DNA from: a virus
Lineage: Duplodnaviria; Caudoviricetes
Reading direction: 5' to 3' (one strand)
Length of the DNA stretch: 64,000 nt
IMG/VR virus record: IMGVR_UViG_3300021399_000106
Span: 32,001 to 96,000 of that record
Below, piece after piece: positions 1 to 64,000 of this stretch; positions within the stretch are counted from its first letter, which is position 1; every line of letters starts with the position of its first letter. Under the pieces are notes generated by a model. It searched no databases, was not told where the DNA came from, and saw only the letters and a program-made list of their open reading frames with translations. The position numbers were made by a program, and so were the translations under genes.

Positions 1-1069
1 CAGAAATAAGGATGTTAAATTCACTTATGCTATGCTAGATGAAATCAATGAACAAATTGATCATTTATGCACGTTAACATTTACAGATGAGGAATTAAAT
101 TATTTAAGAAGTATTAGATTTATTAAACCTGATTATGTAGAATTTTTAAGATTATATAGACCAATTAGAGACTATGTTAAAACTGATTTAGATGAATTAG
201 GTAATTTAACTATTAGAGTTGATGGTCCATTATTTAGTGCAATGCAATATGAAATATATTTATTAGAAATTGTAAATGAAGTATATTTTAGAATGAAATA
301 TGATTATCAAAAATTATGGTATAGCGCATTAATTAAAGCATCTTATAAGGTTGAGGATTTCATTACAGGTAAATATGATTTCAATTTTGCTGAATTTGGG
401 TGTCGTAGAAGATTATCCAGAGAATGGCAAGAATATGTATTAAAAGAAATGCTAAAGACTGGACATTGTGTAGGAACAAGTAATGTTTATTTAGCAATGA
501 AACATAATCTAACACCAATAGGAACTTATGCTCATGAATATGTTCAAATGTTCCAAGGTATTGAAACTATTCCAGTAGCACATTCAAATAGAATTGCATT
601 AAAAGAATGGTTTGATGAATATAATGGAGATTTAGGTACAGCTTTAACTGATACCTTAACAACAGATTGTTTCTTAAAAGATTTTGATAAGTTACAAGCA
701 ACAATGTATTCAGGTGTAAGACATGATTCTGGCGACCCTTACACATGGGGAGAAAAAATTATTGCTCACTATGAGAAATTAGGAATTGACCCTAAAACAA
801 AAACATTATTATTCAGTGATTCATTAAATTTCGATAAAGCACAAGAAATCTATGAATATTTCAAAGGTAGAGGTAAGGTATCATTTGGTATTGGAACATT
901 TATTACTAATGATACTTGTGAAGAACCTTTAAATATCGTTATTAAATTACAATATGTAAATGGTAGACCAGTAGCTAAGTTATCAGATGTTGAGGGTAAA
1001 TCAATGTCTCAAGATGCAGAATATACAACTTATTTAAGAAGTGCAGTTAAGAGAAGAGTTGAAGAGTAG
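1..1069 (+). CDS. pncB: Nicotinate phosphoribosyltransferase (5' truncated by window)
   Basis: EFGCRRR, GTSNV, GTYAHE, GVRHDSGDP, FSDSL and VAKLSD motifs; frame is open from position 2. Confidence 0.93.
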   Translation, partial: RNKDVKFTYAMLDEINEQIDHLCTLTFTDEELNYLRSIRFIKPDYVEFLRLYRPIRDYVKTDLDELGNLTIRVDGPLFSAMQYEIYLLEIVNEVYFRMKYDYQKLWYSALIKASYKVEDFITGKYDFNFAEFGCRRRLSREWQEYVLKEMLKTGHCVGTSNVYLAMKHNLTPIGTYAHEYVQMFQGIETIPVAHSNRIALKEWFDEYNGDLGTALTDTLTTDCFLKDFDKLQATMYSGVRHDSGDPYTWGEKIIAHYEKLGIDPKTKTLLFSDSLNFDKAQEIYEYFKGRGKVSFGIGTFITNDTCEEPLNIVIKLQYVNGRPVAKLSDVEGKSMSQDAEYTTYLRSAVKRRVEE

Positions 1070-1234
1070 TGAAACAAGATTTTAAGGATTTTTTAAATAA
1101 ATTCAGAAATATTAAATTAGCATACCTACATAACCTATATTTTATATTTACTGGAGATAGAAAACCTTATGATGCTTATATGAAGTATATTGAAAAATAT
1201 GGCTTAGTAGAATTAGTGGATATAGGTAATTTTT

Positions 1235-1840
1235 ATGGATAAAAAGTTTAAATTAGGATTTATGGTAGGTAGAATGCAACCTATCCATAAAGGACATCAA
1301 CAATTAATTGATTTAGGATTAGAATTATGTGAAAGATTTGTTATACTATTAGGTTCTAGTAATGAATCTAGAACTAAAAGTAATCCTTTAACTTTTACTG
1401 AAAGATATGATTTAATTAAAAAAATATATGGAGATAAAGTTGAAATATATCCTATTGTAAATATTGGTATTGGATTTGTGCCTGAATGGGGTAATTATAT
1501 AATGAATACTATGAAATTCTACTGTGATTCTTATCCTGATTTTTATATCGGTGGTGTTGAAGAAGGTAGAAAAGATGTATTTAATAATTATCCTAATCTT
1601 TCAACATTATATATAGGTAGAGATAAAATTGATGTTTCAGCAACTCAAATTAGAGATCTTGTTAAAAATATCGCTTATCCTATGTATATGAATACAGACA
1701 GAATGTTGATTCATATGTCAAATATAGAAGATAGATTAAAACAGTTAATTGATGAAAAAATTGTACAAAATGTTCTAGGGTATAGAGGTGTAATAAAAGA
1801 TACCTACAAAGAAAATAATGGGAAGGAAGCGAATTCATAA
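1235..1840 (+). CDS. NMN/NaMN adenylyltransferase (NadM-like HxGH nucleotidyltransferase)
   Basis: GRMQPIHKGH, SNPLTFTER and VSATQIR motifs; adjacent to pncB. Confidence 0.85.
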   Translation: MDKKFKLGFMVGRMQPIHKGHQQLIDLGLELCERFVILLGSSNESRTKSNPLTFTERYDLIKKIYGDKVEIYPIVNIGIGFVPEWGNYIMNTMKFYCDSYPDFYIGGVEEGRKDVFNNYPNLSTLYIGRDKIDVSATQIRDLVKNIAYPMYMNTDRMLIHMSNIEDRLKQLIDEKIVQNVLGYRGVIKDTYKENNGKEANS

Positions 1841-2186
1841 TATGGTTTTTAAAATAAATAAATATAGTATAAATAGTGGATTTGATATATTTCTAGTCAT
1901 TGTTAATATTATTTTAATAATTGGACTTATATTCTTTTCTACATTTGGCGAAATGTTATATTGGAATTGGTTTATAACACTGGCTACTGGATGGTCAAAG
2001 ATAAATTACTGGTTAATGTTAGGCATAAGTTTTACTATATCACTAATAAGAGGAACCCTTAGTTCCAATAACTCTTCTAACGAAGAAGGTTGTAGTGCCG
2101 GAGAATTATTAACTAAAATATTTGGATATTATTTAGGTATAGGGTTAATGATTGGTCTTGGTGCACTAATACATTTAGGGGTATAG
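1818..2186 (+). CDS. Hypothetical membrane protein
   Basis: ORF with three hydrophobic segments. Confidence 0.6.
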   Translation: MGRKRIHNMVFKINKYSINSGFDIFLVIVNIILIIGLIFFSTFGEMLYWNWFITLATGWSKINYWLMLGISFTISLIRGTLSSNNSSNEEGCSAGELLTKIFGYYLGIGLMIGLGALIHLGV

Positions 2187-2192
2187 AATAAA

Positions 2193-2333
2193 ATGAAGAC
2201 CAAAAGAATAAAAAAGGAAACATTATTTGAAGTTAAATGTGTTTGTTGTGGTAAAAAATTTAAAACCACAGATCCTAAACAAGATACATGTTTAAAATGC
2301 TCAGTTGAACTAATTGAATTTCTTAGTATGTAA
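2193..2333 (+). CDS. Small Zn-finger protein
   Basis: 46-aa ORF with CVCC...CLKC. Confidence 0.5.
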   Translation: MKTKRIKKETLFEVKCVCCGKKFKTTDPKQDTCLKCSVELIEFLSM

Positions 2334-2373
2334 CAAATAACTAAATTATTATATAAGGAAAGGTTGAATTATT

Positions 2374-2565
2374 ATGAAAAATAAAAAATATTTAAATAAT
2401 CCAATTCTAAAGAGCGTTAAAGCTGCAAATTTATGCCTAGATGAATGGCATGAAAATTATAATAATCCAGAAATGGTTGAATGTAATCATAACAGAGTTT
2501 TACCTAAAATTGGATTATGTCTAGTAACTATACTGTTAGTAATAACTTTAATTGCAGTATTTTAA
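2374..2565 (+). CDS. Hypothetical small membrane protein
   Basis: GAAAGG RBS, hydrophobic C-terminus. Confidence 0.55.
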   Translation: MKNKKYLNNPILKSVKAANLCLDEWHENYNNPEMVECNHNRVLPKIGLCLVTILLVITLIAVF

Positions 2566-2683
2566 TTTTTCGATTTAAATAAGTTGTTTTTATATCGTAT
2601 ATAAATTTATAACAACGTTATAAAAACTTCTTAAAATCGAAATTTGAAGGTGTTTACGCTATATTATACTAAGGAGATTCAAT

Positions 2684-3781
2684 ATGATAAAAAAAGAAGG
2701 AAAATATTTTGTTATTGACAAGATAGATGGAATAAGATTAATTGAGGTTATCTTTGCAGGAGAAGAAGATAGACCTCTTTATAAGATTTATGATGGTAAG
2801 GAATGCGTTAAAAAGTGGAGAAGTAAAAAAAACCTTCACGGAATGGCCGATTATGATATCATAGATTCTGATGATTATAATACATACTTGAATTATGTTG
2901 AAGATAATTCTGATAACATAATTTCTTATGATATGTTTGGTTTACCTGATGGCAGTCTTTTAGGAACTAGCAGAGGCAACAGAGAAATACATAAGAAAGA
3001 TAATTCTGAAACACGTACTAATACTAATACACCTTATAGACCTTTTTATGGATCTTTCTATTCTAATTATGAGCCTCCAAAGAAAGAAACCGGCTTTTAT
3101 GATAAATTAACTAAAAGTAATACCTTAGTATTCCATAGAACAGATCCTACAACAACAATGCTTAGTCAGTTATATGAAGGAAAAGGATGGGATGTTCTTA
3201 ATTCGTGCTATAACTTAGACCAAGAGGAATTATTTAAGGTTGTTGACGCACATGAAAGAATAGTTTGTTTAGGTCATGGTTATCCAGGAGGATTAATGGG
3301 AATGTTTGGTCCTGAAATGGCTCCTCATTTTAAAGATAAAAAATTATTTGTAATTTGGTGTAATGCAGATAAATATTTTGACAACGCTGGTATAGGAAAT
3401 GGTCAATTTATAACAGGAAATATTCCTAGCGAAGTTGGCGAGTCAATCGCTGCTGGTTGTGGAAATATTGGAAGACAAGAAATGCTAGATAATATTACAT
3501 ACTGGTCTAAATTATGTGCTGATGTAATCGAAAGATGCCTTGAAGGAGATGTAAAATCTTCCGTTGATTACATTAGAGAAAATTATATTTCTCACTATGG
3601 AACTCATCCTGTTACAAAATATAATGCAATAAGAACAAAAGTTCATGGAACATCTTACGCAGCAAATGAAGCTGAAGTAAACAAAATTTATGAAAGACTA
3701 GGAATAGAAGTTAAACCTGCTGAAAGTAATGGAGGATTTGGTGGTTGGAACCGTGCTTCATTATGGGATAATGAAGATTAA
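2684..3781 (+). CDS. Hypothetical protein
   Basis: 365-aa ORF with AAGGAG RBS. Confidence 0.75.
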   Translation: MIKKEGKYFVIDKIDGIRLIEVIFAGEEDRPLYKIYDGKECVKKWRSKKNLHGMADYDIIDSDDYNTYLNYVEDNSDNIISYDMFGLPDGSLLGTSRGNREIHKKDNSETRTNTNTPYRPFYGSFYSNYEPPKKETGFYDKLTKSNTLVFHRTDPTTTMLSQLYEGKGWDVLNSCYNLDQEELFKVVDAHERIVCLGHGYPGGLMGMFGPEMAPHFKDKKLFVIWCNADKYFDNAGIGNGQFITGNIPSEVGESIAAGCGNIGRQEMLDNITYWSKLCADVIERCLEGDVKSSVDYIRENYISHYGTHPVTKYNAIRTKVHGTSYAANEAEVNKIYERLGIEVKPAESNGGFGGWNRASLWDNED

Positions 3782-3855
3782 TTTAAAATAAATATTGATT
3801 TTTATTAAATTGTATTATATAATATAAGTATATTAAATGAAAGGAAGATACTTAT

Positions 3856-4146
3856 ATGGTAGAGGTTAGTAAAACTGGTTTTAAAAATTTATGTTTTGAT
3901 TTAATTGGTAGTGAAACAAAATTAGATATTGTTGTTAGAGAAGAAAATGAAAAAGGTATCAGAGCAATATATTGTGAAGTTCCTACATTATCGGAATTAA
4001 AAAAACAATATCCTGATGTTAAAGAATTATATAAATATATAGCAAAACATATTAAAGATAGTTGCTTTCATGTTTGTGAATATAATAAAAAAACACAATT
4101 ATTAATTATAGATGGAAGCAAATATGAGGAAATAAAAATTGTATAA
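3856..4146 (+). CDS. Hypothetical protein
   Basis: ORF with GAAAGGA RBS. Confidence 0.65.
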   Translation: MVEVSKTGFKNLCFDLIGSETKLDIVVREENEKGIRAIYCEVPTLSELKKQYPDVKELYKYIAKHIKDSCFHVCEYNKKTQLLIIDGSKYEEIKIV

Positions 4147-4167
4147 TTAAATATAATTAACTTTAGT

Positions 4168-4744
4168 TCTTGAAATATATTGGATGAAAAACTCCTAAAA
4201 GTTAGCTCGATATAAAGAACATAGAATAAGAGCAAATATTTTCCTTATTTAGAAAAATAAGGTGGCGGTGGATGTGGTTTAATCACACACTAGCGGATTT
4301 GATTTTTTCGCTATATAAAATGAAATCTTAGAAGGAAAACTATGTAGTGACTACAATTTAGATGAGAACTCCTGATCATGTGGGATATACATTAATAGCG
4401 TGATAGTTTACAGTATGTTTACTATCCCTAGTATGCGAAGCACCGACTTAGTTTCGGAAAGATTATGTGAGAACCCTAAGTAGCATTTAAACCCGTTTGG
4501 CTGTATTTAGATGTGTCCACCTATTTGGGCCTCTATTTACCTGGTCTACTCACCTGACACGTTAGCAAAGGGAACTCTTGAAATTAAGATAGTAATTTGT
4601 AGATTAATGAGGGAAATCACAAGCGTCGAGTCCAATAAAAAGATGCCTTATGGGCGAAACGATGAGATAGGGATTGGCAACACATAGCCTATCGGTTAAA
4701 AGCCATTGTTGGTTCAAGTCCAACCAAATTATTATAATTCAAGA
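4168..4744 (+). ncRNA. Large structured ncRNA, ROOL-like
   Basis: 577-nt non-coding segment closed by TCTTGAA/TTCAAGA; internal segments (ATGTGGGATATA, CCCGTTTGGCTGT, TGAGGGAAATCACAA) resemble ROOL RNA as recalled; upstream of a tRNA cluster. Confidence 0.6.
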
Positions 4745-4771
4745 CAAGTGAGGTTGAGCCTCACAGCTATA

Positions 4772-4896
4772 TGTTCCAATATAGTTTAATGGTAAAACAA
4801 CAATGACAACCCCATAGATAGAACTATCTCTTGATTATTCAAGGCTTAATGCGTGTATGAGTGACGTGTAATCTGGTTCAAATCCAGTGAGGAACA
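4772..4896 (+). ncRNA. tRNA-like RNA with the anticodon arm replaced by a ~70-nt insert
   Basis: TGTTCC/GGAACA stem, D arm TAGTTTAATGGTAAAAC, T arm CTGGTTCAAATCCAG, no CCA. Confidence 0.5.
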
Positions 4897-5477
4897 GGGC
4901 TATTAGATTAGCAAATGGTTGTATGTTAGCCTGAAAAACATTCATAAACACAAGGTACTCTTAGATGAGTATCTTGTTGAATACAAATTAATAGTGGGAA
5001 TGACGCTTCGAATATCATTCACTTGATATTTACGTCTATTACTGCAACGTTCCGTTTAAATGGTAGCTAATAGATAAGAGCGAAAAAGCACCCTGTTATC
5101 GCTATATAAGGCAGGGTTTTAGATTGTTTACTGATGACAAGGGAAGCTTGGAAGAGGGGTCGGTTAGGTTAGCAATTATCCTAATATGTCAAAAAATTGC
5201 AATTTTATATTGTATAATATAATTGAAGGAAAAGAATATCCAGTGGTAGCGCCCAAACACTAGGACGGCAACCGGTAAGTCGGACGGTCAAGTACGCAGA
5301 ATAAGAGATGAAAATCCTTACAACCTAACTAGAGTGTAGGTTGAGCCAATTAAATAAGTAGAAGCCACTCATTAAGTCGACATTTAGATATCATTCATTT
5401 AGCGATGAAAGTGATCTATTTTTAGCGAAAATGTATCGATGCGCAGCGAGGTTCTTCGGACGTGGCTTGTTATATAT

Positions 5478-5553
5478 TGCGGGGTGGAGCAGTTGGTAGC
5501 TTGCAGGGCTCATAACCCTGAGGCCGTCGGTTCGAGTCCGGCCCCCGCGACCA
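5478..5553 (+). tRNA. tRNA-fMet (CAT)
   Basis: Cloverleaf, GGG/CCC anticodon stem, CCA end. Confidence 0.93.
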
Positions 5554-5583
5554 TGTAAAATAAATTAATTTTGTTAAATAAAT

Positions 5584-5691
5584 GATTGAATATGCAATTA
5601 TAAAAAGCAGCCGTTCTGTAACCACGGTGCCTATACAGTATACTAGTTAATTAAAAGGCTTTGCAGGTGTAATTCCTGTCTTCAATCACCA
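5584..5691 (+). ncRNA. Atypical tRNA-like gene (GTA in enlarged loop, long variable arm)
   Basis: GATTGAA/TTCAATC acceptor + ACCA, T arm GCAGG-TGTAATT-CCTGT. Confidence 0.5.
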
Positions 5692-5813
5692 GGTTACGGT
5701 TTTAAGGACATAAACAAGCCACGGTTAGGAATGTCCTTTTTATTTTATAAAATATATAATTTTTTATATACTAATATTGTATATTTAAATATAAAATATA
5801 ATAGAAAGGAATT

Positions 5814-6125
5814 ATGTTTATGAATACATTGTTTGATGTTTATATGTTACAAGCAAAATTATACCATTGACTTGATGGAGAATATTATAATGTAGCAGTT
5901 GAAAATTATTTAGAAATAGAAAAAGCTGAATTAGAATATGACGATGAAAGAGCAACATTAAGTAATGTTAAATTTCATATTCGTTGAGGTAGATTCTATG
6001 ATAATAAAGAAAAAGAATATTTGAATGAAGAACATAAAACTATTATAGATATTGATATTAAATATTTAGAAAATTATGATTATATTTTAGGAATTTTTAC
6101 TGAATATGCTAAAAAGATAGGATAA
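5814..6125 (+). CDS. Hypothetical protein (2 in-frame TGA=Trp)
   Basis: GAAAGGA RBS; 103 aa when TGA is read through. Confidence 0.65.
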
Positions 6126-6183
6126 TATATTGTATAATATAAAGTAATTATTTCCCGGAGTGAGATTCTCCGTTGATATAGAT

Positions 6184-6259
6184 ACCGGCGTAGCTCAACT
6201 GGTAGAGTCGCGGTCTTCAAAACCGTTGGTTGTGGGTTCGAGTCCTACCGCCGGTACCA
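6184..6259 (+). tRNA. tRNA-Trp (TCA), opal-decoding
   Basis: Cloverleaf, loop CTTCAAA, short variable arm (not Sec), CCA end, upstream of trpS. Confidence 0.92.
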
Positions 6260-6328
6260 GTCAGTATAATGGTTTATGGATTCATTTCTATAAACCATTT
6301 TTATTTTATATAGGAAAGGAATTAAATT

Positions 6329-7315
6329 ATGCAAAGAATGATAAGTGGTATTAAACCAACAGGAAAAGTAACGTTAGGAAATTATATTGGTGCAATAAAA
6401 CAATTTATAAAATATCAAGATGATTATGATTTATGGGTTTTTATAGCGGATTTGCACGCATTAACACTTCCTATAAGCCAAAAGGAGTTACTCGAAAATA
6501 CGGAGAATTTAGCGGCGATTTATATAGCTGCTGGATTAGATCCTAAAAAGGTAACTTTATTTAAACAATCTAGTATTGTTGGACCTACAGAATTAAGTTG
6601 GTTACTAACTTGTAATACTGTTTTAGGTGAATTAACTAAAATGCCACAATATAAAAATTATTGTGAAAATCATAAAGGTGAAGGTGTTCCAACTGGTATG
6701 TTAATGTATCCTTCCTTAATGAGTGCCGATATATTATTATATGATGCTGATTATGTTCCAGTAGGGGAAGATCAAAAATCGCATGTTGATTTATGTAGAG
6801 ATATGGCTGAAAAGTTTAATAAAAGATATCCTGATAGTTTTAAATTACCTGAAACTATATTAGCTAAACAAGGTGCCAAAATAATGAGTTTATCAAATCC
6901 TACAAAGAAAATGAGTAAATCAGAATCTGATAAAGGAACAATTTATATTTTAGATGATATAGAAATATCTAAGAAAAAAATTATGAAAGCTTTAACTGAT
7001 AGTGAAGATAAAGTATATTATGATCCAATTAATAAACCAGGAATTTCAAATCTATTAACAATTTATAGCTGTTTAAGTGGAGAAGATATTAAAGTAATTG
7101 AAGATAGATATAAAGATGCTATTAATTATGGTATATTTAAGAAAGATTTATGTACATTATTAGAAAAGGAATTATTACCTATTCAAGAAAAAGTTAGAAA
7201 GTTAAAAGAAAGTGGAGATTTGGATTTAATATTATTTAATGGCTCATTATCTGCACAATCAGCTGCAAAAAGAAAAATTACAGAAATTTATAAAAAAGTT
7301 GGTTTATTAGATTAA
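6329..7315 (+). CDS. trpS: Tryptophanyl-tRNA synthetase
   Basis: SGIKPTG-TLGNYIGA, ADLHALT, VPVGEDQ and KMSKS motifs. Confidence 0.97.
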   Translation: MQRMISGIKPTGKVTLGNYIGAIKQFIKYQDDYDLWVFIADLHALTLPISQKELLENTENLAAIYIAAGLDPKKVTLFKQSSIVGPTELSWLLTCNTVLGELTKMPQYKNYCENHKGEGVPTGMLMYPSLMSADILLYDADYVPVGEDQKSHVDLCRDMAEKFNKRYPDSFKLPETILAKQGAKIMSLSNPTKKMSKSESDKGTIYILDDIEISKKKIMKALTDSEDKVYYDPINKPGISNLLTIYSCLSGEDIKVIEDRYKDAINYGIFKKDLCTLLEKELLPIQEKVRKLKESGDLDLILFNGSLSAQSAAKRKITEIYKKVGLLD

Positions 7316-7531
7316 AATTAATTGTATAATATATTGTTAAAAATTAATAAATATTTAGTTAGATTCAAAGAAAATTATAATTTTATAAAAAAAGTTATTT
7401 TAGGTATTGATTTTTAGAAAAAAATATTGTATAATATATATGTAAAATAAAAATAATTAATTTTAGTAAAAACAGAGAAATTTGTTGTACTAAATTAGTT
7501 AAATAAAAAATTTGTTAAGGAGAACACAGTT

Positions 7532-7699
7532 ATGAAAACATTATTAAGTCTAATAAAATTACATAATCTTAATAGTCAATATCCGTTACAATCATACTGT
7601 GATTACTCTGAACAAATTACAGACAACGCTGTATTCACAAATAAACCATTTGGGTATGAAGCGAGAGAAAATAGCACACGAGGTTTTCCTAGAAGTTAA
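7532..7699 (+). CDS. Small ORF (55 aa) heading the tRNA array
   Basis: AAGGAG RBS, open frame, followed by terminator. Confidence 0.5.
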   Translation: MKTLLSLIKLHNLNSQYPLQSYCDYSEQITDNAVFTNKPFGYEARENSTRGFPRS

Positions 7700-7725
7700 C
7701 TGAAACTAATCTTTTAAAATAATTT

Positions 7726-7756
7726 AAGGACTAGCAAAGTTAGCTAGTCCTTTTTT
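7726..7756 (+). terminator. Intrinsic terminator
   Basis: AAGGACTAGC/GCTAGTCCTT hairpin + T tract. Confidence 0.8.
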
Positions 7757-7771
7757 ATTTGTTATTTATAT

Positions 7772-7847
7772 AGGTCTTTAGTTTAATAGGTAAAATGATA
7801 GTCTCCAAAACTATAAGATGTGAGTTCGAATCTTACAGGGCCTGCCA
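7772..7847 (+). tRNA. tRNA-Trp (CCA)
   Basis: Cloverleaf, loop CTCCAAA, G73, CCA. Confidence 0.92.
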
Positions 7848-7864
7848 TAAAATTAAATATAATA

Positions 7865-7964
7865 AAGACAGTTACAGCAATTCTAAATGCTAGACAAATG
7901 GATAAGTCAATTTCCTGCTAAGAAATCATTTTGGGTTCAAATCCCAAGCAAATAAAACTGTCTT
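7865..7964 (+). ncRNA. Handle RNA 1 carrying a tRNA(GCT)-like body
   Basis: AAGACAGTT-ACAGCAA...AACTGTCTT; D arm, loop CTGCTAA and T arm inside; no CCA. Confidence 0.75.
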
Positions 7965-7970
7965 GTATAT

Positions 7971-8046
7971 GGGGCATTAGCTCAGCTGGGAGAGCGTCTG
8001 TTTTGCACGCAGAAGGTCACCGGTTCGATCCCGGTACGCTCCACCA
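7971..8046 (+). tRNA. tRNA-Ala (TGC)
   Basis: Cloverleaf, CCA. Confidence 0.93.
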
Positions 8047-8203
8047 TATAGATTGTACCTGTTACTATAGAACAGTTATGATAAATATAAAGCGTTCATT
8101 TGATAAATGAAAGAAAGATAAAGTGGTGATTTATCTCCTTCCGATATACTGGTGGGATAGCTTATAAGCTAGTGTTAAGCCTAGGACAATTAACACTTAA
8201 AAT

Positions 8204-8279
<76 letters not shown>

Positions 8280-8302
8280 TAAAAATAAATATTTAAGATA
8301 TA

Positions 8303-8419
8303 AAGACTCATACTGCAATTATTCCATTCTAGGATTTTTAGCTCATTTGGTAGAGCGTCAAACTTGTAATTTGAAAGTAGCAGGTTCAAGTCCTGCAGAA
8401 TCTATGATAAACGAGTCTT
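8303..8419 (+). ncRNA. Handle RNA 2 carrying a tRNA-Thr(TGT)-like body
   Basis: AAGACTC-ATACTGCAA...GAGTCTT; cloverleaf at about 8331-8403 without CCA. Confidence 0.78.
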
Positions 8420-8425
8420 GTAAAT

Positions 8426-8502
8426 GGACATGTAGCTCAGTTGGTTAGAGCTCCCCGCTCATAACGGGGCGGTCCTAGGTTCGAGACCTAGCTTGTCCAC
8501 CA
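8426..8502 (+). tRNA. tRNA-Ile2/Met (CAT)
   Basis: Cloverleaf; GGAC acceptor resembles Firmicute Ile2. Confidence 0.88.
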
Positions 8503-8509
8503 GTTAAAT

Positions 8510-8585
8510 CGCCCCATCGACAAGCGGCCTAAGTCATTGGACTTTCTATCCAACATCGCCGGTTCGAATCCGGCTGGGGTGACCA
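8510..8585 (+). tRNA. tRNA-Glu (TTC)
   Basis: Cloverleaf, loop CTTTCTA (T37). Confidence 0.85.
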
Positions 8586-8589
8586 TAAT

Positions 8590-8667
8590 CGTCGCGTAGT
8601 GGAATTGGTTAACACACTTGCCTCTCAAGCAAGAGATTTACGAGTTCAAATCTCGTCGCGTCGACCA
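8590..8667 (+). tRNA. tRNA-Glu (CTC)
   Basis: Cloverleaf, loop CTCTCAA. Confidence 0.85.
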
Positions 8668-8672
8668 TAATT

Positions 8673-8748
8673 GTTCCCATAGGCTAATGGACTAGACCAC
8701 TAGGCTACGAACCTAGTAATGAGGGTTCGAATCCTTCTGGGAATGCCA
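8673..8748 (+). tRNA. tRNA-Arg (ACG)
   Basis: Cloverleaf, CCA. Confidence 0.92.
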
Positions 8749-8759
8749 TTTAAATATAT

Positions 8760-8836
8760 TGGCTGTTAGCTCAATTGGTTAGAGCATCGGACTGTTAATC
8801 CGGGGGTTGAGAGTTCAAGTCTCTCACAGCCAGCCA
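8760..8836 (+). tRNA. tRNA-Asn (GTT)
   Basis: Cloverleaf, CCA. Confidence 0.93.
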
Positions 8837-8838
8837 AT

Positions 8839-8913
8839 GCAGGTATAGTATAAAGGTTAGTATTTCAGTCTTCCAAACTGAGGATACGGTTTCGAGATCC
8901 GTTACCTGCTCCA
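8839..8913 (+). tRNA. tRNA-Gly (TCC)
   Basis: Cloverleaf, U73, CCA. Confidence 0.88.
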
Positions 8914-8986
8914 TAAAATTCTAAAGAAAGAGGTAATCGCTATGGAATCTGATTATAGCTATTATTACAACTTAATAATTAAATTT

Positions 8987-9071
8987 CGTGGCGTAGTTCG
9001 TTAAAGAGGCGAGGAAGTCCGTAAAACTTTCATCTTAGATCCGCTGAGAGCATTACTCAGAGCCACGACCA
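8987..9071 (+). ncRNA. Atypical tRNA-like gene (loop CCGTAAA)
   Basis: CGTGGC/GCCACG acceptor + ACCA; non-canonical T loop AGCATTA. Confidence 0.55.
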
Positions 9072-9075
9072 ATAT

Positions 9076-9165
9076 GGGTATGAGGCTACTGTCGGTTGCG
9101 TGGCGGCAGACTGTAAATCTGTTACATTGGAAACGTCGTAGGTTCGACTCCTACCATACCCACCA
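9076..9165 (+). tRNA. tRNA-Tyr (GTA)
   Basis: Loop CTGTAAA, long variable arm, CCA. Confidence 0.88.
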
Positions 9166-9168
9166 AAT

Positions 9169-9245
9169 GGACGCTTAGCTCAGCTGGGAGTAGCGCTTGC
9201 CTTACAAGCAAGAGGTCACAGGTTCGATCCCTGTAGCGTCCACCA
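9169..9245 (+). tRNA. tRNA-Val (TAC)
   Basis: Cloverleaf, CCA. Confidence 0.93.
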
Positions 9246-9330
9246 GCCGATTTTAAGACATAATTGCTTAAAGGTTGTTTGCCAGACTTTAGTAGTAACG
9301 GCATCGAATAAAAACTGGCATTTAATATTT

Positions 9331-9407
9331 CGGGATTTAGCTCAGCTTGGTAGAGCGCTTGGTTTGGGACCAAGATGTCGTAGGTTCGAATCCTATAATC
9401 CCGACCA
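9331..9407 (+). tRNA. tRNA-Pro (TGG)
   Basis: Cloverleaf, CCA. Confidence 0.95.
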
Positions 9408-9448
9408 AATAAGTTGTGGGTATAATAAGACTTGAAACCCTCATAAGT

Positions 9449-9524
9449 GGCCCGTTAGTTCAGCGGTTTAGAATCTTCGGCTGTCTCCCGAGGGACACGA
9501 GTTCGAATCTCGTACGGGTCGCCA
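9449..9524 (+). tRNA. tRNA-Asp (GTC)
   Basis: Cloverleaf, loop CTGTCTC (T37). Confidence 0.9.
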
Positions 9525-9528
9525 TAAT

Positions 9529-9621
9529 GGTCAGTTGGCAGAGTCTGGTTTATTGCACTGGTCTTGAAAACCAGCGACGGTGATGAGCCGTCCGTGGGTT
9601 CAAATCCTACACTGACCGCCA
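9529..9621 (+). tRNA. tRNA-Ser (TGA)
   Basis: Cloverleaf, long variable arm. Confidence 0.93.
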
Positions 9622-9639
9622 TTAATTAAAATTATATAT

Positions 9640-9768
9640 GCTCACGTTATAGTCACATCAATTTATGGATGGTTGCAAACTGAAATAAGGAGATGAGGAT
9701 GAATCTTGGAGATGGCCACCGAGATGAACGCAATACGGTATTAGGTGCAATTCCTTTTGTGGGTACCA
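9640..9768 (+). ncRNA. Atypical 129-nt tRNA-like gene
   Basis: GCTCACG/TGTGGGT acceptor + ACCA, T-arm-like AGGTGCAATTCCT; interior does not fit a cloverleaf. Confidence 0.45.
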
Positions 9769-9773
9769 TATAT

Positions 9774-9850
9774 CCAATAGTAGCTCAGTTGGTTAGAGCA
9801 CTCGGCTGATAACCGAGAGGTCGATTGTTCAAATCAATCCTATTGGACCA
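9774..9850 (+). tRNA. tRNA-Ile (GAT)
   Basis: Cloverleaf, CCA. Confidence 0.92.
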
Positions 9851-9856
9851 TAATAT

Positions 9857-9943
9857 GCTCCGGTGGTGGAACTGGTATACACGTTGGACTTAAAATCCAA
9901 TGCCTTTACAGGATTGAGGGTTCAAATCCCTCTCGGAGCACCA
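9857..9943 (+). tRNA. tRNA-Leu (TAA)
   Basis: Cloverleaf, long variable arm. Confidence 0.94.
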
Positions 9944-9952
9944 AATATAAAT

Positions 9953-10029
9953 GCTCGAGTTAGTTCAGTTGGTAGAACATCTGATTGTGGCTCAGAGGGT
10001 CAAGGGTTCGAGTCCCTTACTTGAGCCCA
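9953..10029 (+). tRNA. tRNA-His (GTG)
   Basis: Cloverleaf with G-1:C73. Confidence 0.93.
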
Positions 10030-10121
10030 TATAAAATATTAGAAAAAGGAGAACGACGTATATGAAACGAAAATGTAGATGTCGAAAGTGTTGTAGGAAA
10101 CAATTTAATAGATTTTTATAT

Positions 10122-10197
10122 GCGCCGTTAGCTTAACTGGTAGAGCTCTGGTCTCTTAAACCTGAGGTTATAGGTTCAAATCCTATACGGCGCACCA
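10122..10197 (+). tRNA. tRNA-Lys (CTT)
   Basis: Cloverleaf, loop CTCTTAA. Confidence 0.88.
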
Positions 10198-10203
10198 ATA
10201 GAT

Positions 10204-10279
10204 GTGCCTGTAGCTCAGATGGTAGAGCACTTGACTTTTAATCAAGGGGTCACGAGTTCGAACCTCGTCGGGCACACCA
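10204..10279 (+). tRNA. tRNA-Lys (TTT)
   Basis: Cloverleaf, loop CTTTTAA. Confidence 0.95.
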
Positions 10280-10284
10280 TGAAT

Positions 10285-10361
10285 GTGCCGTTAGCTCATT
10301 CGGATAGAGCAACCGCCTTCTAAGCGGTAGGTGATAGGTTCGAGTCCTATACGGCACGCCA
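10285..10361 (+). tRNA. tRNA-Arg (TCT)
   Basis: Cloverleaf, CCA. Confidence 0.94.
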
Positions 10362-10370
10362 TTATTTAAT

Positions 10371-10444
10371 GCGTCCGTAGCCAAGTGGTAAGGCAGGAGG
10401 CCGCAACCCTCTGATCACTGGTTCAAATCCAGTCGGATGCTCCA
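10371..10444 (+). tRNA. tRNA-Cys (GCA)
   Basis: Cloverleaf, U73; loop CCGCAAC (C33). Confidence 0.88.
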
Positions 10445-10448
10445 TTAT

Positions 10449-10525
10449 CTCCTAATAACCCAATCGGAAGAGGTAGTAAGCTCAAACCTTACAAAGTATT
10501 GGTTCAAATCCAATTTAGGAGACCA
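10449..10525 (+). tRNA. tRNA (CAA), Leu anticodon without long variable arm
   Basis: CTCCTAA/TTAGGAG acceptor, loop CTCAAAC, CCA. Confidence 0.75.
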
Positions 10526-10554
10526 TATATTGTATAATATTTAGATATAAAGTT

Positions 10555-10629
10555 GCCGCTTTAGTATAAAATCTATTACGATTGAATGGTAATCAATTGA
10601 AGGCGGAGAGTTACCGTCAAGCGGCACCA
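10555..10629 (+). tRNA. tRNA-Thr (GGT), atypical T loop
   Basis: Loop ATGGTAA; T loop AGAGTTA. Confidence 0.75.
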
Positions 10630-10635
10630 TTAAAT

Positions 10636-10711
10636 GCCACTCTAGCTCAGTAGGTAGAGCGTTGGCCTGAAGAGCCAAGCGTGGTAGGTTCGATTCCTAC
10701 GGGTGGCGCCA
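10636..10711 (+). tRNA. tRNA-Phe (GAA)
   Basis: Cloverleaf, CCA. Confidence 0.92.
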
Positions 10712-10714
10712 AAT

Positions 10715-10789
10715 GCGTGAGTAGTATAATGGTTAGTATATGTCCTTGCCAAGGATAAGGTGCGGGTTCAATTCCCGTCTCGCGCTCCA
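10715..10789 (+). tRNA. tRNA-Gly (GCC)
   Basis: Cloverleaf, CCA. Confidence 0.92.
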
Positions 10790-10816
10790 GAGTAGATTTG
10801 AAAGGAAGTAATTATT

Positions 10817-11233
10817 ATGAGTTTATATACTAGAGTATATGAAGATTTTATTAAAGCAAGAAAAGATAAAAATGAAGTAAATAAAAATATTTTAGGTTTA
10901 TTATATAATGCTTTAAAAAACAAAGCAATTGAATTAAGAGTTGATGAATTAACTGATGCTGATTCTAGTTCTGTAATTAAGAAAGTTTCTAAACAATTAG
11001 ATGAAGAAATTGAATGCAATGTAAAGGTTAATAGAACTGAAAAAGCAAATGAATTAACTTATCAAAAGAATTTAATTCAAGACTACTTACCAAAACAATT
11101 AAGTGAAGATGAAATTAAGACTATATTAAATACTCTAGAAGATAAAGCTATTCCTTCAGTAATGAAGTATTTTAAGACTAATTATAATGGTCTAGTAGAT
11201 ATGAGCTTAGTTAGTAAGCTCGCTAGACAATAA
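10817..11233 (+). CDS. GatB/YqeY domain protein
   Basis: YLPKQLSEDEI motif, size, tRNA-array context. Confidence 0.88.
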   Translation: MSLYTRVYEDFIKARKDKNEVNKNILGLLYNALKNKAIELRVDELTDADSSSVIKKVSKQLDEEIECNVKVNRTEKANELTYQKNLIQDYLPKQLSEDEIKTILNTLEDKAIPSVMKYFKTNYNGLVDMSLVSKLARQ

Positions 11234-11235
11234 TT

Positions 11236-11310
11236 GCCAGTTTAGCTCAGAGGAAGAGCAAACCGCTCATATCGGTTAGGTCGAGATATCGTAATTCTCA
11301 GCTGGTACCA
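11236..11310 (+). tRNA. tRNA-Met (CAT), atypical T loop
   Basis: Loop CTCATAT, CCA. Confidence 0.8.
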
Positions 11311-11315
11311 TATAT

Positions 11316-11400
11316 GCCGGTGTGGTGGAATTGGTAGACACCCTAGTCTTAGAAACTAGTGCTGAAAGGCGTGAGGGTTCAAGTCCCTCCACCGGTACCA
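11316..11400 (+). tRNA. tRNA-Leu (TAG)
   Basis: Cloverleaf, long variable arm. Confidence 0.94.
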
Positions 11401-11555
11401 TTTGATTATTCATTTATTAATAGTAAGCGCGGTAGTATTATTAATAAATTTATAATAGTTGCCATTTAGAAAAATGGAGCGTATGACACTGATTGCAAGG
11501 TGTGTAACGACTGATGAAATGTGGAGCCGACAGTATAAAAAAACTCCAACCATAT

Positions 11556-11630
11556 AGGACCGTAGCCAAGTGGTAAGGCAAGGGACTTTGACTCCCTCAT
11601 TCGAAGGTTCGAACCCTTCCGGTCCTGCCA
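11556..11630 (+). tRNA. tRNA-Gln (TTG)
   Basis: Cloverleaf, CCA. Confidence 0.94.
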
Positions 11631-11634
11631 AAAT

Positions 11635-11725
11635 GGTTGCTTACTCAAGAGGTCGAAGAGGGTGCACTGCTAACGCATTAGGAGTTTAATCGCTCGCGGG
11701 GGTTCAAATCCCTCAGCAACCGCCA
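11635..11725 (+). tRNA. tRNA-Ser (GCT)
   Basis: Cloverleaf, long variable arm. Confidence 0.92.
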
Positions 11726-11744
11726 TTTGAAAGGAATAATGTTT

Positions 11745-12284
11745 ATGAAAGATTTAGTAAAGGCTAGTAAGTATATTGCACTACTATTAAGGCATAAACC
11801 GGAAGAAGGAGATTTAAATCTCGACAAAGAAGGTTATTGTCCAACTGTTGATTTAATAAGAGCCTTAAAAAGAAAATTTAATTGGTTTACATTAAATGAT
11901 TTGTATGATATTGTAAATTCAGACGAAAAAGGTAGATATTCATTTAATGATAATAAAACCAAAATTAGGGCAAATCAAGGTCATTCAACAAATCAAGTAA
12001 ATATAACATTTAAAGAAGTAACACCTCCTGATATTTTATATCATGGAACAGCAACTAGATTTTTAAATGATATTTATAGAGAAGGTTTAAAACCGATGTC
12101 TAGACAATATGTTCATTTAAGTAAAGATATTGAAACTGCAACGAAAGTTGGTAGTAGACACGGAAATCTATATATTTTAGAAATTGATTGTAAGAAAATG
12201 GTTGAAGATGGATATAAATTTTATATTTCAGAAAACAATGTTTACTTAACAAAATTAGTTCCTAGAAAATATTTTAAAAATTAA
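11745..12284 (+). CDS. kptA: RNA 2'-phosphotransferase (Tpt1/KptA)
   Basis: LLRHKP, IRANQGHS, LYHGT, RQYVHLS and NNVYLT motifs. Confidence 0.95.
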   Translation: MKDLVKASKYIALLLRHKPEEGDLNLDKEGYCPTVDLIRALKRKFNWFTLNDLYDIVNSDEKGRYSFNDNKTKIRANQGHSTNQVNITFKEVTPPDILYHGTATRFLNDIYREGLKPMSRQYVHLSKDIETATKVGSRHGNLYILEIDCKKMVEDGYKFYISENNVYLTKLVPRKYFKN

Positions 12285-12313
12285 TTAAAAAATATAATAT
12301 TTTGGTAAAAGAT

Positions 12314-12325
12314 ATTGTATATATA
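12314..12325 (+). promoter_or_regulatory. Example of the recurrent ATTGTATAW promoter motif
   Basis: Same motif precedes about 20 transcription units in the window. Confidence 0.6.
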
Positions 12326-12347
12326 ATATGTAAAATAAAAATTTAAG

Positions 12348-12408
12348 AGACACAGACAGCAAACAATTAATGCAATCAACTTTTAATTGATCAGGCAAAA
12401 ACGTGTCT
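12348..12408 (+). ncRNA. Handle RNA 3 carrying only a Lys(TTT) anticodon arm, in the leader of the DUF2828 gene
   Basis: AGACAC-AGACAGCAA...GTGTCT enclosing ATCAA-CTTTTAA-TTGAT. Confidence 0.75.
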
Positions 12409-12425
12409 AGAAAGGAAGATTAATT

Positions 12426-14057
12426 ATGGATTTTTATGGAACAATGCAAAAGGTACAAAATAATGTATCAGTAACTGAAAATGGTATGGAAGGATACAAG
12501 ACAACTTTCCACCCATTACTAGATATGAATTTCAAGGTAACTTCATATCGTAAGCTTACAGATAGAGATATCTGTAATGATATTGACCAAATAATTTCTC
12601 AAGCAGAGGATGCTCAATATCTATTAAAATTCTTATTTATGGTAAGAGATGTTAGAGATGGTTTAGGAGAAAGAAGATTATTTAGAGTTGCATTAAAGCA
12701 TCTATTAAATACTGCTAATTTCGATAATAAGACTGAAATAATTTCAGACTTAATTAAAACTCAAATTTCTAATTTTGGTAGATTTGATGACTTATTTATT
12801 TTCGTAGGTACCCCTTATGAAAATATCTTAATTAAAACAATTAAGAATCAATTAAAGTCAGACTATGAGAATATGTTAGCTAATAAGAGCATTTCATTAT
12901 TAGCTAAGTGGATGCCATCTGAAAATGCTTCTTCAAAGGAAACTAAGAAGTTAGCAACAGCAATTAGAAAGGCATTAAATGCAGATTCTAAGACTTATAG
13001 AAAAACTTTATCAGCATTAAGAGCATATTTAAAGGTAACTGAAACTTATACTTCAGCTAATGAATGGGATAAGATTGATTATAATCAAGTTCCTTCTAAG
13101 GCAAACTTAAAGTATAAGGATGCATTCTTAAAGCATGATGAGGAAAGACGTAGAGATTACTTAGCTGCATTAAGAGTTGGTGTTGATAAGGAAGGTAATA
13201 AGGTTAAGATTAATTCTTCAGTTAACTTCCCACATGAAATTGTTGCTAAGTATACTAAGAAAAGCTACTGGAGCTTACAATTATCTGAATATGATGAAGC
13301 ATTAGAACAATTATGGAAGAATTTAAAGCAAAAAGATGGTTTAAATAACACAATCGTTGTTAGAGATGGTTCTGGTTCAATGACTTCAACAATTGGTAAT
13401 GGCGATACAACTGCATTAGATGTTTCAACAGCATTAGCAATTTATTGTTCAGAACATTTAAATTCAGGATTTAAGGATAAATTCTTAACATTCTCAAGTA
13501 GAGCTAAGTTAATTGATTTAAGTGCTGAAACTAATTTACATAACAAATTAAATAAGGTATTTAAAGAGGATGATTGCTCAAATACAAACATTGAAGATGT
13601 ATTCGATGTAATTTTAAATACAGCTGTTAATGGTAATGTTGCACCTGAGGATATGCCAGCACAAGTATTAATTATTTCAGATATGGAATTTGATGGTGCT
13701 TATGGTGGAAATAGATTCAATGGTACAAGCAACGTATTCAAGAAAGCAGCTACTAAGTATGCCAATGCAGGTTACAAGTTACCTAAATTAGTATTCTGGA
13801 ATGTATGCTCTAGAACAAATACTATCCCAGTAACACAAAATGAAAATGGTGTAGTATTAGTATCAGGATTCTCAGTTAATACCTTAAATATGGTATTAAA
13901 TGGAAAGACTTCACCTTGGTTATCATTAGTAGATGAATTAACTACAGAAAAGTATAATTCAATTCCATTATTAGCTAATGTAGTGAAGGCTAATGTAAAG
14001 GTAAATACTACTAAGAGAACCTCTAAGTCAAATAAGACACCTGATTTCTTAAAGTAA
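12426..14057 (+). CDS. DUF2828-family helical + vWA protein (Ro60/TROVE-like architecture)
   Basis: TENG, RDVRDGLGER, AKWMPSE, MIDAS DGSGSM, ISDMEFD, VFWN and VSGFS motifs. Confidence 0.85.
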   Translation: MDFYGTMQKVQNNVSVTENGMEGYKTTFHPLLDMNFKVTSYRKLTDRDICNDIDQIISQAEDAQYLLKFLFMVRDVRDGLGERRLFRVALKHLLNTANFDNKTEIISDLIKTQISNFGRFDDLFIFVGTPYENILIKTIKNQLKSDYENMLANKSISLLAKWMPSENASSKETKKLATAIRKALNADSKTYRKTLSALRAYLKVTETYTSANEWDKIDYNQVPSKANLKYKDAFLKHDEERRRDYLAALRVGVDKEGNKVKINSSVNFPHEIVAKYTKKSYWSLQLSEYDEALEQLWKNLKQKDGLNNTIVVRDGSGSMTSTIGNGDTTALDVSTALAIYCSEHLNSGFKDKFLTFSSRAKLIDLSAETNLHNKLNKVFKEDDCSNTNIEDVFDVILNTAVNGNVAPEDMPAQVLIISDMEFDGAYGGNRFNGTSNVFKKAATKYANAGYKLPKLVFWNVCSRTNTIPVTQNENGVVLVSGFSVNTLNMVLNGKTSPWLSLVDELTTEKYNSIPLLANVVKANVKVNTTKRTSKSNKTPDFLK

Positions 14058-14069
14058 AAAAATAAATAA

Positions 14070-14229
14070 AAGACACATACAGCGATATTTATATCATGCT
14101 TGAGGAGCCGCCGATGGAGGTATGAAATCCTCCCTTCCCGACCAAGAGCTATTAAGTTTAATTATTTAATAGTTGTTGCTCGGGAAGTAGCTTAATATTC
14201 ATAGAGCAGCGATTGATAAAACGTGTCTT
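14070..14229 (+). ncRNA. Handle RNA 4: circularly permuted tRNA-Pro-like
   Basis: AAGACAC-ATACAGCGA...GTGTCTT; T arm + CTTCCCG-ACCA precedes CGGGAAG + D arm. Confidence 0.8.
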
Positions 14230-14255
14230 GTTGACTTAAAAATAAATAACGGTAA

Positions 14256-14395
14256 AAGACATTTACTGCAATTCTAACGATTATCACATGTCAAGTGAGT
14301 GACGGTGGTTCGATTCCATCCTCCCCTGCCATTTATTATAATATATAGGGGAGTAGTTCAGTGGTAGAATGCTAAAAAATCAACCAAAATGTCTT
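14256..14395 (+). ncRNA. Handle RNA 5: circularly permuted tRNA-Asp(GTC)
   Basis: AAGACATTT-ACTGCAA...AAATGTCTT; anticodon arm, T arm, CTCCCCT-GCCA, linker, AGGGGAG + D arm. Confidence 0.85.
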
Positions 14396-14440
14396 GATTA
14401 CCTTTAAAATATAAATTTAATATAACATATATAAATAGAT

Positions 14441-14572
14441 TAGACACATACAGCAACTTTTAATCTTTTAGATTACTATAGGTTCAAATCCTATCTCAGC
14501 AACATTGCTAAGTGGCGAAAATGGTATACGCAAACTACTTAAAATAGTTATAATGAAAAAGAAACGTGTCTA
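14441..14572 (+). ncRNA. Handle RNA 6: circularly permuted tRNA-Leu(TAA)
   Basis: TAGACAC-ATACAGCAA...GTGTCTA; variable arm, T arm, loop-closed acceptor, D arm, anticodon arm. Confidence 0.83.
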
Positions 14573-14585
14573 GAAATTAAAATAG

Positions 14586-14617
14586 ATTGGTATTTTACTA
14601 GTAATACCAATTTTTTT
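14586..14617 (+). terminator. Intrinsic terminator after handle RNAs 4-6
   Basis: ATTGGTATT/AATACCAAT hairpin + T tract. Confidence 0.7.
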
Positions 14618-14647
14618 ATTGTATAATTTAATAGAAGAGGTGATATT

Positions 14648-14875
14648 ATGTTATTTTTAGAAACAAGTTCAGAATCTATGACATTATTTACAGCTTTAGT
14701 AATTGTGTTAGTAATAGCATTAGGAATAGTTGTATTATTAATTACATTAAAAACTAATCGATTATTTCCTTTTCATAAAATGCATAAAGAAGATGAAGAT
14801 AATTGTTATGATATGAATCTAAGAAAATCAAGTTCAGTAAAAAAGGATGAAAGAGGAAATAAATGGAAACATTAG
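14648..14875 (+). CDS. Small membrane protein
   Basis: GAGGTG RBS, one transmembrane segment. Confidence 0.6.
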   Translation: MLFLETSSESMTLFTALVIVLVIALGIVVLLITLKTNRLFPFHKMHKEDEDNCYDMNLRKSSSVKKDERGNKWKH

Positions 14876-16197
14876 CTAAGTTTAAAGAATTTGTTGATGA
14901 AATTCAACAAAATAATTCAAGAAATTATAAATTAGAAGTTTTAAAGAAATGATCCGATAATCCAATAATTCGTGTATATTTAGATTTTATTTATAATCCT
15001 TATAAGATTACTGGTATTTCAGAAAAGAAGTTATATAAGGAAATTTGAATGGAATCTGAAGAGATTACAAGTATGTATCAGCTTATGGATTATTTATTAA
15101 CTCATAATACCGGTAGAGATGAAGATATTTGTAAGGTTCAGCAATTCAAAGATTTATTAGATGTTGATTATTATGAATTATTTGATGCTATAATTACAAA
15201 ATCATTAACATTAGGTGTTGATGTATTAAGTATTAATAAATGTATGGGAAACTTCATTCCGCAATTTTCAGTCCAACTTGCCAATAAATATTTTGATAAA
15301 CCTGAAATTGTAGAAGGTAAATCATTTGCATTAACTAGAAAAATTGATGGATCCAGAATTATTGCTATTAAAGAAAATGGTGAAGTTACCTTCTATACTA
15401 GACAGGGACAATTATATGAGGGATTGGTTGATTTAGAAAAAGAAATGTTAGAAACTATGCCTGATAATATTTGTTTAGATGGTGAATTAACTATATTAGA
15501 TGCTAATGGTTTAAGTAGTAAAGACCAATATAAAGCGTGTATGAAAATTTCTAGAAAAGATGGAATTAAACATGGTTTAAAAATGTTAGTATTTGATTGT
15601 ATGAATGCGTCAGAATTTAAAAATCAATTCTGTAATAGACCATATAAGAGTAGAAGACAAATGCTAGTTCAAATTTTTAGAAATAATTTTGTTATGGATG
15701 GGGTTAACTATGATTCTGATTTAGCAAATCTAAACCATACTTATTTTGAAATGTTACCTATTTTATATGAAGGTGAAGATACACAACAAATAATGCCTAT
15801 TCTAAATAAAATGGTTGATAATGGCGAAGAAGGTATTATGATTAATATTTTAGACGCACCTTATGAGTTCCGTAGGACTCCGAATTTGTTGAAAGTCAAA
15901 AAAATGCAAGATTTAGATTTAGAGGTAATTGGTTATGAAGAAGGCTCTGGAAACTTTGCAGGAATGTTAGGTGCTTTATTAGTTAGATATAAACAAGGAA
16001 ATACTGTTAAAGTAGGTTCAGGATTGAATAAAGAATTAAGACAAGAAATTTGGAAAGATCCTGATTCATATATCGGTAAAATTATTTCAGTTCAATATTT
16101 TGAAGAAACAACAAATCAAAATGGTGGATTGAGTTTGAGATTTCCAGTCTTTTTAGAGTTTAGAAATCCAGCAGATAAAAACGTAGCAGATTTTTAG
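14863..16197 (+). CDS. ATP-dependent DNA ligase (2 in-frame TGA)
   Basis: KIDGSR, LDGEL, EEGIM, LLKVKK and SLRFPVF motifs; N-terminus restored by TGA=Trp. Confidence 0.93.
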
Positions 16198-16207
16198 GAG
16201 GTAAATT

Positions 16208-16468
16208 ATGTATATAGAGCCAAAAGTAAATGAATTAAAAATTGGAGATAGCGTATATATTAGACAAACTGCACCAATGGACGATGAAGAAGAATATCGT
16301 TTTTATGAATCTATAATTTATAAAATTGAAGGAGATAAAATTTATAGTAAATATACTACAAATAATCTAAAATTTAATTTTAAAAAGGAAGATGTATATT
16401 ACATAGAAGGTAAAGATAAATACTATGTAAATAGATTTGAAACTCGTTGGAATGGAATATACGGATAG
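16208..16468 (+). CDS. Hypothetical protein
   Basis: AGGAGG RBS. Confidence 0.65.
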   Translation: MYIEPKVNELKIGDSVYIRQTAPMDDEEEYRFYESIIYKIEGDKIYSKYTTNNLKFNFKKEDVYYIEGKDKYYVNRFETRWNGIYG

Positions 16469-16479
16469 GGGATAGAATT

Positions 16480-16911
16480 ATGGCATATAGAACTTATATA
16501 AATGGTCATGAATGGTTAGGCAATAACGTATTATATGATGAAATATATGATGAATTAAAAAGACAAGGTTGTCCATTTGATGAAGATTGTTGTGTAGGCT
16601 GAGAAACACCATTTGAGGTTAAGGATTTAGATAGTTTAGTTAAGGCAACAGAAAAAGCTATAATTAACTTATATAACAAAAGAATACAGATAAAAGAGAA
16701 TATTGCAGATTTTTCTGAGTATATTACTCATCCTATTGGTGATCTCACTTGGCAATTACAAGAAGCTAGAGACTATGGTTACATATTTATAAGTGCAATG
16801 TTATTAGAATATGTAGGAGAATGTCATAAACAGTGGGATTTCGAATTTACTAAATCAGGTATGAAATATGTACTAATTAATGATGGTAAATGTTTATTTT
16901 CTGCTTATTAA
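16480..16911 (+). CDS. Hypothetical protein (1 in-frame TGA)
   Basis: 143 aa in code 4; fills the gap in the ORF track. Confidence 0.7.
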
Positions 16912-16922
16912 GGAGGAGTAAT

Positions 16923-17429
16923 ATGAACTATAATTTTGATAAAGATATATTATATCAAGTTATGACCGAAGGAATATGGTATTATAATAAATTAGGAGAA
17001 GTAGGTCATAATACAAACGTAAAAGTAGATACACATTATATTAATTTTAAAGTTTTTGGAAGAAATATGGGTTTTAATTGGAAAGATTTAAATATAAAAT
17101 TCTTTTTAACCAAAAATGAAGCTGAAAAAGCAGCTAAAGAATATTTAGATTATCTACTAAAATATGTTGATATTAGTACTCTTAAAAAGATAGTTAATTT
17201 AAAAGAAAATGATGAAATAGTTGAATTAAGTTCTTCAAAACATTTATTTCATAGAACAGTTGAACAGTATTCTTACTGGGATAAAAAGAGAAAAACATTT
17301 ATTATTGTAAGTGAATATGATGACGATTATGGTGGAGGATATGATGAATTTGAATATCCTATTCATGAATATGGTCATTCTTGGTTTTTAACTGAAAAAG
17401 ATGCAAAGGAACATATTTATAATTCGTAA
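16923..17429 (+). CDS. Hypothetical protein
   Basis: AGGAGG RBS. Confidence 0.7.
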   Translation: MNYNFDKDILYQVMTEGIWYYNKLGEVGHNTNVKVDTHYINFKVFGRNMGFNWKDLNIKFFLTKNEAEKAAKEYLDYLLKYVDISTLKKIVNLKENDEIVELSSSKHLFHRTVEQYSYWDKKRKTFIIVSEYDDDYGGGYDEFEYPIHEYGHSWFLTEKDAKEHIYNS

Positions 17430-17461
17430 TAATTGTATATTTATAAAAGGAGAATTAGATT

Positions 17462-17881
17462 ATGAGTGATTTAAATTCGTTAGTTTTTAGTAAAAAAGAG
17501 CAAGAATTAGGATTGCATTTAGATTTTATAAATACATTATTAAAATTAAATAAAGAAAGTACAGATCATTATATAGAATTTTTAGTTAGACAAGAAGAGG
17601 ACTTTGTAATTATAGAATGATGTCAAATTAATTATCATTGTGAGGATTGTTATAGTCATTTTAAATTAGTTGAACCTGACCAAGTAGTTATGCTAGAATA
17701 TAGATTTCCTGATAACCACACTGAATATGTTTTTAGTGAAGAAGAAGGAAAAGAATTATTGGACGAATGATTAAAGGAAAATCCTGGTTGGGAAAAAGGT
17801 CCTTATGGTACTTGATATAATAAAATTGAGAATGATAGATTAAGAAAAGAATTTGGTTTAGATAAAGAAGGTAACGAATAA
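17462..17881 (+). CDS. Hypothetical protein (3 in-frame TGA)
   Basis: AAGGAG RBS; 139 aa in code 4; stop overlaps next start. Confidence 0.7.
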
Positions 17882-18417
17882 TGGGAAGAGAAATTATCGT
17901 TCAAATAAGAGATAGAAGTAGAAACTTTCAAGTTATGGATGAAGATTATGTTTGTGGTAGAGATGATGCTACAAATTATATTGCTCAATTAATTTATAAT
18001 AGAAGAGAAACTTTACCTGAAGTAGATGAGGATAATTTAGAAGGAAGAGAGTTAAGTGACAGATATTCCTTAATATTTGATATAAGTAATAAAGAGCAAT
18101 TTCATGAATTATCCGATATTTGTAACAGATTAAAAGAATATGCTGATGAAGATTATGCTGAAATAAATAAAGCAAAAGAAACATTAGCAGATTTAAAAAT
18201 TGCAAGAAGAAATTGTAGTATATATGAAGAATTTGAAAAATTTTCAGAAGCAATTGAGACAACTCAGGAATGGTTAGATAATGAAGACTATTCTAGAGCA
18301 GGTTCGTTATTAGATATGATTAATGACTGTAAAAGAATGATAGAAAATCAAAATACACCGGAAAGTAGTTTACCTTCTAATGGAAAATATGAAATTGTTA
18401 TTATTTTAAGCGAATAA
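17881..18417 (+). CDS. Hypothetical protein
   Basis: 178-aa ORF. Confidence 0.7.
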   Translation: MGREIIVQIRDRSRNFQVMDEDYVCGRDDATNYIAQLIYNRRETLPEVDEDNLEGRELSDRYSLIFDISNKEQFHELSDICNRLKEYADEDYAEINKAKETLADLKIARRNCSIYEEFEKFSEAIETTQEWLDNEDYSRAGSLLDMINDCKRMIENQNTPESSLPSNGKYEIVIILSE

Positions 18418-18487
18418 TTTTAACTAAATTAATTGTATAATATATATGAGGATAAAAAATATCCTTATTCCTATTATAAATAATGGT

Positions 18488-18577
18488 TAGTTACACACAG
18501 CAATTTAATAATACAAATACATGAACAACATTTATATCATTGTTTGGATACGAAAGTAATTAGTAGGTTCGTAACTA
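18488..18577 (+). ncRNA. Handle RNA 7 (no clear tRNA cargo)
   Basis: TAGTTAC-ACACAGCAA...GTAACTA. Confidence 0.65.
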
Positions 18578-18710
18578 GAAAAAAGTAATTTACTAATGAG
18601 GAATAGTATCGCGGCGCATATAAGTCACCTTGATGACAAATATTATATGTAGCTGTAATTATAGTTAACGCTATAACAATTCAAAGGAGTTGAAATATCC
18701 TTTAATAAAA

Positions 18711-18794
18711 AGTCGCATACAGCAAAATAAAAAATCTTTTAAAAAGAAGACAAATAATACAATCAAAAAAATTATTTTGATAGTTATGGCGACT
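18711..18794 (+). ncRNA. Handle RNA 8 (AT-rich cargo)
   Basis: AGTCGC-ATACAGCAA...GCGACT. Confidence 0.65.
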
Positions 18795-18993
18795 GTGAAT
18801 GCCTATATATAAAAGACAATAGCGAAAGCGACTAGTAAATTTAAAGCATTGTTTAGTAGTATATAAGACTAGATCAGTCCTAAAATTTAATACCAATGTG
18901 CATAAGCACCTCAGTTATGTTATCATTGATATCAAATTAATTGGAAACAGGATTCCAAAATATGATATTATAATTAAAAGGAGAATTAGAAAT

Positions 18994-19428
18994 ATGAGAA
19001 CATTATATGAATCTGAATTAAAAGAATTACAAGGAAAGACTTTTACTGATGTGAAGGAGCTTGAAAAAGCAGAAGCTGAAGTAAAGGAAAATGCAACAAA
19101 AAAAGAGGTAGCGTTAGCAGAAAAGAAAGCCGATTTAGCTAAAATTAATGAATCAGCAAATAAATATTTAAAGCTAGTTGAAGAAAATAATAAAAAGCGT
19201 GAGGAATTAAGAAAAGCTGAACAAGAAGTTTATGAGGCTTATAAAAAGGAGTTAGATGATTTTGCTGAAAAACATCAAGGATACCATTTAACTTATCGTA
19301 AAGATGGAGATAATGTGGAATTCCAAATTGAGGAAGCTAAACATCAAACACTAGAAAATTATTATAAGGAAACTCAAGAAACCTTTAATAAATTATTTAA
19401 TAATTTTTTCAATTCATTTTGGTTTTAA
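18994..19428 (+). CDS. Coiled-coil hypothetical protein
   Basis: AAGGAG RBS, E/K/A-rich. Confidence 0.7.
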   Translation: MRTLYESELKELQGKTFTDVKELEKAEAEVKENATKKEVALAEKKADLAKINESANKYLKLVEENNKKREELRKAEQEVYEAYKKELDDFAEKHQGYHLTYRKDGDNVEFQIEEAKHQTLENYYKETQETFNKLFNNFFNSFWF

Positions 19429-19462
19429 TAAATAGATTGAAAATTTCTGAGGTATAATAAAT

Positions 19463-19490
19463 AAGCCGATTATATATCGGCTTTTATTTT
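19463..19490 (+). terminator. Intrinsic terminator
   Basis: AAGCCGAT/ATCGGCTT hairpin + T tract. Confidence 0.75.
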
Positions 19491-19523
19491 TTACTAAATT
19501 ATAAAAAGAAGAGGTATAATAAT

Positions 19524-19757
19524 ATGTCACAAAGAGTTGAAAATTTAGTTCAAATGTTAGATACTTATGTATCAGATGGTGGATATCACTTAAATGTAAA
19601 TGTATTTAATAGAGAATTATTATTAGACGCACAACAACATCCTGAAAAATATCCACAATTAACAATAAGGGTAAGTGGATACGCTGTCAACTTTGTAAAA
19701 TTGACAAAAGAACAACAGAACGACGTTATTTCAAGAACTATCCACGAATCTATGTAA
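19524..19757 (+). CDS. grcA: Autonomous glycyl radical cofactor
   Basis: HLNVNV and [15 protein letters not shown] motifs. Confidence 0.93.
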
Positions 19758-19982
19758 ATGTATAACCTACAATTAGGTAATAACCTCTTTGTAGACATAG
19801 GTGTAGGAGATATATTCATTTACAAATATAAAGAAAATTGTTTTGCAATAAAAGATGTAACTGAAAATTATAAACCTGAATTAAATGAATTTACGATTGA
19901 AATATTATCTTTTTATAGCAAAAGGCATTTTATATTTAAAAGAGATAATGGATATTATTGATGAGAAGAAACTAAATTTTAA
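19758..19982 (+). CDS. Hypothetical protein (tandem TGA TGA)
   Basis: ORF extended to TAA in code 4. Confidence 0.5.
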
Positions 19983-20062
19983 TATTTTTTAATATTTTTT
20001 ATAGGAATACAGTTGTTATTCCTATTTTTTATTGTATAATTATATGTAACTAGGAGGATACT

Positions 20063-21193
20063 ATGGAATTAGCGTTATTAAAATTTATAAAAGAACATGA
20101 AAATTGGGAAGAATTATTAACTAGAGACCCATATAACCTAAAAATAAATAGAGATGGTAAATATATTATATTTAAATATAATCAATTATGTTCTGATTTT
20201 AATTTACCAGAAGTTCAAGAAGCCCGAGGTATAATTTTTAGAGAATCAGATTGGAAGTGTGTTTGTCACGCCTTCAATAAGTTTGGAAATTATGGTGAAT
20301 CATATTGCCCTGAAATAGATTGGTCAACTGCATCTGTTCAAGAAAAAGTTGATGGTTCATTAATGAAAGTTTGGTATGATGAATATTGGCATATATCAAC
20401 TAATGGTACTATAGATGCTTTTAAAGCACCATTAGAATGTGCTAATAAAGAAATAACTTCTTATGGAGAACTATTCTTATATTGTTTAAAAGAAAATAAA
20501 CCTTCATTTCCATTTCAAGATTTTATTTCATTTTTAGATAAAGAATATTGTTTTATGTTTGAAATGGTATCACCTTATAATAGGGTTGTTATTGAGTACC
20601 TTGAATCTAAGTTATATTATTTAGGATGTAGAAATATGAGCACTCATCAAGAGTATGGTTTTGCAGATTATTTTCATATTCCATTTGTTAATGGTTTGGG
20701 TAATATATTAAATATGCCAAAACTATATCCATTACATACCTTAAAAGAAGTTCAAGAAGCAGCAAATGCCTTACCTTGGAATGAAGAAGGTTATGTAGTA
20801 TGTGATGCTAATTTCAATAGAGTTAAGATTAAATCTCCAGAATATGTTTTAGCGCATCACGGAAGAACTAATGGTAATATTTCTATTTCAAGATTATTAG
20901 AAATAATTTTAAATAATGAGATAGATGAATTCTTAATTTATGCAGATGAATATAAAGATAAAATAAATAATTTAATTGCTGAAATGGAATTATTTAAAAC
21001 TCAAGTTAAATTAGAAATTATAAATCTAGCTCCAGCAAATTATACTTCAAGAAAAGAATATGCAGAAGTAGTTAAGAGATACCCAGCATATATGCAATAT
21101 TTCTTATTTAGATATAAAACTATTAATGAAGAATTTAAGAAAATAAATATTTCTGGTTGGAAAAAGATATTAAGTGCGAGAGGCATTATTTAA
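20063..21193 (+). CDS. T4 Rnl1-like RNA ligase
   Basis: EARGIIF, FNKFGN, EKVDGSL, FEMVSPYN, EEGYVV and RVKIKS motifs. Confidence 0.9.
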   Translation: MELALLKFIKEHENWEELLTRDPYNLKINRDGKYIIFKYNQLCSDFNLPEVQEARGIIFRESDWKCVCHAFNKFGNYGESYCPEIDWSTASVQEKVDGSLMKVWYDEYWHISTNGTIDAFKAPLECANKEITSYGELFLYCLKENKPSFPFQDFISFLDKEYCFMFEMVSPYNRVVIEYLESKLYYLGCRNMSTHQEYGFADYFHIPFVNGLGNILNMPKLYPLHTLKEVQEAANALPWNEEGYVVCDANFNRVKIKSPEYVLAHHGRTNGNISISRLLEIILNNEIDEFLIYADEYKDKINNLIAEMELFKTQVKLEIINLAPANYTSRKEYAEVVKRYPAYMQYFLFRYKTINEEFKKINISGWKKILSARGII

Positions 21194-21217
21194 AAATAAT
21201 TAAGGAGGAAATACTTT

Positions 21218-21499
21218 ATGCAATCAACTATAATTTTTGAACGAGAATCAACTTATAAACCTAATTTTAAAATTAGAACGGTTAAAGTTAAATTTGAAGA
21301 TACAGATAATACTGTTTTATACTTTTCCCAAGTTCTTAATGGGGATTCAATTATATTTCAACAAACGTATAAAAATAAAACTTACGCTATAAGTAAAGCA
21401 AAACAGTTTGATGATGATTTGGCTTGGCATAAAGATATAAATATATTAAATTTATTATATAATAAACAAGAGAAAGAAGGACTGATTAAAAATGATTAA
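21218..21499 (+). CDS. Hypothetical protein
   Basis: AGGAGG RBS. Confidence 0.65.
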   Translation: MQSTIIFERESTYKPNFKIRTVKVKFEDTDNTVLYFSQVLNGDSIIFQQTYKNKTYAISKAKQFDDDLAWHKDINILNLLYNKQEKEGLIKND

Positions 21500-21725
21500 A
21501 ATAATAAAAAATGGAAAATTACCTAAAGAAGATAAGGTGATATTTAGAACAAAATGTGATAAATGTAATTGTGAGTTTAAATTTGAGCAAGAAGATTTTA
21601 CTAAAATTGAGAGACGTATTGATGGATATTATTTTATAGCCTGCCCATGTTGCGGTTATGAAATTGTCGGTAAATATGAAGACTTTAATCCTCAAGTGAT
21701 TAAAGTAGATACTAAGGAGGAATAG
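21492..21725 (+). CDS. Zn-ribbon protein
   Basis: CDKC...CPCC. Confidence 0.65.
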   Translation: MIKIIKNGKLPKEDKVIFRTKCDKCNCEFKFEQEDFTKIERRIDGYYFIACPCCGYEIVGKYEDFNPQVIKVDTKEE

Positions 21726-21728
21726 ATT

Positions 21729-22121
21729 ATGAGTTGTTATATTAGAAGTAAAGATGGTATATTTGGCGTATTGAATTTAGGAGAATTCTATACTGATAAT
21801 GTAGGAGATTATCCTTTAGAATATGCTTTAAAAACCGCTAGTAATCCAATAGAATTATGTGATGGTTTTTATATTGATCATGAAGATAGTAAGTTTAGTC
21901 TAACAAGAGTTTTTTCAGATTTTGACAAAGCAAAAACTTTGTATGATTCATTTAAAAAATTAGGAATTAAAGTAAAGTTAATCGGTTTTATTAAGACAGA
22001 TAAAGGTTTATTATTTTGTCTTATATATGACGATGAAGATAATAGGTTTTTTACTTTGTGGGAAAATATAGATTTTAAATATTACAATAAATGGAAAGAT
22101 AGTGTAATTAGAGGTGAATAA
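21729..22121 (+). CDS. Hypothetical protein
   Basis: RBS, operon packing. Confidence 0.65.
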   Translation: MSCYIRSKDGIFGVLNLGEFYTDNVGDYPLEYALKTASNPIELCDGFYIDHEDSKFSLTRVFSDFDKAKTLYDSFKKLGIKVKLIGFIKTDKGLLFCLIYDDEDNRFFTLWENIDFKYYNKWKDSVIRGE

Positions 22122-22124
22122 ATA

Positions 22125-22763
22125 ATGGAAAAAGAAAAAATGCCAATGACGTTGTGTGGTTATCAAATACCAAGCAAAGATATAAAAATTAGGAAAAAAT
22201 ATTTGGCTTCTGATGGTTGGAGATGGTATATAGAAGTTGCCGATTATGGGTGGGTTATATCTAATGCACCTGGATATGAAACATATACCAAAGACGGTTA
22301 TAAAAACAACTTAGGTTATGAAAAGAACTTTGAAGAAGCATATCAGTGGTTATTAGAAACATGTAAAAGAAATGACTGGACATTAAAAGAGATAGGAACT
22401 TCAGAAGAAGAAAAAGAAGTTTTGGATGATGAAGAATGTAATTTAGATATAAATAAGTCTTTATATAATATTGAAAATAGAAAAATATATGAATATGATG
22501 ATGACATCGCTATTTTATTCTATAAAGGATATAAAGTAGCAAAAGGAACCGTTGAAACATTTAGATGTAATTGGTGTGAAGAAATGAGTAATTGTAAGGA
22601 TATGAACGATTTTCTAGATGATATTGGTGTAGAACTTGTCGTAGAATTAGATGATGAGGATGTTAAAGATAATTGGGAACACATTTGGGATGAGTTGGAG
22701 TGGAATGAAGAAAGTAAATCGTATAAATATAAAAATTGGGAATGGATTGTATTAGATCTTTAA
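22125..22763 (+). CDS. Hypothetical Trp-rich protein
   Basis: RBS, 212 aa. Confidence 0.7.
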   Translation: MEKEKMPMTLCGYQIPSKDIKIRKKYLASDGWRWYIEVADYGWVISNAPGYETYTKDGYKNNLGYEKNFEEAYQWLLETCKRNDWTLKEIGTSEEEKEVLDDEECNLDINKSLYNIENRKIYEYDDDIAILFYKGYKVAKGTVETFRCNWCEEMSNCKDMNDFLDDIGVELVVELDDEDVKDNWEHIWDELEWNEESKSYKYKNWEWIVLDL

Positions 22764-22809
22764 TTTTTAATTGTATTATAATTATATTAGAATAAACAGG
22801 AGGTAACAT

Positions 22810-23835
22810 ATGATAAAATTTATAATGTTAATTGGTTTACCAGGAAGTGGTAAATCTACCTACGCAAACAAATTAATAGATAATAATACCGTATGGTTAT
22901 CTTCTGATAAAATAAGAGAAGAAATTTATGGAACTGAAGAGGAACAAAAAAATCCAGCATTAGTTTTCTCAATTATGTTTGATAGAACAGTTGAAAATCT
23001 AAATAATAATAAGAATGTTATTTATGATGCTACAAATATTAATAGAAAACTTAGAAAAGATTTATTAGATAGATTAAAAAGAAAAGTAAATAATGTCTAT
23101 TATGAATGTGTGCTAGTATATACAAACTTAGAAGAATGTAAGAAAAGAAATTCAAAAAGAGATAGAAAAGTTCCTGAATCTATAATTGATAAAATGGTTA
23201 AAAATTTTGAAGTTCCTGTTAAAGGAGAAGGTTGGGATAATATTGAAGTTAATTATACAACTAAACCATCAGTACCTTATGATAAAGTTATTGATATTTT
23301 TGTAAGTAAAGAGCCTCATGATAATCCTCATCATAATATGGATATTGATTTACATATGTATGCTGCTTGGGATTATTATGTAACACATTATGAATATGGT
23401 ATAGATAATTATTTAAAATATGCCATCTTATTTCATGATATAGGTAAGAAATTCTGTAAAACATATTATAATAGAAGGAATGAATTATGTGAAAAGGCAC
23501 ATTATTACCAACATGCAAATGCTGGAGCATATTTCGCTTTTGATATAGATTTTTCTAATTATAATGACCCTTATTTTGATGGAATATATCAAGATAAAGA
23601 ATTTACAGAAAATGATAAATACAATATGATAATATTAATTAACTATCATATGAGACCTCTAGAAGCTTGGAAGGATTCTAAAAAATCTGAAAATAAAGAT
23701 AAACTAATTTTAGGTGATAAATTATTTAATTATCTTGAAATATTACATGATTGTGATAAGAATTCTGAAGAGGATGAAAAGTTTGTTAAATGGTTTCTTG
23801 AAAAAATGGTTAAGGTATATAGAGGTGAAAACTAA
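22810..23835 (+). CDS. Polynucleotide kinase (AAA_33) fused to HD phosphohydrolase
   Basis: GLPGSGKST, YDATN; HDNPHH...FHDIGK...YHM...HDCD. Confidence 0.88.
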   Translation: MIKFIMLIGLPGSGKSTYANKLIDNNTVWLSSDKIREEIYGTEEEQKNPALVFSIMFDRTVENLNNNKNVIYDATNINRKLRKDLLDRLKRKVNNVYYECVLVYTNLEECKKRNSKRDRKVPESIIDKMVKNFEVPVKGEGWDNIEVNYTTKPSVPYDKVIDIFVSKEPHDNPHHNMDIDLHMYAAWDYYVTHYEYGIDNYLKYAILFHDIGKKFCKTYYNRRNELCEKAHYYQHANAGAYFAFDIDFSNYNDPYFDGIYQDKEFTENDKYNMIILINYHMRPLEAWKDSKKSENKDKLILGDKLFNYLEILHDCDKNSEEDEKFVKWFLEKMVKVYRGEN

Positions 23836-24056
23836 TGTCTGATTATATAACTATTGTAGATTATAATAAAAGATTTAAAGAAGCTGATATTAAGTTAAAA
23901 GATTATATGCAATCATTTAATCCTAAATCAGCCACATTTGTTAAAATTGATGATGAATTAATTCAAATAACCAAAGTGGATAAGAAATATTATGATTGTA
24001 TTGTAGATCACCTAAGTTTAATACCTATGGGTGGAGTTATATATTTAAAAGATTAA
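23835..24056 (+). CDS. Hypothetical protein
   Basis: Translationally coupled ORF. Confidence 0.6.
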   Translation: MSDYITIVDYNKRFKEADIKLKDYMQSFNPKSATFVKIDDELIQITKVDKKYYDCIVDHLSLIPMGGVIYLKD

Positions 24057-24072
24057 AGAGGTGATTAAATAA

Positions 24073-24402
24073 ATGCCAAAAAAGATTAATAATAAAAATC
24101 TAGTTCCTAGAAAGCGTAAATTAGTTGCACCAAAAGCATCTTTAATTTATAGTTCTGATTTTGTTGCAATGTTATATAAAAAATGTACCAGATATGAAGA
24201 AATGGAAAATGGTTTAAATATTGATTTAGAAACTTTATTTAATGCCATTGCAAAAGGAATATATTGTAATAATAAATTTATTCAAGTAAAATTAGGTGTA
24301 AATATTAATGGACAATTCGTTTTATATGGAAATGATGGTTCTATTTTTAAATTAAGCGATTATAAAAAGATTTGGTTTTTAAAGAAAGATAAGAGTGAAT
24401 AG
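24073..24402 (+). CDS. Hypothetical protein
   Basis: GAGGTG RBS. Confidence 0.6.
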   Translation: MPKKINNKNLVPRKRKLVAPKASLIYSSDFVAMLYKKCTRYEEMENGLNIDLETLFNAIAKGIYCNNKFIQVKLGVNINGQFVLYGNDGSIFKLSDYKKIWFLKKDKSE

Positions 24403-24404
24403 AT

Positions 24405-24602
24405 ATGAAAAGTTATTTTGATGAAGTTAGATATGATTATGGTGAGTTTAAAAGTTTAAACGATTTTTCAGATTTAGGTCAAGAATGGGCTGAAGAATTA
24501 GCAAACTATTTTGATGATACAAATAAAGCACAAATGGAAAGTTTATTAATGTTACTTAATATGGCTTATGATTTAGGACTAAAGAAAGGTAAGAGTAAGT
24601 AA
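24405..24602 (+). CDS. Hypothetical protein
   Basis: Operon packing. Confidence 0.55.
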   Translation: MKSYFDEVRYDYGEFKSLNDFSDLGQEWAEELANYFDDTNKAQMESLLMLLNMAYDLGLKKGKSK

Positions 24603-24603
24603 T

Positions 24604-24897
24604 ATGGAAGATATTAAATTAGAAAATAAAGAAATGGAAAAGAATGTAAACCATCCAGACCATTATAATACACATCCTATGGAATGTATTGATGAAATGG
24701 TTGTTGTTTTTGGTTTTGATGCTGTTATAGATTTCTGTAAATGTAATGCTTGGAAATATAGATACAGAGCTGGTAATAAAGATGATATTAAACAAGATTT
24801 AGCAAAGTCAGATTGGTATCTAAATAAAGCAAAAGAGTTACAATCTATGAAAAATGGAAATCCTTATTATGATAGTAGAGGAGTTAAATTACTATAA
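24604..24897 (+). CDS. DUF3310 (SaV-like) protein
   Basis: VNHPDHY...ECID...NAWKY..R...DLAKSDWYL. Confidence 0.88.
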   Translation: MEDIKLENKEMEKNVNHPDHYNTHPMECIDEMVVVFGFDAVIDFCKCNAWKYRYRAGNKDDIKQDLAKSDWYLNKAKELQSMKNGNPYYDSRGVKLL

Positions 24898-25202
24898 TGG
24901 TTGATAAAAATTTTAGAGACAGATTAAATTATTATTGCGAAATTAATGAAATTGATGATGAGGATAGACCTTTAATTTTAGATAATTCAGCATATGATAA
25001 TTCAATAATTGGTATTAGTAATGATAATAGATTAATTTATGATTATGGAAAAATGCTTGTTGAATATTCTCAAGATAATAAATGCACTATTGAAGAAGCA
25101 ATGGAATGGATTGAATATAATACTATAAGAGCAATAGCATATAATAGTGATGAGCATAAACCAATTATAATTTATAATAGACAAGTTATTGAGGAGATAT
25201 AA
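24897..25202 (+). CDS. Hypothetical phage protein
   Basis: EEAMEWIEYN motif, coupled ORF. Confidence 0.65.
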   Translation: MVDKNFRDRLNYYCEINEIDDEDRPLILDNSAYDNSIIGISNDNRLIYDYGKMLVEYSQDNKCTIEEAMEWIEYNTIRAIAYNSDEHKPIIIYNRQVIEEI

Positions 25203-25759
25203 TGATTGATAAACAAGATATTAAAGTTGAAATATTAAAATATCCAACAGAACAAGATTGGCTATGGGCTAAAACTTGTACTTTAAATACTGTAGGTAAA
25301 AAATTAAAATCTTCAACAAAAAGTGTTGATAATGAATATAAGGCAAAATTATTAGCATCTGAACATAGTCCTATTAGAGAATTATGATTTGGTATTAGAT
25401 TAACAATCCCATATTTCATTTCAGTTCATATAGTTAGACATCATATTGGTTGTAACCATTATGTATCAACCCAGAGAGATGATAGACATCCTGAAAGAGA
25501 AATATCAAGAGAGGATTTACCACAAGGACAATTCGTATCTCATATTTTATCAATTAATGCACAGGAATTAATGTTCTTTATGCATAAAAGATTATGTAAT
25601 CAAGCAGATCCTATAATGAGATATGTAGCTAATATGATAAAGAAAGAAGTATTAAAAACAAATCCTGAATTTGAAGGATTATTAGTTCCTTTATGTGAAT
25701 ATAGAAATAATAAATGCACAGAAATGTTCCCTTGTGAAAAAGCTAAAACTTTTAATTAA
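25202..25759 (+). CDS. thyX: Flavin-dependent thymidylate synthase (1 in-frame TGA)
   Basis: EHSPIRE(W), VRHH...STQR and KRLC motifs after joining two ORFs. Confidence 0.85.
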
Positions 25760-25790
25760 TTGTATAATTTATATATAGGTGGTGATATTT

Positions 25791-26582
25791 ATGGCAAATA
25801 TATTTAAGAGATTATGGCATAAAATAACAAGAAAGCCATATTGGTATCCTAATAAAGAATCTCAAAAAATGTTAAGAAAAGAAGCTGATGAGTTAATTGG
25901 TTGGGATAAAAGCATAAATCCATGTTGGAATAAATCTTGGAAATATTTTATTAAAAGACAATATCCTTGGTATGGCTTACTTGAATTATGTCAATTCAAA
26001 ATAATAGAAATGAGAGATTATATGCAAAATCACTCTTTTATTAATGAAGAAGATACTCAAAAACAAATAAAACAAATGACTGAGGTTATTGAATTAGGTA
26101 AAAAAATATTAGCAGATGAATATGAAAATGCTGCTTTCCAATGGAATAGAGATAATGAGGTTGGTATTACAATAATTTATAAAAAACCAGATTATCCAAA
26201 AAATGCCACATTTAAAGATAAAATTTCTTATAATAAGAAAAGAGAGGAATTAGGTAGATTATATAATACCGGAATTTTTGAGGAAATTATTGGAAACTCA
26301 GATTTCTATGATGAACGTTTATCTGATGAGGGTAAAACTAGATTATATAACTATGTTAAGGATAAAGATACTAGAAAATTATCTGAATGGTTAAAAGACA
26401 ATAATTTAACTGAAAATGATATAGAAACAGCATATACTTCTGAATATACAAATGGTTTAAGTGAGGAAGAAAATCATAAAATATCAACACAAATGTATGA
26501 AGAGGCTTGGCAAGATAGGAGAAATGATATCGCTAAATACTTTGAATGTATTGGTGAATATGAATATACGTGGGGTGATTAA
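25791..26582 (+). CDS. Hypothetical protein
   Basis: Long ORF, GGTGGTG RBS. Confidence 0.7.
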   Translation: MANIFKRLWHKITRKPYWYPNKESQKMLRKEADELIGWDKSINPCWNKSWKYFIKRQYPWYGLLELCQFKIIEMRDYMQNHSFINEEDTQKQIKQMTEVIELGKKILADEYENAAFQWNRDNEVGITIIYKKPDYPKNATFKDKISYNKKREELGRLYNTGIFEEIIGNSDFYDERLSDEGKTRLYNYVKDKDTRKLSEWLKDNNLTENDIETAYTSEYTNGLSEEENHKISTQMYEEAWQDRRNDIAKYFECIGEYEYTWGD

Positions 26583-26584
26583 TT

Positions 26585-27082
26585 TTGGGAATTAAAGAAT
26601 TAATTGAGGAAAGAAAAAAAATCAAAGAAAATAAGAAACTAATAAAGGAATTTCCGTTTTTACTCCCTAGAAATGTATGGACAGGAGAGGCAATTAGTAA
26701 TTATGACTACTCATTTACCGAATTAGACTCTATGCCTGATGGTTGGCGTAAATCATTTGGATTGGATATGTGTAAAGAAATTAAGGAAGAACTTTTAAAA
26801 TACAATGCCTTAGATGATTATAGAATAACACAAATTAAGGAAAAGTATGGAAGTTTAAGATGGTATGATAATGGGTATCCAAAAGATAGTAAAATAGGGG
26901 ATATCATTGAAAAATATGAAAAATTATCTGAAGAAGTTTGTATTAACTGTGGTAAACCTGCAAAGTACTATACTAAAGGATGGATTTCTTTTATTTGTGA
27001 GGATTGTAAAAATAAAATTATTAAGGAAAATAATTATTATTCCGAAGATTCTTTTGCATTAATTGAAGAGGAAGGTATATAG
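26585..27082 (+). CDS. Conserved phage protein (QIKEKYGSLRWY, Zn finger)
   Basis: CINC...CEDC. Confidence 0.7.
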   Translation: MGIKELIEERKKIKENKKLIKEFPFLLPRNVWTGEAISNYDYSFTELDSMPDGWRKSFGLDMCKEIKEELLKYNALDDYRITQIKEKYGSLRWYDNGYPKDSKIGDIIEKYEKLSEEVCINCGKPAKYYTKGWISFICEDCKNKIIKENNYYSEDSFALIEEEGI

Positions 27083-27086
27083 TAGT

Positions 27087-27269
27087 ATGGAAGTAAATAA
27101 CAATTTATTAACTTTTTTTGTTAACTTATTAGAAGAAGACTTTAATAATGTCGATGCATTATTAATGTTGAAAGAATGTGCAATGAATCAATGGAAGAAT
27201 GGTGAATTAACTGATTCTCAACACTGCGATATCGAGGCATATTTAGACTATAAATTAAGTTTATTATAG
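27087..27269 (+). CDS. Hypothetical protein
   Basis: Short ORF in operon. Confidence 0.55.
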   Translation: MEVNNNLLTFFVNLLEEDFNNVDALLMLKECAMNQWKNGELTDSQHCDIEAYLDYKLSLL

Positions 27270-27280
27270 GATGTGATAAT

Positions 27281-28285
27281 ATGAAGTATTTTGTTGTGAG
27301 TGATATTCACTCATTTGGAAATATTTTAGAAAAAACTTTAAAGAAGTGTGGTTTTAATAAAAGAGATAAAAATCATACTTTAATTGTTTGTGGAGATATT
27401 TTTGATAGAGGACTAGATACAATTAAAGTTTATAATTATTTAAAATCCATTCCTAAGAAAAGATGTATTTTAATTAGAGGAAATCATGAATCTCTTTATT
27501 TTAGTTTATTAAATAAGTATTATCCTGAATCACATGATTTTAGTAATGGTACCGTATCCACTTTTGTTCAAATAGCTGGATATGATTTAGATGTTCAATA
27601 TGACTTGAGATATGGATATCATATGTCCTATGGTTCATATTTTGAGTATGAACATATTGACCCTGAATGTAAAGATAAATGGAGAGATATTAAGAAAAAG
27701 GTAAAAGAGTCCGAAATTACTAAATGGTTACAATCTAAACAATGGATAAATTATTATGAATTAGATAACTATATATTTGTTCATTCATTTATTCCTTTAA
27801 AATTTCATGAAGAAGATTATAGAGGATTTAATGAAGATTATTGTATATATTATGGTTGGGTTCAAGCATTTGAGGAAAAACCTAATTGGCGTGAATCTAC
27901 TAATGAAGAATGGGATAAAGCAACTTGGGGTTGTGCATATACATTCTTTGATGCTGGTTTATTTAATCAAGAAAAAGTTAAAAATAAAATATTAGTTTGT
28001 GGACATTATAAATGTTCTGCATTTAATGAACATTATCTTAATATAGAAACAGATGATATTTATTATGGTAAAAATTTAATTGCAATTGATGCTACAACCG
28101 CTTTAAGTAATAAAATAAATGTATTAATAATAGATGAGGACGGAAAATGTTATGACCAAAATGGTTTATTGAAATATAAAAAACCAATACCCATTATAGA
28201 AACTGTAACAGTAAGTCCAGAAGAATACAAAAAATTGGTTGAAGAGGAATATCAAAAATATGCTAATGATGTAACAAATTCTTAG
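27281..28285 (+). CDS. Calcineurin-like metallophosphoesterase
   Basis: SDIH, GDIFDRG, RGNHE, FVHS and CGH motifs. Confidence 0.9.
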   Translation: MKYFVVSDIHSFGNILEKTLKKCGFNKRDKNHTLIVCGDIFDRGLDTIKVYNYLKSIPKKRCILIRGNHESLYFSLLNKYYPESHDFSNGTVSTFVQIAGYDLDVQYDLRYGYHMSYGSYFEYEHIDPECKDKWRDIKKKVKESEITKWLQSKQWINYYELDNYIFVHSFIPLKFHEEDYRGFNEDYCIYYGWVQAFEEKPNWRESTNEEWDKATWGCAYTFFDAGLFNQEKVKNKILVCGHYKCSAFNEHYLNIETDDIYYGKNLIAIDATTALSNKINVLIIDEDGKCYDQNGLLKYKKPIPIIETVTVSPEEYKKLVEEEYQKYANDVTNS

Positions 28286-28304
28286 AATAGAAAGGAGTGA
28301 TATA

Positions 28305-29225
28305 ATGCCAAAATTTAATTTAAATCCTAGTTTTAAACACTGGGAAAAGTATGATAATATCTTTATAATTAGTGATACCCACTTTGGTGATATAGTAACT
28401 GATACCATAAATGGAAATGATTATAGAGAAAAAAATACTGGTATTAAAACTCCTACTATTGATGAACAAGTTGCAAAAATAAATAAAATTTGTCATAAAA
28501 ATGATTTATTAATTATTTTAGGAGATATTGGTGATATTGAACCTATTAAGAAAATTAAAGCAGGTTATAAAGTATTAATTATGGGTAACCATGATCAAGG
28601 TAAATCTAATTATGAAAAACATATAAAATTAAGACCAGCTACCTATGAGGATATAAATGATAAATCTAAATTAATTTATAATTTCACCCCTCCAGTTGGT
28701 ATAGATACAATGAGGTGGTTAAGATTTGCAAGTATGGAATTAAATATTCCTTTATCAACTATTCATGAATATTTTAGAAATCCTAATAATTATGTGGAAT
28801 TAAAGCCAGATAAAGAAGCAATTTGTGGTATACAGGAATGTATAGCTGTTGTTGAAGTAGAAAATAAAGGTTTATTTGATGAAGTATGGCCTGGTGTTTG
28901 TCCAATAAAGGAAGATATAGTATTAAGTCATGAACCTTATGATTCTAAATATTGCTTAAATATTCATGGTCATGACCATAATTGTCAACTAATGAAGGAT
29001 TTAATTAAAGGAAAGGAAATTAAACCTGAAGAATATTTCGATACACAATTAAGTTATTGTAAGGATGCAAAACGTTATTATCTTAATGTTTGTTCTGAAT
29101 GGGTTAATTATGAACCAGTAAACCTAAAAAACATTATAAAATCCGGAATTTTAAAGGAAATACCTAATATTCATAGGGAAGCTATAGATAAGCAAATAGA
29201 AAATCCTGTTCATAATAAACACTAA
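28305..29225 (+). CDS. Metallophosphoesterase
   Basis: SDTHF, LGDI, GNHD, SHEP and HGHDH motifs. Confidence 0.88.
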   Translation: MPKFNLNPSFKHWEKYDNIFIISDTHFGDIVTDTINGNDYREKNTGIKTPTIDEQVAKINKICHKNDLLIILGDIGDIEPIKKIKAGYKVLIMGNHDQGKSNYEKHIKLRPATYEDINDKSKLIYNFTPPVGIDTMRWLRFASMELNIPLSTIHEYFRNPNNYVELKPDKEAICGIQECIAVVEVENKGLFDEVWPGVCPIKEDIVLSHEPYDSKYCLNIHGHDHNCQLMKDLIKGKEIKPEEYFDTQLSYCKDAKRYYLNVCSEWVNYEPVNLKNIIKSGILKEIPNIHREAIDKQIENPVHNKH

Positions 29226-29393
29226 ATTAAATAGATATTATTTTTACGCAAACTTTTCCTTTCATAGCGTTTAAATAATATCTTTTTTTATTGATTATTG
29301 TATATTTAATTAGCAGAATTTAATAAGAATATTTGAGTTTATATTATATAAAATACTCTTTAAATTGTATATTAACGTAAAGGAGTTGATTAA

Positions 29394-30068
29394 ATGTCTT
29401 GTTGACTTGAAAATGAGTGTAAAAAACTTCATTGTAATGATAAAAATGGTTGTATGATTCAATATAAATTAGATTATTTATTTAATGAAGCAGGCATACC
29501 TTTAAATAGAAGAAAATCTCAATCCTTAGTAACAGATGCAGATGGCACTGACAGAGAACAATTTATTAAATTAAAATCTATTCAAGATAATATTCTAGAT
29601 TTTGTAAATAATGGTGATAATTTATATATTTATAGTATTCAAGCAGGTAATGGTAAAACATCTTGAGCGATAAGATTATTACAAAGCTATTTTAAAAAAA
29701 TATGACTTAAAACAGAATTAAAATGTAGAGCTTTGTTTATAAATGTTCCAAGTTTTCTACTAGCATTAAAAGCGAATATTAATGAACCTAATGAGTATTA
29801 CAAACATATAAATGAATATGTTTTAGATTGCGATTTAGTTATTTGAGATGATATTGGAAACAAGGTAGGAACTGAATTTGAAATCTCTCACCTTTTAAGT
29901 ATTATTGACACAAGAATAAATAGTGGAAAAGCAAACATTTATACATCAAATATTCTACCTGAACAATTAGGTAATTTATTAGATATTAGATTAGGTAGTA
30001 GAATTGTAAATGCATCAGAATGCATTCAATTTAAAGGCGGAGATAAAAGATCTCTTAATTTAGAGTAG
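29394..30068 (+). CDS. DnaC/IstB-like helicase loader ATPase (4 in-frame TGA)
   Basis: GNGKTS(W), LVI(W)DDIG, YTSN, RLGSRI in code 4. Confidence 0.88.
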
Positions 30069-30085
30069 CAAGGAGTTATAAGTAA

Positions 30086-31351
30086 ATGGTACAGTTACAA
30101 ACATTAAATAAAATATTACAGGATAAAGATCCTTCAATAATAACTTTAAATAATTTAAATGCAGATTATTTTCCAGAATATATTCCTGAGTTTTACTTTA
30201 TTAAAGAGCATCTAGATAAATATGGTTGTTTACCTGATATAGAAACATTTACAGCTAAGTTTGAGGATTTTGATGTTATTGAAGTTAATGAGCCTACAGC
30301 ATATTTGTTAGAGGAACTTTATAATGATAAAATTAGAAGAGATTTAACTAATGGATATAATCAGTTAAGACCCCTATTAATTAATGGGGATAAAGATGCT
30401 ATTGATAAAGCATTAATGCTAGTTAAAGAAACTGCAGAGAAGTCCGCTCAAGCAATAAGTTTAAATTGTGTTAACTTGTTTGAAGACACAAGTAGATATG
30501 ATGCTTATGTAGAAAGAACTGAAAATTATGATAAATATTTTATAACTACAGGATTTGATGAGTTAGATAAGGTTATTGGCGGTTGAGATGTAAAGGAAGA
30601 ATTAGCTACTATAGTTGCAAGAACTGGTATAGGTAAATCATGGTTTCTTATTAAATCTGCAACGGCTGCTGCATTACAAGGAAAAAGAGTAGGTATATAC
30701 TCAGGTGAAATGTCTGCTAATAAAGTTGGTTACAGAGCGGATACCTTAATAAGCCATTTATCAAATGGAGCATTAATTCATGGTGGTGCAAGTGTTAAAA
30801 ATGAATATAAAAGATTCTTAGATGAATTAAAGGAAAAGAATTTAACTTGTTATGTTTTAACACCAAAAGATGTTAATGGAGCAGCAGGTGTATCTGCATT
30901 AAGAGCATTTGTTGAAAAATATAATTTAGATGTATTATATATTGACCAACATTCATTACTTGATGATGATAGAAAAGCTAAGAATCCTGTTGAAAGAGCT
31001 GCAAATATATCTAAAGATTTAAAGATATTACAGGTTACTAAACAAATTCCAATTATTACAGTATCACAACAAAACAGAGAGCAAGTTGAAGGAAAAACAT
31101 TTGATACAACTCAATTAGCTCAATCTGATAGAATTGCTCAAGATTCAACTATTATTATATTTATTGAAAGAAAAGCTGATTTATTTAAATTACATTTAGT
31201 AAAATCAAGAGATACAGAAAATGGTAAGGTATTATCATACAAAGTTGATTTAAATACAGGTACTTTTCAATACATTGTTGAAAATGAAGATGGTGAAAGC
31301 ACTCAAGTACAATATGGAGATACCACTTATTCAGAAGACGAGGTATTTTAA
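30086..31351 (+). CDS. dnaB: Replicative DNA helicase, DnaB-like (1 in-frame TGA)
   Basis: TGFDELDKVIGG(W), ARTGIGKS, SGEM, IDQ, SQQNR and SDRIAQD motifs. Confidence 0.92.
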
Positions 31352-32334
31352 TGAATAACTATATTGAAGTTAAACGTAGACGTATATATACTCCTTTATG
31401 GGATATTATTATGGATATTAAAAGACAACTTCATAATGGTAAACTTAGAGAAGTTAGAACACCTAAGGATAATAATATTAGAGTAACATGTCCACATCAT
31501 AAAAATGGCTTAGAATCTGATCCAGATTGCAATATTTATATTGGTCCTGATATGAAAGATGCGTCAGGTAATCTTATTGTAGCTTATGGAACAGCTAACT
31601 GTTTTGCTTGTGATTTTAAAGGTGATTTTGTAAAATTTGTAGCAGAATGTTTTGACAAAAGTTATGAATGAGCAGCAGATTGGCTTATCGATAATTACTA
31701 TACTGGATCTTATGTTGAAGATATTGAGCTAGAACCTATTATATTAGCTAAATCTAAAAGACAATATCTTCCAGAATCAATTCTAAATGAATTTGAAGAT
31801 TTTCATCCATATATGTTACAAAGAAAATTAACAAAAGATGTAATTAAAGAATTTGAAATAAAGTATGATCCAAAAACAGAATGTTTAGTATTTCCTGTTA
31901 GAGATGAAAAAGGTAAATTGTGAATGCTAACAAGGCGTTCTGTTAAGGATAAAAAATTCATAATAGATAAAGAGAAACAGAAACCTGTATATTTATTATA
32001 TTATTTACAACAACATGATATAAAAGAAGCTTATGTTACAGAAAGTCAAATAAATGCATTAACTCTATGAACCCATCAACTTCCAGGTATTGCATTATTT
32101 GGTACAGGAAGTGAATATCAATATGATATCTTAAATAAATCAGGCATTAGAGTATATAATTTAATGTTTGATGGAGATGCAGCTGGAGATAAAGGCATTA
32201 GAGAATTTTTAAGTCACATTAGAAAAGATGTTATTGTAAATATTATTAACATGCCAAGAGGAAAAGATGTTAATGAATTAAGTTATGATGATGTAGAAAA
32301 TTTAATTTCTACACAAATGAAAGTAAAATTTTAA
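31351..32334 (+). CDS. DNA primase (Zn-binding + TOPRIM; 3 in-frame TGA)
   Basis: CPHH...CFAC, VTESQINAL, FDGDAAG, KDVNE. Confidence 0.9.
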
Positions 32335-32408
32335 GTAATAAAATTGTATAATTATTATAAGAGCTCATAGAAGCCTTAAAAATAGAAAGAAAAAGGAGAA
32401 TTTAAAAA

Positions 32409-33224
32409 ATGGCTAACGTTAGTTACGAAGAGTATCAAAAGCAACAAGCTGCAAGACAAGCAGCAAATGGTGGCAATCAAAAACCAGTTCATTTTATGAA
32501 CGAATGATTAGCAAAGGATGGAGATTTTGTAGTTGTAAGATTCCCTTACACATCTCAAGCAGATATTCAATTTGAATCTGTTCATAATGTTGTAGGAGTT
32601 TTTCCAGGAGATAAGTTTGGAAAAAGTGTAAGATGTACAGGAACAGATGATTGTCCTTTATGCAATAGCAAGGATGAAGCAGTTCAAAAGAGAAAATTAA
32701 AATTCTATGCAAAGTTTGTGGTTTATAATCCTACTTCAACAGGTGCAGAATTATGTGCAACAGTTTGGGAAAGACCTTCTGGATTCGCAGATATTGATTT
32801 AAAGAATCTAATGACTGAATATGGAGATTTAAGTAATTATTTATTTAAGATTGTAAGAACAGGAAAGGGTACAGATACAAGATATAATATTATTCCTGTT
32901 AATATGCAAAGTCCTGTATATTCTCAACCTGCATATTCACAAAAGGATTTCTCATGTTTAGAAGGAATTGATGCAACTAAGATTTTATCAAAGAGCATTG
33001 AACAATATAATCAAGCTTTAAATCCAACAACAGAAGCTACTGAGCAAAAAACTGTTGGAGAATTTAAGGTTCCTGAAAGCAAAACAATTGATGATGCATT
33101 AGGTTTACCTCCACAACAAAATCAAACTGTTGTTACATCTCAACCAACAGCTCAAACAGAAGTACAAAATCAAACAATTTCACAACCAACAAGTACATCT
33201 GGTCCAACAAGATATAAGTTTTAA
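32409..33224 (+). CDS. Single-stranded DNA-binding protein, gp32-like (1 in-frame TGA)
   Basis: VVRF, CPLC, RTGKGTDTRY, low-complexity tail; lies between primase and polymerase. Confidence 0.72.
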
Positions 33225-33318
33225 TTAACTTATATTAATACTAATAAAAGGTGAAGTTATAAACTTTGCCTTTTATTTTTAATTGTATAATTAAACAATA
33301 CTATGCAAGGAGATATAT

Positions 33319-36003
33319 ATGGAAAGATTAGAATCTTTATGAGGCGAAGAAATTGAAGAAGAAATTCCTAAGAGAAAGGAAAAAACTAAAAAAACATTAG
33401 ATAAAATAGCTAAGCCTAAGAAAATAACAGATACTAAAGAAGCAGTATCCAAAACCATTAAAAGCAAAACTATCTCGTTAAAGGAAAAGCTTGAACTTAT
33501 AACAACAGAAGTATTACGAGTATTAGGAAAACAGAAGGATAACATAGTTGTTATAAAGAGTAAGGAACAATATATAGAATATATTCAAAACGCTATTAAA
33601 CGTGGAAAAATAGCGGTAGATACGGAAACTAATAACTCATTGGACCCTATTACTTGTATGTTAATGGGTTTATGTTTATATTATCCAGGTGCTAAACAAG
33701 CATATATACCAGTTAATCATAGAAATTGGGAAACTAAAGAAAGATTAGATTGACAATTAACAGAAGCTGATATACGAGAAGGATTACAATTATTAATAGA
33801 CTCTAATATTGAAGAAGAATATCATAATGGTAAATTTGATAGAGAAGTATTACTATGTACTTGTAATATTGAAATGCCAGTTACAAAAGATACAATGATT
33901 GGAGCAAAATTAATTGATGAAAATGAATATAGTGCCGGATTAAAACAGCAATATATTAGTAAAATTGATCCAGACCAAGAAAAGTATTCTATTGACCACT
34001 TATTTGAAGGTGTAGAATATGCAGATGTAGATCCTGAAATATTTGCTTTATATGCTGCAACAGATTCATTAATGACCGATAAATTAGATAATTGGCAAGA
34101 AGTTATTTTAGAAAGTGACGATTATCAAAGAGTTAACAATCTATATAATGAAACAGAAATTCCATTAATACCTGCTCTTGCTGAAATGGAATTGAACGGA
34201 ATGCTTGTAGATAAGGAATATGCTGCTAGATTAAGTAAGAAATTTCATAATAAGCTAGATAATATTGATAATAATATAAATAATTTACTTACTTCTTTAC
34301 AAGGATTTATCGATGAATGGAAGTTAACACCAAATGCTTTAAATAAACAGATGAAAAAACAATCTGAAAAACAAAGAGCAAATGCAGTTAAAAGTACCAA
34401 TTATGATGATTCACTATGGAAGTATGAAAATGGTGTATGGTATAAGTTAAGTAAGGCAAAAATAGAGCAGCTTGATGAAACATTAACTCCAGAAAGTTTA
34501 GCATCACCAACACAATTAGCAATATTATTATATGATATATTAAAAGCGCCCATTGTTAATGAAGAAAAACCACAGGCAACTGGTGAAGAAGAGCTGAAAG
34601 CTATTGCGGATTCAGCTAAGAAATCAGGTAATTCTGCTCTTGAATCACTATGTGAATTAATGCTTGAAAGACGTGAAGTTGTTAAACTTATATCTACATA
34701 TATTGATACTATTCCAGAAATTGCAAAGAGATGGCCTGATGGTAGAGCTAGAACTCACTTTAATCAATACGGTGCTGCAACGGGTAGATTAAGTTCATCA
34801 GATCCAATTAATTTCCAAAACATTCCTTCTCACGAAAAATCTATTAGATTATTATTTAGAGCAGCTCCAGGTTATCGTATAATTGGTGCTGACTTCTCAG
34901 CCCAAGAACCAAGGCTTGTTGCTCACTATAGTCAAGATGATAATATGTTAAATGCATATTTAAATAAACAAGACTTATATTCAGTTATTGCGTCTCAATC
35001 ATTCAATGTTCCTTATGAAGATTGTTTGGAATTCTATCCAGAAGGAACTGAAATTCTATTTGAAGGTAAAAAAGTAGTATGTGGATATAAAACACATTTA
35101 AATACAGAGGGTAAAGCTAGAAGAACACAAGCAAAATCAATATTACTTGGCTTGCTTTATGGTAGAGGTGCTGCATCAATCGGAGAGCAATTAGGAAAAA
35201 GTAGAGAAGAAGCACAGGAAATTATTGATAAATTCTTTAAAGCCTTTCCTAAAGTTAAAAAGTGGATTGACGAAACTGTTGAATTCTGTAGAAAAAATGG
35301 TTATGTTGAGGATGTAGGTGGTAGACGTAGAAGATTACCTGATATTCAATTACCCCAATATACTATTAGATATATAAATAAAACTATGGCAAATGGTGAT
35401 TTTAATCCATTTATTGGTTGCGAAGATAGATTAACATCAAATAAATTATTTAAAGAGTATGAAGATAAATTATCTAAGATAAAATCAAGAAAACAATATG
35501 AAGCAATTAAATCAGAGGCTTTAGATAATGGTATTGAAATTATTAATAATGGCGGATTTATTAGTCAGGCTGAGAGACAGTGTGTTAATGCAAGAGTGCA
35601 AGGTGGTGCAGCTACATTAACAAAATCAGCATTAATAATGATTTATAATGATAAGAGATTAAAAGATTTAGGTGCAAAATTAATTAATTGTGTTCATGAT
35701 GAAATCTTAATTGAGGCACCAGTTGAAAATTCAGAATTAGCTGCTCAATATTTATGTGAGGATATGATTGACTCAGCTAAAAAGTATGTTCCAGTTGTTC
35801 CAATGAGCGTTGATGCTTATAATGTTGATGCTTGGTATATGGATGAGTATGCATCTATAATTCAAAAAGACTATAAAAAACTATTAGAAAAAGGTGTTAC
35901 GGAAAAGGATGCAGAGAATACTATAATTGAAAAATATTGTGAGTTATTACCTGAGCAGGTTAAGGAAGCAATTCATACTGGGGAAATGCATATCAATTAT
36001 TAG
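33319..36003 (+). CDS. polA: Family A DNA polymerase (2 in-frame TGA)
   Basis: VDTET exonuclease, TGRLSSSDPINFQNIP, ADFSAQEPR, K...GLLYG and VHDEI motifs. Confidence 0.95.
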
Positions 36004-36062
36004 AACTAAATTAATCATAAAAATTTAATATAAGAAATTAAGAAGTAAAGAGGGTTTAAATA

Positions 36063-36902
36063 GTGACAAATGAAAACAAAAGCAACTATCTAGGTTGAAA
36101 GGTATGAAATCCTACAGATGAAGAATTCGCAGAATTTTATACAGATAAACCTAAGGAACCGTTCCCTTTATTAGAGAACGAATATCTATTAATTTATGTA
36201 GATGATAAATTAGTAGATTCATATTGCAAGGAAGGAGATCATTTAAGGCGATTTAAACACAACACAATTAAAATAAAAGATAAAGAAACCATAGTTCCTA
36301 GAAATGATGAACAAAAGTGTGCATTTGATTTAATGAAGAATGATGATATAAAGGTTAAATTATTAACAGGAACTTGAGGTTCAGGTAAAACATTTATTTT
36401 AGTGTCTGCAGCATTAGAGGCATTGAAAGCTCATAAATTTGATAGAATTGTGTGAATTAGAAATAATGTTGATGTTAAAGATACCAAAGATTTAGGTGCA
36501 TTACCAGGTGAAGTAAATGATAAATTAAAACCTTTCTTAGGACCTTTCATTGACCATTGTGGTGAAAGAGAGGTTGAAAGAATGATTGAGGATGGTTTAT
36601 TAACTGTAGAACCTTTACAATCATTAAGAGGTAGAAATTTTGAAAATACACTAATTATGTGTTCTGAAGCTGAAAACCTAACAAAAGAACATATTCAATT
36701 AATTATTGCAAGAGCAGCTGAAGGAAGTGCAGTCTGACTAGATGCGGATTGTCGTCAACGCGATAAGGCAACATTTGAAAAATCAAAAGGTGTTGAAACG
36801 TTAATTGAAAGATTACAAGGTAATGAATTATTTGGTTATGTACATTTAATTAAAACAGAACGTTCTGCAACAGCTAGATTAGCAGATTTATTAAATGATT
36901 AG
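36063..36902 (+). CDS. phoH: PhoH-family ATPase (5 in-frame TGA)
   Basis: GT(W)GSGKT, LGALPG, LRGRNF, SEAEN, ERS motifs; absent from the ORF track. Confidence 0.9.
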
Positions 36903-36911
36903 GAGATTAAA

Positions 36912-37541
36912 ATGAATAATGTAACAATAAATACAAAACGTATGAGAATTATGATAGGTATTTTAGGTATATTACTTCCTTGATTAGTAGCACTAATTAC
37001 CTTATCTTGGCCTGGTTCAATTTCTGAAACTTATTATTCATTGTTTGCAGTAGGAACATTTATGGTGGTTTTAGGAAGTGCGGGTATATTATTAGTTAAT
37101 TATAAAGGTTATGAGAAAATAGATGATATTACGGCAACAATAGCCGGTATATTTGGTATATTAATATGTTTATTTCCAATGACGTATTTACCAGAGCCTA
37201 GCACACTTACAGGGGTACTGCATTTACCTTCAAATATAAGTAATATATTCCATTGTATAAGTGCTTTTGGATTCTTTGGAACATTAGCATTTATGTCATA
37301 TTTCCTATTTACTAAATCAGATGGAGAAATGACAAAACAAAAGAAAATTAAAAATATTATTTATAGAATATGTGGAATTGGAATGATGGGTTCATTCTTA
37401 CTAATGTTATTAAATTTCTTTTCTTGGGCACCTTATAATTTAACTTGGATAGTAGAAGCCATTGCATTATTCTTCTTCGGTGTAAGTTGGATTGTAAAAT
37501 CAGATGCTATACCATTTTTACAGGATAAACGTATATCATAG
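36912..37541 (+). CDS. Multi-pass membrane protein (1 in-frame TGA)
   Basis: AGGAG RBS, SISETYYS, about six transmembrane segments. Confidence 0.75.
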
Positions 37542-37644
37542 AAAATATAATAAATATAATAAATTAACCGCTTAATCGCGGTTTTTTATTTTGTATAATT
37601 GTATATATAATATATAAAAACTGAAAAGGAGATTTATATAAAAT

Positions 37645-38430
37645 ATGAGTTTAGTAATTGCAATTAAAGATAAAGGAAGAGTTGTATTAGGTGCTGATAA
37701 ACAAGTATCTTATGGTAATAATAAAGACCACTCTTGTACAAAAATATGGGAAGTCGTTGGTTTACCTGGTGCTATAATGGGTGGTGTTGGTTCTGCTAGA
37801 GCTAGTCAAATTATTCAATATGCTGATATAATTGATAAAAATACTATTAACGATGATTTAGGTATTGAATTTGTAATTAGATATTTAGCACCTACTTTAG
37901 TGGCAACTTTAAATGCTAATGGTGTTCCTTGTGATGTACCAACAGATCCTGAAACCGGAATTAAAGGTGGCTGTATTATGATGCCTAATGCTTTCCTATT
38001 TGCTTATAATGACAGAGCTTGGATGATTTGGCATGATTTATCAGTAACTGAAATTGAAGACTATTTAGCTATTGGTAGTGGTTCAGAGGTGGCAAAAGGG
38101 GCATTATTTGCAACTCAAGGACAAAATCCATTTGAAAGAATTGTAACGGCAATTGATGCAGCATCTTCAGCAACTATTGGTGTTGATGACGGTATTGATT
38201 TATTAGTAACAGAAGAAAGAAATACTGATATGAAAAATGTTGCAAAGGCATTTGGAGTAGAAATTAAAAAGACAGAAGAAAAATTAGATAAATTAGAAGA
38301 AAAGAAAGTTGAAATGGAATCTGGCGAGGAATCAGAAACAACTGAAAACGATACTAATGTAGTTGAAGAAGTTAAGGAAAAGAAAACAAAGAAAACAAAG
38401 TCTAAAAAAGAAACTGTTAAGGAGGATTAA
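37645..38430 (+). CDS. Ntn-hydrolase / proteasome-beta-like protein
   Basis: N-terminal (M)SLVIA...GADKQ, AIGSGS..A.GAL. Confidence 0.78.
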   Translation: MSLVIAIKDKGRVVLGADKQVSYGNNKDHSCTKIWEVVGLPGAIMGGVGSARASQIIQYADIIDKNTINDDLGIEFVIRYLAPTLVATLNANGVPCDVPTDPETGIKGGCIMMPNAFLFAYNDRAWMIWHDLSVTEIEDYLAIGSGSEVAKGALFATQGQNPFERIVTAIDAASSATIGVDDGIDLLVTEERNTDMKNVAKAFGVEIKKTEEKLDKLEEKKVEMESGEESETTENDTNVVEEVKEKKTKKTKSKKETVKED

Positions 38431-38432
38431 TT

Positions 38433-38624
38433 ATGACTAAAAAAGAATTCAATGCAGTAAGAGAATTAATTGTTAGAACTTGTAGCTCTGAAAATTTAAC
38501 AAGTTTATGTCACTATTATGGTGTAACAACTTCAGAATTTTATGAATATGTGGATGAATTAGCTTTAGAAGGTTTTAAAGATAAATATAATCAACATAAT
38601 CATCCAGAACATAATAAGGAGTAG
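38433..38624 (+). CDS. Hypothetical protein
   Basis: AGGAGG RBS. Confidence 0.6.
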   Translation: MTKKEFNAVRELIVRTCSSENLTSLCHYYGVTTSEFYEYVDELALEGFKDKYNQHNHPEHNKE

Positions 38625-38629
38625 ATAAT

Positions 38630-39103
38630 ATGAGTAATAATTTAGGTTTTTGGCAAGAAGCCGATAAATATGGTTGTTTTAGTAATTTTTATCCTTGTAG
38701 TTTTACTTGGAATGGAAGAAAATTTAATTGCTCTGAACAAGCATTTATGTGGGCTAAGGCAACATATTTTAAAGATGATGATACCGCAATAAAAATTATG
38801 TCAGAGAGTGATCCTAAAAAGATTAAAAAATTAGGTAGAACTGTAAAAGATTTCAATGATGAAGAATGGTCAAAAGTTAGATATAATTTTATGTTACAAA
38901 TCAACCATGAAAAATATCGTCAAAATTTAGATTTAAGAAAAATTTTATTATCCACTGGGGATATTACTATTGTTGAAGATTCTCCTTTTGATTATATATG
39001 GGGAATTGGTAAAGATGGTAGTGGTCAAAACTTATTAGGTAAGGTTTTAATGGAAGTTAGACAATATTATCAAAATATTAGAAATGAAGCAACAGAGGAA
39101 TAA
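38630..39103 (+). CDS. NADAR (YbiA-like) protein
   Basis: FSNFY, SEQAFMWAKA, EDSPFDYIWGIG, GQNLLGKVLMEVR. Confidence 0.93.
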   Translation: MSNNLGFWQEADKYGCFSNFYPCSFTWNGRKFNCSEQAFMWAKATYFKDDDTAIKIMSESDPKKIKKLGRTVKDFNDEEWSKVRYNFMLQINHEKYRQNLDLRKILLSTGDITIVEDSPFDYIWGIGKDGSGQNLLGKVLMEVRQYYQNIRNEATEE

Positions 39104-39105
39104 AT

Positions 39106-39636
39106 ATGATTAAGTTTGAAAAAGTAAGCTATGATGAATTTAAAAAAGCTATGAATATATTTTTTCCTCAAAATGAAGACGTTATAGAAGAAATATATAA
39201 TAATATTAAATTACCAAAAAGAGGTTCTAAACGTTCTGCAGGATATGACATTTATTCACCTATTGATTTTGATTTAACTGTCCGTAATACCATTGTTCCT
39301 ACATTTTTTGATTCAAGTAAACCAATTATAATACCATTAGGTATAAAGGCTCAAATGCCTGATGATATGTTTTTAAACATTGTTCCTAGAAGTAGTGTTG
39401 GTTTTAAATCTGGAACATATTTAGCAAATACTATTGGTATTATTGATAGCGATTATTATAATAATGAAAAGAATGAAGGACATATAATGATAAAACTTGT
39501 TCCTGGATTTGAGGATTTATATGTTAATGCTGGAGACAGAATAGTTCAAGGTATTTTTACTAGATATTATATTACTGATGACGATGAAGCCCAAGATGAT
39601 AGAAAAGGTGGATTCGGAAGTACCGGAAGTAATTAA
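39106..39636 (+). CDS. dut: Trimeric dUTPase
   Basis: SAGYD, PRSS, GIIDSDY and RKGGFGSTG motifs. Confidence 0.95.
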   Translation: MIKFEKVSYDEFKKAMNIFFPQNEDVIEEIYNNIKLPKRGSKRSAGYDIYSPIDFDLTVRNTIVPTFFDSSKPIIIPLGIKAQMPDDMFLNIVPRSSVGFKSGTYLANTIGIIDSDYYNNEKNEGHIMIKLVPGFEDLYVNAGDRIVQGIFTRYYITDDDEAQDDRKGGFGSTGSN

Positions 39637-39675
39637 TTATATTGTATAATATTTAAGAAAAGAGGTAAAAGTAAT

Positions 39676-40197
39676 ATGTATACTATTGAAACTAATATAG
39701 AATTACCTATTGCACACTGTTTATATAGAGGTGCATATAGTGGTTTATGCTGTGGTAATGTTTATAGAGATTTAAAAAATGATGGTGAAAAGGAAAGATA
39801 TGATTTAGGAGATTGTATATTTCCTATAATCCACGGTCATAATTATTTTGTAACTGTAGCATTAACAACAAATGAGCTAGATAAAAATGGAATGGTTGTA
39901 GATTTTAAGAAAATGAAGAAAATTATTCATGATTATTTTGACCAATATGACCATAGTATGATTCTAACACCTGATAATCCATTAACTCAAGCATATATTG
40001 AAAATTTTAAACAAAATGGTATTGATTTAAATAGAAGTAGATTATTTATTTGGAATGAAAATCCAACAGCCGAATATATGGCAAAATTATGGTATGATAT
40101 TATGTTAGAAAAATTTAAATCTGAAGGATTAAATGTAAATTCTTTGGCAATAACAGTTGAAGAAACATCACATAATAAAGTAACTTATACAGAATAG
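39676..40197 (+). CDS. queD: 6-carboxytetrahydropterin synthase
   Basis: AHCL, HGHNY, GMVVDF, DH, NPTAE, VEET. Confidence 0.9.
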   Translation: MYTIETNIELPIAHCLYRGAYSGLCCGNVYRDLKNDGEKERYDLGDCIFPIIHGHNYFVTVALTTNELDKNGMVVDFKKMKKIIHDYFDQYDHSMILTPDNPLTQAYIENFKQNGIDLNRSRLFIWNENPTAEYMAKLWYDIMLEKFKSEGLNVNSLAITVEETSHNKVTYTE

Positions 40198-40210
40198 AAA
40201 GGAAAGTAAT

Positions 40211-40510
40211 ATGGAATTAACAAGTAAATTTTTAGGTAAAGAATTTGAAGGATTTAAAGTAGTTAAATATTTTGTTAAGAATGAGTATAAAAAGGTTTAT
40301 AAGAATCCTAAACAAAAAAATCATAGAGCATATAGTTATGAATTATATAATGAAACTACTAAGCAACATTTAACTATTAGCGGTAATCAATTAAGATTAT
40401 TAAATGAAGGTAAAAGAACAATTTCTCAAATGTTATCAGTTGATAATAGAGGAGGAAACAAAAATCCTCAAATTAATGCCTATAAAAAGTGGTTAAAATC
40501 ACAAAAGTAG
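40211..40510 (+). CDS. Hypothetical basic protein
   Basis: GAAAGGA RBS. Confidence 0.65.
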   Translation: MELTSKFLGKEFEGFKVVKYFVKNEYKKVYKNPKQKNHRAYSYELYNETTKQHLTISGNQLRLLNEGKRTISQMLSVDNRGGNKNPQINAYKKWLKSQK

Positions 40511-40605
40511 AATAACCTTATTTTTAAGGTTATTTATTTATCGTATATAAATTTATATAACAATTTAAAAAATATAAATAACAAGAAATTTGAAAGGAAT
40601 AACAT

Positions 40606-40986
40606 ATGTATAATAAAGATAATAAGTTATATGTTGAATGAAAAGATATTGAAAATTATGTAACTGAATTAGCAATTGAAGTTTGTAGAGATTTAAATAA
40701 ATGTCCTAATGGAGTTTATGGAGTTCCTAGAGGCGGTTTAATTTTAGCAACCTTAATAAGTTATAAATTAAATATACCACTTTTATTAGCACCTACAAAG
40801 GATTGTCTTATTGTTGATGATATAGCTGATAGCGGTAGAACATTACTACACTACACTGAAAACGATACACAATTTAATAAATATTATATTTCAACAATGT
40901 TTTATCATAAGAGAAGTATGGTAAAACCTGATTATTATGCATTTGAAAAAACTGATGAATGGATTGTTTATCCTTGAGAAGAGTAG
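40606..40986 (+). CDS. Purine phosphoribosyltransferase-like (2 in-frame TGA)
   Basis: GVPRGG, LIVDDIADSGRT, WIVYP(W)E; absent from the ORF track. Confidence 0.88.
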
Positions 40987-40994
40987 GTTATAAT

Positions 40995-41705
40995 ATGGAA
41001 GAATTAAAAAGAGAAGAAAATAAGCATATTGGTTATACTCCATTAAGATTAAAATGACAGAATGGAGAGTTAACTAGGTTAAATTGAGATATTGTTATTA
41101 GAGATGAAGAATATTTTGGTTATCATTTAGGTCCTGATTTTGATAATTATGACGAAAGTGATAAGGAAAAATACCTATATAGATATGATACCTGATTTAT
41201 ATGTAAAAGAGATTGTCCTGAAGATAAAATAATTGATAATTTAATTTCATGTAGTAGAGACGAAATGCAAGTTAGATGAGGATTTAGCATTAAAGAGGAT
41301 TCTTATTTAAAATATAAATGGGATGAATATGACCTTAGAACTAATGTAAAATATAATATAACAAGAAATGATGAATTATTTTATGAAGGTTGCTGTGGCT
41401 CTTTAGAAGGTGCATATGTAAATGCAATGAAAATTATATATCAATTAGAGGATTCAGCAGCAGAGATTACTACTATAGACTGGAATAAAAATATAATAGG
41501 AACAAAAGTTTGGTATTGTGATCAACCAGCTACTATTCAAAGCGTTTATCGAAGTGAAATGTATCTAGTTCCGGATAAGGAATTTATAAAAGAATTTAAA
41601 GAACCTGAATCTTGAAAAGGTGAGGATTGAATGTATTGAGGCGACTATAAAGATGGTTTATATGTAGAAATATGAGATCCTCGAATTACTTGATTTAGAA
41701 AATAA
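40995..41705 (+). CDS. Hypothetical protein (9 in-frame TGA)
   Basis: Continuous 236-aa frame in code 4. Confidence 0.7.
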
Positions 41706-41745
41706 TGTATAATAACATATCATATAATTGAAAGGAAACTAAACT

Positions 41746-42522
41746 ATGATAAGAGTAAATGAAAATGGTGAAAATCAAATAGGACTTGTAAATATCTTTC
41801 CTTCTATTAATGGAGAAGGTCACGCATCTGGTAAACCAACGGTATTTATTAGAGTGTTTGGTTGTAATTTACGTTGCGTTTGGTGTGACACAAAAGAAAG
41901 TTGGACTGAAGATAATTTATTAAAGGTATATCCTGAAAGATTAAATAATGTTTTAAAATGGAAAACTGCTAAAGAAATATTTAATGAAGTAGAATCATTA
42001 GAACAAAATTGGTATCATAAATCTATTTGTTTAACAGGTGGTGAACCTTTACATTTAGCCAATACTGATTTTATGTTAAATGAATTATTACCATTATTTG
42101 TAAATGCAAATTATGATGTAAGTATTGAAACTGATGGTGGAATTGATTATAAACCTTATAAGGAAAAATTTGGTGATTCTAAGGTAATTAATGGTAATGG
42201 AGATAGAGTAGGTGTAACTATTATTGCTGATTATAAGTTACCTTCTTCAGGAATGACTAAAATGATGATTAAGGATAATTTTAAAATATATTCTGAAATG
42301 GATTTAATAAAAATGGTTATATCTGATAATGAAGAAGATTGGAAGGAATTAGAAAATGTTGTTAATTCCGGAACTAAAGCAAGTATTTATTTAAGTCCTT
42401 GTTTTGGACAAGTTACAATGAACAGAATTCCTGAATTTGTAATGAAACATTCTGATAAACCTATCAGAGCACAAATTCAAGTACATAAAATATTTTGGGA
42501 GCCAACAAAAAAGGACGTGTAA
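41746..42522 (+). CDS. queE: 7-carboxy-7-deazaguanine synthase (radical SAM)
   Basis: SINGEG, FIRVFGCNLRCVWCDT, TGGEP, QVHKIFW. Confidence 0.93.
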   Translation: MIRVNENGENQIGLVNIFPSINGEGHASGKPTVFIRVFGCNLRCVWCDTKESWTEDNLLKVYPERLNNVLKWKTAKEIFNEVESLEQNWYHKSICLTGGEPLHLANTDFMLNELLPLFVNANYDVSIETDGGIDYKPYKEKFGDSKVINGNGDRVGVTIIADYKLPSSGMTKMMIKDNFKIYSEMDLIKMVISDNEEDWKELENVVNSGTKASIYLSPCFGQVTMNRIPEFVMKHSDKPIRAQIQVHKIFWEPTKKDV

Positions 42523-42526
42523 AAAT

Positions 42527-43009
42527 ATGATTAATTTAAATGGAGTAAGAGGCAGTGGTAAAACTGTAAATTTAGTAAAGTTAGCTAATAATAATTATGA
42601 ATTAGGACATCTATCTGTAATTATTACAATATGACCACATATGAGATTTATTTATAAAAATGCTGGTTTAAATGAAAATATACCAGTTATCACATTAAGA
42701 CAATATTTAGAGGATCCTAAGGCATTTGATAGCTATGATATTTTTATAGATGAACTTGAATATGTTTTAAGTACTAATTTATTTATCCACGGTAATTTGA
42801 GAGCATTTACTACCGAAAAGGAAAATGTAAAAGAACTTAAGAGAGAAGATTGGGATAAAAATTATCGTTTAAATTCTCTTATAGAAACTACTATTAACGA
42901 ATTTAAGAAAACATTTGGTTATAAGTATGAAGAAATACTTAATACAATATCAAAAGAAGATATTATAAAAGGTGTAGAAAAAATATTAAAGGAGATTCAA
43001 AATGATTAA
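42527..43009 (+). CDS. Small P-loop protein (1 in-frame TGA)
   Basis: GVRGSGKT, IFIDE. Confidence 0.65.
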
Positions 43010-43391
43010 AGTATTTATTAGTGTACCAATGAAAAATAGAAAAAAGGAAGATATTGAATATTCAATTCGTAAGATGAAAAGAATTGCTAGATCATATTTA
43101 GCAGAAAATGATATTGAAGCAGATAATATTGACTTTATTAATACTATTGTTTCAGAAAATCCTCCTAAAGAGGTGAATGAAAAAATTTGGTATTTAGGAG
43201 CAGCAATTCAATTATTAGCTAAGGCAGATTATTTAGTAACTATAAATTATGAAGATAGTTATGGTTATTCTGGATGTGAAATTGAAAGACACGCCTTTTA
43301 TGCTTATAAAGGAGAAGATAACATAATACAAATACCATTAGCTTATATTTTATCAGACAATGAAAAATTAAATTACAACACGGAAAAGTAA
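43002..43391 (+). CDS. Nucleoside deoxyribosyltransferase-like / DUF4406-like protein
   Basis: KVFISVPM...AD...SGCEIE. Confidence 0.6.
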   Translation: MIKVFISVPMKNRKKEDIEYSIRKMKRIARSYLAENDIEADNIDFINTIVSENPPKEVNEKIWYLGAAIQLLAKADYLVTINYEDSYGYSGCEIERHAFYAYKGEDNIIQIPLAYILSDNEKLNYNTEK

Positions 43392-43416
43392 TTTAATAGT
43401 TAAGGAGCTATAGTTT

Positions 43417-43809
43417 ATGCCTTATGATAAAGATATTATAGCCAGATATGAATATCAAGCTTTAGGAAGAGTTATTGCAGTTGACTTTGATAGTACAATA
43501 ACACAACATAGGCCCTATCCTCAAAAAGCACCTTTAAATGAGAAAGCTAAAAAATATCTGGATAAACTAAATGAAAAAGGATTCAGAATTGTTTTATGGA
43601 CGTCTAGATTAGAAGATGATTTAGAAGAAGCTTATGATAGATGTATAAATGAATTTGGATTATCATATTTAATTAAAGATAATTCAGATCTTATTCACGG
43701 TGCAACAGGTAAACTTGTAGCATCATTCTATATTGATGATAACTCTTATGTAAATAAAAAAGTACCGTGGAGAAAGATATATAAATACTTATTAAAAAAA
43801 TACAAATAA
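43417..43809 (+). CDS. HAD-superfamily phosphatase
   Basis: AVDFDSTI, LWTSR, K...YIDD. Confidence 0.85.
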   Translation: MPYDKDIIARYEYQALGRVIAVDFDSTITQHRPYPQKAPLNEKAKKYLDKLNEKGFRIVLWTSRLEDDLEEAYDRCINEFGLSYLIKDNSDLIHGATGKLVASFYIDDNSYVNKKVPWRKIYKYLLKKYK

Positions 43810-43879
43810 TTGTATAATATATATAACGCAGTTCGAACTCAAAATCCTGCGTAATAAATTAAAACTAAAGGAGATAAAA

Positions 43880-44797
43880 ATGGCAAAAAAATTGAGTGAA
43901 GAAAAATTAAATGTAACAGAAACATTGGCTGCTACGCATCTAGGTAAGAAATCAGCTGGTAGTGAAAAGTATGATAAAAGCTTACTTGTAGCTGTTCCTA
44001 GAATTGAAAACAGAACCGCTTATGGTATTGAAGAAAGTAATTTACCATTTGTAGGTTATGATGTTTGGGATGCTTATGAAGTATCATTTATGACTACTAA
44101 TAACGTTCCTTGTATGTATGTTTTAAAAATTAAATATCCTTGTAATAGTCCTTATATTGTAGAATCTAAGTCATTAAAATTATATTTAAATTCTTTCAAT
44201 ATGACACCTTTAAAGGATACTATTGAAGAAAGTACACAATACTTTTTAGATACTGTTAAAAAGGATTTAGAAGAGCTTTTAAAAACAACAGTTGAATTAC
44301 ACTTACATACAGAATATTCTAAATCAAAATGTAAAATGTTTAAAGGTTATACTAATTTAAAGAAATTAGTAAATATGAATGAATTACATTGCGAAAAGTT
44401 TAATGAAGCACCGGAACTATTAAGCTTTGATAGCTCTAATGCAAACAAGGAATTAAAAATTACTTTTGATTCAATGAGATCAAATTGTAGAGTAACACAT
44501 CAACCTGACTTCGCAGATGCATTTATTAGAATTAAATGCAAAGATGGTGTTGATTTAACTAATCTAACTAAATATTTAATTTCATTTAGAAAAGAGTGGC
44601 ATTTCCATGAAGAATGTGTTGAAATGATTTATAAGAGATTATTAGATAAATATAATCCAGAAATTCTTATGGTAGGTGCTTTATATACAAGACGTGGTGG
44701 AATTGATATTTGCCCTATGAGAGCATTAAATAGTGATTTATTAGATAAAGAATTAATTTCAATTAATAAATATACTAAGAAAACTATTAAACAATAA
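43880..44797 (+). CDS. queF: 7-cyano-7-deazaguanine reductase (bimodular)
   Basis: DVWDAYEVS, VESKSLKLYLNSF, SNCRVTHQPD, FHEECVE, YTRRGGIDI. Confidence 0.93.
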   Translation: MAKKLSEEKLNVTETLAATHLGKKSAGSEKYDKSLLVAVPRIENRTAYGIEESNLPFVGYDVWDAYEVSFMTTNNVPCMYVLKIKYPCNSPYIVESKSLKLYLNSFNMTPLKDTIEESTQYFLDTVKKDLEELLKTTVELHLHTEYSKSKCKMFKGYTNLKKLVNMNELHCEKFNEAPELLSFDSSNANKELKITFDSMRSNCRVTHQPDFADAFIRIKCKDGVDLTNLTKYLISFRKEWHFHEECVEMIYKRLLDKYNPEILMVGALYTRRGGIDICPMRALNSDLLDKELISINKYTKKTIKQ

Positions 44798-44812
44798 GGA
44801 GGATATTTGATT

Positions 44813-45637
44813 ATGAAATGTATTGTTAGTTTAAGTGGTGGTAGAGATAGCGCCACATGTTTAGGTCTTGCCGTAGAAAGATATGGTTCAGAAAATGTTT
44901 ACGCTGTAGGATTTGAATATGGAAGTAAACATCCTCAAGAATTAGATAGAGCACAACAAATTGCAGATTATTATGGTGTAGATTTCCAAGTTATTCAAAT
45001 CTTACCTGAAATCTTTAAAGGCTCTACATGTACAATGTTAAAAGGCTCTAAGGAAGAAGTGCAAAAAGGTAAAACTTATACAGAAATTCAAGCTGAAAAG
45101 GGAGGTAAAGTAGATACTTATGTTCCTTTTAGAAATGGATTATTTTCAGCATTTGTTGCAGCAAGAGCTGAAAGTCTAGTTCAACAATTTGATGAAGATG
45201 TTGTTATTATGCTTGGGCAACATGCAGATGATAGTGGATACTACATTGATGAAAATGGAGAAGAGCATTTAGATGATTCTAAGGCTGCTTATCCAGATTG
45301 TTCTGTTAATTTTGTAAGAGCATTTGAAAAAGTAGTAGCTATAAGTTCTGTAGGTAGAGTTCATTATGAAGCTCCATTTGTAAAGAACCATAAATGGGAA
45401 TTAATTAAAACAGGATTAGAGTTAGCAAAGCCTGTTCCTTATGAATTATGTTTAAGCTGTTATGACCCTATTGAAGAAAATGGCGAAGTTAAAGAATGTA
45501 TGCAATGTGCTACATGTTTAGATGTTATTGATAACACAAGAAAAGCATTAGAAGCTATTAAGAATTCTAATCCAGAATTGTATAATAATTTAATAAAAAA
45601 AGATTATTATAAAAAGTATTTAAAAGAGGTAGCTTAA
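44813..45637 (+). CDS. queC: 7-cyano-7-deazaguanine synthase
   Basis: SGGRDS, TYVPFRN, YPDC, SCY...CMQCATC. Confidence 0.93.
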   Translation: MKCIVSLSGGRDSATCLGLAVERYGSENVYAVGFEYGSKHPQELDRAQQIADYYGVDFQVIQILPEIFKGSTCTMLKGSKEEVQKGKTYTEIQAEKGGKVDTYVPFRNGLFSAFVAARAESLVQQFDEDVVIMLGQHADDSGYYIDENGEEHLDDSKAAYPDCSVNFVRAFEKVVAISSVGRVHYEAPFVKNHKWELIKTGLELAKPVPYELCLSCYDPIEENGEVKECMQCATCLDVIDNTRKALEAIKNSNPELYNNLIKKDYYKKYLKEVA

Positions 45638-46272
45638 TGAGAGATAGAAAAGATTTATTAAAAAGAGAAGAGCTTGAAAGAATTGCAAGAGAATTTCTTG
45701 AAGCTGTAGATGAAAATCCTGATAGACCTGGATTAATTGAGACTCCTAAAAGAGTTGCAAAATATTGAATGGAATTATTGGAAGGTCAAAAGTATACTAA
45801 TGATGAAATTGCTAGTATGTATGATAAGTGTTTCGATTTAGATGACGATGATGAAACTGATGTAGATCTTTCACAAAATGATACAGGATTAAAGAGAGAT
45901 TTAGTTATTGAAAAAGATATTCCTATTTTCTCACATTGTGAACACCATATTGCTTTAATGTATGATATGAAAGTAACAATTGCATATATTCCAAATAAGA
46001 GAGTTATTGGTTTATCAAAAATGGGAAGAATTGCTGAAATGGTTGGTAAAAGATTACAATTACAAGAAAAAATTGGAGCTGATATCAATTATATCATGAG
46101 AAAAATTTTAGGAACTAATGATGTTGCAGTTGTAATCGAAGGTAAGCACGGATGTATGACTGCAAGAGGTGTAAAGTCTAGAGAAGCTGTTACAAGAACA
46201 GCAAGTCTTGAAGGTGATTTTAAGAAAGATTCAGCTTTAAGAAACGAGCTTTATTCTTTACTAGGAATTTAA
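45637..46272 (+). CDS. folE: GTP cyclohydrolase I (1 in-frame TGA)
   Basis: ETPKRVAKY(W), CEHH, GLSK, RLQLQE, HGCMTARG. Confidence 0.95.
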
Positions 46273-46368
46273 AAAATAATTAAAAAAAAATAAAGAATCT
46301 TACCAGTTAAGATTCTTTTTTATTGTATATTTATATATACATAATTATGAATGAAAGGATTGATGCAT

Positions 46369-46764
46369 ATGAAAAAAGAAGGAATCAATATTACTAAGTT
46401 AACAGAGAATATGGATGTTTTTGACTCTTACTTATTTGGTGATAATTTAGAGGAAAAACAATTTGCTGTAGACTTACTTACTAGAGGACATGACTTTATA
46501 TATCGTATTGTAAATGGTAAACATAGATTCTATCCTTCTAGATTTATTGGTTATGCTAATAATAATATGGAAACTCATACAGCTGATCCTGGTGATGGAA
46601 GAAGAACTAATCACAGATTAAATGCAGCTGTAGGTAATAGATCTACTAAAGATGAATTATTAAGTAGCATCTATAATGCATATGTTAAACAAGTAAAACC
46701 AACTAATAAAAAGAAATATACTAAAAAGAAATTTTGGCACTATGATTTTGGAGGTCTTAACTAA
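46369..46764 (+). CDS. Hypothetical protein
   Basis: ORF with RBS; FYPSRFIGY. Confidence 0.65.
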   Translation: MKKEGINITKLTENMDVFDSYLFGDNLEEKQFAVDLLTRGHDFIYRIVNGKHRFYPSRFIGYANNNMETHTADPGDGRRTNHRLNAAVGNRSTKDELLSSIYNAYVKQVKPTNKKKYTKKKFWHYDFGGLN

Positions 46765-47834
46765 TGTTACCTGAATTACCTATTGAACAAAGAAATATGG
46801 AAAATCATTTTAGAAATATGCCTCCTCATCCATACTATCTAATAGCTGCAGGACAAGGATTTACAAAAGTAACATTTCCTGATGGAACTGAATCAACAAG
46901 TGATGAGGTTAAGAAAGAATTAGGTTATTGTCAACTATTTGCGTGAAATCTTGAAAAAAGTGCTCTTATGAAATGGGTTGAATACCTTACAGAGCATCCT
47001 GATCATCCTTGTAAACTCGTAGTTGATAGTGGTGCATATTCAATGTGGTCTAGAGGAAAAGAATTTGATATGGATGAATATATTAATTTCTTAAACTCTA
47101 ATAATGTAATTGAAAGAGCATTCTGGGTTGCAGAAGCAGATAAAATTCCAGGAAGTTTTGGTGTAGATCCTACACCAGAGGAAGTAGCAGCGGCTCCTGA
47201 AGAATCTTGGAATAACTATCTATATATGATTAAAAGAGTTAAATATCCAAAAAAGATTGTTCCTATCTTCCACATGGGTGAAGACTTCGAATATTTAAGA
47301 AGAATGCTTACATATCAATTTGAAGATGGCGATTTTATTCCATATATTGGAATTTCTCCAAGAAATGACGTTCATGTTAATTTCAAAACTGTTTGGTATG
47401 ATCAAGTATGGAAGTTTATATTTGAAGAATGTCAAAAATTAGGAAGAGATATTCCTTTAACACATAACTTCGGTATGACAACAATTTCCTTAATGGAGCA
47501 ATATCCAAGTTGTAGTTCTGACTCAACATCTTGGGTAAGATCTGCTTCTTTTGGAAATATAATGATTGTTAATAACGGAAAGATTGAAATTGTTTGCGTT
47601 AGTGATAGACAATTAAACAGTCCAGACCATATTAAAAATAAATCTAGAGCTTTACAAGAAGTTGTAGAAAGAGAATGTCAAAGAATTGGCAGAGGTTTAA
47701 CTCTTAATGATTTAATTTATAATGACCCATCATCATCTTTAAGAAAGTGTTTTAACTTGTATAGTTTACATGAATGGGCAACAAATTATAAATATTGTGG
47801 TACCGATGAATTTAAAGAAGATTTGTGAACTTAA
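46764..47834 (+). CDS. dpdA: DpdA-like 7-deazaguanine DNA transglycosylase (TGT fold; 2 in-frame TGA)
   Basis: VDSGAYS, PIFH, HNFG, SSDSTSW motifs; adjacent to the que/folE genes. Confidence 0.78.
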
Positions 47835-47880
47835 AAACAAATATAAAAGTTAAAAATGATAAGGAGATAATATTTAATAA

Positions 47881-49020
47881 ATGATTTTAAAAAACCAATT
47901 ATTTAAAGATGTATGTGGATCAATTCTTTTTGCAATTGACTCTAGTACACTTGCAACTATTACAGATACTCTTGAATTAGTAACTATAGGAAAAACATTA
48001 TATTTAAATGTAACTAATCAAGAATATTATGTATCTTACAAATTTGAACTAGAACATGAAGAAGTATTTCATGCAACAGTTAATGCAACATTATTCTTAA
48101 AGTTAATAAATAGAATAACAACAGAAAATATTGAATTAACTTTAGAAGATAAGGATATGTTAATTAGAGGTAATGGTACTTATAGAATTCCATTTATTGT
48201 AAATGAATCTACAGGCGAACTTCTTGAATTACCTCAAATCAATATTATTAATAAAACAAAGGAATTTACAATTCCAACAACTGTTTTATCATCTATAGCT
48301 GAATATAATAGTAAGGAAATTTCTTCTGTTTCAATGGGAAAAGAAATATATAATTTATATTATATTGATAGAGAAGGCTGTATAACTCATACAAAATCCT
48401 CAGCATGTGTTAATAGTTTTACATTATCTGAAGATGTTAAGTTCTTATTAAATGATAGAATTGTAAAATTATTTAAATTATTTAAGAAAGAACCAAGTGT
48501 TAAATTCGCTCTTGGATATGATGCTATAAGTGAAACAATAATTCAAACTAAGGTATCATTTGAAGTTGATTATATTAAATTAACTGCAATTATTAGATCT
48601 GATGATACTTTATTAAATCAAGTTCCTGTAACAGCTATAAGAACAAGTGCAAATAAGATTTATCCAAATAAAGTTATATTAAATAAAGCTGAATTTTTAG
48701 CTGCAATTGATAGATTAATGCTATTTAATTCCGCAGAATCTAATATTAAACCTTATAATACATTCAAGTTTGATGTTGAAGGAAATTTAACTATTTATGA
48801 TTCAAAGAATATCAACTATGAAACACTTGCATATCAACCAGGAACAGAATTATCTGGTGAGTATACAATGAGAGTTGACTTAGCAGATTTCAAGAAAATT
48901 CTTGATAGCACAGCAGATTCTTTAATATCATTAAATTGTGGAACTACAAGAAATGGTGTTATTTCAACATTAAATGTAAAAAATATCTTTGCAGAAGTTA
49001 AAAGAGAAACTAATCAATAA
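47881..49020 (+). CDS. Sliding clamp (DnaN-like), divergent
   Basis: 379 aa with beta-clamp-like pattern (LYLNVTN.E, LNKAEFLAAIDR); replication context. Confidence 0.6.
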   Translation: MILKNQLFKDVCGSILFAIDSSTLATITDTLELVTIGKTLYLNVTNQEYYVSYKFELEHEEVFHATVNATLFLKLINRITTENIELTLEDKDMLIRGNGTYRIPFIVNESTGELLELPQINIINKTKEFTIPTTVLSSIAEYNSKEISSVSMGKEIYNLYYIDREGCITHTKSSACVNSFTLSEDVKFLLNDRIVKLFKLFKKEPSVKFALGYDAISETIIQTKVSFEVDYIKLTAIIRSDDTLLNQVPVTAIRTSANKIYPNKVILNKAEFLAAIDRLMLFNSAESNIKPYNTFKFDVEGNLTIYDSKNINYETLAYQPGTELSGEYTMRVDLADFKKILDSTADSLISLNCGTTRNGVISTLNVKNIFAEVKRETNQ

Positions 49021-49034
49021 GGAGAGAATATTAT

Positions 49035-49787
49035 ATGCTAGCAGATTTATTAAGTCCTGCAAATTATATAATGGTAAATAGAGATGCTATCAGAATATTA
49101 GGATTAAATACAGCTGTATATTGCTCAGAGTTACTAACAATATATAAAAAGGTAGTAACTAAAAAGAAGTTTGTTAATGATGAAAAATACTTTGAAGTTG
49201 ACAGAGAATATATCAAGAAACAAACTTCTTTAGATATACAGGATCAGTTAAAATGTGATATTAATCTTGCAAAAGTTAATATAATAAAAATTGATAGTGT
49301 TAATCCTAATGTAATTTTCTTCGATATAGAAATATTTAGTTCCGTACTCGCATCTGAAGACATTAAACTATTAGATAATGTTGCAAAGAAAGTACAAGTT
49401 GAAAATCCAAAAGGAGTTAAACAAGCAGATAGAAACTATGTTATTCAAAGATTAAAGGATGGCATAGAGTGTAGAACTCCTGAAATATTATTTAAACTAC
49501 GCGAATGGATTGATTCTTTATTTGAAGCAGGTAAAGGATTATCTAAAGCTCAAGTAAAATTATTTAAAGATAAGTTAGATGATTATTGTAATGGTGATTT
49601 ACAAAAAGCTCTTGCTATAATTGAAATTGCAACTATTCACTCTTATATAGATTGTCAATGGGCAATTAACACTTATGAAAAAGATCATAATATTAAAAAC
49701 ACAATTACTTCATCACCTAACAGATATACATTTACAAGTACTAATGAGCAAAGAAAAACAACTAAAGTAAGCGATGAGGTGTTCTAA
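49035..49787 (+). CDS. Putative replication initiator (N-terminal wHTH)
   Basis: YIMVNR...LGLNTAVYCSEL pattern of phage Rep proteins. Confidence 0.55.
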   Translation: MLADLLSPANYIMVNRDAIRILGLNTAVYCSELLTIYKKVVTKKKFVNDEKYFEVDREYIKKQTSLDIQDQLKCDINLAKVNIIKIDSVNPNVIFFDIEIFSSVLASEDIKLLDNVAKKVQVENPKGVKQADRNYVIQRLKDGIECRTPEILFKLREWIDSLFEAGKGLSKAQVKLFKDKLDDYCNGDLQKALAIIEIATIHSYIDCQWAINTYEKDHNIKNTITSSPNRYTFTSTNEQRKTTKVSDEVF

Positions 49788-50362
49788 TGAATGGATTAAC
49801 ATATAGTGTAATATATACACCCTCAACACATACAGATTATAATGCAAAATATGTTTGCTCAGATGGAAAAGTTCATATTAGATTTAGAGATTATAATAAA
49901 ACACAGATTATTGAAGGTTTTGAAGGAAAATTAACATATTTAATAACTTTCTTATTTAACAGAAATGGATGTTCAAACATATCTGAATTTATGACTCTAA
50001 ATGAAACATGAATACTAAATCAATATTTAGAAAAAGGAATTTCTGAATATACCTATAACTATTATAAATATAAAGGTTTAAAATTATTTGAAAAGTATAG
50101 TAAAAAAGATTCTTCTGGAGGATTTGGAGATTATAATACCTCATGTTTCCCTCAGGAAAATATTAAATATGATAATGCTACTACTATCAATAATATTGAT
50201 ATCTTTATAAAAGATTTAAAAATACAAGATTTAAACGAATTTCTTTTTGATGATGGATATAGCATTATTATTCACAAAAAGAAAAATGATAAAGATAATA
50301 AATTCATCAGAAAACAGAAAAAGAAATTAAAAACAGAATCTGACTTAATAGAATTATGATAA
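49787..50362 (+). CDS. Hypothetical protein (2 in-frame TGA)
   Basis: 191 aa in code 4. Confidence 0.7.
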
Positions 50363-50377
50363 AGGAGATAATGCAAT

Positions 50378-50653
50378 ATGAAAAGACCTGTAATAAAATG
50401 TCCTAACTGTGGAGCTGAGTATATGGCTGCGGAAATTTATTTACCTGATTATTTTTTAGGTAAACCTTCTAATATCGTTAAGGGGCACGAACATAACATT
50501 TTAGCTTATGACGGAAATGATATGGATTTAGAAGAGGAATATCAATGTGATTACTGTAATCAAAAGTTTAAAGTTAAGGCAACTGTAACATTTAAAACAG
50601 AAGCATACAATGATTTATTCGACGATGATGAGTATGTAAGTAAAGGAGAATAA
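50378..50653 (+). CDS. Zn-ribbon protein
   Basis: CPNC...CDYC. Confidence 0.7.
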   Translation: MKRPVIKCPNCGAEYMAAEIYLPDYFLGKPSNIVKGHEHNILAYDGNDMDLEEEYQCDYCNQKFKVKATVTFKTEAYNDLFDDDEYVSKGE

Positions 50654-50655
50654 TT

Positions 50656-52335
50656 GTGATATTTATAACTGAAAACACTCCTAAAAAGTTATCAGGTATT
50701 ACATCACTATTTCTAAATTTTCCTTATAATAAGGATATCATTGAAACTATAAAAAGATGCGATAAATATGTATATGATGGAGAAACTAAAACGTGAGAGA
50801 TTCCTGTCACATTCCTATCATACATATTAGATGAGCTAACTTATTATGACGATATTACCCTCAAACTACTTAAAGAAGATAGTAAAGAGGTCTACTACCC
50901 TAAGCTTATAGAGAGATACAAAACAAAGCCGTTTAAACATCAAATTGAAGGTATTGAATGAGGATTAAACTTATCTAAAGGAGGTCTACTTTTAGACGAT
51001 CCAGGATTAGGAAAATCTTTACAAATGATTTATTTAGCAGAAGAATTAAAAGAGCAAAAAGGATTAGAACATTGTTTAATAATTTGTGGTATAAATACTC
51101 TTAAAGGTAACTGAAAATCAGAAATTCAAAAACATTCAAATCTATCATGTAGAGTAATAGGAGAAAAGATTTCTAAAAAAGGTAAGATAAGCTCTGCAAG
51201 TATCGCAGAAAGAGCAAAAGAACTTAAAGAACCTTTAGATGCATTTTTCTACATACTAAATATAGAATCTCTTCGTTATAAAGAAATTGTAGAGGCAATA
51301 AAAAAATCAAAAAACAAAATTGATTTAATAGTTTTTGATGAATGTCATAAATGTGCAAATGCTCAATCTCAACAAAGTCAAGGATTACTTAAATTAAAAG
51401 AAGCAAGATTAAAAATTGGTCTTACAGGAACACTTCTAACTAATAGCCCTCTTAATGCTTATACACCATTAAAATGAATAGATGTAGAAAAATCTACACT
51501 TACTAATTTTAAAGGATTATATTGTGAGTTTGGCGGATTTGGCGGTCATCAAATAATAGGTTATAAAAATATTGATATTCTTAAAAATGAGATAGAAACA
51601 TGCTCTTTAAGAAGAACAAAAGATATATTAGAAGATCTTCCTCCTAAAACAGTAATTATAGAAAAATTAGATATGAATGATGCTCATAGAGAATTCTATG
51701 AAGCTGTTAAAAATGGTGTTAAAGAGGAAGTAAATAAAATTGATTTAAACCTAAGTAGCACTTTAGCATTAACTACAAGATTACTTCAAGCTACATCTTG
51801 TCCCTCAATATTAACTACATCTGATATCATGTCAACAAAGATAGAAAGAGCTTTAGAGTTAGTTGAAGAAATTTGCGGCCATAATCAAAAAGTAGTTATA
51901 ATGTCAAGATTTAAGGAACCTATATATCAATTAGAAAAATTATTAAAAGATTACCATCCTTTAAGAGGTGATGGAGATATATCTGAAGACCAGTTTGAAA
52001 AGAACAAGAAGTTATTCCAAGAAGATAATGAGTATATGGTTTGATTAGGAACACATTCAAAATCAGGAACAGGAATAACATTAAATAAAGCTTCTTATAT
52101 GATACTACTTGACTGCCCTTGAACTGCTGCAGTTACAAAACAAGTAGAGGATAGAATTCATAGAATAGGCTCTAAAAACAATGTTTTCATTTATCGACTA
52201 GTATGTAATGATACTATAGATGAAGTTGTTCAAAAAGCTATTAAGTTAAAAGAAGCCTTAGCAGATTTCGTTATCGATGATAAGGTTGATGACGCTACAC
52301 TTCAAATTTTAAAGAACTATATTTTGGAGTTGTAG
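50656..52335 (+). CDS. SNF2-family helicase (6 in-frame TGA)
   Basis: DDPGLGKS, DECHK, LTGT, LRRTK, GTGITL, P(W)T, QVEDRIHRIG. Confidence 0.92.
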
Positions 52336-52423
52336 AGAGAGGAAATAACTCTTTAAATTCTTGAAATGAACATTCACTAAAATATTTACATTTGGAATTT
52401 AAAGATGAAAGGAAGACAGTTTT

Positions 52424-54640
52424 ATGCAAAAAGTTATTAAAAGAGATGGAACATTGGTTGCTTATGATTCTAACAAAATTAGACAAGTTTTAAAGAATGC
52501 CAATGCCGATGTGGCAAAAAAAGATAGAGCATCCGAAGAGGATGTTAATTTTATCATTAATTATATTGAATCTCTTCCTAGAATTAGAATGAAGGTAGAT
52601 GAAATTCAAGATATAATTGAAAACCAATTAGTAACTTTAAATAAATACCAATTAGCAAAAAATTATATTACATATAGATTTCAGAGAGATTTAGTTAGAA
52701 AGAGTAATACTACAGACCAAACTATTAGGGAATTACTTGATGGTACTAATGAATATTGAAAAACAGAAAATTCAAATAAAAATGATAGAGTAGTTACAAC
52801 TCAAAGAGATTATATTGCAGGTATTACATCTACAGATATCTCTAAAAGATTTTTACTCCCTAAAGAAGTTGTAAAAGCTCATGATGAAGGTATTATTCAT
52901 TTCCATGATATGGATTATTTCGGACAAAATGCCTTACATAACTGTGATTTAATTAATCTAGATGATATGTTACAAAATGGAACAATGATTAATGGTGTAA
53001 TGATTGAAAAACCACATTGGTTAAGTAAGGCAGTTACAATTGCAACTCAAATAATTACCGCTGTTGCAAGTTCTCAATATGGTGGTTGTACAATTAGTTT
53101 AACTCATTTAGCACCTTTTGTTAGAGAGAGTTATAAGAAGTATTTAAATAAATATGCTAAACGTGGATTTAGTAAAGAGGATTGTGAAAAATACGCTAAA
53201 GAGGATTTACAACAAGAAATTGAATCTTCAGTTCAAACATTCAATTATCAAATTAATTCAATGTCAACAACTAATGGACAGGCACCATTTTTAAGTGTTT
53301 GTATGTATTTAGGCGAAACAGAAGAATATAAAGAAGAATTAGCACTATTAATTGAGGAATTCTTAAAACAAAGAATTTTAGGTATGAAAAATAATAAAGG
53401 TGTTTATGTAACTCCTGCATTTCCTAAATTACTATATGTTTTAGAGGAAGATAATATTCATGATAATTCTAAATATTTCTATTTAACACAATTAGCTGCT
53501 AAATGTACAGCTAAAAGATTAGTACCTGATTACATTTCAGAAAAAGTAATGAAGGAATTAAAACATAATATTGATGGTTCTTCAAGTTGTTATCCTTGTA
53601 TGGGTTGCCGTTCATTCTTAACACCTGATAGAACAATGAATATTGGTAATATAGCAAATGCAAAAAATTATGTTAAAGGTAAACCAAAATTTTATGGCAG
53701 ATTTAATCAAGGAGTTGTAACTATCAATTTACCTGATATAGCATTATCAAGTAAAGGTGATATGAAAAAGTTCTGGAAAATATTTGACCAAAGATTAGAT
53801 TTATGTCATACAGCTTTAAGATGTAGACATGAAAGATTATTAGATAGATATTCAGATATGGCTCCTATTTTATGGCAAGATGGTGCATTAGCTAGATTAG
53901 GTAAACATGAAAAGATTAATAAGTTATTATATAATGGTTATTCTACTATTTCATTAGGTTATGCAGGATTATATGAATGTGTTAAGTATATGACAGGACA
54001 TAGTCATACTGATGGTAATGGTGGTAAAGCATTTGGACTTGAAGTAATGCAACATATGAATGATGCATGTAATAAATGGAAGGCAAAAGAAAATATTGAT
54101 TATTCAGTATATGGTACACCTATTGAGTCAACAACATATAAATTAGCTAAATGTTTAAAGAAGAGATTTGGTGAAGATGTATTTGTTAAGATTGATGGTA
54201 GAGATAGAAACTATGTAACTAATTCTTATCACGTTCCAGTATTTGAAGAAATTGATGCTTTTGATAAATTAAAATTAGAATCTGAATTCCAAAGATTAAG
54301 TCCTGGTGGAGCAATTAGTTATATTGAAACACCTAATCTTCAAAATAATACAGAAGCAGTACTTGAAGTTATTAGATTTATATATGATAATATTATGTAT
54401 GCTGAATTAAATACTAAATCAGATTACTGTCAAAAATGTGGTTCAACTGGGGAAATTGAAATGATTGAAGATGGTAAAGGTAAATTAATTTGAAGATGTC
54501 CAGTTTGTGGAAATACAGATATGAATTTTATGAATATTGCTAGAAGAGTTTGTGGTTATATTTCTACAAATGCAATGAATCAAGGACGTATGAATGAGAT
54601 AAAGGAAAGAGTAATACATCTGGATAATAAAGAAATTTAA
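52424..54640 (+). CDS. nrdD: Anaerobic ribonucleoside-triphosphate reductase with ATP cone (2 in-frame TGA)
   Basis: VIKRDG, ENSNK, HFHD, MGCRSFL, TNSYH, RRVCGY. Confidence 0.96.
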
Positions 54641-54709
54641 TAATTAAGGTCGAAAGACCTTTTTATTTTACTTGTTTATTGTATAATTATTTATAAAGTG
54701 GAGGTATTT

Positions 54710-54943
54710 ATGAAAATAGAAATAGATGTTAAATTCAATATTGGTGATAGAGTTTATGTAAGAAGTCATAACAATGATAGATTGGATACTGATGGTGAAG
54801 GTATTATTGAAGGTTATGTTATTAATAAAACAAAAAAGAGTTGTAAAGTTTATTATTTAGTTGAAGGAAGAGGTAGTTATCGTCGAAAATATCGTTATAC
54901 TGTAGGTGAATTGGAATTAATTGACGATAAGGAAGGAAACTAA
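54710..54943 (+). CDS. Hypothetical SH3-like protein
   Basis: KFNIGDRV; GGAGG RBS. Confidence 0.6.
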   Translation: MKIEIDVKFNIGDRVYVRSHNNDRLDTDGEGIIEGYVINKTKKSCKVYYLVEGRGSYRRKYRYTVGELELIDDKEGN

Positions 54944-54945
54944 TT

Positions 54946-55473
54946 ATGAGATATGCAAAAATAAGAAAAACAGATATTTCAAATGGTCCAGGAATTAGAG
55001 TAAGTATATTTGTTCAAGGATGTTCATTTCATTGTAAAGGTTGTTTTAATGAAGATACTTGGGATTTTAATGGTGGAAAAGAATTTACAGATGAAATATT
55101 TGATAAATTAATAGAATTATGTAAAGGTACTCATATTCAAGGATTAAGTATTTTAGGTGGTGAACCTTTACATAAAAATAATGTAAATACAGTTTTAGAA
55201 ATTGTAAAAAGATTTAGAAAAGAATGTCCTGATAAAGATATTTGGTTATGGACAGGATTTGAAATAGATCCTTTAATTAATGATTTAATTTTAAAATATG
55301 ATGATGTTAGAAATTATTTAGAATTACTTAAAAATATTGATGTTGTAGTTGATGGTCAATTCGAAATTGATAAAGCAGATCCTAATTTAAAATATAAAGG
55401 TTCATCAAATCAAAGGGTAATTGATATTAAGAAAACATTACAAAATCAAGAAATAAGATTATATGAAAATTAA
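54946..55473 (+). CDS. nrdG: Anaerobic RNR activating protein
   Basis: NGPGIR, CSFHCKGCFN, GGEP, GSSNQ. Confidence 0.95.
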   Translation: MRYAKIRKTDISNGPGIRVSIFVQGCSFHCKGCFNEDTWDFNGGKEFTDEIFDKLIELCKGTHIQGLSILGGEPLHKNNVNTVLEIVKRFRKECPDKDIWLWTGFEIDPLINDLILKYDDVRNYLELLKNIDVVVDGQFEIDKADPNLKYKGSSNQRVIDIKKTLQNQEIRLYEN

Positions 55474-55559
55474 AAAATATTAAAAAATATTAAAATTTGA
55501 GCGAATATCGCTCTTTTTTTATTGTATAAATAATATGAAGATTAAAAATTAGAGGTGAT

Positions 55560-55844
55560 TTGATGGAAAGCATTTATGAAACAATTGGTTATGTAGTTGC
55601 TAAATTATCCCGTTATTCATATTGGCGAGATCAGTTATATCGAAAATTAAAAGGTAGAGAAAATATTGATAGGGCTGAAATAGAAACTGCTTTTTTAAAT
55701 AAAGTTTTATTTGAAAATGGTATTTATACAGCATCACTTATCAGTTGGACTAATTTAGTTTCCAAAGACGAATCAGAAAAATATCTTAAAAAATATGATG
55801 ATATATGGAAAGATTATATTAATTGGCAATGGAGCCAAAGATAA
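55560..55844 (+). CDS. Hypothetical protein
   Basis: GAGGTG RBS. Confidence 0.6.
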   Translation: MMESIYETIGYVVAKLSRYSYWRDQLYRKLKGRENIDRAEIETAFLNKVLFENGIYTASLISWTNLVSKDESEKYLKKYDDIWKDYINWQWSQR

Positions 55845-55858
55845 AGGAGGATTATTTT

Positions 55859-56218
55859 ATGATTTCATTTATAGTTTCAATGATAGGATTAGTAATATTT
55901 ATTGTTTTTATTATTTTATATATTAAATTAGATGTATTAGAAATACCATTTATTATTATTTCTACATTTGGTTTGGTAATGTTTATGTTATGTGGTGTAT
56001 GGAGTATTATTGGAAATACAGAACATGTAAATCAAAAAGAATATATAAAGGTAAAATTATTAGCAGAACATTTTAATGAATTAAGTAATAAGGAAAAAAT
56101 TGAAGTTGGTTCTGAAATTGAAAAATGGAATACCGGTCTAAATACATATAATAATATTTGGTTTAAATTTGTTATTGAGGATAGAAGTGCATATATTATA
56201 GAATTAGTGGAGGAATAA
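55859..56218 (+). CDS. Hypothetical membrane protein
   Basis: AGGAGG RBS, two transmembrane segments. Confidence 0.65.
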   Translation: MISFIVSMIGLVIFIVFIILYIKLDVLEIPFIIISTFGLVMFMLCGVWSIIGNTEHVNQKEYIKVKLLAEHFNELSNKEKIEVGSEIEKWNTGLNTYNNIWFKFVIEDRSAYIIELVEE

Positions 56219-56221
56219 AAT

Positions 56222-56590
56222 ATGTATGCTAGAACAAAATTTGGTATTGAACAAATTTTAGGAGAAGAGGATGAAAATCTTTATATAGTTTATAATGGCA
56301 CAGCAATAAATAGATGGGTTAGACATTATATGAATAAGTCTGATGCTATCAAATTATCCGATAAAGTAGAAGATTTATGTGATGAGTTTATTATTGAAAC
56401 TAAAGATAAAACTTTTACTTGGAAAGCTATTAAGGATTATGAATTTGCAAAAGATAATTGTGACTTCAAAAATGGAGAAAAAATAATTGGTATAATAACT
56501 AGATATGATGGAGTTAAAGTTAAAGTAGCTGAAACAAATTATTATCACCAATTACGTCCAATTAATTTTTCAATATATAAGGAGGAATAG
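56222..56590 (+). CDS. Hypothetical protein
   Basis: GGAGG RBS. Confidence 0.65.
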   Translation: MYARTKFGIEQILGEEDENLYIVYNGTAINRWVRHYMNKSDAIKLSDKVEDLCDEFIIETKDKTFTWKAIKDYEFAKDNCDFKNGEKIIGIITRYDGVKVKVAETNYYHQLRPINFSIYKEE

Positions 56591-56591
56591 T

Positions 56592-56858
56592 ATGGTATTT
56601 GGTATAGATAATAGAAAAGTTGCAAAAATATTTGATCCTAAAAACTTTCAATGTTATCACATTTATTGTTATTATGATGTAGATGATAATCAAAGAATAA
56701 TTGAGGATAAAATATATGTTAATTCTACTAATATAGCTGTTGGTGATTTTATACAATTAAAAGAAGGAACTTTTATAGTTGAGTATGTGTATATTCAAGG
56801 AAAATCATATACCCATTTAGTAGTTAAGAAGGTTAGAATAAGTTATGAGGTGATATAA
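56592..56858 (+). CDS. Hypothetical protein
   Basis: AGGAGG RBS. Confidence 0.6.
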   Translation: MVFGIDNRKVAKIFDPKNFQCYHIYCYYDVDDNQRIIEDKIYVNSTNIAVGDFIQLKEGTFIVEYVYIQGKSYTHLVVKKVRISYEVI

Positions 56859-58129
56859 TGAGAGATTTAGCGAGTATTGTTAGTGTAGCTAGCGTAAACA
56901 AAATGTTTGAAAAGGATAGAATAGTTTGGATTTCATTAAATGAAAACGGATATGAATTTATAGTTCCTGCTGATACAAAGGTAGGGGATAAATTAGTTTG
57001 CATTCAAGAAGGTGCTATTTTACCAGTAGAAGAAAGATGGGAATTTTTAAGAAAGCGTTGTTATAGAGATGATTTACAAGGTTTCTTAATTAAGCCTATG
57101 ACAATGGGGGCAAAGGATTTAAATGGTGAAAAAGGTGATAGAGTTAAGTCTTGGGGTTTATGTGTAACTTTAAGTGAAGCTGGATTACCTGAAAATTTAA
57201 AACCTGAAACTGATGTAACTGATAAATTAAATATTAGAAAGTATGAACCAGCTGAAGATGCATCACCTCAAAAGATGCCTAAAATTCCTAGAATTATTAA
57301 GTTCTGTTTAAAGCATAAGATAACTAGATGGATTGGAAATAGATATATGGCTTATAGAAAAGCTAAATATCAAAAAGGAGATTTCCCAACTGAAATTATT
57401 TCAAGATCCGATGAAACAACAATTCAAAACTGTAAATCAATTATGAAGGATTTTCCTGGTAAGCAAGCTTTCATTACTGCTAAGATGGAAGGTCAATCAT
57501 TTACTTGTTCATTAGATCCTAAAAAGAAATATGAATTCTATGTATGTTCTAGAAATCATAGATTAGTTGAAGGTGAAAGTGATGCTAAAAGATTCTATGA
57601 TACAGCAAAGAGATATGATATTGCAAAGAAATTAAAGGATTATTATAAGAAAACTGGACATTTATTAATGATTCAAGGTGAACAAGTAGGTCCTGGTATT
57701 CAAGAAAACATTTATGGATATAAAGAAACTCAATGGTTTGTATTTAGAATGAAGGAATATATTAATAAGGAATGGGTTGAATTACCTTATTTTGCATTCA
57801 GAGATGTAGCTTGGAAATTAGGTTTAAAAGTAGTTCCTTTAGTTGATGTAATTAATGATATGGGTCAATTTGATACTATTGATAAATTAGTTAAATATGC
57901 TGAAGGTGTTGCTTGGACTCCACAAACAATTGATACAGGATTACAATATCATCCAAATGAAAATGATGTTTTATGGAAAACTTATTTACAACATGAAGGA
58001 ATTGTTGTTAAGAGCTTTGATTACAACAAAGAAAAAGGAAAAGGTTTCTCATTCAAAGTTAAGAATTTACAATATGCTGAAAAAGGTTTAAAGGAAATTG
58101 CTAAGGTAAGAGAAAAGCTTTCTAAATAA
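56858..58129 (+). CDS. RNA ligase, Rnl2 / DRB0094-like
   Basis: MRDLASI, SDETTIQN, KMEGQS, CSRN, QGEQVGPGIQEN, HEGIV, SFKV. Confidence 0.88.
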   Translation: MRDLASIVSVASVNKMFEKDRIVWISLNENGYEFIVPADTKVGDKLVCIQEGAILPVEERWEFLRKRCYRDDLQGFLIKPMTMGAKDLNGEKGDRVKSWGLCVTLSEAGLPENLKPETDVTDKLNIRKYEPAEDASPQKMPKIPRIIKFCLKHKITRWIGNRYMAYRKAKYQKGDFPTEIISRSDETTIQNCKSIMKDFPGKQAFITAKMEGQSFTCSLDPKKKYEFYVCSRNHRLVEGESDAKRFYDTAKRYDIAKKLKDYYKKTGHLLMIQGEQVGPGIQENIYGYKETQWFVFRMKEYINKEWVELPYFAFRDVAWKLGLKVVPLVDVINDMGQFDTIDKLVKYAEGVAWTPQTIDTGLQYHPNENDVLWKTYLQHEGIVVKSFDYNKEKGKGFSFKVKNLQYAEKGLKEIAKVREKLSK

Positions 58130-58139
58130 GGAGGATAAT

Positions 58140-58562
58140 ATGAGACTAGTTAGATTAGAACAATATTATATGGGTAATACTTATTCAACAACTAAATATG
58201 TATATAAAGCTGCAGATAATATTAAAGTAGGAGATTTAGTTTCAGGTTCTAAATATATTGGTATAGTTATTGAGGATAATGTAAAACCAGTATTAGAATT
58301 AAATAGATATAAAGATACCTATCCTTGTAGTAGAGAAGAAGCTTTTAAATTTTTAAAAGAAACTTATTTAGCTAAAGAGGCAAATGAATATTATAATGAA
58401 TATGAGCGAATACGTAAATGTGGTGGATATGAAGATCCTAATTTTGGTTGGGTATCTGCTTATGAAATGGATGATTGTGATTATGAACCTGAAGATAAAC
58501 ATAATCAAATATGGGCTGAAAAATTTGCTAACCGAGTTTTGGAAAAGTGGAAAGTGAAATAA
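58140..58562 (+). CDS. Hypothetical protein
   Basis: AGGAGG RBS. Confidence 0.65.
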   Translation: MRLVRLEQYYMGNTYSTTKYVYKAADNIKVGDLVSGSKYIGIVIEDNVKPVLELNRYKDTYPCSREEAFKFLKETYLAKEANEYYNEYERIRKCGGYEDPNFGWVSAYEMDDCDYEPEDKHNQIWAEKFANRVLEKWKVK

Positions 58563-58720
58563 TGTTTACACTCGATGAAAAACTAATTGTAATAGAAATT
58601 ATTCCAATAGAAGCAGTAAGTTGGGTAGAAATAACATTATTTAAGAATGGTAGTATAAGAATTGAGGATAAAACCATATTTTAAGAGGTATTATAACTAT
58701 ATACCTCTTTTCTTTTATTC

Positions 58721-58729
58721 ACTAAATTA
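58721..58729 (+). promoter_or_regulatory. Example of the recurrent ACTAAATTA motif (second promoter class)
   Basis: Eight intergenic copies upstream of genes. Confidence 0.5.
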
Positions 58730-58772
58730 TTTATAATAATAAATAATATATAAAAAGAAAGGATAATTTAGT

Positions 58773-59207
58773 ATGGATAAAATTATAGGATATACAACAG
58801 GTGTATATGATTTATTTCACATTGGACATTTAAATTTATTAAAAAATGCAAAAGGTATGTGTGATATGTTGGTTGTAGGTGTGACTGTTGATGAGTTGGT
58901 AACTTATAAAGGTAAACATGCTATGATACCATTTGAGGATAGAATTGAAATTGTAAGAAGTATCAAGTACGTTGATGCCGCTATTCCACAATACGATATG
59001 GACAAATTAACAGCGTGTAAAAAACTCGGAGCCTCTATTTTATTTGTTGGTGATGATTGATATGGAACAGATAAATGAAAAGCTTACGAGGAAGAGTTTG
59101 CAAAAGAAGGAATTAAGATAGTCTATTTTCCTTATACAAAAGGTATATCTTCTACAAAAATAAATAATGCGTTAAATAAATTTCAATCAGAAGTGGAGGG
59201 AAAATAA
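58773..59207 (+). CDS. TagD-like cytidylyltransferase (2 in-frame TGA)
   Basis: YDLFHIGH, VGDD(W), YTKGISST. Confidence 0.9.
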
Positions 59208-60257
59208 ATGTCAAAAGATAAAAATTACTGTATGTCTTCATACATAGCATTTAGATACATTGAGGATAATAATAAGGATTTTTCGGAAAATAAAAAACAT
59301 CAAAACATAAATCCAATAGATATAGATAAAAGAATAAAATGTTTTACAAGTGATGATATTGGTTTAAATATAGAAAAACAAATTAATATGTTAAAACAAA
59401 AATATAATAAACTTGGTGTTATGTTATCAGGGGGTATGGATAGTGCAATTGTTGCCTCTTATATGTCAGGATGTGATGCCTATACATTTAGATTTTTAGG
59501 AGGAGATTTTCAATCAGAGGAATTAAAAAGAGCCGAATATTTTGCTAATTATTATAAACTTAATCTTCATTATGTTGACATTTGCTGAGAAACAGTTATT
59601 AAGTATCTTGATCCGGTAATGGAATCTAAATGTGCACCCGTTCATTCAATTGAACCACAGATTTTACAAGCCGCCTTACAAGCAAAAGACGATGGTGTTG
59701 ACTGTATTCTTATTGGTGAGAGTAGTGATCTTGTTTTTGGTGGAATGGATGGTTTACTTGCAAAAGATTGAAGTTTTGAAGAATTTGTAAAAAGATATAC
59801 TTTTTTAGATCCATCGTTGGTTTTAAAGGAACCAGTATCTATGAATTACCTATTTGAAAGATATAGATTACCTGATGATAAAATAGATTTTATGAAATTC
59901 CTGGATGACGTATATTCAATAGAAAGTTCAAGTAGTTATTTAAATGCATTTAAGGTAGCAAATCTTGATTACTATGACCCATACGCTCATTTAATTATGG
60001 GTGATAAATTGGATCTAAATAGAGTCAGAAATGGTGAGTCTAAATATTTAATTAGAGAATTAATGGCTAAAAGATATCCGGAAATACCGGTACCAAATAA
60101 GACACCAATGCCTAGACCTGTAGATGAATACTTTAAATATTGAGAAGGTCCAAAAAGAGCCGAATTTAGAGATGATATTGATATGTCTAAATTAACAGGT
60201 AATCAAAAATGACAACTTTATTGTTTAGAAAAATTTTTAGATAATATGGAGAGATAG
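59208..60257 (+). CDS. Asparagine-synthase-like PP-loop ATPase (4 in-frame TGA)
   Basis: LSGGMDS, GESSDLVFGG, KYLIRE. Confidence 0.8.
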
Positions 60258-60258
60258 T

Positions 60259-61350
60259 ATGAATCCAATAGATATTGTAATTACTTATTTAAATTCAAAC
60301 GATAAAAAATGACAACAAGATTATAATATGTATATGGATAAGGAAATAAAAAGTGGTATACATAATAAAAATGATAGACAATCATTTGGTATTGAAAGAA
60401 TAAGAGAATGGGATAATCTAAGATACTGATTTAGAGGAATAGAAAAAAATTGTCCTTGAATTAATAAAATATTCTTTGTAGTTCAAAATGAAAGACATAT
60501 TCCTAATTGATTAGATAAAAATAATCCAAAATTAAGAATAGTTTATCATGAGGAGTTCATACCTAAAGAATTATTACCCACATTCAATGCAATTACAATT
60601 GCTTTCTATTTATCAAATATAAAAGATTTATCTGAAAATTTTATAACCTGTGATGATGATATGTTCTTTATAAATGAAACAACATCAGATTTATTCTTTG
60701 ATAATAATGGTAATGCTGTTCTTGATATAAGAAAAGAGCCTTATAAATTGAATTATTGAAATGATTGAGAAAGGATTCTAAATAATAATAAAGAGTTTAT
60801 TCATAATTTTATGAATAAAGATAACGAATGCTGTTTTAAGTATTCACATTTACCTGATCCAATGAATAAAAAAATTACACAGGATTTAATTAATAAATAT
60901 TACGATAAATTTTTTAATTCATTCAAATTATCTAAATTTAGAAAAACTGATAATTATCAAAGATTTCTTCTTGTTGATTTTCCTAAAATTGGTAAAAAAG
61001 AAAACAACGTACAAAGAATGAATGTATCTAAATATGTACATTATACATCAGAAATAGATTTAAGAAAATATAACAGGTATAAAATTGTATGTATAAATGA
61101 TACAGAGGCTATGGATGATTTTACAACATGTAAAAATAATCTTTTAGTTTTCTTACAAAATTTATTACCTAATAAATCGTCATTTGAATTGGATAATTTT
61201 ACCTATGAAGGTAACTATATCATAAAAGTTAAAAATGAAAACAAGAAGGTTGAAACAAACAAACCAAAAAAGCTTTTAAATAAACAAAAGGTTAAATCAA
61301 ATACTGCTTTTACCGGTTTACCTGATGAATGGTGAAAAGAAAATTATTAG
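60259..61350 (+). CDS. Stealth-family hexose-1-phosphate transferase (several in-frame TGA)
   Basis: IDIVITY, LRY(W)FRGIEKNCP(W), HEEFIP..LLPTFN, DDDMF, CIND. Confidence 0.88.
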
Positions 61351-61373
61351 TTAACATGAAAGGATAAAATAAA

Positions 61374-62183
61374 ATGAAAATTTGTATAGGAATTATAAGT
61401 TGACTACCCTCAGAAAATGAGCATAGAATACAACGAATTGAAAGATTTAATAAAACATTAGATGAATTAGATAATGCTTTTGGAGACAGAGTTGGATATC
61501 TAATAGTTTCTCAGAATTGAAGAGATTATAAATTACCTAAAAAAATAAAGGATAAAGCAGAAGTTTTCAACTATGATAAATTAGGTATATTAAAAGCAAG
61601 AAAAACTTTAAGAAAACATTTCTTAGAATCAGATTATGATTATTTAATAATGAGTGATGATGATGTTATGATGAAATATAATGATTCATCTGTTATTGAT
61701 AATTATTTAAAGGCTTTAAATGATAATCCTCAAGGATTTATGTTTTTACAATATGGTTGATCCTTAAATTTATGTGCCATTTCGAGATGAATATATGAAA
61801 GGGAAGATATGGTTGATGTTGATCCAGAAAAAAATGAAGGATATGAGGATACTACATTTCCTAATCTTTTACATTATAAATATCCTGATAAGGAATTTAA
61901 GGTACAAGGTATTGAATTCTTACAACATAAATTAGAAAATAGAAGAAAACTTAAATCAACTTGAGAAAATGTAAATATAAAGCATATATTACTTAAAAAA
62001 AGAAGTCAATATATAATAAATGGATTTAAAAATGGTAATTTTGATGTAAAAAAATTAAAGGATGAAGCTTTAGAAAAAGTGACAGATGAAAGTTGAATGA
62101 CTAGAACACGAAATCAAGTTGTAGTAAAAGATTCTACAGCATTTACAGGTTTACCTGACGAGTGGTGAAAAGAAGACTTTTAA
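61374..62183 (+). CDS. Glycosyltransferase-like protein (GT-A; several in-frame TGA)
   Basis: GILKAR, YLIMSDDD, GYED; absent from the ORF track. Confidence 0.7.
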
Positions 62184-62268
62184 TAGAAATAATAAACCTT
62201 TATTAATAATATAAAGGTTTTTATTTTTATCAACTAAATTAATTATAATAATGAATGGAGGTTATTCT

Positions 62269-63189
62269 ATGCCAAATAATATGAATAAATATGGTTTTGG
62301 AAATAATCAGGATACAGATAATAGAGATTGATATCCTACAAAACAAGAACCAATAAAGGCAAAATTATATCCATATAATCATATAGACGATTTAATTAAT
62401 GAAAAACTAGAACAACATATTCAAAGAACTGATAATCCACATCAAGTTACTTTACAACAATTAGGTGTAGATCATTTATTTACTCATAATATGAGAGTTG
62501 AATATGATGAAGATAAACCAATTATTCATTTAATATTATTAGATTTAAATGGTAATCCATTAAGTGATGTAGGTCCTATTGATATTGATGTTTCTGAATA
62601 TAGTGAAGAACAACTTGAAGAATTAAAAAGATATTTAGAAGAAAAAATTAATGTTATTGAAGAGGAAATTAAAGAGATAACTGATAAACTAAGTATTGAA
62701 GAATTAAGTAAAAGAACATATACAGATTTAGATAATATCGAACATACAGTAGTTAGAATTCAACTAGACGAAAAAGAAAGTATTTATAGAGATTATGATG
62801 GTAATGATGTAGTTAAAATTGTTGATAATAATGTTTTATTAAATGGCGAACCATTATCTCCTAACTTAACTGTTAATTCAGATACTATTATTAATAAGGT
62901 ATTGGAAACAAATGCAGAAGAAGTGTATGATAATAAATTAAATGTATTAAATTTAACAATTCCTAGTTCAGCTAAACACGGTTTCTGTTCATATATAAGT
63001 TTTGAACCTGCATCAACTTTTACATTTAATGTTATTAATGAAAGTGAATATAGCTTAAAAATTATTATGAATGGTGCTAAAACAACATTATCTGATATAC
63101 AATTCGTTGATAACTGTCAATATAATTTAATGTTCTTATGTAATGGAGTTAATGTTGAATTATATATTCAGGAAATTCAATTAGTATAA
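62269..63189 (+). CDS. Putative virion structural protein (1 in-frame TGA)
   Basis: HIQRTDNPHQVTLQQLG motif common in tail proteins; GGAGG RBS. Confidence 0.6.
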
Positions 63190-63201
63190 AGGTGGCAATT
63201 T

Positions 63202-64000
63202 ATGAGATATTTAGATGCCAAAAAGAGATTAATGTTTATGATGGCAACTCTAAAATATATTAGATTGCTATTTAAAAATGAAATAACAATAACAGATGAT
63301 GAGTTAAAATTACTAGTGCAGAAATCAATTCCACTAATATTTAAAGATTATACTATAAGAACAGAAGATATGAATGAAATAGTTAACGGAATTAAAAGTT
63401 GCATTTTACAATTTAATAAAAATATTAGTAAGATTAATGAAAATGTAACTATGGAAACAATTAGAAGAGGTCTTATTCATATTGATGATAAATTATTTGT
63501 AAATAATATTGCAAAATTAATTTTAGCACTATCAAATACATTTATATCAGATGAAAATTTAATTAGTTTAGTAGATTCTAATATGTTAACCACCTCTCAA
63601 ATAAAACCGCTTAAAAACGGAGAATTACCTATAAATATAGAGGATAAATTAATAGTAATTATTAAAAAAGCTATGCCATTTATATTTTATAATGAAAATA
63701 TAAGTATAGAAGATAAAAATATAATATTAGATAATATATCATCTATAATTTTAAAACCAAAAGATGATAATATAGAATCAAAATATGAAATGGTAATGGA
63801 AACTATAATTAGAAATTCATTATATATTAATGGAAAAATTAAGGTTAAAGAAGATTTAGCTAATTTAATTACATCAATTTCAAATTTATTTTATGTTGAT
63901 ACATTTATTACTACTAAAGATTATAATAAACTGTTAGCGTCAATTTCAAATAAATTAAAAATAGATTCAAAGATTACCGTAGATAATGCTTTTGAGTTAG
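63202..64000 (+). CDS. Hypothetical protein (3' truncated)
   Basis: Open frame to window end. Confidence 0.6.
   Translation, partial: MRYLDAKKRLMFMMATLKYIRLLFKNEITITDDELKLLVQKSIPLIFKDYTIRTEDMNEIVNGIKSCILQFNKNISKINENVTMETIRRGLIHIDDKLFVNNIAKLILALSNTFISDENLISLVDSNMLTTSQIKPLKNGELPINIEDKLIVIIKKAMPFIFYNENISIEDKNIILDNISSIILKPKDDNIESKYEMVMETIIRNSLYINGKIKVKEDLANLITSISNLFYVDTFITTKDYNKLLASISNKLKIDSKITVDNAFEL

Follow-up and report, generated by a model that had tools for sequence, protein, structure and literature searches.

A module consisting of a suppressor tRNA, a tryptophanyl-tRNA synthetase (TrpRS) and RF1 has been described in two Jade phages (Borges et al., bioRxiv 10.1101/2021.08.26.457843). 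For two other phage pairs, AP1, with a G73 tRNA, and HF2, with an A73 tRNA, tryptophan was incorporated at UGA only when the phage's own TrpRS was present; E. coli tRNA-Trp was likewise a substrate of the HF2 enzyme (Seki et al. 2025, PMC12636597). In the E. coli TrpRS-tRNA co-crystal, Glu155 forms two hydrogen bonds to the discriminator base G73 and Gln152 stacks on this base; the Gln152/Glu155 pair is said to be strictly conserved among bacterial TrpRS (PMC12135181). Here we describe a phage locus that is well supported as a further example of the published tRNA(UCA)-TrpRS code-change kit, the novelty being confined to one molecular detail.

The source phage record in IMG/VR is 166,546 bp (166.5 kb) long, with a GC content of 28% and a completeness of 93% as estimated by CheckV. 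The window analyzed here is a stretch of 64,000 nucleotides corresponding to bases 32001-96000 of this record, and coordinates are those of the window unless stated otherwise. The virus is a large ruminant gut (rumen) phage, and near-identical DNA is present in sheep and bovine gut metagenomes. ARAGORN predicted 32 tRNA genes across the window, one of which has the anticodon TCA; this is the single tRNA(UCA) gene in the whole record. One of the ARAGORN calls, a 72-nt 'tRNA-Ser(gct)' at 7884-7955, is absent from the output of the Rfam tRNA model and is either doubtful or a tRNA-like but degenerate element.

The gene for tRNA(UCA), the opal decoder, occupies positions 6184-6259 on the plus strand. 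ARAGORN delineates a gene of 76 nt, which matches the Rfam tRNA model (65.8 bits, E = 6e-13), and the original prediction of a tRNA with the anticodon TCA located 69 nt upstream of trpS is confirmed. The acceptor strand ACCGGCG (6184-6190) pairs with CGCCGGT (6249-6255) and is followed by A73 at 6256 and an encoded CCA (6257-6259); the A73 discriminator and the acceptor sequence, both pointed out in that prediction, are read directly from the DNA. The molecule forms a 7/5 cloverleaf with a 5-nt variable loop. From the bacterial tRNA-Trp identity set, it keeps a single element, A1:U72, and departs from the rest with A73, the UCA anticodon, C2:G71 and C3:G70. The phage also encodes a separate tRNA-Trp(CCA) (7772-7847, plus strand; ARAGORN and sequence reading), which has the canonical A1:U72, G2:C71 and G3:C70 pairs as well as G73, the latter as previously noted, and presumably serves as a substrate for the host TrpRS. 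The body of tRNA(UCA) is 75-79% identical to tRNA-Trp of the host lineage and equally similar to the phage tRNA-Thr(UGU), and its origin is accordingly ambiguous. ARAGORN labels the gene 'SeC', and a tRNA-Sec identity was considered and rejected: the molecule has neither the extended 8/5 or 9/4 stack nor a long variable arm. Given the standard cloverleaf and the short variable loop, the label mirrors the anticodon alone.

Upstream of tRNA(UCA), at a distance of approximately 45 nt, sequence reading reveals a promoter-like extended -10 element, TATTGTATAATAT (6128-6140, plus strand), which contains the motif TGTATAAT at 6131-6138. The shorter motif is present in 43 copies in the genome, 29 of them intergenic, and 4 of the 5 genome copies of the 13-nt form are inside the tRNA region; a generic scan for sigma-70 -35/-10 elements found no enrichment over shuffled sequences. 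We also considered TGTATAAT as a possible marker of TGA-free genes and rejected this role because 13 of the 18 genes directly downstream of the motif are TGA-free, compared with 61% genome-wide; being non-specific for such genes, the motif carries no timing information. The gap between the promoter-like element and the tRNA contains a small 5' leader hairpin, CGGAG/CTCCG (6156-6172, plus strand), that was predicted by RNA folding and is conserved in the closest relative, L008. Between the tRNA and trpS, the terminator scan and RNA folding identify a terminator-like hairpin (6268-6299; 13 pairs, 3 of which are G:C) followed by a T run, the complete element spanning 6268-6309 on the plus strand. 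Five terminator-like sites were found against 1.1 expected. The spacer downstream of tRNA(UCA) is 97% identical in L008, with the terminator-like hairpin conserved, and a hairpin follows tRNA(UCA) in L007 and L161 too. A promoter motif at about 6130 shared by the two genes had been proposed; the motif does exist at 6131 and is recurrent, but its sharing is weakened by the hairpin between the genes, so that a single promoter may not drive both of them. Three metatranscriptome runs and one DNA run compared with the locus yielded mostly tRNA-like pieces of other organisms and no usable evidence of transcription or co-transcription.

The trpS gene (6329-7315, plus strand), preceded by a ribosome-binding site, GGAAAGG (6313-6319, plus strand; identified by sequence reading), 9 nt 5' of its ATG, encodes a bacterial-type TrpRS of 328 amino acids. 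The open reading frame contains no in-frame TGA, in agreement with the prediction. The product matches PF00579 (E = 6e-65), aligns end to end with the Geobacillus TrpRS 1i6k (E = 6e-91), and is the sole aminoacyl-tRNA synthetase in the record among the three families searched (PF00579, PF00749 and PF00587). No T-box or any other Rfam element was found in front of trpS by Rfam search. Alignments with 1i6k and E. coli TrpS show that the phage enzyme keeps the class Ic motifs, namely, TLGN, KMSKS, the Trp-binding Asp of ADILLY, and GEDQ; Tyr270 and Gly271, located near nucleotide 34, are conserved as well.

The two residues that contact G73 are replaced: in an ungapped alignment, Gln152 of E. coli corresponds to Ser151 of the phage enzyme, and Glu155 corresponds to Asp154. 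The Glu-to-Asp replacement is a mild change because E153D in B. subtilis TrpRS resulted in an activity loss of just 33% (PMC12135181). In the set comprising the window TrpRS and its best 120 homologs (64-98% identity), the first position is occupied by Ser in 107 of the 121 sequences, Pro in 10 and Ala in 4, and the second position by Asp in 111. The Gln/Glu pair is found in 158 of 160 other TrpRS: all 80 metagenome sequences, a background set of generic cellular enzymes with 40-51% identity, and 78 of 80 sequences from representative genomes, the two exceptions being located on recoded-phage contigs binned into MAGs. Scanning IMG/VR with a single protein recovered no TrpRS relatives, and an alignment-based scan recovered five TrpRS loci. 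The Ser/Asp change in phage TrpRS was not mentioned in the literature that we searched.

Every tRNA(UCA) found to accompany a TrpRS of the Ser|Pro/Asp type, that is, those of the window, L008, L007, L010/L047, L138, L137, L139 and L161, has C2:G71, C3:G70, A73 and CCA. Comparison of seven family members revealed compensatory changes at 13 of the 20 stem pairs, including acceptor pairs 4 to 7, indicating that the fold is under selection, whereas the 2:71 and 3:70 pairs are C:G in all seven. Phage TrpRS that have Gln/Glu (L011/L012 and L013) accompany G73 suppressors. In L008, the trpS DNA is 97% identical and the flanks are near-identical, but the tRNA(UCA) (L008:249-323) is only 64% identical (49 of 76 positions), with the common parts limited to the ACC...GGU-A-CCA ends and the anticodon arm. 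This pattern suggests that the tRNA gene has been exchanged in the manner of a cassette. The tRNA(UCA) of L137 (L137:3147-3222), with an ACCCCGA/UCGGGGU acceptor, A73 and CCA, has an aberrant T arm lacking the TTCGA loop and was missed by ARAGORN.

In the relatives, adjacency is not conserved: the tRNA and trpS can be as close as about 0.1 kb or as distant as about 10 kb. At the far end of this range, in L047, tRNA(UCA) is located immediately 3' of the tmRNA (L047:1592-2009), about 10 kb from trpS; the phage studied here also encodes a tmRNA, with the tag ANSIKNKIANFFRGFASQRVAALA, upstream of the window (genome positions 27577-27991, L051:12577-12991).

In the phylogenetic tree, all phage TrpRS belong to one clade (support 100/98) and the main Ser/Asp group is supported at 99/99, with L161 forming a long branch elsewhere within the phage clade. 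The Ser|Pro/Asp clade spans 49-98% identity. The free tree implies two changes of the enzyme type, and a single origin of Ser|Pro/Asp is not rejected (p-AU = 0.48); all these enzymes may thus descend from one ancestor. The association between the enzyme and tRNA types should therefore be read as joint retention over deep divergence rather than as repeated independent co-variation. The 232-kb complete phage that includes L014 (L233-L244) encodes a Gln/Glu TrpRS and shows a code-4 signal at the examined locus. Neither ARAGORN (5 RNA genes) nor a pattern search detected a tRNA(UCA) in this phage, the decoder being either missing or undetectable, so that L014 adds no data point on the enzyme-tRNA pairing.

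Considered together, these features suggest that the locus probably encodes a code-change pair in which tRNA(UCA) receives its tryptophan from the phage TrpRS and which is insulated from the host. The insulation would involve both partners, the tRNA that is devoid of G73, G2:C71, G3:C70 and C34, and the enzyme that carries Ser/Asp instead of Gln/Glu. Charging of tRNA(UCA) by the host TrpRS would be poor because G73 is lost, the 2:71 and 3:70 pairs are flipped, and position 34 is U. The partly orthogonal pair envisaged in the original prediction gains support at the level of comparative sequence analysis from the Ser/Pro + Asp clade, its partner tRNAs with A73, C2:G71 and C3:G70, and the Gln/Glu sisters with their G73 suppressors; its experimental precedent is provided by other pairs, AP1 and HF2 (PMC12636597). 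More tentatively, we consider it possible that the Ser|Pro/Asp swap is a natural specificity switch to A73/C2:G71/C3:G70 tRNAs. Such a switch would create a charging route exclusive to the phage and inaccessible to the host enzyme and would make replication dependent on the kit, and the tRNA gene would be swappable as long as the acceptor end is kept, as in L008. On the enzyme side, exclusivity may fail, given the activity of the HF2 enzyme on E. coli tRNA-Trp.

Alternatively, the host TrpRS might charge tRNA(UCA) sufficiently, with the phage TrpRS being a general booster of the Trp-tRNA supply, a role also ascribed to other aminoacyl-tRNA synthetase genes of large phages, and with Ser/Asp being neutral or otherwise used. 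However, the G73-reading residues, present as Gln/Glu in nearly all the TrpRS of the comparison sets, are replaced across a clade of 49-98% identity, and the tRNAs of this clade hold A73, C2:G71 and C3:G70 amid freely varying other stem pairs. Borges et al., who observed TrpRS in just two of the recoded genomes, proposed that charging is normally left to the enzymes of the host, and 13 of 13 tRNA(UCA) assayed by mass spectrometry in E. coli extract inserted tryptophan (PMC12636597). By contrast, the A73 tRNA of HF2 showed no activity in E. coli extract unless its own enzyme was supplied (PMC12636597), and for B. subtilis TrpRS, the G73A change in the tRNA alone incurred an approximately 9-fold charging cost (PMC12135181). 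The charging of canonical tRNA-Trp by HF2 TrpRS (PMC12636597) is in line with a supply booster, and the L014 phage, with its Gln/Glu TrpRS and no tRNA(UCA) detected by ARAGORN, conforms to the same scenario. On balance, we regard sufficient charging by the host enzyme as unlikely.

Whichever enzyme charges the tRNA, comparative sequence evidence establishes, as had been anticipated for this locus, that TGA encodes tryptophan in this phage, and it excludes glycine, cysteine and selenocysteine. In a greedy set of 238 ORFs, 92 contain in-frame TGA and 61% have none. The totals of 231 TGA and 364 TGG codons, together 1.19% of all codons, imply that approximately 40% of tryptophans are spelled TGA, and the open-frame cover rises over much of the window once TGA is taken as sense. 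Three lines of evidence assign these codons to tryptophan. First, homologs have W in the TGA columns: in the SNF2 helicase, 4 of the 6 TGA columns contain W in 43-57 of the 57 homologs (28-51% identity; W background 1.2%), the remaining two being aromatic or hydrophobic, and in PhoH, all 5 TGA columns contain W in at least 26 of the 29 homologs. Second, TGA and TGG interchange with the syntenic relative L049, where TGA of the window is matched by TGA in 10 cases, by TGG in 5 and by other codons in 4, and TGG of the window is matched by TGG in 37 cases, by TGA in 1 and by other codons in 6. Third, the nucleotide 3' of in-frame TGA is like that following TGG and unlike that following true stops. 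The last 10 codons of genes show no excess of TGA (13 observed, 11 expected), and hence there is no sign that this codon doubles as a stop.

The split between TGA and TGG among genes is non-random (chi2 = 226, df 52, p = 1e-23), with 31 genes using a single tryptophan codon, TGA only or TGG only, against 5.8 expected. The recoded genes encode DNA polymerase A, a DnaB-like helicase, primase, the SNF2 helicase, NrdD, PhoH, SbcCD-like exonucleases and a tail-fibre protein.

The clade sister to the phage TrpRS, at 55-60% identity, is made up of gut and rumen MAGs of the Anaeroplasmatales, Acholeplasmatales and Bacilli, with a GC content of 26-35%. In five candidate host MAGs, tRNA-Trp(CCA) ends in GCCCCU-G73-CCA, no tRNA(UCA) was found, and two class-I release factors are encoded by each, one with the RF2 motif SPF; GGQ is present. 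In a host of this kind, UGA is a stop codon and TrpRS is built for G73. Hence the locus points toward Anaeroplasmatales/Acholeplasmatales-like rumen bacteria as hosts, and these relationships make Bacilli of this type the likely ones. It appears very improbable that the host itself uses TGA = Trp (code 4, Mycoplasma-like), with the phage mirroring the host and its tRNA and enzyme acting as supplements. The low GC content of the phage and the origin of the nearest cellular TrpRS from Mollicutes-related MAGs would be compatible with such a host, but the predominance of TGA-free ORFs and the sharp separation of TGG-only from TGA-rich genes argue against it, as do the 20-kb loci around trpS in the candidate host MAGs, where codes 11 and 4 yield equal open-frame cover, and the combination of RF2 with tRNA-Trp(CCA), in the absence of tRNA(UCA), in the five MAGs. 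Hardly credible at all is the insertion of selenocysteine, glycine or cysteine by tRNA(UCA), or its being a non-functional relic, because the ARAGORN label tRNA-SeC and the precedent of TGA = Gly in code 25 are set against Trp at the TGA columns of homologs, an ordinary 7/5 cloverleaf with a short variable loop, compensatory pair changes among family members, and an adjoining enzyme that is a TrpRS.

The code-change pair would operate as follows. The kit, tRNA(UCA) and trpS, which is itself written in the standard code, would be expressed first; the phage TrpRS would put tryptophan on tRNA(UCA), and Trp-tRNA(UCA) would then compete at UGA against the host RF2. Decoding of UGA would open approximately 40% of the phage genes, including those for DNA polymerase, helicase, primase, NrdD, exonucleases and the tail fibre. 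Because the replication machinery is recoded, the code switch would have to come early, ahead of replication. The 166.5-kb, 93% complete record contains no RF-1 or PCRF domain, both of which are matched in the control genomes and candidate host MAGs, and no phage means of blunting the host RF2 is evident.

Several other gene groups in the window are of interest in their own right. Within or adjoining the tRNA array, three genes (10817-11233, 11727-12284 and 12426-14057) encode YqeY (GatB-like, tRNA-binding), a Tpt1/KptA RNA 2'-phosphotransferase and a DUF2828/DUF7788 (TROVE/Ro60-like) protein, a trio that suggests an RNA repair or RNA quality-control set. At 32-1840, there are TGA-free NAD salvage genes for NAPRTase and a cytidylyltransferase-like (NMNAT-type) protein; in the syntenic region of L007, genes for NAD synthase and an isochorismatase are present as well. 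The mostly TGA-free region 39676-45637 encodes PTPS/QueD, a radical SAM QueE-like protein, GTP cyclohydrolase I and QueC, these names being taken from homologous L049 genes. It likely represents a 7-deazaguanine (preQ0-type) pathway, which in turn suggests modification of DNA or tRNA.

The locus adds to the small set of phages with both halves of a stop-codon reassignment, and, if the proposed mechanism is correct, implies that a kit of this type can function in the absence of a phage release factor and can gate not just late genes but also those for replication. The new point is that a phage TrpRS clade has altered both discriminator-reading residues and its partner tRNAs have altered the discriminator and the two adjacent pairs. 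These changes of residues and bases provide a testable natural recipe for TrpRS/tRNA orthogonality that is relevant to expanded genetic codes.

Among the described systems, the Jade module (Borges et al.) resembles the present locus in that a standard-code tRNA(UCA) and TrpRS are encoded in a large gut phage with a predicted Firmicutes host, recoding affects a subset of the genes, and the phage is proposed to switch from the host code to code 4. The differences lie in the release factor, the position and the recoded genes. The Jade module includes RF1, whereas the record analyzed here has neither an RF1 nor an RF2 domain. [quoted passage not shown] Unlike in the Jade phages, DNA polymerase, helicase, primase and NrdD are recoded. 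The terminator-like hairpin that separates tRNA(UCA) from trpS is a further feature that distinguishes the present locus from the known systems. As judged from their published description, the HF2 and AP1 systems share with our locus the co-location of the phage TrpRS with tRNA(UCA) and, in the case of HF2, also A73, and both tRNAs require the phage enzyme for activity in E. coli extract (PMC12636597); the main text of Seki et al. makes no mention of the Gln/Glu positions of the enzymes or of the 2:71 and 3:70 pairs. The AP1 TrpRS is a different protein from the one studied here, with Leu6-Thr7 against Ile5-Ser6. Compared with the canonical E. coli TrpRS-tRNA-Trp pair (PMC12135181), the fold and catalytic motifs are alike, but Gln152 is replaced with Ser and Glu155 with Asp, and A73, C2:G71, C3:G70 and U34 take the place of G73, G2:C71, G3:C70 and C34. 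Finally, A73-type tryptophan identity in a bacterial setting is also known from CPR bacteria, which use an archaeal-derived TrpRS (PMC5370408), whereas in the present phage, a bacterial-type enzyme that is sister to Acholeplasmatales-like TrpRS appears to have become adapted to A73.

What the first reader, a model, noticed from the sequence alone, without database searches (positions are those of the whole stretch)
12348..12425. Lone tRNA-Lys(UUU) anticodon arm in a handle in the leader of the Ro-like gene
The smallest handle encloses only ATCAA-CTTTTAA-TTGAT, with a loop identical to that of the phage tRNA-Lys(TTT). It ends 1 nt before the GAAAGGA RBS of the DUF2828 gene and follows a promoter motif at 12314. 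Established: tRNA-Lys(UUU) is the target of the anti-phage anticodon nuclease PrrC. Inference: an autoregulatory binding site for the protein, or a sensor that couples expression to anticodon-nuclease activity.
Basis: partly seen in the sequence, partly recalled or inferred. Interest (0 to 1): 0.75.

Follow-up and report, generated by a model that had tools for sequence, protein, structure and literature searches.

The report
Lys-tRNA mimic RNA of Ro-like protein
The 62-base element in front of this phage's Ro60-shaped gene is a real, widely conserved small RNA: a likely protein-binding "handle" carrying a copy of the lysine-tRNA anticodon arm. It belongs to a family of partner RNAs for which I found no published description, and it is probably not mainly a gene switch.

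Summary
At 12348-12408, a 6-bp stem (AGACAC/GTGTCT) plus the motif ACAGCAA encloses a 5-bp hairpin. Its 7-nt loop, CTTTTAA, equals the anticodon loop of the phage's own tRNA-Lys(UUU). The stem ends 1 nt before the ribosome-binding site (SD) of a DUF2828 gene, and the encoded protein models as a Ro60-like ring.

This is not chance.
- The handle recurs 8 times in this genome and in about 90 related phage loci, always on the gene strand, with free covariation.
- Small handles are about 6-fold enriched for anticodon-like hairpins, and Lys(UUU) is the commonest.
- A protein-blind DNA pattern found 69 more Lys-type handle RNAs. Every one with a DUF2828 gene in reach shares its strand (36 of 36).

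The same RNA lies upstream or downstream of the gene, from 10 nt to 11 kb away. In Listeria P100 and an Enterococcus phage, terminator-like hairpins separate the handles from the gene.

Best reading: a Y-RNA-like partner RNA (YrlB-like) that displays a tRNA-Lys mimic and is here fused to the mRNA leader. Autoregulation is a possible local extra. A cis sensor of anticodon nucleases is not supported by conservation.

This scan had already noted the DUF2828/ACAGCAA pairing in at least 32 other genomes. I found no published description.

The parts
12314..12327 (+). Degenerate copy (ATTGTATATATAAT) of the phage's recurrent promoter-like motif ATTGTATAAT; a possible promoter for the unit
   Evidence: This is weak: there is no exact motif, no sigma-70 consensus, and read-through from the Tpt1 gene is equally possible. 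The homologous leader in L004 has a perfect TTGACA-17-TATAAT.
12348..12408 (+). Handle RNA H0 (the finding): P1 12348-12353/12403-12408; ACAGCAA 12356-12362; P2 12371-12373/12395-12397; anticodon-arm mimic 12375-12391 with loop CTTTTAA at 12380-12386
12410..12418 (+). Ribosome-binding site GAAAGGAAG of the DUF2828 gene, 1 nt after P1
   Evidence: It is unpaired in the minimum-energy fold of 12340-12430.
12426..14057 (+). DUF2828/DUF7788 gene (543 aa): predicted Ro60-like ring with a vWA domain that keeps a DGSGSM (DxSxS, MIDAS-type) motif
   Evidence: Pfam; AlphaFold model with pLDDT 87.9; the top 12 Foldseek hits are all Ro60 entries or the phage phiLo Ro60/TROVE structure; invariant D314, S316 and S318
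14070..14229 (+). Handle RNA H1, enclosing a permuted tRNA-like module (YrlA-like layout)
14256..14395 (+). Handle RNA H2 (ACTGC variant), with a permuted tRNA-like module
   Evidence: Sub-threshold Rfam YrlA hit at 14300-14370 (21.6 bits; gathering score 69).
14441..14572 (+). Handle RNA H3, with a permuted tRNA-like module plus an anticodon-like hairpin
14588..14620 (+). AT-rich hairpin followed by a T7 run; the likely terminator closing the unit H0-gene-H1-H2-H3
   Evidence: Read by eye. The scan's GC rule misses it. The next ATTGTATAAT motif starts at 14618.
7865..7964 (+). Handle RNA enclosing a Ser(GCU)-type anticodon arm plus T arm (ARAGORN calls it tRNA-Ser)
8303..8419 (+). Handle RNA (ACTGC variant) enclosing a complete tRNA-Thr(UGU)
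18488..18577 (+). Handle RNA (TAGTTAC/GTAACTA)
   Evidence: 25 bits
18710..18795 (+). Handle RNA (AAGTCGC/GCGACT); the 3' end is uncertain
10204..10279 (+). The phage's genuine tRNA-Lys(UUU), used for comparison
11727..12284 (+). Tpt1/KptA RNA 2'-phosphotransferase gene immediately upstream

Best explanation
H0 is a small structured RNA of about 62 nt from a large, apparently undescribed family of 'handle RNAs' that travel with the Ro60-shaped DUF2828 protein in phages.

The handle is a 6-7-bp closing stem followed by the single-stranded motif NN-ACAGCAA. I infer that it is the protein's docking site, playing the part of the Ro-binding stem of a Y RNA.

The body is a minimised tRNA-Lys. A 3-bp helix and one spacer base lead to a 5-bp stem with the loop CUUUUAA. 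I infer that this is displayed as a mimic of the tRNA-Lys(UUU) anticodon arm to some factor that reads that arm. An anticodon nuclease is the most likely such factor, with the RNA as decoy or bait; a tRNA-modifying or repair enzyme is the alternative.

In this phage the RNA is fused to the 5' leader of the protein's own mRNA, so RNA and protein are made together. This matches the Ro60/Y-RNA operons of bacteria. Because the stem ends 1 nt before the SD, bound protein could also damp its own translation. That would be a local add-on, not the family's role.

Shown: the family, its structure, its linkage to the gene and the anticodon mimicry. Inferred: protein binding and the purpose of the display.
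For: Family and structure
- AGACACAKACAGC occurs only 3 times in the 166-kb genome, all beside the gene. There are 8 handles in the genome, all on the + strand within 11 kb.
- A regex for handles finds 324 on the gene strand against 83 on the opposite strand across about 90 related loci.
- The covariance model R1 gives 167 hits at E <= 0.01, all on the gene strand.
- In 11 Lys-type homologues, 97% of cells are paired against 76% in shuffles (0 of 500 shuffles as high). Ten of 12 pairs show compensatory changes, and slid controls give 28-47%.
- The third helix covaries: TGC/GCA, ACG/CGT, TAC/GTA, AGG/CCT and AGC/GCT.
- G-U pairs in P1 fit an RNA on this strand.

Anticodon mimicry
- 48 of 153 non-redundant small handles have a hairpin of at least 4 bp with a YU-NNN-R-N loop, against 7.5 +/- 2.4 in shuffles. 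With stems of at least 5 bp the figures are 34 against 2.7.
- CTTTTAA is the commonest loop: 10 against 0.03 expected.

Blind test
- The pattern ACAGCAA-N8-24-GACTTTTAATC gave more than 117 viral stretches.
- 69 of 82 matches have P1 in register, with 39 distinct P1 strands.
- All 36 with a DUF2828 hit in the locus share its strand: 26 upstream and 10 downstream.
- L014, found by RNA pattern alone, has the gene flanked by two handles.

Protein and context
- The model has pLDDT 87.9. The 12 best Foldseek hits are Ro60 entries, including the Ro60 homologue of Thermus phage phiLo.
[quoted passage not shown] PhiLo Ro60 binds two RNAs encoded upstream of its gene (PMC12135203).
- Tpt1, an Rnl1-type RNA ligase and a P-loop kinase lie nearby.
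- tRNA-Lys(UUU), Thr(UGU) and Asn(GUU) are the targets of PARIS AriB (PMC12409363). Lys and Asn are the two commonest loops in the regex set, and a handle in this window encloses a tRNA-Thr(UGU).
Against: - No binding, expression or processing data exist. Protein-handle binding is inferred only from linkage and from the Ro60/Y-RNA analogy.
- The Ro-binding motif of known Y RNAs (GNCGAAN0-1G, or CGAA) is absent, and Rfam YrlA does not match H0.
- For H0 alone, the nearest-neighbour model prefers a competing 7-bp AU hairpin. It gives the anticodon-arm pairs about 4% probability.
- The cargo anticodons are diverse (Ser, Pro, Cys, Ile, Met, Gln and others). This does not single out known nuclease targets.
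- Half of the Lys-type RNAs from the blind scan had no DUF2828 hit in the stored locus. Many of those loci are short, so this is uninformative rather than contrary.
- The covariance-model alignment is fitted to the model, and the regex requires P1 pairing. Family-wide P1 statistics are therefore partly circular. The strand bias and the blind scan are not.
Confidence: 0.6

Rival explanations
1. The element is primarily a translational operator. Free DUF2828 protein binds the handle 1 nt upstream of the SD and blocks 30S binding, giving negative autoregulation. The Lys arm is incidental cargo.
For: - The handle must be on the mRNA, because there is no room for a start site after it.
- The SD is unpaired in the naked RNA, so any control would need a protein.
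- A handle abuts the SD, ending 23 nt or less before the start codon, in 17 of 61 related genes. These are scattered over the protein tree and carry different cargo: win has Lys, L012 has Asn and L004 has none. This fits selection on the handle-SD junction itself.
- Precedent from established knowledge: E. coli ThrRS, T4 RegA and gp32, and ribosomal proteins.
Against: - Sister phages L005 and L016 express the gene with no leader handle.
- In most relatives the spacing is 27-60 nt.
- In Listeria P100 and Enterococcus EfsSzw-1, a terminator-like hairpin separates the handles from the gene, followed in EfsSzw-1 by a promoter-like motif.
- The same Lys-type RNA is often downstream or kilobases away. 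Only 4 of 26 upstream copies lie within 50 nt of the start.
- Tight gene packing alone could give the abutment.
Confidence: 0.2
2. The element is a cis sensor of anticodon-nuclease attack. Cleavage of the Lys-like loop in the leader by PrrC, RloC or a PARIS-type nuclease changes the stability or translation of the DUF2828 mRNA, and so switches on the repair or quality-control response.
For: - The Lys(UUU) loop is exactly that of the classical nuclease target.
- An Rnl1-type ligase, a kinase and Tpt1 are encoded nearby.
- The element is on the leader.
Against: - The closest relative, L004, has a leader handle without any Lys arm, and keeps its Lys-type RNA downstream of the gene.
- Lys-type RNAs are mostly not in leaders.
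- Leader handles carry many other cargos or none.
- No mechanism links loop cleavage to the freely accessible SD.
Confidence: 0.07
3. The handle is a processing or maturation clamp rather than a protein dock. It acts as a leader-trailer helix that directs cleavage, and perhaps ligation or circularisation, of tRNA-derived cargo, as in permuted tRNA genes. H0 would then be a degenerate remnant.
For: - Handles in this window enclose a whole tRNA-Thr and three permuted tRNA-like modules.
- Tpt1 and ligases are adjacent.
- P1 is 7 bp long, like an acceptor stem.
Against: - The commonest family members are minimal RNAs of 36-70 nt with no tRNA body to mature.
- The invariant single-stranded ACAGCAA and the strict linkage to one protein family point to a bound RNP.
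- The Lys subclass is too conserved to be a remnant.
Confidence: 0.08
4. The element is a chance AT-rich hairpin, or a DNA-level inverted repeat with no RNA function.
For: - The genome is 27% GC.
- The folding z-score of H0 alone is modest: -1.4 to -2.2.
Against: - Strand specificity is complete: 167 hits on the gene strand and none on the other.
- Three helices show compensatory changes.
- G-U pairs are present.
- The loop is enriched 10 against 0.03.
- All 36 copies with a gene in reach are co-oriented with it.
Confidence: 0.01

Closest known systems
Ro60 (Rsr) with its Y RNAs: bacterial and mycobacteriophage YrlA/YrlB/Yrn2 (Chen et al. 2014, PMC4201824) and Thermus phage phiLo Ro60 with Yrl1/Yrl2 (PMC12135203)
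   Same: - A ring-shaped protein with HEAT repeats and a vWA domain (fold match).
- Encoded next to, and on the same strand as, several small RNAs whose 5' and 3' ends pair in a stem next to a conserved single-stranded motif.
- One class carries a tRNA-like module (H1-H3). [quoted passage not shown]
- The RNAs are co-transcribed with the gene.
   Different: - The protein is in Pfam DUF2828/DUF7788, not TROVE, with about 13% identity to Ro60 in the structural alignment.
- The motif is ACAGCAA rather than GNCGAAN0-1G or CGAA.
- The closing stem is only 6-7 bp.
- The hairpin tip is a specific anticodon-arm copy, most often Lys UUU. This is not reported for YrlB.
- There is no Rfam match.
E. coli thrS translational operator (anticodon-arm mimics of tRNA-Thr next to the SD, bound by ThrRS); recalled from established knowledge, not tested here
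   Same: An anticodon-arm look-alike placed directly upstream of the SD of the gene for an RNA-binding protein. This arrangement allows repression by competition with the ribosome.
   Different: - Here the likely protein contact is the handle, not the anticodon arm.
- The element exists mostly as a free-standing RNA away from any SD.
- The protein is not a tRNA synthetase.
Phage answers to anticodon nucleases: T4 Pnkp plus Rnl1 repair of PrrC-cut tRNA-Lys (established knowledge), and T5 tRNA-Lys/Thr/Asn variants that neutralise PARIS AriB (PMC12409363, PMC11464382)
   Same: - The same tRNA identities recur. Lys(UUU) is commonest and Asn(GUU) follows in the regex set, and a handle in this window encloses a tRNA-Thr(UGU).
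- The phage also encodes an Rnl1-type ligase, a kinase and a large tRNA set.
   Different: - These RNAs cannot decode, because they have no D or T arms and no CCA end.
- If they act against nucleases, it would be as decoys or bait on a protein scaffold, not as replacement tRNAs. No such RNA decoy is described in the papers searched.
Class I RNAs of dictyostelid amoebae (PMC7919456)
   Same: The same design: about 60 nt, a short stem joining the 5' and 3' ends, a conserved motif directly after the 5' strand of the stem, and a variable remainder.
   Different: - These are eukaryotic RNAs with their own promoter and a different known binding protein (Rnp1A).
- I could not verify the letters of their 11-nt motif from the text held.
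- No Rfam hit links them to H0.
- This is a lead from earlier notes of this scan, not a tested relationship.

Membership tests
Y RNA (YrlA/YrlB type, Rfam RF02553) | Encoded close to, and on the same strand as, a Ro60 (TROVE plus vWA) gene | tested here: inconclusive
   H0 is adjacent to and co-oriented with a protein that has the Ro60 fold (Foldseek, 1yvr E 8.5e-9, TM 0.51). Pfam, however, gives DUF2828/DUF7788 rather than TROVE, and a PDB sequence search finds nothing.
Y RNA (YrlA/YrlB type, Rfam RF02553) | The 5' and 3' ends pair in a stem that carries the Ro-binding site | tested here: met
   P1 (12348-12353 with 12403-12408) covaries in homologues. It is only 6-7 bp, shorter than typical Y RNA stems.
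Y RNA (YrlA/YrlB type, Rfam RF02553) | Conserved GNCGAAN0-1G (CGAA) motif in the 5' strand | tested here: not met
   There is no CGAA in 12347-12409. The invariant motif is ACAGCAA.
Y RNA (YrlA/YrlB type, Rfam RF02553) | Match to the Rfam covariance model at the gathering score | tested here: not met
   No hit on H0 at E <= 10. The neighbouring H2 reaches 21.6 bits against a gathering score of 69.
Y RNA (YrlA/YrlB type, Rfam RF02553) | Physical binding to the Ro protein | not testable with these tools
   This needs immunoprecipitation or gel-shift assays.
DUF2828-associated ACAGCAA handle RNAs (no published description found; defined by this scan) | A 6-7-bp closing stem directly followed by NN-ACAGCAA, with the stem covarying and the motif invariant | tested here: met
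DUF2828-associated ACAGCAA handle RNAs (no published description found; defined by this scan) | Located near a DUF2828 gene and on its strand | tested here: met
   H0 ends 17 nt before the start codon. Family-wide, all 167 model hits are on the gene strand, and all 36 copies from the protein-blind scan are co-oriented with the gene.
tRNA (Rfam RF00005) | Cloverleaf with acceptor, D, anticodon and T arms | tested here: not met
   Neither ARAGORN nor Rfam calls a tRNA at 12348-12408. Only an acceptor-like stem and an anticodon arm are present.
Translational operator that mimics the protein's RNA ligand (ThrRS type) | The binding site overlaps or abuts the SD | tested here: met
   P1 ends at 12408 and the SD starts at 12410.
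Translational operator that mimics the protein's RNA ligand (ThrRS type) | The position relative to the SD is conserved among homologues | tested here: not met
   The handle abuts the SD in 17 of 61 loci, and the nearest sister phages have no leader handle. Among the Lys-type RNAs, 4 of 26 upstream copies lie within 50 nt of the start, and 10 copies are downstream. Terminator-like hairpins intervene in P100 and EfsSzw-1.
Translational operator that mimics the protein's RNA ligand (ThrRS type) | Protein-dependent repression of translation | not testable with these tools
   This needs reporter fusions or toeprinting.

The most novel reading that the evidence does not exclude
The Ro60-like DUF2828 ring, loaded with handle RNAs, is a phage counter-defence particle. 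It displays bare anticodon arms, above all that of tRNA-Lys(UUU), as decoys or bait for host anticodon nucleases such as PrrC, RloC, PARIS AriB and other HEPN-type RNases. It would soak them up, or hand the cut ends to the neighbouring kinase, ligase and Tpt1 repair enzymes. That would make it an RNA-decoy arm of the tRNA arms race, and a concrete job for a Ro/Y-RNA-type particle.
Probability: 0.2. Interest if true: 0.85.

Novelty: new variant of a known kind. Interest (0 to 1): 0.7.

Why it matters
Ro60 and its Y RNAs occur from bacteria to humans, yet what the RNA 'modules' are for is still largely open. Here a Ro60-shaped protein common in phages carries partner RNAs with swappable cargo. 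The protein family matches more than 700 sequenced phage records, including Listeria P100 and Enterococcus, Bacillus and Staphylococcus phages.

The simplest and commonest cargo is an exact copy of the tRNA-Lys(UUU) anticodon arm, which is the classical target of anti-phage anticodon nucleases. That gives a sharp hypothesis, display of a tRNA part as decoy or bait. It can be tested in cultivable phage-host pairs.

The work also defines a new RNA family of about 60 nt, with three covarying helices and two invariant motifs. The family could be added to RNA databases. That would stop some of these elements from being mis-annotated as tRNAs or left as 'intergenic'.

Tried and rejected
- Rfam at gathering score and at E <= 10 found only tRNAs in the window, nothing on H0, and a sub-threshold YrlA hit on H2.
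- The sigma-70 and terminator scan found nothing above shuffles. Its GC rule misses this phage's AT-rich terminators.
- A PDB sequence search with the protein gave no hit. The fold search was needed.
- Single-sequence folding of H0 gives a competing AU hairpin, which the nearest homologue read (L017) cannot form. I did not take it as the structure.
- The first MAFFT alignment of 16 Lys-type RNAs mis-registered the 3' ends. I realigned 11 sequences and checked the helices by script.
- Literature searches found no description of these RNAs. I searched for DUF2828, for YrlA with phage, for anticodon stem-loop decoys and for Y RNA-like RNAs in bacteriophages. A search for the motif letters returned only unrelated papers.
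- I considered that the loop CUUUU might pair with the SD GAAAG as a pseudoknot. I dropped this because the Asn loop of the L012 leader handle has no such complement in its SD region.
- I considered a link between cargo anticodons and one modification class (t6A, Q or i6A). I rejected it because the anticodons span several classes.
- Complex prediction was not used, because it cannot test protein-RNA binding.

Full report
**What is there**

The window is part of a 166.5-kb, 27% GC phage genome from IMG/VR. It carries 32 tRNA genes upstream of the finding. The gene order around the finding is:
- a YqeY-like gene;
- Tpt1/KptA at 11727-12284;
- the element;
- a 543-aa DUF2828/DUF7788 gene at 12426-14057;
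- three further structured RNAs;
- an ATP-dependent ligase.

At 12348-12408 the sequence reads AGACAC-AG-ACAGCAA-...-TGC-A-ATCAA-CTTTTAA-TTGAT-CAG-GCA-AAAAC-GTGTCT. It is followed by A, the ribosome-binding site (SD) GAAAGGAAG at 12410-12418, and ATG at 12426. The phage's own tRNA-Lys(UUU) has the anticodon arm CTTGA-CTTTTAA-TCAAG. The loop is identical and the stem is different.
- The element also contains a short third helix.
- The 'promoter motif' is only a degenerate copy of the phage's ATTGTATAAT signal, which has 17 exact copies, all on the + strand.

**It is one of a family**

- The 13-mer AGACACAKACAGC occurs three times in the whole genome, all flanking this gene. Each copy is matched downstream by AACGTGTCT.
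- A register-aware search finds eight handles in the genome, all on the + strand and within 11 kb.
- The three RNAs after the gene enclose permuted tRNA-like modules in the order T arm, acceptor with CCA, linker, acceptor, D arm. This is the YrlA layout. One of them gives a sub-threshold Rfam YrlA hit.
- A hairpin with a T7 run at 14588-14620 closes the unit.

**The protein is Ro60-like**

An AlphaFold model built on 61 homologues has pLDDT 87.9 and pTM 0.87. All 12 of its best Foldseek hits are Ro60 entries. They include Xenopus and human Ro60, D. radiodurans Rsr and the Ro60 homologue of Thermus phage phiLo. The vWA motif DGSGSM is invariant. By sequence, Pfam sees only DUF2828/DUF7788. Homologues occur in 710 phage records.

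**Comparative evidence for the RNA**

- Related loci fetched through the protein have handles in the same register. The regex finds 324 on the gene strand against 83 on the other.
- The closing stem changes freely: AAGACAC/GTGTCTT, GGGGCGC/GCGCCCC, TAGGTGC/GCACCTA and others. NN-ACAGCAA stays fixed.
- Eleven Lys-type homologues align over their whole length. 97% of cells are paired against 76% in shuffles (0 of 500 as high). Ten of 12 pairs carry compensatory changes, and slid controls give 28-47%.
- The loop CTTTTAA is invariant.
- A 3-bp helix between the handle and the arm also covaries.
- A covariance model built from these sequences finds 167 hits at E <= 0.01 in 624 kb, all on the gene strand.
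- Cultivated phages have the handles too: Listeria P100, Enterococcus EfsSzw-1 and Bacillus vB_BsuS_PJN02.

**Is the anticodon likeness chance?**

No.
- Of 153 non-redundant small handles, 48 hold a hairpin of at least 4 bp whose 7-nt loop fits the anticodon-loop pattern YU-NNN-R-N. Dinucleotide shuffles give 7.5 +/- 2.4.
- With stems of at least 5 bp the figures are 34 against 2.7.
- The loops look like anticodon loops (my reading, not tested): CTTTTAA (Lys), CTGTTAA (Asn), CTGCAAA (Cys), CTGCTAA and CTTGAAA (Ser), and TTTGGGT (Pro).
- CTTTTAA is the commonest, at 10 clusters against 0.03 expected.

A scan that ignored the protein used ACAGCAA, then 8-24 nt, then GACTTTTAATC.
- 69 of the 82 matches examined have the closing stem in register, with 39 different stem sequences. 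Their lengths peak at 59-68 nt.
- All 36 of these with a DUF2828 gene inside the stored locus share its strand.

The Lys-arm handle RNA is therefore a widespread, strongly conserved RNA.

**Leader element or partner RNA?**

In this phage the RNA must be part of the mRNA, since only 1 nt separates it from the SD. In the closest relative, L004, a perfect TTGACA-17-TATAAT precedes the homologous leader handle. The general picture nevertheless argues against a mainly cis-regulatory role:
- The L004 leader handle has other cargo, and its Lys-type RNA lies after the gene.
- In L017, L021, L005 and L025 the Lys-type RNA also lies after the gene.
- In the blind set it is upstream 26 times and downstream 10 times, at distances of 10 nt to 11.5 kb. 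Only 4 copies are within 50 nt of the start.
- The sister phages L005 and L016 have no leader handle.
- In P100 and EfsSzw-1 a terminator-like hairpin separates the handles from the gene, followed in EfsSzw-1 by a promoter-like motif.

On the other side, a handle abutting the SD recurs in 17 of 61 loci scattered over the protein tree, with varied cargo. The SD is unpaired in the naked RNA. Occlusion by bound protein is therefore a reasonable lineage-specific extra.

**Mechanism proposed**

By analogy with Ro60 and its Y RNAs, I infer that the handle docks on the DUF2828 ring and the body is displayed.
- Bacteria pair a tRNA-like Y RNA with a simple hairpin Y RNA that has a small pyrimidine-rich loop. 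Both are co-transcribed with Ro60 (PMC4201824).
- PhiLo Ro60 binds two RNAs encoded upstream of its gene (PMC12135203).
- H0 is the simple-hairpin class, but its tip is a precise tRNA-Lys(UUU) anticodon arm.

What reads that arm is unknown. The context points to the contest over tRNA anticodon loops:
- Tpt1, an Rnl1-type ligase and a P-loop kinase are encoded nearby.
- tRNA-Lys(UUU), Thr(UGU) and Asn(GUU) are the known targets of PARIS AriB (PMC12409363), and tRNA-Lys(UUU) is the target of PrrC (PMC1484252, abstract).

The variety of other cargo anticodons means this remains a hypothesis.

**Caveats**

- No expression or binding data exist.
- The single-sequence fold of H0 prefers a competing AU hairpin.
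- Part of the family-wide stem statistics is circular, because the regex and the model both demand pairing.
- Many blind-scan loci are too short to show whether the gene is near.

**Novelty**

- Rfam has no match.
- The paper library returned no description.
- Earlier follow-ups in this scan reported the DUF2828/ACAGCAA pairing in at least 32 other genomes and also found no published account.
- This report adds four things: the anticodon-arm statistics, the Lys subclass with its three-helix structure, the protein-blind linkage test, and the test of the leader hypotheses.

Noticed in passing
window 14863-16197, 16447-16911, 17462-17881; tRNA at 6184-6259: In-frame TGA codons interrupt several genes. 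The ATP-dependent ligase has 2, and two small ORFs have 1 and 3. These genes read through under code 4. The phage also carries a tRNA with anticodon UCA, so TGA seems to be recoded in part of the genome. The DUF2828 gene has none.
   Followed up: partly
window, 17 sites including 10529, 14618 and 18432: The exact 10-mer ATTGTATAAT occurs 17 times, always on the + strand. With up to one mismatch there are 65 matches against 38 expected. It looks like this phage's promoter signal of the extended -10 type.
   Followed up: partly
window 8303-8419 and 7865-7964: One handle encloses a complete, high-scoring tRNA-Thr(UGU). Another encloses an anticodon arm plus T arm that ARAGORN reports as tRNA-Ser(GCT). 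Some 'tRNA genes' of this phage are therefore handle-RNA cargo.
   Followed up: partly
window 14070-14572: Three tandem handle RNAs carry circularly permuted tRNA-like modules (YrlA-like order). One gives a sub-threshold Rfam YrlA hit.
   Followed up: partly
L023, L026, L027, L030, L033, L036, L039 and L048, between the leader handle and the SD: A conserved spacer of about 25 nt (GGGATTTAGAAATAAATCAAAAA or similar) follows the leader handle in one clade. It forms a short hairpin, GATTT...AAATC, whose role is unknown.
   Followed up: no
window 20063-21190 and 22810-23832: A T4 Rnl1-type RNA ligase and a P-loop kinase (AAA_33/KTI12-like) lie 6-10 kb downstream. With Tpt1 they form an RNA end-healing and sealing set.
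   Followed up: partly
L012:3001-5185: The DUF2828 match in this relative spans 2185 nt instead of about 1550, which suggests an insertion in the gene (an intein, an intron or an extra domain).
   Followed up: no
L106 and L135 (contigs named GVMAG): The Lys-type motif also occurs in contigs labelled as giant-virus MAGs. There it is followed by a T arm, as if a tRNA-Lys had its D arm replaced by the ACAGCAA segment.
   Followed up: no
window 12364-12370 with 12383-12389: CAATTAA can pair with TTAATTG, forming a 7-bp hairpin that competes with the anticodon-arm fold. The nearest homologue read (L017) has no matching complement, so it may be chance.
   Followed up: partly

What the first reader, a model, noticed from the sequence alone, without database searches (positions are those of the whole stretch)
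14070..14229. Circularly permuted tRNA-Pro-like RNA opened at the anticodon arm
The 3' half (T stem GGAGG/CCTCC, CTTCCCG-A-CCA at 14134-14144) precedes a hairpin linker and the 5' half (CGGGAAG at 14181-14187 plus D arm). The C1-G72/A73 acceptor is typical of tRNA-Pro. The handle stands where the anticodon arm would be, as in YrlA. Three adjacent RNAs therefore show three different permutation points, implying repeated capture of tRNAs into one handle, possibly via circular RNA intermediates (inference).
Basis: partly seen in the sequence, partly recalled or inferred. Interest (0 to 1): 0.8.

Follow-up and report, generated by a model that had tools for sequence, protein, structure and literature searches.

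The report
Phage Y-like RNA mimicking tRNA-Pro
This 160-base stretch is one of three small RNAs encoded just after a phage gene for a Ro60-shaped protein; it folds like a tRNA opened at the anticodon end, its acceptor arm is identical to that of bacterial proline tRNA, and it belongs to a widespread Ro/Y-RNA-like family for which I found no description and which this scan has met before on other DNA.

Summary
Window 14070-14229 (+) is a structured RNA. A 7-bp closing stem and an AUACAGCGA motif enclose a T arm, an acceptor 3' strand plus ACCA, a 36-nt hairpin, the acceptor 5' strand and a D arm. Orthologs in six related phage contigs and covariation in every helix show it is functional.

It lies in a row of three such RNAs behind a DUF2828 gene whose predicted fold matches Ro60. 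This is the architecture of YrlA-type bacterial Y RNAs, but R1 has a different handle motif and gets no Rfam YrlA match (R2 gets only a sub-threshold one).

The acceptor arm (7 bp, A73, CCA) is identical to cellular tRNA-Pro. The neighbours resemble tRNA-Trp and tRNA-Leu.

The "three permutation points" are only partly real. The core order and the handle position are the same in all three RNAs. Only labile accessory hairpins differ.

ACCA plus the hairpin is kept in relatives with 89% and 78% protein identity, but is replaced by 4-5-nt loops in two others. Nothing supports circular-RNA intermediates; a tandem tRNA-gene junction is simpler.

The scan has already noted this DUF2828/ACAGCAA family in at least 24 other genomes. 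I found no published description. Verdict: a new variant of a known kind.

The parts
12346..12411 (+). Leader handle RNA directly before the ribosome-binding site of the Ro-like gene. It has a closing stem, an ACAGCAA motif and one hairpin with a CUUUUAA loop.
   Evidence: Conserved at the same place in L001, L021, L024, L025, L027 and L028, with different 7-nt loops.
12426..14057 (+). Gene for a 543-aa DUF2828 + DUF7788 protein, a divergent Ro60-like ring (HEAT repeats plus a vWA domain).
   Evidence: Pfam. AlphaFold2 model with pLDDT 80. The top 12 Foldseek PDB hits are all Ro60/TROVE over full length, E 3e-9 to 5e-5. A profile search of the PDB puts a TROVE protein first, E 0.029, at the MIDAS motif.
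14070..14229 (+). R1, the finding: a handle RNA with a tRNA-Pro-like domain.
14070..14085 (+). Handle, 5' side: stem strand AAGACAC (14070-14076), then AU and the motif ACAGCGA (14079-14085).
   Evidence: Motif and covarying stem seen in 173 model hits, all on the strand of the Ro-like gene.
14098..14108 (+). Small hairpin GCUU-GAG-GAGC specific to the R1 lineage.
   Evidence: Stem kept and loop varying (GAG, UGG, CAG) in L021, L025 and L027.
14109..14111 (+). 3' strand (CGC) of a 3-bp remnant of the anticodon stem. It pairs with GCG at 14209-14211.
   Evidence: ARAGORN cloverleaf. Compensatory CGG/CCG in L027 and L028. Helix 3.
14116..14133 (+). T arm: GGAGG, the 8-nt loop UAUGAAAU, CCUCC.
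   Evidence: Identical in L021, L024 and L025. AGAGG/CCUCU (compensatory) in L028.
14134..14144 (+). Acceptor 3' strand CUUCCCG, then A73 and CCA.
14145..14180 (+). Linker hairpin that extends the acceptor helix.
   Evidence: z = -9.7. Kept in L024 and L028, with two compensatory pair changes in L028. Replaced by ACGCG in L025 and CGCG in L021.
14181..14187 (+). Acceptor 5' strand CGGGAAG.
14190..14207 (+). D arm: GCUU, a 10-nt loop without GG, GAGC.
   Evidence: Stem covaries: GCCU/GGGC in L021 and L024, GGUU/GACC in L027.
14223..14229 (+). Handle, 3' strand GUGUCUU.
14257..14394 (+). R2: a handle RNA with a tRNA-Trp-like domain, GCCA and a 15-nt AU-rich linker.
14440..14573 (+). R3: a handle RNA with a tRNA-Leu-like domain. 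Its acceptor stem is closed by a 4-nt loop.
14587..14617 (+). AT-rich hairpin followed by a run of U, probably the terminator of the unit. The next TTGTATAAT promoter motif is at 14619.
   Evidence: Fold z = -3.2. Promoter motif: 18 matches against 3.9 expected, 17 of them on the + strand. The consensus terminator scan did not list the hairpin because it has too few G-C pairs.

Best explanation
R1 is a Y-RNA-like partner RNA of the phage's Ro60-like DUF2828 protein.

It is probably made from the same transcript as the protein gene, together with R2 and R3, and then cut out (inferred).

The closing stem plus the single-stranded AUACAGCGA motif is the common handle by which the ring protein would hold all these RNAs. 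This is inferred by analogy with Ro60 and Y RNA.

The rest of R1 is a tRNA-shaped domain attached to the handle where the anticodon arm would be, as in YrlA. Its acceptor arm copies tRNA-Pro exactly. Its T and D loops have left the tRNA consensus, and may pair with each other instead.

The particle would display this tRNA-Pro look-alike to something that recognises tRNA acceptor arms or tRNA shape, either to recruit it or to divert it. The setting is a phage with 32 tRNA genes and RNA-repair enzymes next door.

The ACCA and the hairpin that follows it form an extension of the acceptor helix. That extension is conserved in part of the lineage and dispensable in another part. Its most likely origin is the head-to-tail junction of two tRNA genes.
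For: Context:
- R1 lies 13 nt after the stop codon of a protein whose model matches only Ro60/TROVE structures over full length.
- Tpt1 lies upstream and an ATP-dependent ligase downstream. There are 32 tRNAs in the window.

Family:
- The stem-plus-ACAGCAA handle recurs in 173 model hits in 96 sources, all on the strand of the Ro-like gene.
- It is also found by a stem-plus-motif scan beside the DUF2828 gene in Bacillus phage Tsamsa, Listeria phage AG20, a Felix O1-like coliphage and Mycobacterium phage Gardann.
- The handle stem covaries at all 7 pairs, with 98% of cells paired.

R1 itself:
- Orthologs in six contigs, with compensatory changes in the T, D, anticodon-remnant, handle and linker helices.
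- The T-acceptor-D order equals the YrlA layout (PMC4201824).

Pro likeness.

NCCA:
- NCCA directly after a 7-bp acceptor occurs in at least 5 independent lineages of about 22, against a chance of about 0.009 each.
- This phage's own tRNA genes encode CCA and stand 3-15 nt apart, which fits an origin at a gene junction.
Against: - No binding, expression or processing data exist. That the protein binds the handle rests on analogy and co-location.
- R1 does not match the Rfam YrlA model at all, and it lacks the GNCGAA motif that marks Ro60 binding in known bacterial Y RNAs.
- Pfam TROVE is not detected in this genome.
- The T and D loops are not tRNA-like, so enzymes that read the tRNA elbow may not see R1.
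- A 543-kb phage carries a clear Pro-type handle RNA (L019) but has no detectable DUF2828 or TROVE gene, so the RNA is not always encoded with the protein.
- The ligand of the tRNA-like domain is unknown.
Confidence: 0.7

Rival explanations
1. R1 is made as a closed RNA and then opened. RNase P cuts before C1 (14181) and exonucleases trim the linker back to ACCA. The result is a two-piece RNA with a free tRNA-Pro-type acceptor end, still held together by the acceptor stem and the handle. That end could be charged, or could be bound or attacked by factors that act on tRNA 3' ends. This is a variant of the main explanation, not a replacement.
For: - Precedent: Mycobacterium smegmatis YrlA has a 7-bp acceptor stem, is cut by RNase P in vitro and in vivo, and gains CCA (PMC4201824).
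- R1 has a 7-bp acceptor, A73, an encoded CCA and U at -1.
- ACCA is kept in L024 and L028.
- NCCA is strongly enriched in the family.
- In R2 the GCCA is kept in three phages while its AU-rich linker drifts.
Against: - In R1 the CCA is base-paired inside a long, stable hairpin. It is fully paired in L028. From general knowledge of RNase P substrates, I expect this to disfavour recognition.
- The linker stem covaries, as expected of a kept structure rather than a discarded spacer.
- Two sister lineages replaced CCA plus linker with 4-5-nt loops and kept everything else.
- There is no anticodon for ProRS.
Confidence: 0.2
2. R1 is a true circularly permuted tRNA-Pro gene, as in the red alga Cyanidioschyzon merolae. 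Its transcript would be circularised and reopened to give a working tRNA-Pro.
For: The 3' half precedes the 5' half, with CCA and a linker between them. The acceptor is identical to that of tRNA-Pro.
Against: - There is no anticodon loop with NGG. The handle and extra hairpins sit where the anticodon arm should be, and only 3 bp of that stem remain.
- ARAGORN and the Rfam tRNA model do not call it.
- The T loop has 8 nt and the D loop lacks GG.
- The phage already has a normal tRNA-Pro(UGG) at 9331-9407.
- Sister lineages lack CCA altogether.
Confidence: 0.02
3. R1 is a decaying remnant of two tandem tRNA-Pro genes, or simply a structured 3' untranslated region or terminator of the DUF2828 mRNA, with no function as a free RNA.
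For: A tandem junction gives the same order of parts. R1 has no promoter motif of its own and follows the gene by 13 nt.
Against: - The handle motif and stem are conserved, and every helix shows compensatory changes across relatives with 78-89% protein identity.
- The same unit type occurs away from the gene in this genome, at 7866-7965, 8303-8419 and 18488-18577.
- The real terminator-like hairpin lies after R3.
Confidence: 0.06

Closest known systems
YrlA-type bacterial and mycobacteriophage Y RNAs bound by the Ro60 ortholog Rsr (Chen et al. 2014, PMC4201824; Rfam RF02553)
   Same: - Encoded next to a Ro60-like gene and on the same strand.
- The 5' and 3' ends pair to form the protein-binding module.
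- The inside holds a T arm, an acceptor stem-loop and a D arm in that order, often with a further hairpin before the T arm.
- Several Y RNAs per locus.
- One member (M. smegmatis) has a 7-bp acceptor stem and is opened by RNase P and given CCA.
   Different: - The protein is DUF2828, not Pfam TROVE. Sequence similarity to solved Ro60 proteins is marginal (profile E 0.029), and only the predicted fold matches clearly.
- The motif is ACAGCAA beside a covarying stem, instead of GNCGAA.
- R1 gets no match to RF02553, and R2 gets only 21.6 bits against a cut-off of 69.
- The R1 T and D loops are not tRNA-like.
- CCA is encoded rather than added, and is followed by a conserved hairpin.
- The domains copy particular tRNA isotypes.
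Thermus phage phiLo Ro60 with Yrl1 and Yrl2 (PMC12135203; PDB 9KOP, 9L5Y)
   Same: A phage-encoded Ro60-fold protein with adjacent small RNAs. These structures are the best structural matches of the window's protein.
   Different: The phiLo RNAs lie upstream of the gene, carry a CGAA motif in a bulge, and are not described as tRNA-like. About 15% sequence identity.
Two-piece (circularly permuted) tmRNA genes of alpha-proteobacteria and cyanobacteria (Rfam RF04321)
   Same: The gene order is T arm, acceptor 3' strand with CCA, an intervening stretch, then the acceptor 5' strand. In these genes the intervening stretch is removed (from my own knowledge). R2 gives weak partial hits to tmRNA models over exactly this part.
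   Different: There is no mRNA-like reading frame and no pseudoknots. The scores are far below the cut-off (14.7 bits against 47). Processing of R1 has not been shown.
Circularly permuted tRNA genes of Cyanidioschyzon merolae (from my own knowledge: Soma et al. 2007)
   Same: The 3' half of a tRNA is encoded before the 5' half, with a linker between the acceptor strands.
   Different: Those genes yield complete tRNAs with anticodons, through a circular intermediate made by the eukaryotic/archaeal splicing machinery. R1 has no anticodon arm, and that machinery is not known in bacteria or phages.

Membership tests
YrlA (Rfam RF02553; Chen et al. 2014) | Match to the covariance model at or above the gathering score (69 bits) | tested here: not met
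   No hit for R1 at E up to 10. R2 scores 21.6 bits over model positions 27-81 only.
YrlA (Rfam RF02553; Chen et al. 2014) | T arm, acceptor stem-loop and D arm in that order, enclosed by the paired 5' and 3' ends | tested here: met
YrlA (Rfam RF02553; Chen et al. 2014) | GNCGAA(N0-1)G motif near the 5' end (the presumed Ro60 contact) | tested here: not met
   R1 has AUACAGCGA. The family consensus is ACAGCAA.
YrlA (Rfam RF02553; Chen et al. 2014) | Nearly invariant tRNA-like T and D loops that allow the tRNA tertiary pairs | tested here: not met
   R1 has the T loop UAUGAAAU (8 nt) and a D loop without GG, both conserved in its orthologs. R2 and R3 do have canonical loops.
YrlA (Rfam RF02553; Chen et al. 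2014) | Encoded within about 4 kb of a Ro60 ortholog, on the same strand | tested here: met
   13 nt downstream of a Ro60-fold protein, same strand. The protein is DUF2828, not Pfam TROVE.
Ro60 / TROVE protein family (for the neighbouring gene) | HEAT-repeat ring plus a C-terminal vWA domain with a MIDAS motif | tested here: met
   The top 12 Foldseek hits are Ro60 structures over 510-598 columns. An invariant DxSGS is present.
Ro60 / TROVE protein family (for the neighbouring gene) | Match to Pfam TROVE (PF05731) | tested here: not met
   Pfam gives DUF2828 + DUF7788. There is no TROVE match in the genome, while the control genomes do match.
Ro60 / Y RNA ribonucleoprotein | The protein binds the RNA | not testable with these tools
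   Needs a gel-shift, pull-down or CLIP experiment.
tRNA-Pro | C1-G72, A73 and the acceptor stem of tRNA-Pro | tested here: met
   Identical to 118 ARAGORN-called tRNA-Pro genes of many bacteria. Shares 5 of 7 pairs plus A73 with the phage's own tRNA-Pro.
tRNA-Pro | Anticodon arm with an NGG anticodon; detection as a tRNA | tested here: not met
   Not called by ARAGORN or by Rfam tRNA. After de-permutation it is called only with introns allowed and a 70% threshold, and then with an arbitrary anticodon.
Circularly permuted tRNA gene (C. merolae type) | Both halves together give a complete tRNA after rejoining | tested here: not met
   Only 3 bp of the anticodon stem remain, and there is no anticodon loop.
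DUF2828-associated ACAGCAA handle RNAs (this scan's own working family; I found no published description) | A covarying closing stem of 6-9 bp, with A(C/U)(A/U)GC(A/G)A after the 5' strand, on the strand of and near a DUF2828 gene | tested here: met

The most novel reading that the evidence does not exclude
The phage's Ro-like particle carries a changeable set of tRNA-part baits on one handle. The baits are acceptor arms of particular isotypes (Pro, Trp, Leu, Ser) with real NCCA ends exposed after RNase P cutting, and anticodon-loop look-alikes that switch 'anticodon' between close relatives. The particle would use them to soak up, sense or redirect host factors that attack or modify tRNA during infection, such as anticodon nucleases and enzymes acting on the 3' CCA end or the acceptor stem. 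R1 would be the tRNA-Pro acceptor bait.
Probability: 0.12. Interest if true: 0.85.

Novelty: new variant of a known kind. Interest (0 to 1): 0.58.

Why it matters
Ro60 and its Y RNAs are a conserved but poorly understood RNA-surveillance particle. In bacteria the tRNA-like part of YrlA still has no known ligand.

Here the same design appears in a divergent protein family (DUF2828) found in 710 deposited phage records by tblastn, with a different handle. A stem-plus-motif scan found that handle beside the gene in four cultivated phages, including Felix O1-like, Listeria and Bacillus phages. Unlike YrlA, these tRNA-like domains copy particular tRNA isotypes down to the discriminator base and CCA.

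R1 is a clean case. Its acceptor arm is an exact copy of tRNA-Pro, while its T and D loops are re-engineered. That combination narrows what the domain is read by: something that looks at the acceptor end rather than at the tRNA elbow. It also offers a simple test system (protein, RNA, RNase P, ProRS).

The finding also corrects gene calls. Several 'tRNAs' annotated in such phages are handle RNAs.

Tried and rejected
- Rfam at the gathering score and at E up to 10: nothing for R1, only chance miRNA/snoRNA hairpin hits.
- ARAGORN with default settings on the window and on the de-permuted R1: no call.
- Single-sequence search of the PDB with the protein: empty. The profile search was only marginal, so I went to a fold comparison.
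- Consensus promoter and terminator scan: uninformative in this AT-rich DNA.
- blastn of the locus against deposited phages: only a short piece of the gene matches, and no R1 homolog is found.
- Literature: 'DUF2828' gives no relevant paper, and I found no paper on Ro-like phage proteins with such RNAs. The Annual Review on bacterial Ro60 was not held.
- My first pattern-based survey of modules was noisy: 1090 'units', mostly false. I replaced it with a T-arm-anchored scan and a covariance model.
- MAFFT misplaces the L027 hybrid in alignment A3, so I did not count pairs on A3 and used the model-fitted alignment A4 instead. That alignment leans towards the model.
- DUF2828 and TROVE searches in the 543-kb phage that holds L019: no match.
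- The reading of R2 as tRNA-Asp-like (an earlier first-stage note) is rejected in favour of Trp-like.
- Complex prediction was not used, because it handles protein-protein pairs only.

Full report
**What is there**

Reading window 13500-14800 shows a 543-codon gene ending at 14057, followed by three RNAs built alike:
- R1 at 14070-14229
- R2 at about 14257-14394
- R3 at 14440-14573

Each RNA starts with a stem strand of the type AAGACAC, followed by AU and ACAGC(A/G)A. Each ends with the complementary strand followed by UUG or UAG.

After R3 comes an AT-rich hairpin with a U run (14587-14617). Directly after it is the motif TTGTATAAT, which occurs 18 times in the window against 3.9 expected, 17 of them on the + strand. 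It looks like this phage's promoter.

No exact copy of that motif lies between 10538 and 14619. The protein gene and the three RNAs therefore probably form one transcription unit. This is an inference.

**R1 in detail**

In order, R1 contains:
- the handle strand and the motif
- a weak hairpin
- a small hairpin GCUU-GAG-GAGC
- the 3' strand of a 3-bp remnant of the anticodon stem
- a 4-nt variable region
- a T arm, GGAGG/CCUCC, with an 8-nt loop UAUGAAAU
- the acceptor 3' strand CUUCCCG, then ACCA
- a 36-nt hairpin
- the acceptor 5' strand CGGGAAG, then UA
- a D arm, GCUU/GAGC, with a 10-nt loop that has no GG
- A, then the other strand of the anticodon-stem remnant
- 11 unpaired bases and the closing strand

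The whole RNA folds far better than shuffles: z = -5.0, 0 of 200 shuffles. The acceptor-plus-linker part forms one long, slightly irregular helix with z = -9.7.

ARAGORN and Rfam do not call R1 a tRNA. After de-permutation, ARAGORN draws a cloverleaf only with introns allowed and a lowered threshold.

**Relatives**

The protein has many close relatives in metagenomes. I fetched the DNA around several of them. R1 orthologs are present in:
- L024 (protein 89% identical)
- L025 (83%)
- L021, with identical copies in L022, L023 and L026 (82%)
- L028 (78%)

L027 (81%) has a hybrid with the R1 frame but the acceptor arm and GCCA linker of R2. L001 (74%) has R2 and R3 but no R1.

Compensatory changes are seen in:
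- the D stem (GCUU/GAGC, GCCU/GGGC, GGUU/GACC)
- the T stem (GGAGG/CCUCC to AGAGG/CCUCU)
- the anticodon-stem remnant (CGC/GCG to CGG/CCG)
- the closing stem
- two pairs of the linker hairpin in L028

The odd T and D loops are conserved. They are complementary to each other over 6 nt (UAUGAA with UUCAUA). Because both loops are AU-rich, shuffles reach this in 2-9% of trials. I treat it as a lead only.

**The cap of the acceptor stem varies**

- ACCA plus the roughly 36-nt hairpin is present in the window, L024 and L028.
- L025 has the 5-nt loop ACGCG.
- L021 has CGCG, with one pair lost.

The long form is found both in the closest relative sampled and in the most distant one that has R1. It is therefore probably ancestral, and the short loops are probably a later deletion (inference). 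Either way, the CCA and the hairpin are not needed for whatever the rest of R1 does.

In L028 the CCA is fully paired inside the helix. From general knowledge of RNase P substrates, I expect this to work against easy access by RNase P.

**The family**

A covariance model built from the four R1-type sequences finds 173 matches at E up to 1 in 96 sources. All lie on the strand of the DUF2828 gene.

On the resulting alignment, all six helices show changes on both sides. Of all cells, 95% are paired, against at most 51% when the partners are slid. The caveat is that the alignment is fitted to the model.

About 30 of the 138 distinct RNAs carry the T-acceptor-D domain. The rest are short handle RNAs.

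A stem-plus-motif scan also finds the same handle next to the DUF2828 gene in cultivated phages:
- Bacillus phage Tsamsa
- Listeria phage AG20
- a Felix O1-like coliphage, which has a full tRNA-like member inside its tRNA array
- Mycobacterium phage Gardann, whose annotated 'tRNA-Asn' is such an RNA

In this genome, further members lie at 7866-7965, 8303-8419, 12346-12411, 18488-18577 and 18711-18794.

**The protein**

Pfam calls it DUF2828 plus DUF7788. An AlphaFold2 model (pLDDT 80) matches Ro60 structures as its top 12 PDB hits over full length. These are from Thermus phage phiLo, Deinococcus, Xenopus and human.

A sequence profile finds the phiLo TROVE protein first, at the MIDAS motif, with a marginal E-value. 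Pfam TROVE itself is not detected in the genome.

The protein is therefore a divergent Ro60-like ring. The neighbouring genes are Tpt1 (RNA 2'-phosphotransferase) and an ATP-dependent ligase. The window also carries 32 tRNA genes.

**tRNA-Pro likeness**

Among the phage's own tRNAs, the best match of the R1 halves is tRNA-Pro(UGG), with a score of 21 against 14 for the next best.

A pattern made of the R1 acceptor strands, the first D-arm bases and ACCA, spaced as in a tRNA, hit at least 120 bacterial genomes. Of these, 118 are called tRNA-Pro by ARAGORN and none is called any other isotype. Many are Bacillales and Mollicutes.

Against 327 distinct phage tRNAs, seven of the ten best matches of R1 are tRNA-Pro. 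By the same test:
- R2 is Trp-like. A genuine phage tRNA-Trp in L180 has the identical acceptor stem and G73.
- R3 is Leu-like.
- A module in L178 is Ser-like.

A Pro-type handle RNA with the same acceptor, ACCA and a 5-nt spacer also sits in a 543-kb phage contig (L019). That genome shows no DUF2828 or TROVE gene.

A non-permuted tRNA-like element with the same acceptor and nearly the same odd T loop lies beside a tRNA-Met in L014.

**NCCA**

In the model-aligned set, NCCA stands directly after the seventh acceptor pair in at least five independent lineages of about 22. These are the R1 type, the R2 type, L178, L219 and L019. L213 and L177 are further cases from the pattern scan. The chance expectation is about 0.009 per lineage.

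This fits derivation from tRNA genes that encode CCA, as all tRNA genes of this phage do. It also fits selection for a CCA.

In R2 the GCCA is unchanged in three phages while the AU-rich linker has drifted.

The YrlA comparison is right as architecture. Chen et al. 2014 describe exactly this order of T arm, acceptor stem-loop and D arm inside a Ro-binding stem. They also showed that the M. smegmatis RNA, with a 7-bp acceptor stem, is cut by RNase P and receives CCA.

Membership in Rfam YrlA fails on score, on motif and, for R1, on the loops.

The 'three permutation points' reduce to this: R1 keeps both strands of a 3-bp anticodon-stem remnant, R2 has an anticodon-like hairpin before the T arm, and R3 has one hairpin on each side.

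These hairpins are unstable in evolution:
- The 'anticodon' of the R2 hairpin reads GUC, GUC, GAA and GCA in four relatives.
- The 3' hairpin of R3 is absent from L001, L021 and L025.

The core is the same in all three RNAs. Different tRNA sources are plausible. Circular RNA intermediates are unsupported. The junction of two tandem tRNA genes produces the same order, with NCCA and a short spacer in the middle, without any special chemistry (inference).

**Mechanism**

Best-supported explanation (about 0.7): R1 is a Y-RNA-like partner of the Ro-like protein. It is held by the handle and displays a tRNA-Pro-type acceptor arm on a tRNA-shaped scaffold.

What reads that arm is unknown. Candidates are host or phage factors that act on tRNA acceptor ends.

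Whether R1 is opened at the CCA is uncertain (about 0.2). The precedent and the conserved ACCA speak for it. The paired CCA, the covarying linker and the short-loop sister forms speak against it.

**Novelty**

Ro60 with tRNA-like Y RNAs, including in phages, is known (PMC4201824, PMC12135203). I found no description of the DUF2828 branch, with its ACAGCAA handle, its arrays and its isotype-specific domains, in the held literature or in Rfam.

This scan has already reported the family on other DNA, in at least 24 genomes, and in this genome as a set of eight. The present report adds:
- the anatomy and orthologs of the Pro-type member
- the variable cap
- the NCCA enrichment
- the isotype assignments

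Noticed in passing
window 12346-12411; L024:150-210, L027:2423-2483, L028:874-933, L021:2922-2982: The short handle RNA that abuts the ribosome-binding site of the Ro-like gene holds one hairpin with a 7-nt anticodon-like loop. Its middle three bases differ between close relatives: UUU in the window and L028, UGU in L024, GUU in L027. The stem is kept or covaries.
   Followed up: partly
window 7866-7965 and 8303-8419: Two ARAGORN 'tRNAs', Ser(gct) at 7884-7955 and Thr(tgt) at 8332-8404, lie inside handle units (closing stem plus ACAGCAA or ACUGCAA) and lack CCA. They are probably handle RNAs with non-permuted tRNA-like cargo, not working tRNAs. The Thr-type unit sits directly after R3 in L021 and L025.
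   Followed up: partly
L032:3003-3124 (Mycobacterium phage Gardann, NC_031124.1): The annotated tRNA-Asn 100 nt downstream of the 'RNA-binding protein' (DUF2828) gene is embedded in a handle RNA with a T arm, a closed acceptor stem and a D arm. Two short handle RNAs flank it.
   Followed up: partly
L014:3417-3547: A 131-nt tRNA-like element in normal (non-permuted) order beside a tRNA-Met. It has the same Pro-type acceptor plus ACCA as R1, a nearly identical 8-nt T loop (UGUGAAAU), a GG-less D loop and a central arm of about 60 nt. There is no ACAGCAA motif and no Rfam match.
   Followed up: partly
L019:2965-3085 (- strand), 543-kb phage contig: A Pro-type handle RNA (ACAGCAA, canonical T arm, CUUCCCG-ACCA-UUUAC-CGGGAAG, D arm) sits among tRNA genes in a giant phage that shows no DUF2828 or TROVE gene. 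It may rely on a host-encoded protein.
   Followed up: partly
L027:4156-4285: A hybrid RNA with the R1-type 5' frame and GG-less D loop, but the R2-type acceptor stem, GCCA and AU linker. This is evidence that modules recombine between neighbouring handle RNAs.
   Followed up: no
window 14121-14128 and 14194-14203: The T loop (UAUGAA) and the D loop (UUCAUA) of R1 are complementary over 6 nt and are conserved in all five orthologs. This may be a Watson-Crick replacement of the tRNA elbow contacts. The shuffle test gives only p of 0.02-0.09.
   Followed up: partly
L021:5200-5900 (also L022, L025, L026): Downstream of the handle-RNA array in the 82-83% relatives lies a non-coding, GC-richer stretch of about 700 nt with several strong hairpins, including a handle-like unit with ACAGCAG. 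It is not present at this place in the window, and I did not identify it.
   Followed up: no
window, TTGTATAAT at 18 sites: An extended -10-like motif occurs 18 times against 3.9 expected, 17 of them on the + strand. It is a likely promoter motif of this phage, and one copy stands right after the terminator-like hairpin that follows R3.
   Followed up: partly

What the first reader, a model, noticed from the sequence alone, without database searches (positions are those of the whole stretch)
14256..14395. Circularly permuted tRNA-Asp opened between the D arm and the anticodon arm
Order is anticodon arm (TCAC-ATGTCAA-GTGA, GTC at 14290-14292), T arm, 3' acceptor CTCCCCT-G-CCA (14321-14331), a 15-nt AT linker, then 5' acceptor AGGGGAG (14347-14353) and D arm. 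The acceptor pairs perfectly and has G73, as in tRNA-Asp. Inference: removal of the linker by RNase P plus 3' trimming would give a two-piece, possibly chargeable tRNA mimic held together by the handle, similar to two-piece tmRNA.
Basis: partly seen in the sequence, partly recalled or inferred. Interest (0 to 1): 0.85.

Follow-up and report, generated by a model that had tools for sequence, protein, structure and literature searches.

The report
Ro-like protein's clamped tRNA-Asp mimic
This is a complete but circularly permuted tRNA-Asp look-alike clamped by a conserved RNA "handle", one of eight such RNAs around a phage gene for a Ro60-shaped protein. It most likely belongs to a widespread Y-RNA-like particle for which I found no description, and is probably not a working tRNA.

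Summary
Window 14257-14394 carries, in order, an anticodon arm (GTC), a T arm, a 3' acceptor strand with G-CCA, a 15-nt AU linker, a 5' acceptor strand and a D arm. Re-ordered, ARAGORN calls it tRNA-Asp(gtc); 0 of 500 shuffles give a call.

It is not a lone oddity. It is one of eight same-strand RNAs in this phage closed by one handle: a covarying stem, then ACWGCRA, then a 3' G. Three of them follow a 543-aa DUF2828/vWA gene whose model matches Ro60 over its whole length (Z 12-16).

The same handle sits beside this gene family in 59 of 79 metagenomic phage loci (148 copies on the gene strand, 4 opposite) and in 8 of 9 sampled cultured phages. It matches no Rfam family. The layout (terminal stem, T arm, closed acceptor, D arm) is that of YrlA Y RNAs.

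Orthologues of this element keep the tRNA shape, but not the GUC anticodon or the CCA-linker. A dedicated chargeable tRNA-Asp is therefore unlikely, although RNase P cutting of this copy is plausible.

Earlier notes of this scan describe the same system on at least 26 other genomes. I re-tested the main claims here.

Verdict: a new variant of the Ro/Y-RNA kind.

The parts
14257..14394 (+). U2, the finding: a handle-clamped, circularly permuted tRNA-Asp-like RNA of 138 nt, followed by the 3' tail TG at 14395-14396
14257..14264 (+). 5' strand of the closing stem (AGACATTT); it pairs with 14387-14394
   Evidence: covariation of the stem
14265..14271 (+). Conserved unpaired handle motif ACTGCAA (family consensus ACAGCAA)
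14283..14299 (+). Anticodon-like arm, loop ATGTCAA with GTC at 14290-14292
   Evidence: the loop shape is kept but the triplet varies in orthologues
14304..14320 (+). T arm GGTGG-TTCGATT-CCATC
   Evidence: covarying
14321..14331 (+). 3' acceptor strand CTCCCCT, discriminator G, encoded CCA
   Evidence: the same module is in L009 and L101/L105
14332..14346 (+). 15-nt AU linker closing the acceptor stem; it ends in U just before the 5' acceptor strand
   Evidence: it resembles the inter-tRNA spacers of the phage's tRNA array
14347..14371 (+). 5' acceptor strand AGGGGAG, then U8-A9, the D arm GTTC-AGTGGTA-GAAT and G26
14387..14394 (+). 3' strand of the closing stem (AAATGTCT)
14071..14228 (+). 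U1: handle RNA with a non-canonical T arm and a 7-bp acceptor followed by A-CCA and a hairpin linker
   Evidence: orthologues lack the CCA
14442..14571 (+). U3: handle RNA with a T arm, an acceptor closed by the loop ACAT, a D arm and an extra hairpin
12348..12408 (+). Leader handle RNA holding only an anticodon-like stem-loop (loop CTTTTAA); it ends 17 nt before the start codon of the Ro-like gene
   Evidence: orthologues; 52 elements start in the 250 nt before the gene in 79 loci
12426..14057 (+). 543-aa DUF2828 + DUF7788 (vWA) protein with a Ro60-like fold
7866..7963 (+). Handle RNA enclosing the ARAGORN 'tRNA-Ser(gct)' call at 7884-7955; no CCA
8304..8418 (+). Handle RNA enclosing an unpermuted tRNA-Thr(tgt)-like body at 8332-8404; no CCA
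18489..18576 (+). Handle RNA with cargo that does not resemble tRNA
18711..18833 (+). Handle RNA with cargo that does not resemble tRNA; the closing strand is at 18789-18794 or 18828-18833
14586..14617 (+). 9-bp AU-rich hairpin followed by a T run: a likely terminator after the RNA array
   Evidence: read; the consensus scan found none because it demands 3 G-C pairs
11727..12284 (+). Tpt1/KptA RNA 2'-phosphotransferase gene
20063..21193 (+). T4 Rnl1-type RNA ligase gene
22810..23835 (+). P-loop kinase gene (AAA_33/KTI12-like), a candidate polynucleotide kinase

Best explanation
U2 is a small non-coding RNA of the Y-RNA type. Its two ends pair into a short stem. Next to that stem, on the 5' strand, lies an unpaired conserved motif (ACUGCAA here, ACAGCAA in the family), and a G follows the stem on the 3' side. 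This 'handle' is inferred to be the docking site for the Ro60-shaped DUF2828/vWA protein encoded just upstream (inferred, not shown). The rest of the RNA is a complete tRNA-Asp-derived body. It is joined to the handle at the junction of positions 26 and 27, and its acceptor ends are joined by a linker. The body keeps the nucleotides that build the tRNA elbow (U8, A14, G18-G19, a TTCGA T loop, C48), so it should fold into the L shape and be recognised by proteins that recognise tRNAs. The particle would therefore present a tRNA look-alike on a Ro-like ring. By analogy with Ro60/YrlA, this would tether or gate the ring, or engage tRNA-directed enzymes of the host (inferred). In this phage the acceptor junction (G73-CCA, AU spacer, U at -1, 7-bp stem) looks like any tRNA junction of the phage's own array. 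It is therefore probably nicked by RNase P and trimmed to CCA, giving a two-piece RNA as in M. smegmatis YrlA (about even odds). Relatives show that an open acceptor end and an Asp anticodon are not needed for the family's function.
For: Anatomy and the re-ordering test.
Eight handle copies lie on the + strand within 11 kb around the gene. The 5' motif occurs 9 times in the window against 0.69 expected.
Positions that were not used in the search are conserved over 239 elements: A14 and A15 at 86-89% and the 3' G at 80%.
The protein has DUF2828 and DUF7788 domains with an invariant DxSGS...T...D MIDAS motif. In its AF2 model the top ten structural matches are all Ro60 over both domains: Foldseek E 1e-9 to 1e-5; VIA Z 12.2-15.6 with 392-422 residues aligned. 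Matches that cover only the vWA domain score Z 10.3 or less.
Association: in 79 IMG/VR loci there are 148 handles on the gene strand and 4 opposite. They cluster just before and just after the gene, and 59 of 79 loci have at least one. Handles also lie next to the gene in 8 of 9 cultured phages from Mycobacterium, Salmonella, Listeria, Enterococcus, Campylobacter, Vibrio, Bacillus and Fusobacterium hosts.
Shared layout with covariation (terminal stem, T arm, closed acceptor, D arm). There is a weak local match to the Rfam YrlA model exactly over T arm, acceptor hairpin and D arm.
Precedents: YrlA mimics tRNA, M. smegmatis YrlA is cut by RNase P and gains CCA (PMC4201824), and a phage Ro60 binds Y-like RNAs encoded beside its gene (PMC12135203).
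Genuine tRNAs of this phage all carry an encoded CCA, whereas the two handle-clamped tRNA calls do not.
Against: The protein does not match the Pfam TROVE model, and a sequence profile reaches PDB TROVE chains only at E 1.6.
The handle lacks the GNCGAA motif of YrlA, and the Rfam YrlA score is 21.6 bits against a cut-off of 69.
Dictyostelid Class I RNAs carry the same ACAGCAA design and are reported to bind an RRM protein directly (PMC7919456). The motif could therefore be read by a protein other than the Ro-like one.
The elements used for the covariation count were picked partly by their pairing, which inflates the figures for the handle stem.
Confidence: 0.6

Rival explanations
1. One reading: U2 is processed by RNase P and 3' trimming into a two-piece RNA that AspRS charges, and it acts as a chargeable tRNA-Asp mimic, comparable to two-piece tmRNA.
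For: U2 has a 7-bp acceptor, G73, an encoded CCA, a 15-nt AU linker ending in U, a GUC anticodon, G10 and an Asp-type D arm close to the phage's own tRNA-Asp. The junction has the same form as normal junctions of the tRNA array. The acceptor-GCCA-linker module recurs in L009 and L101/L105. M. smegmatis YrlA is cut and receives CCA. There are weak local Rfam hits to permuted tmRNA models over the same stretch.
Against: Orthologues from the closest relatives (L098, L110, L111) close the acceptor with 3-4 nt and have no CCA. The anticodon triplet varies (GUC, GAA, GCA, UGU) and never co-occurs with the open CCA end outside this phage. Most permuted relatives close the acceptor with short loops such as GCAA, CGAAG or ACAT. 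Position 38 is A, not C. The phage has a normal tRNA-Asp(GTC) at 9449-9524. The tmRNA scores are far below the cut-offs (15.9 against 84, 14.7 against 47), and ARAGORN finds no tmRNA or tag.
Confidence: 0.12
2. The handle is mainly a cis-acting signal, not a docking site for the Ro-like protein. It could be a processing or stability signal for the tRNA-rich transcripts, or a site read by a host factor. The enclosed tRNA-like bodies would then be cargo or by-products.
For: Handles occur inside the tRNA array and around whole tRNA bodies (7866-7963 and 8304-8418). One sits directly in front of the ribosome-binding site of the Ro-like gene here, and 52 elements start in the last 250 nt before the gene in 79 loci. 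Class I RNAs with the same motif bind an RRM protein.
Against: The tight linkage in strand and position to one protein family, across phages of unrelated hosts and GC contents, is hard to explain through a host factor. The cargo keeps covarying tRNA helices and the tRNA core nucleotides, so it is under selection itself.
Confidence: 0.15
3. U2 is a true permuted tRNA gene of the Cyanidioschyzon type. The ends of the precursor are cut and ligated into a circle, the linker is then removed, and a normal linear tRNA-Asp used in translation results.
For: The 3' half lies before the 5' half with an intervening linker. Tpt1, an Rnl1-type RNA ligase and a kinase are encoded nearby.
Against: The terminal stem is a plain 8-9-bp helix with a conserved 5' bulge motif, not a bulge-helix-bulge. 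Many relatives close the acceptor with tetraloops and could never yield free acceptor ends. The same handle encloses hairpins and unpermuted tRNA bodies. The anticodon is not conserved.
Confidence: 0.03
4. U2 is a functionless relic of a rearranged tandem tRNA-Asp duplication.
For: The CCA-spacer-acceptor junction is what two tandem tRNA copies would leave behind.
Against: Orthologues keep the length and show compensatory changes in the T, D, acceptor and handle helices. The handle motif is conserved across distant phages.
Confidence: 0.03

Closest known systems
YrlA-type bacterial and phage Y RNAs with Ro60/Rsr (Rfam RF02553; Chen et al. 2014, PMC4201824), especially M. smegmatis YrlA
   Same: The 5' and 3' ends pair into a stem with a conserved motif on the 5' strand. 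The interior is a tRNA mimic in the order T arm, closed acceptor-like stem, D arm. The RNA is encoded within a few kb of, and on the same strand as, a ring-shaped HEAT/vWA protein, often in several copies. M. smegmatis YrlA has a 7-bp acceptor, is cut by RNase P and gains CCA, which is the fate proposed for U2.
   Different: The motif is ACAGCAA, not GNCGAAN0-1G. The Rfam score is 21.6 bits against a cut-off of 69. The partner protein belongs to Pfam DUF2828/DUF7788 and does not match the TROVE model. U2 also keeps a full anticodon arm and an encoded CCA. In this family the handle also carries bare anticodon-like hairpins, unpermuted tRNA bodies and cargo that does not resemble tRNA.
Circularly permuted tRNA genes of Cyanidioschyzon merolae, some green algae and Thermofilum
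   Same: The 3' half of the tRNA is encoded before the 5' half, with the acceptor ends joined by a short intervening sequence.
   Different: Those genes mature through a bulge-helix-bulge cut and a circular intermediate into ordinary tRNAs. Here the ends form a conserved protein-type handle, relatives have acceptor stems that cannot be opened, and the anticodon drifts.
Two-piece (permuted) tmRNA
   Same: The gene order is T arm, 3' acceptor strand with CCA, spacer, 5' acceptor strand. Weak local Rfam hits cover this stretch.
   Different: There is no tag reading frame and no pseudoknots. U2 has a normal D stem and an anticodon arm. The scores are far below the cut-offs, and ARAGORN calls no tmRNA.
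Class I RNAs of dictyostelid social amoebae (Kjellin et al. 2021, PMC7919456)
   Same: They have the same handle design: a short covarying stem joining the 5' and 3' ends, then the motif CCTTACAGCAA next to the 5' strand, a variable interior, and a 3' end of the form stem-TG. An example is GTTGAC-CTT-ACAGCAA...GTCAAC-TG, from that paper's supplementary files.
   Different: Class I RNAs are 42-65 nt long, eukaryotic, driven by their own DUSE promoter, carry no tRNA-like body, and are reported to bind the RRM protein Rnp1A. Whether dictyostelids pair them with a DUF2828 protein was not tested here.
Thermus phage phiLo Ro60 with Yrl1/Yrl2 (PMC12135203)
   Same: A phage-encoded Ro60-fold protein has Y-like RNAs encoded beside its gene. 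It is the best structural match to the window's protein (9kop, Z 15.6).
   Different: phiLo Ro60 is a recognised TROVE protein and its RNAs carry the CGAA motif.

Membership tests
Canonical decoding tRNA-Asp | Cloverleaf in 5'-to-3' order that tRNA finders can detect | tested here: not met
   ARAGORN and Rfam call nothing at 14240-14410 in native order.
Canonical decoding tRNA-Asp | All four arms and the core tertiary nucleotides present | tested here: met
   The re-ordered sequence gives an ARAGORN tRNA-Asp(gtc) cloverleaf, against 0 of 500 shuffles. U8, A14, G18-G19, the TTCGA T loop and C48 are present.
Canonical decoding tRNA-Asp | Anticodon conserved among orthologues | tested here: not met
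   The triplet reads GUC, GAA, GCA or UGU in orthologous elements.
Canonical decoding tRNA-Asp | Free 5' end and free 3' CCA end; aminoacylation | not testable with these tools
   This needs RNA-end mapping and charging assays.
Permuted tRNA gene (Cyanidioschyzon type) | 3' half upstream of the 5' half, joined by an intervening sequence | tested here: met
Permuted tRNA gene (Cyanidioschyzon type) | Bulge-helix-bulge motif formed by the ends of the precursor | tested here: not met
   The ends form a continuous 8-9-bp helix followed by the unpaired ACUGCAA motif. There is no pair of 3-nt bulges around a 4-bp helix.
Permuted tRNA gene (Cyanidioschyzon type) | Circular RNA intermediate and a mature linear tRNA | not testable with these tools
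   No reads were available.
YrlA / Y RNA (RF02553) | Terminal stem enclosing T arm, closed acceptor-like stem and D arm | tested here: met
YrlA / Y RNA (RF02553) | Score at or above the Rfam gathering cut-off | tested here: not met
   21.6 bits against 69, and only model positions 27-81 are matched.
YrlA / Y RNA (RF02553) | GNCGAAN0-1G motif near the 5' end | tested here: not met
   The conserved motif is ACWGCRA. The definition is taken from PMC4201824.
YrlA / Y RNA (RF02553) | Encoded within 4 kb of, and on the same strand as, a Ro60 orthologue | tested here: inconclusive
   U2 lies 200 nt downstream of a protein with a Ro60 fold. That protein is DUF2828, not Pfam TROVE.
YrlA / Y RNA (RF02553) | Bound by the Ro60 protein | not testable with these tools
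   This needs immunoprecipitation or gel-shift assays.
ACAGCAA-handle RNAs beside DUF2828 genes (working definition; I found no published family) | Closing stem of at least 6 bp, 1-3 nt, ACNGCRA, and a G within 2 nt after the 3' strand | tested here: met
   AGACATTT / ACTGCAA ... AAATGTCT-TG.
ACAGCAA-handle RNAs beside DUF2828 genes (working definition; I found no published family) | Same strand as a DUF2828/vWA gene and within a few kb of it | tested here: met
   The gene ends at 14057 and U2 starts at 14257. Across loci the count is 148 on the gene strand against 4 opposite.
Two-piece tmRNA | Match to a tmRNA model; tag reading frame | tested here: not met
   15.9 bits against 84 and 14.7 against 47. 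ARAGORN finds no tmRNA in the window.
Dictyostelid Class I RNA | Short 5'-3' stem, the motif CCUUACAGCAA beside the 5' strand, and a 3' end of stem plus UG | tested here: inconclusive
   The handle of U2 (stem, UU, ACUGCAA ... stem, UG) has the same design with one base changed, and its siblings carry ACAGCAA. U2 is 138 nt long, not 42-65, and its setting is a phage.
Ro60 / TROVE protein (for the neighbouring gene) | Ring of HEAT-like repeats plus a vWA domain with a MIDAS motif | tested here: met
   The top ten structural matches are Ro60 over residues 10-514 at Z 12.2-15.6. The DxSGS, T and D residues are invariant in 22 homologues.
Ro60 / TROVE protein (for the neighbouring gene) | Match to Pfam TROVE (PF05731) | tested here: not met
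   No hit in the protein scan or in the whole phage record. The profile against PDB TROVE chains reaches only E 1.6.

The most novel reading that the evidence does not exclude
Phages of many hosts carry a Ro-like ribonucleoprotein for which I found no description. Its RNAs use one handle (stem plus ACAGCAA) to display tRNA parts: whole permuted tRNAs such as U2, unpermuted tRNA bodies without CCA, or bare anticodon stem-loops such as the Lys-type CUUUUAA loop in the gene's leader. The fast-changing 'anticodons' on a conserved tRNA shape would fit decoys or sensors for host tRNA-cutting defence nucleases, working with the phage's own repair enzymes (Tpt1, Rnl1-type ligase, kinase). The same handle defines the unexplained Class I RNAs of social amoebae, so the particle could be an ancient RNP shared by viruses and eukaryotes.
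Probability: 0.25. Interest if true: 0.85.

Novelty: new variant of a known kind. Interest (0 to 1): 0.7.

Why it matters
The purpose of tRNA mimicry in YrlA RNAs is still not established (my reading of the field; the 2014 paper leaves it open), and the Class I RNAs of Dictyostelium are still called unexplained in the 2021 paper. This locus belongs to a third, much larger set that shares features with both. A protein with the Ro60 fold occurs in at least 710 cultured phage genomes, among them Felix O1-like, Listeria, Enterococcus, Campylobacter, Vibrio and cluster L mycobacteriophages. In 8 of 9 sampled, RNAs with one simple handle lie beside its gene. Because such phages and their hosts are easy to handle, binding, processing and knock-out tests can be done directly. 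U2 is the most tRNA-like member seen here: it has all four arms, G73 and CCA. That makes it a good substrate for asking whether such mimics are cut by RNase P, modified, charged, or attacked by anticodon nucleases.

Tried and rejected
- BLASTN of window 13000-15500 against cultured phages found nothing. The relatives are too distant at the DNA level.
- Rfam scans at permissive E-values gave no family for the handle over U1-U3, over the leader element, or over three cultured-phage loci. YrlA 'hits' elsewhere in the phage are only T arm/D arm pairs of neighbouring tRNAs.
- A loose handle pattern without the leading AG is no more common than in shuffles, 50 against 45. Only the strict form was used afterwards.
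- The promoter/terminator scan was uninformative in this 27% GC DNA.
- phmmer against PDB found nothing. The profile search gave TROVE only at E 1.6.
- Literature: 'DUF2828' gives only unrelated plant and tardigrade papers. 'Permuted tRNA' plus phage gives nothing relevant. 'Ro-like' phage papers mention the protein but no RNAs. The 2004 paper on Dictyostelium non-coding RNAs that first identified Class I RNAs is not held; the motif letters came from the 2021 paper's supplement.
- The Atlas search returned only DUF2828 clusters from viruses and Bacillota and did not show whether amoebae have the protein.
- The ATP-dependent ligase at 15049-16197 matches the DNA-ligase domains far better than the RNA-ligase model, whose score is below its cut-off. 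I do not count it as an RNA-repair gene.
Full report
THE OBSERVATION

The window comes from a 166.5-kb, 27% GC phage record of IMG/VR. It carries an array of 32 ARAGORN tRNA calls at 5478-11725.

- an anticodon-like arm with loop ATGTCAA and GTC at 14290-14292;
- a variable region GTGAC;
- a T arm GGTGG-TTCGATT-CCATC at 14304-14320;
- CTCCCCT-G-CCA at 14321-14331;
- a 15-nt AU linker;
- AGGGGAG at 14347-14353;
- TA and a D arm GTTC-AGTGGTA-GAAT.

The whole element is closed by AGACATTT (14257-14264) pairing with AAATGTCT (14387-14394).

No tRNA is called in the native order. Joining 14347-14371 to 14282-14331 gives an ARAGORN cloverleaf tRNA-Asp(gtc). None of 500 shuffles of those letters gives a call.

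IT IS ONE OF A FAMILY

The flanks of the element are not arbitrary. The pattern AG-N6-ACWGCRA occurs nine times in the window, always on the + strand, against 0.69 expected. Eight of the nine are followed within 350 nt by the reverse complement of their first six bases. The eight lie at 7866, 8304, 12348, 14071, 14257, 14442, 18489 and 18711. The four variable stem bases differ among copies (ACAG, ACTC, ACAC, ACAT, TTAC, TCGC), and the 3' strand changes to match each. No further copy exists in the rest of the phage record.

Three copies (U1 14071-14228, U2 the finding, U3 14442-14571) stand in a row. They begin 14 nt after the stop codon of a 543-aa gene. An AU-rich hairpin with a T run follows them at 14586-14617. 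A 61-nt copy at 12348-12408 lies in the leader of that gene.

Two copies enclose ARAGORN tRNA calls: 'Ser' at 7884-7955 and 'Thr' at 8332-8404. These are the only two of the 32 calls that lack an encoded CCA.

THE NEIGHBOURING PROTEIN

The 543-aa product matches Pfam DUF2828 and DUF7788, not TROVE. I built an AlphaFold2 model from 22 homologues (mean pLDDT 78, pTM 0.72).

Its best matches among solved structures are all Ro60 over the whole length: Thermus phage phiLo Ro60, D. radiodurans Rsr, and Xenopus and human Ro60.
- Foldseek gives E 1e-9 to 1e-5.
- VIA-align gives Z 12.2-15.6 with 392-422 aligned residues.
- Matches that cover only the vWA domain reach Z 10.3 at most.
- The MIDAS residues DxSGS, T and D are invariant.

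The protein is thus Ro60-like in fold and outside the TROVE family by sequence. Annotators of mycobacteriophages already call homologues 'Ro-like RNA binding protein'.

THE PAIRING RECURS

The protein family is large: about 7,900 of 8,000 scored candidates reach E 1e-5 or better.

In 79 IMG/VR loci centred on the gene, the strict handle pattern occurs 148 times on the gene's strand and 4 times on the other. Peaks lie in the 250 nt before the start codon (52 elements) and just after the stop (17). Fifty-nine loci have at least one.

Over 239 distinct elements, positions that I had not required are conserved: A at both positions after GC (86% and 89%), and G two bases after the stem (80%).

tblastn finds the protein in 710 cultured phage records. 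I read nine of these loci. Eight have handle elements beside the gene and on its strand:
- Mycobacterium phage Rumpelstiltskin (three elements after the gene);
- Felix O1-like UAB_Phi87;
- Listeria LMTA-57 (three before the gene);
- Enterococcus iF6 (four);
- Campylobacter CP8 (two);
- Vibrio nt-1;
- Bacillus 2S-4 (four);
- Fusobacterium phiKSUM.
Serratia BF had none.

No Rfam family matches any of them.

WHAT THE HANDLE CARRIES

Of 161 distinct strict elements, most are 40-80 nt long and hold a plain hairpin. Forty-one have a T arm.

One recurrent design is U2's own: handle, a short hairpin with a 7-nt anticodon-like loop, a variable region, a T arm, an acceptor stem closed by a loop, the dinucleotide TA, a D arm with GG in its loop, then the handle again.

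In an alignment of 14 such elements, RNAalifold recovers the handle stem, the T arm and the acceptor stem, and 16 of 19 pairs show compensatory changes. Counted against controls, 93.5% of cells pair, no shuffle out of 500 reaches the observed values, and slid partners give 36-50%. The elements were chosen partly by pairing, so the handle figures are flattered. The acceptor stem was picked by eye, not imposed by a pairing filter.

Other designs put the handle where the acceptor stem would be, around an unpermuted D-anticodon-T body. Some nest one handle element inside the acceptor loop of another.

The order terminal stem, T arm, closed acceptor, D arm is the layout of YrlA. Rfam's YrlA model matches U2 locally over exactly those parts, far below its cut-off.

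WHAT IS AND IS NOT CONSERVED IN U2

Orthologues sit at the same place in relatives whose neighbouring protein is 70-83% identical. All keep the handle, the sequence after it (ATTCTA...), the T arm, the D arm (with compensatory changes) and a 7-nt loop with U at position 33 and a purine at 37. Three things vary.

1. The 'anticodon'. It reads GUC in the window and in L098/L111, GAA in L110, GCA in L009, and UGU in L100, L103 and L112.

2. The acceptor end.
- L098, L110 and L111, the closest relatives, have a 5-6-bp acceptor closed by 3-4 nt, with no CCA.
- L100, L103 and L112 close 7 bp with a 5-6-nt loop (CGAAG, CGAAGG, CAGAG).
- Only the window, L009 and (inside a U1-like body) L101/L105 carry CTCCCCT-GCCA, a 13-15-nt AU spacer and AGGGGAG.

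3. Only the window combines GUC with an open-type end.

Among about 21 permuted elements, five have N-CCA directly after a 7-bp acceptor. That is more than chance, and it is what capture of tRNA gene junctions would leave behind.

U1 shows the same pattern. It has A-CCA here, ACA in L100, and a 5-nt closing loop in L110.

HOW IT MOST LIKELY WORKS

Shown by the data:
- the anatomy;
- the covariation;
- the conserved motif;
- the Ro60 fold of the neighbouring protein;
- the linkage in strand and position across very distant phages.

Inferred:
- The handle is the binding site of the Ro-like protein. This follows the way the stems of Y RNAs bind Ro60, and the way phiLo Ro60 binds the Y-like RNAs encoded beside its gene (PMC12135203).
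- The tRNA-shaped body is recognised by tRNA-directed proteins. YrlA is modified by DusA and TruB, and M. smegmatis YrlA is cut by RNase P and receives CCA (PMC4201824).

For U2 in particular, the junction (G73-CCA, AU spacer, U at -1, 7-bp stem) has the same form as the junctions between the phage's genuine tRNAs. I give about even odds that it is nicked and trimmed, leaving a two-piece RNA held together by the handle and the acceptor stem.

The comparative data argue against charging by AspRS as the purpose. What the particle does is open. The setting is a tRNA array with Tpt1 (11727-12284), an Rnl1-type RNA ligase (20063-21193) and a P-loop kinase (22810-23835). Together with the rapidly changing anticodon triplets and the Lys-type CUUUUAA loop of the leader element (conserved with compensatory stem changes in L100, L102 and L106), this makes a role against host tRNA-cutting defences attractive. 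That role is untested.

RIVALS

- A chargeable two-piece tRNA-Asp (0.12), for the reasons above.
- A handle that is mainly a processing or regulatory signal, or is read by another protein (0.15). Class I RNAs with the same motif are reported to bind an RRM protein.
- A true permuted tRNA that matures through a circle (0.03). There is no bulge-helix-bulge, and many relatives have acceptors that cannot be opened.
- A dead relic (0.03). Compensatory changes speak against it.

COMPARISON WITH WHAT IS KNOWN

U2 works like a YrlA Y RNA, but it fails YrlA's defining tests: the GNCGAA motif, the Rfam score and a TROVE partner. It is a permuted tRNA in gene order only. It is not a tmRNA.

Its handle has the design of dictyostelid Class I RNAs: a stem, then CCTTACAGCAA, a variable interior, then the stem and TG. 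That paper states that no Class I RNAs were found outside Dictyostelia.

I found no paper that describes handle RNAs beside DUF2828 genes.

PRIOR NOTES OF THIS SCAN

First-reader notes on this genome list the eight elements and the repair genes. Follow-up reports describe the same system on at least 26 other genomes. These are unchecked AI notes.

I re-derived the following here: the element list, the statistics, the protein fold, the association, the sample of cultured phages and the Class I likeness.

VERDICT

The best reading is a Y-RNA-like tRNA mimic of a Ro-like phage ribonucleoprotein, a new variant of a known kind.

Noticed in passing
window 7884-7955 and 8332-8404: The only two of 32 ARAGORN tRNA calls without an encoded CCA are the two that lie inside handle elements (7866-7963 and 8304-8418). 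In the orthologue L009:8404-8518 the Thr-like anticodon UGU reads UCU. These are probably not decoding tRNAs, and annotation pipelines would miscount them.
   Followed up: partly
window 12348-12408: The leader handle RNA holds only a 5-bp stem with the loop CUUUUAA, the shape of a tRNA-Lys(UUU) anticodon loop, and ends 17 nt before the start codon of the Ro-like gene. Orthologues keep the loop with a compensated stem (AUCAA/UUGAU against UUUGA/UCAAA). Some show other loops instead (CUGUUAA, CUCCAAC, AUGGUAC). It may be an autoregulatory site or an anticodon-loop mimic.
   Followed up: partly
L078:2391-2815: Two tandem handle units have acceptor strands that are complementary across units, not within them. 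Each also has a second handle element nested in its acceptor loop. The MFE fold pairs them as a domain-swapped double tRNA mimic.
   Followed up: partly
L109:946-1497 (Listeria phage LMTA-57): A ROOL RNA match (88.5 bits, just under the cut-off of 99.1) lies about 1 kb upstream of the DUF2828 gene and its three handle RNAs.
   Followed up: no
window 6184-6259: ARAGORN labels this tRNA 'SeC', anticodon TCA. It is an opal-reading tRNA outside the main array, with an encoded CCA.
   Followed up: no
window 18489-18576 and 18711-18833: Two further handle elements carry AU-rich cargo without any tRNA features, about 4.5 kb downstream of the Ro-like gene. The second has two possible closing strands.
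   Followed up: no
window 14648-14875: A 75-aa hydrophobic open reading frame lies between the RNA array and the ligase gene. A 75-aa gene is called at the same place in four relatives (L100, L102, L103, L112). It has no Pfam match.
   Followed up: no
window 12949-12963: A ninth copy of the 5' handle motif (AGTTAGCAACAGCAA) lies inside the coding sequence of the Ro-like gene. It has no exact closing strand, only wobble-containing partners 218-279 nt away, and is probably a chance match.
   Followed up: partly
L101:4145-4272 and L105:4157-4284: The acceptor-GCCA-linker module of U2 appears almost unchanged inside an RNA whose handle and 5' part resemble U1. This suggests that modules are exchanged between handle RNAs.
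   Followed up: partly
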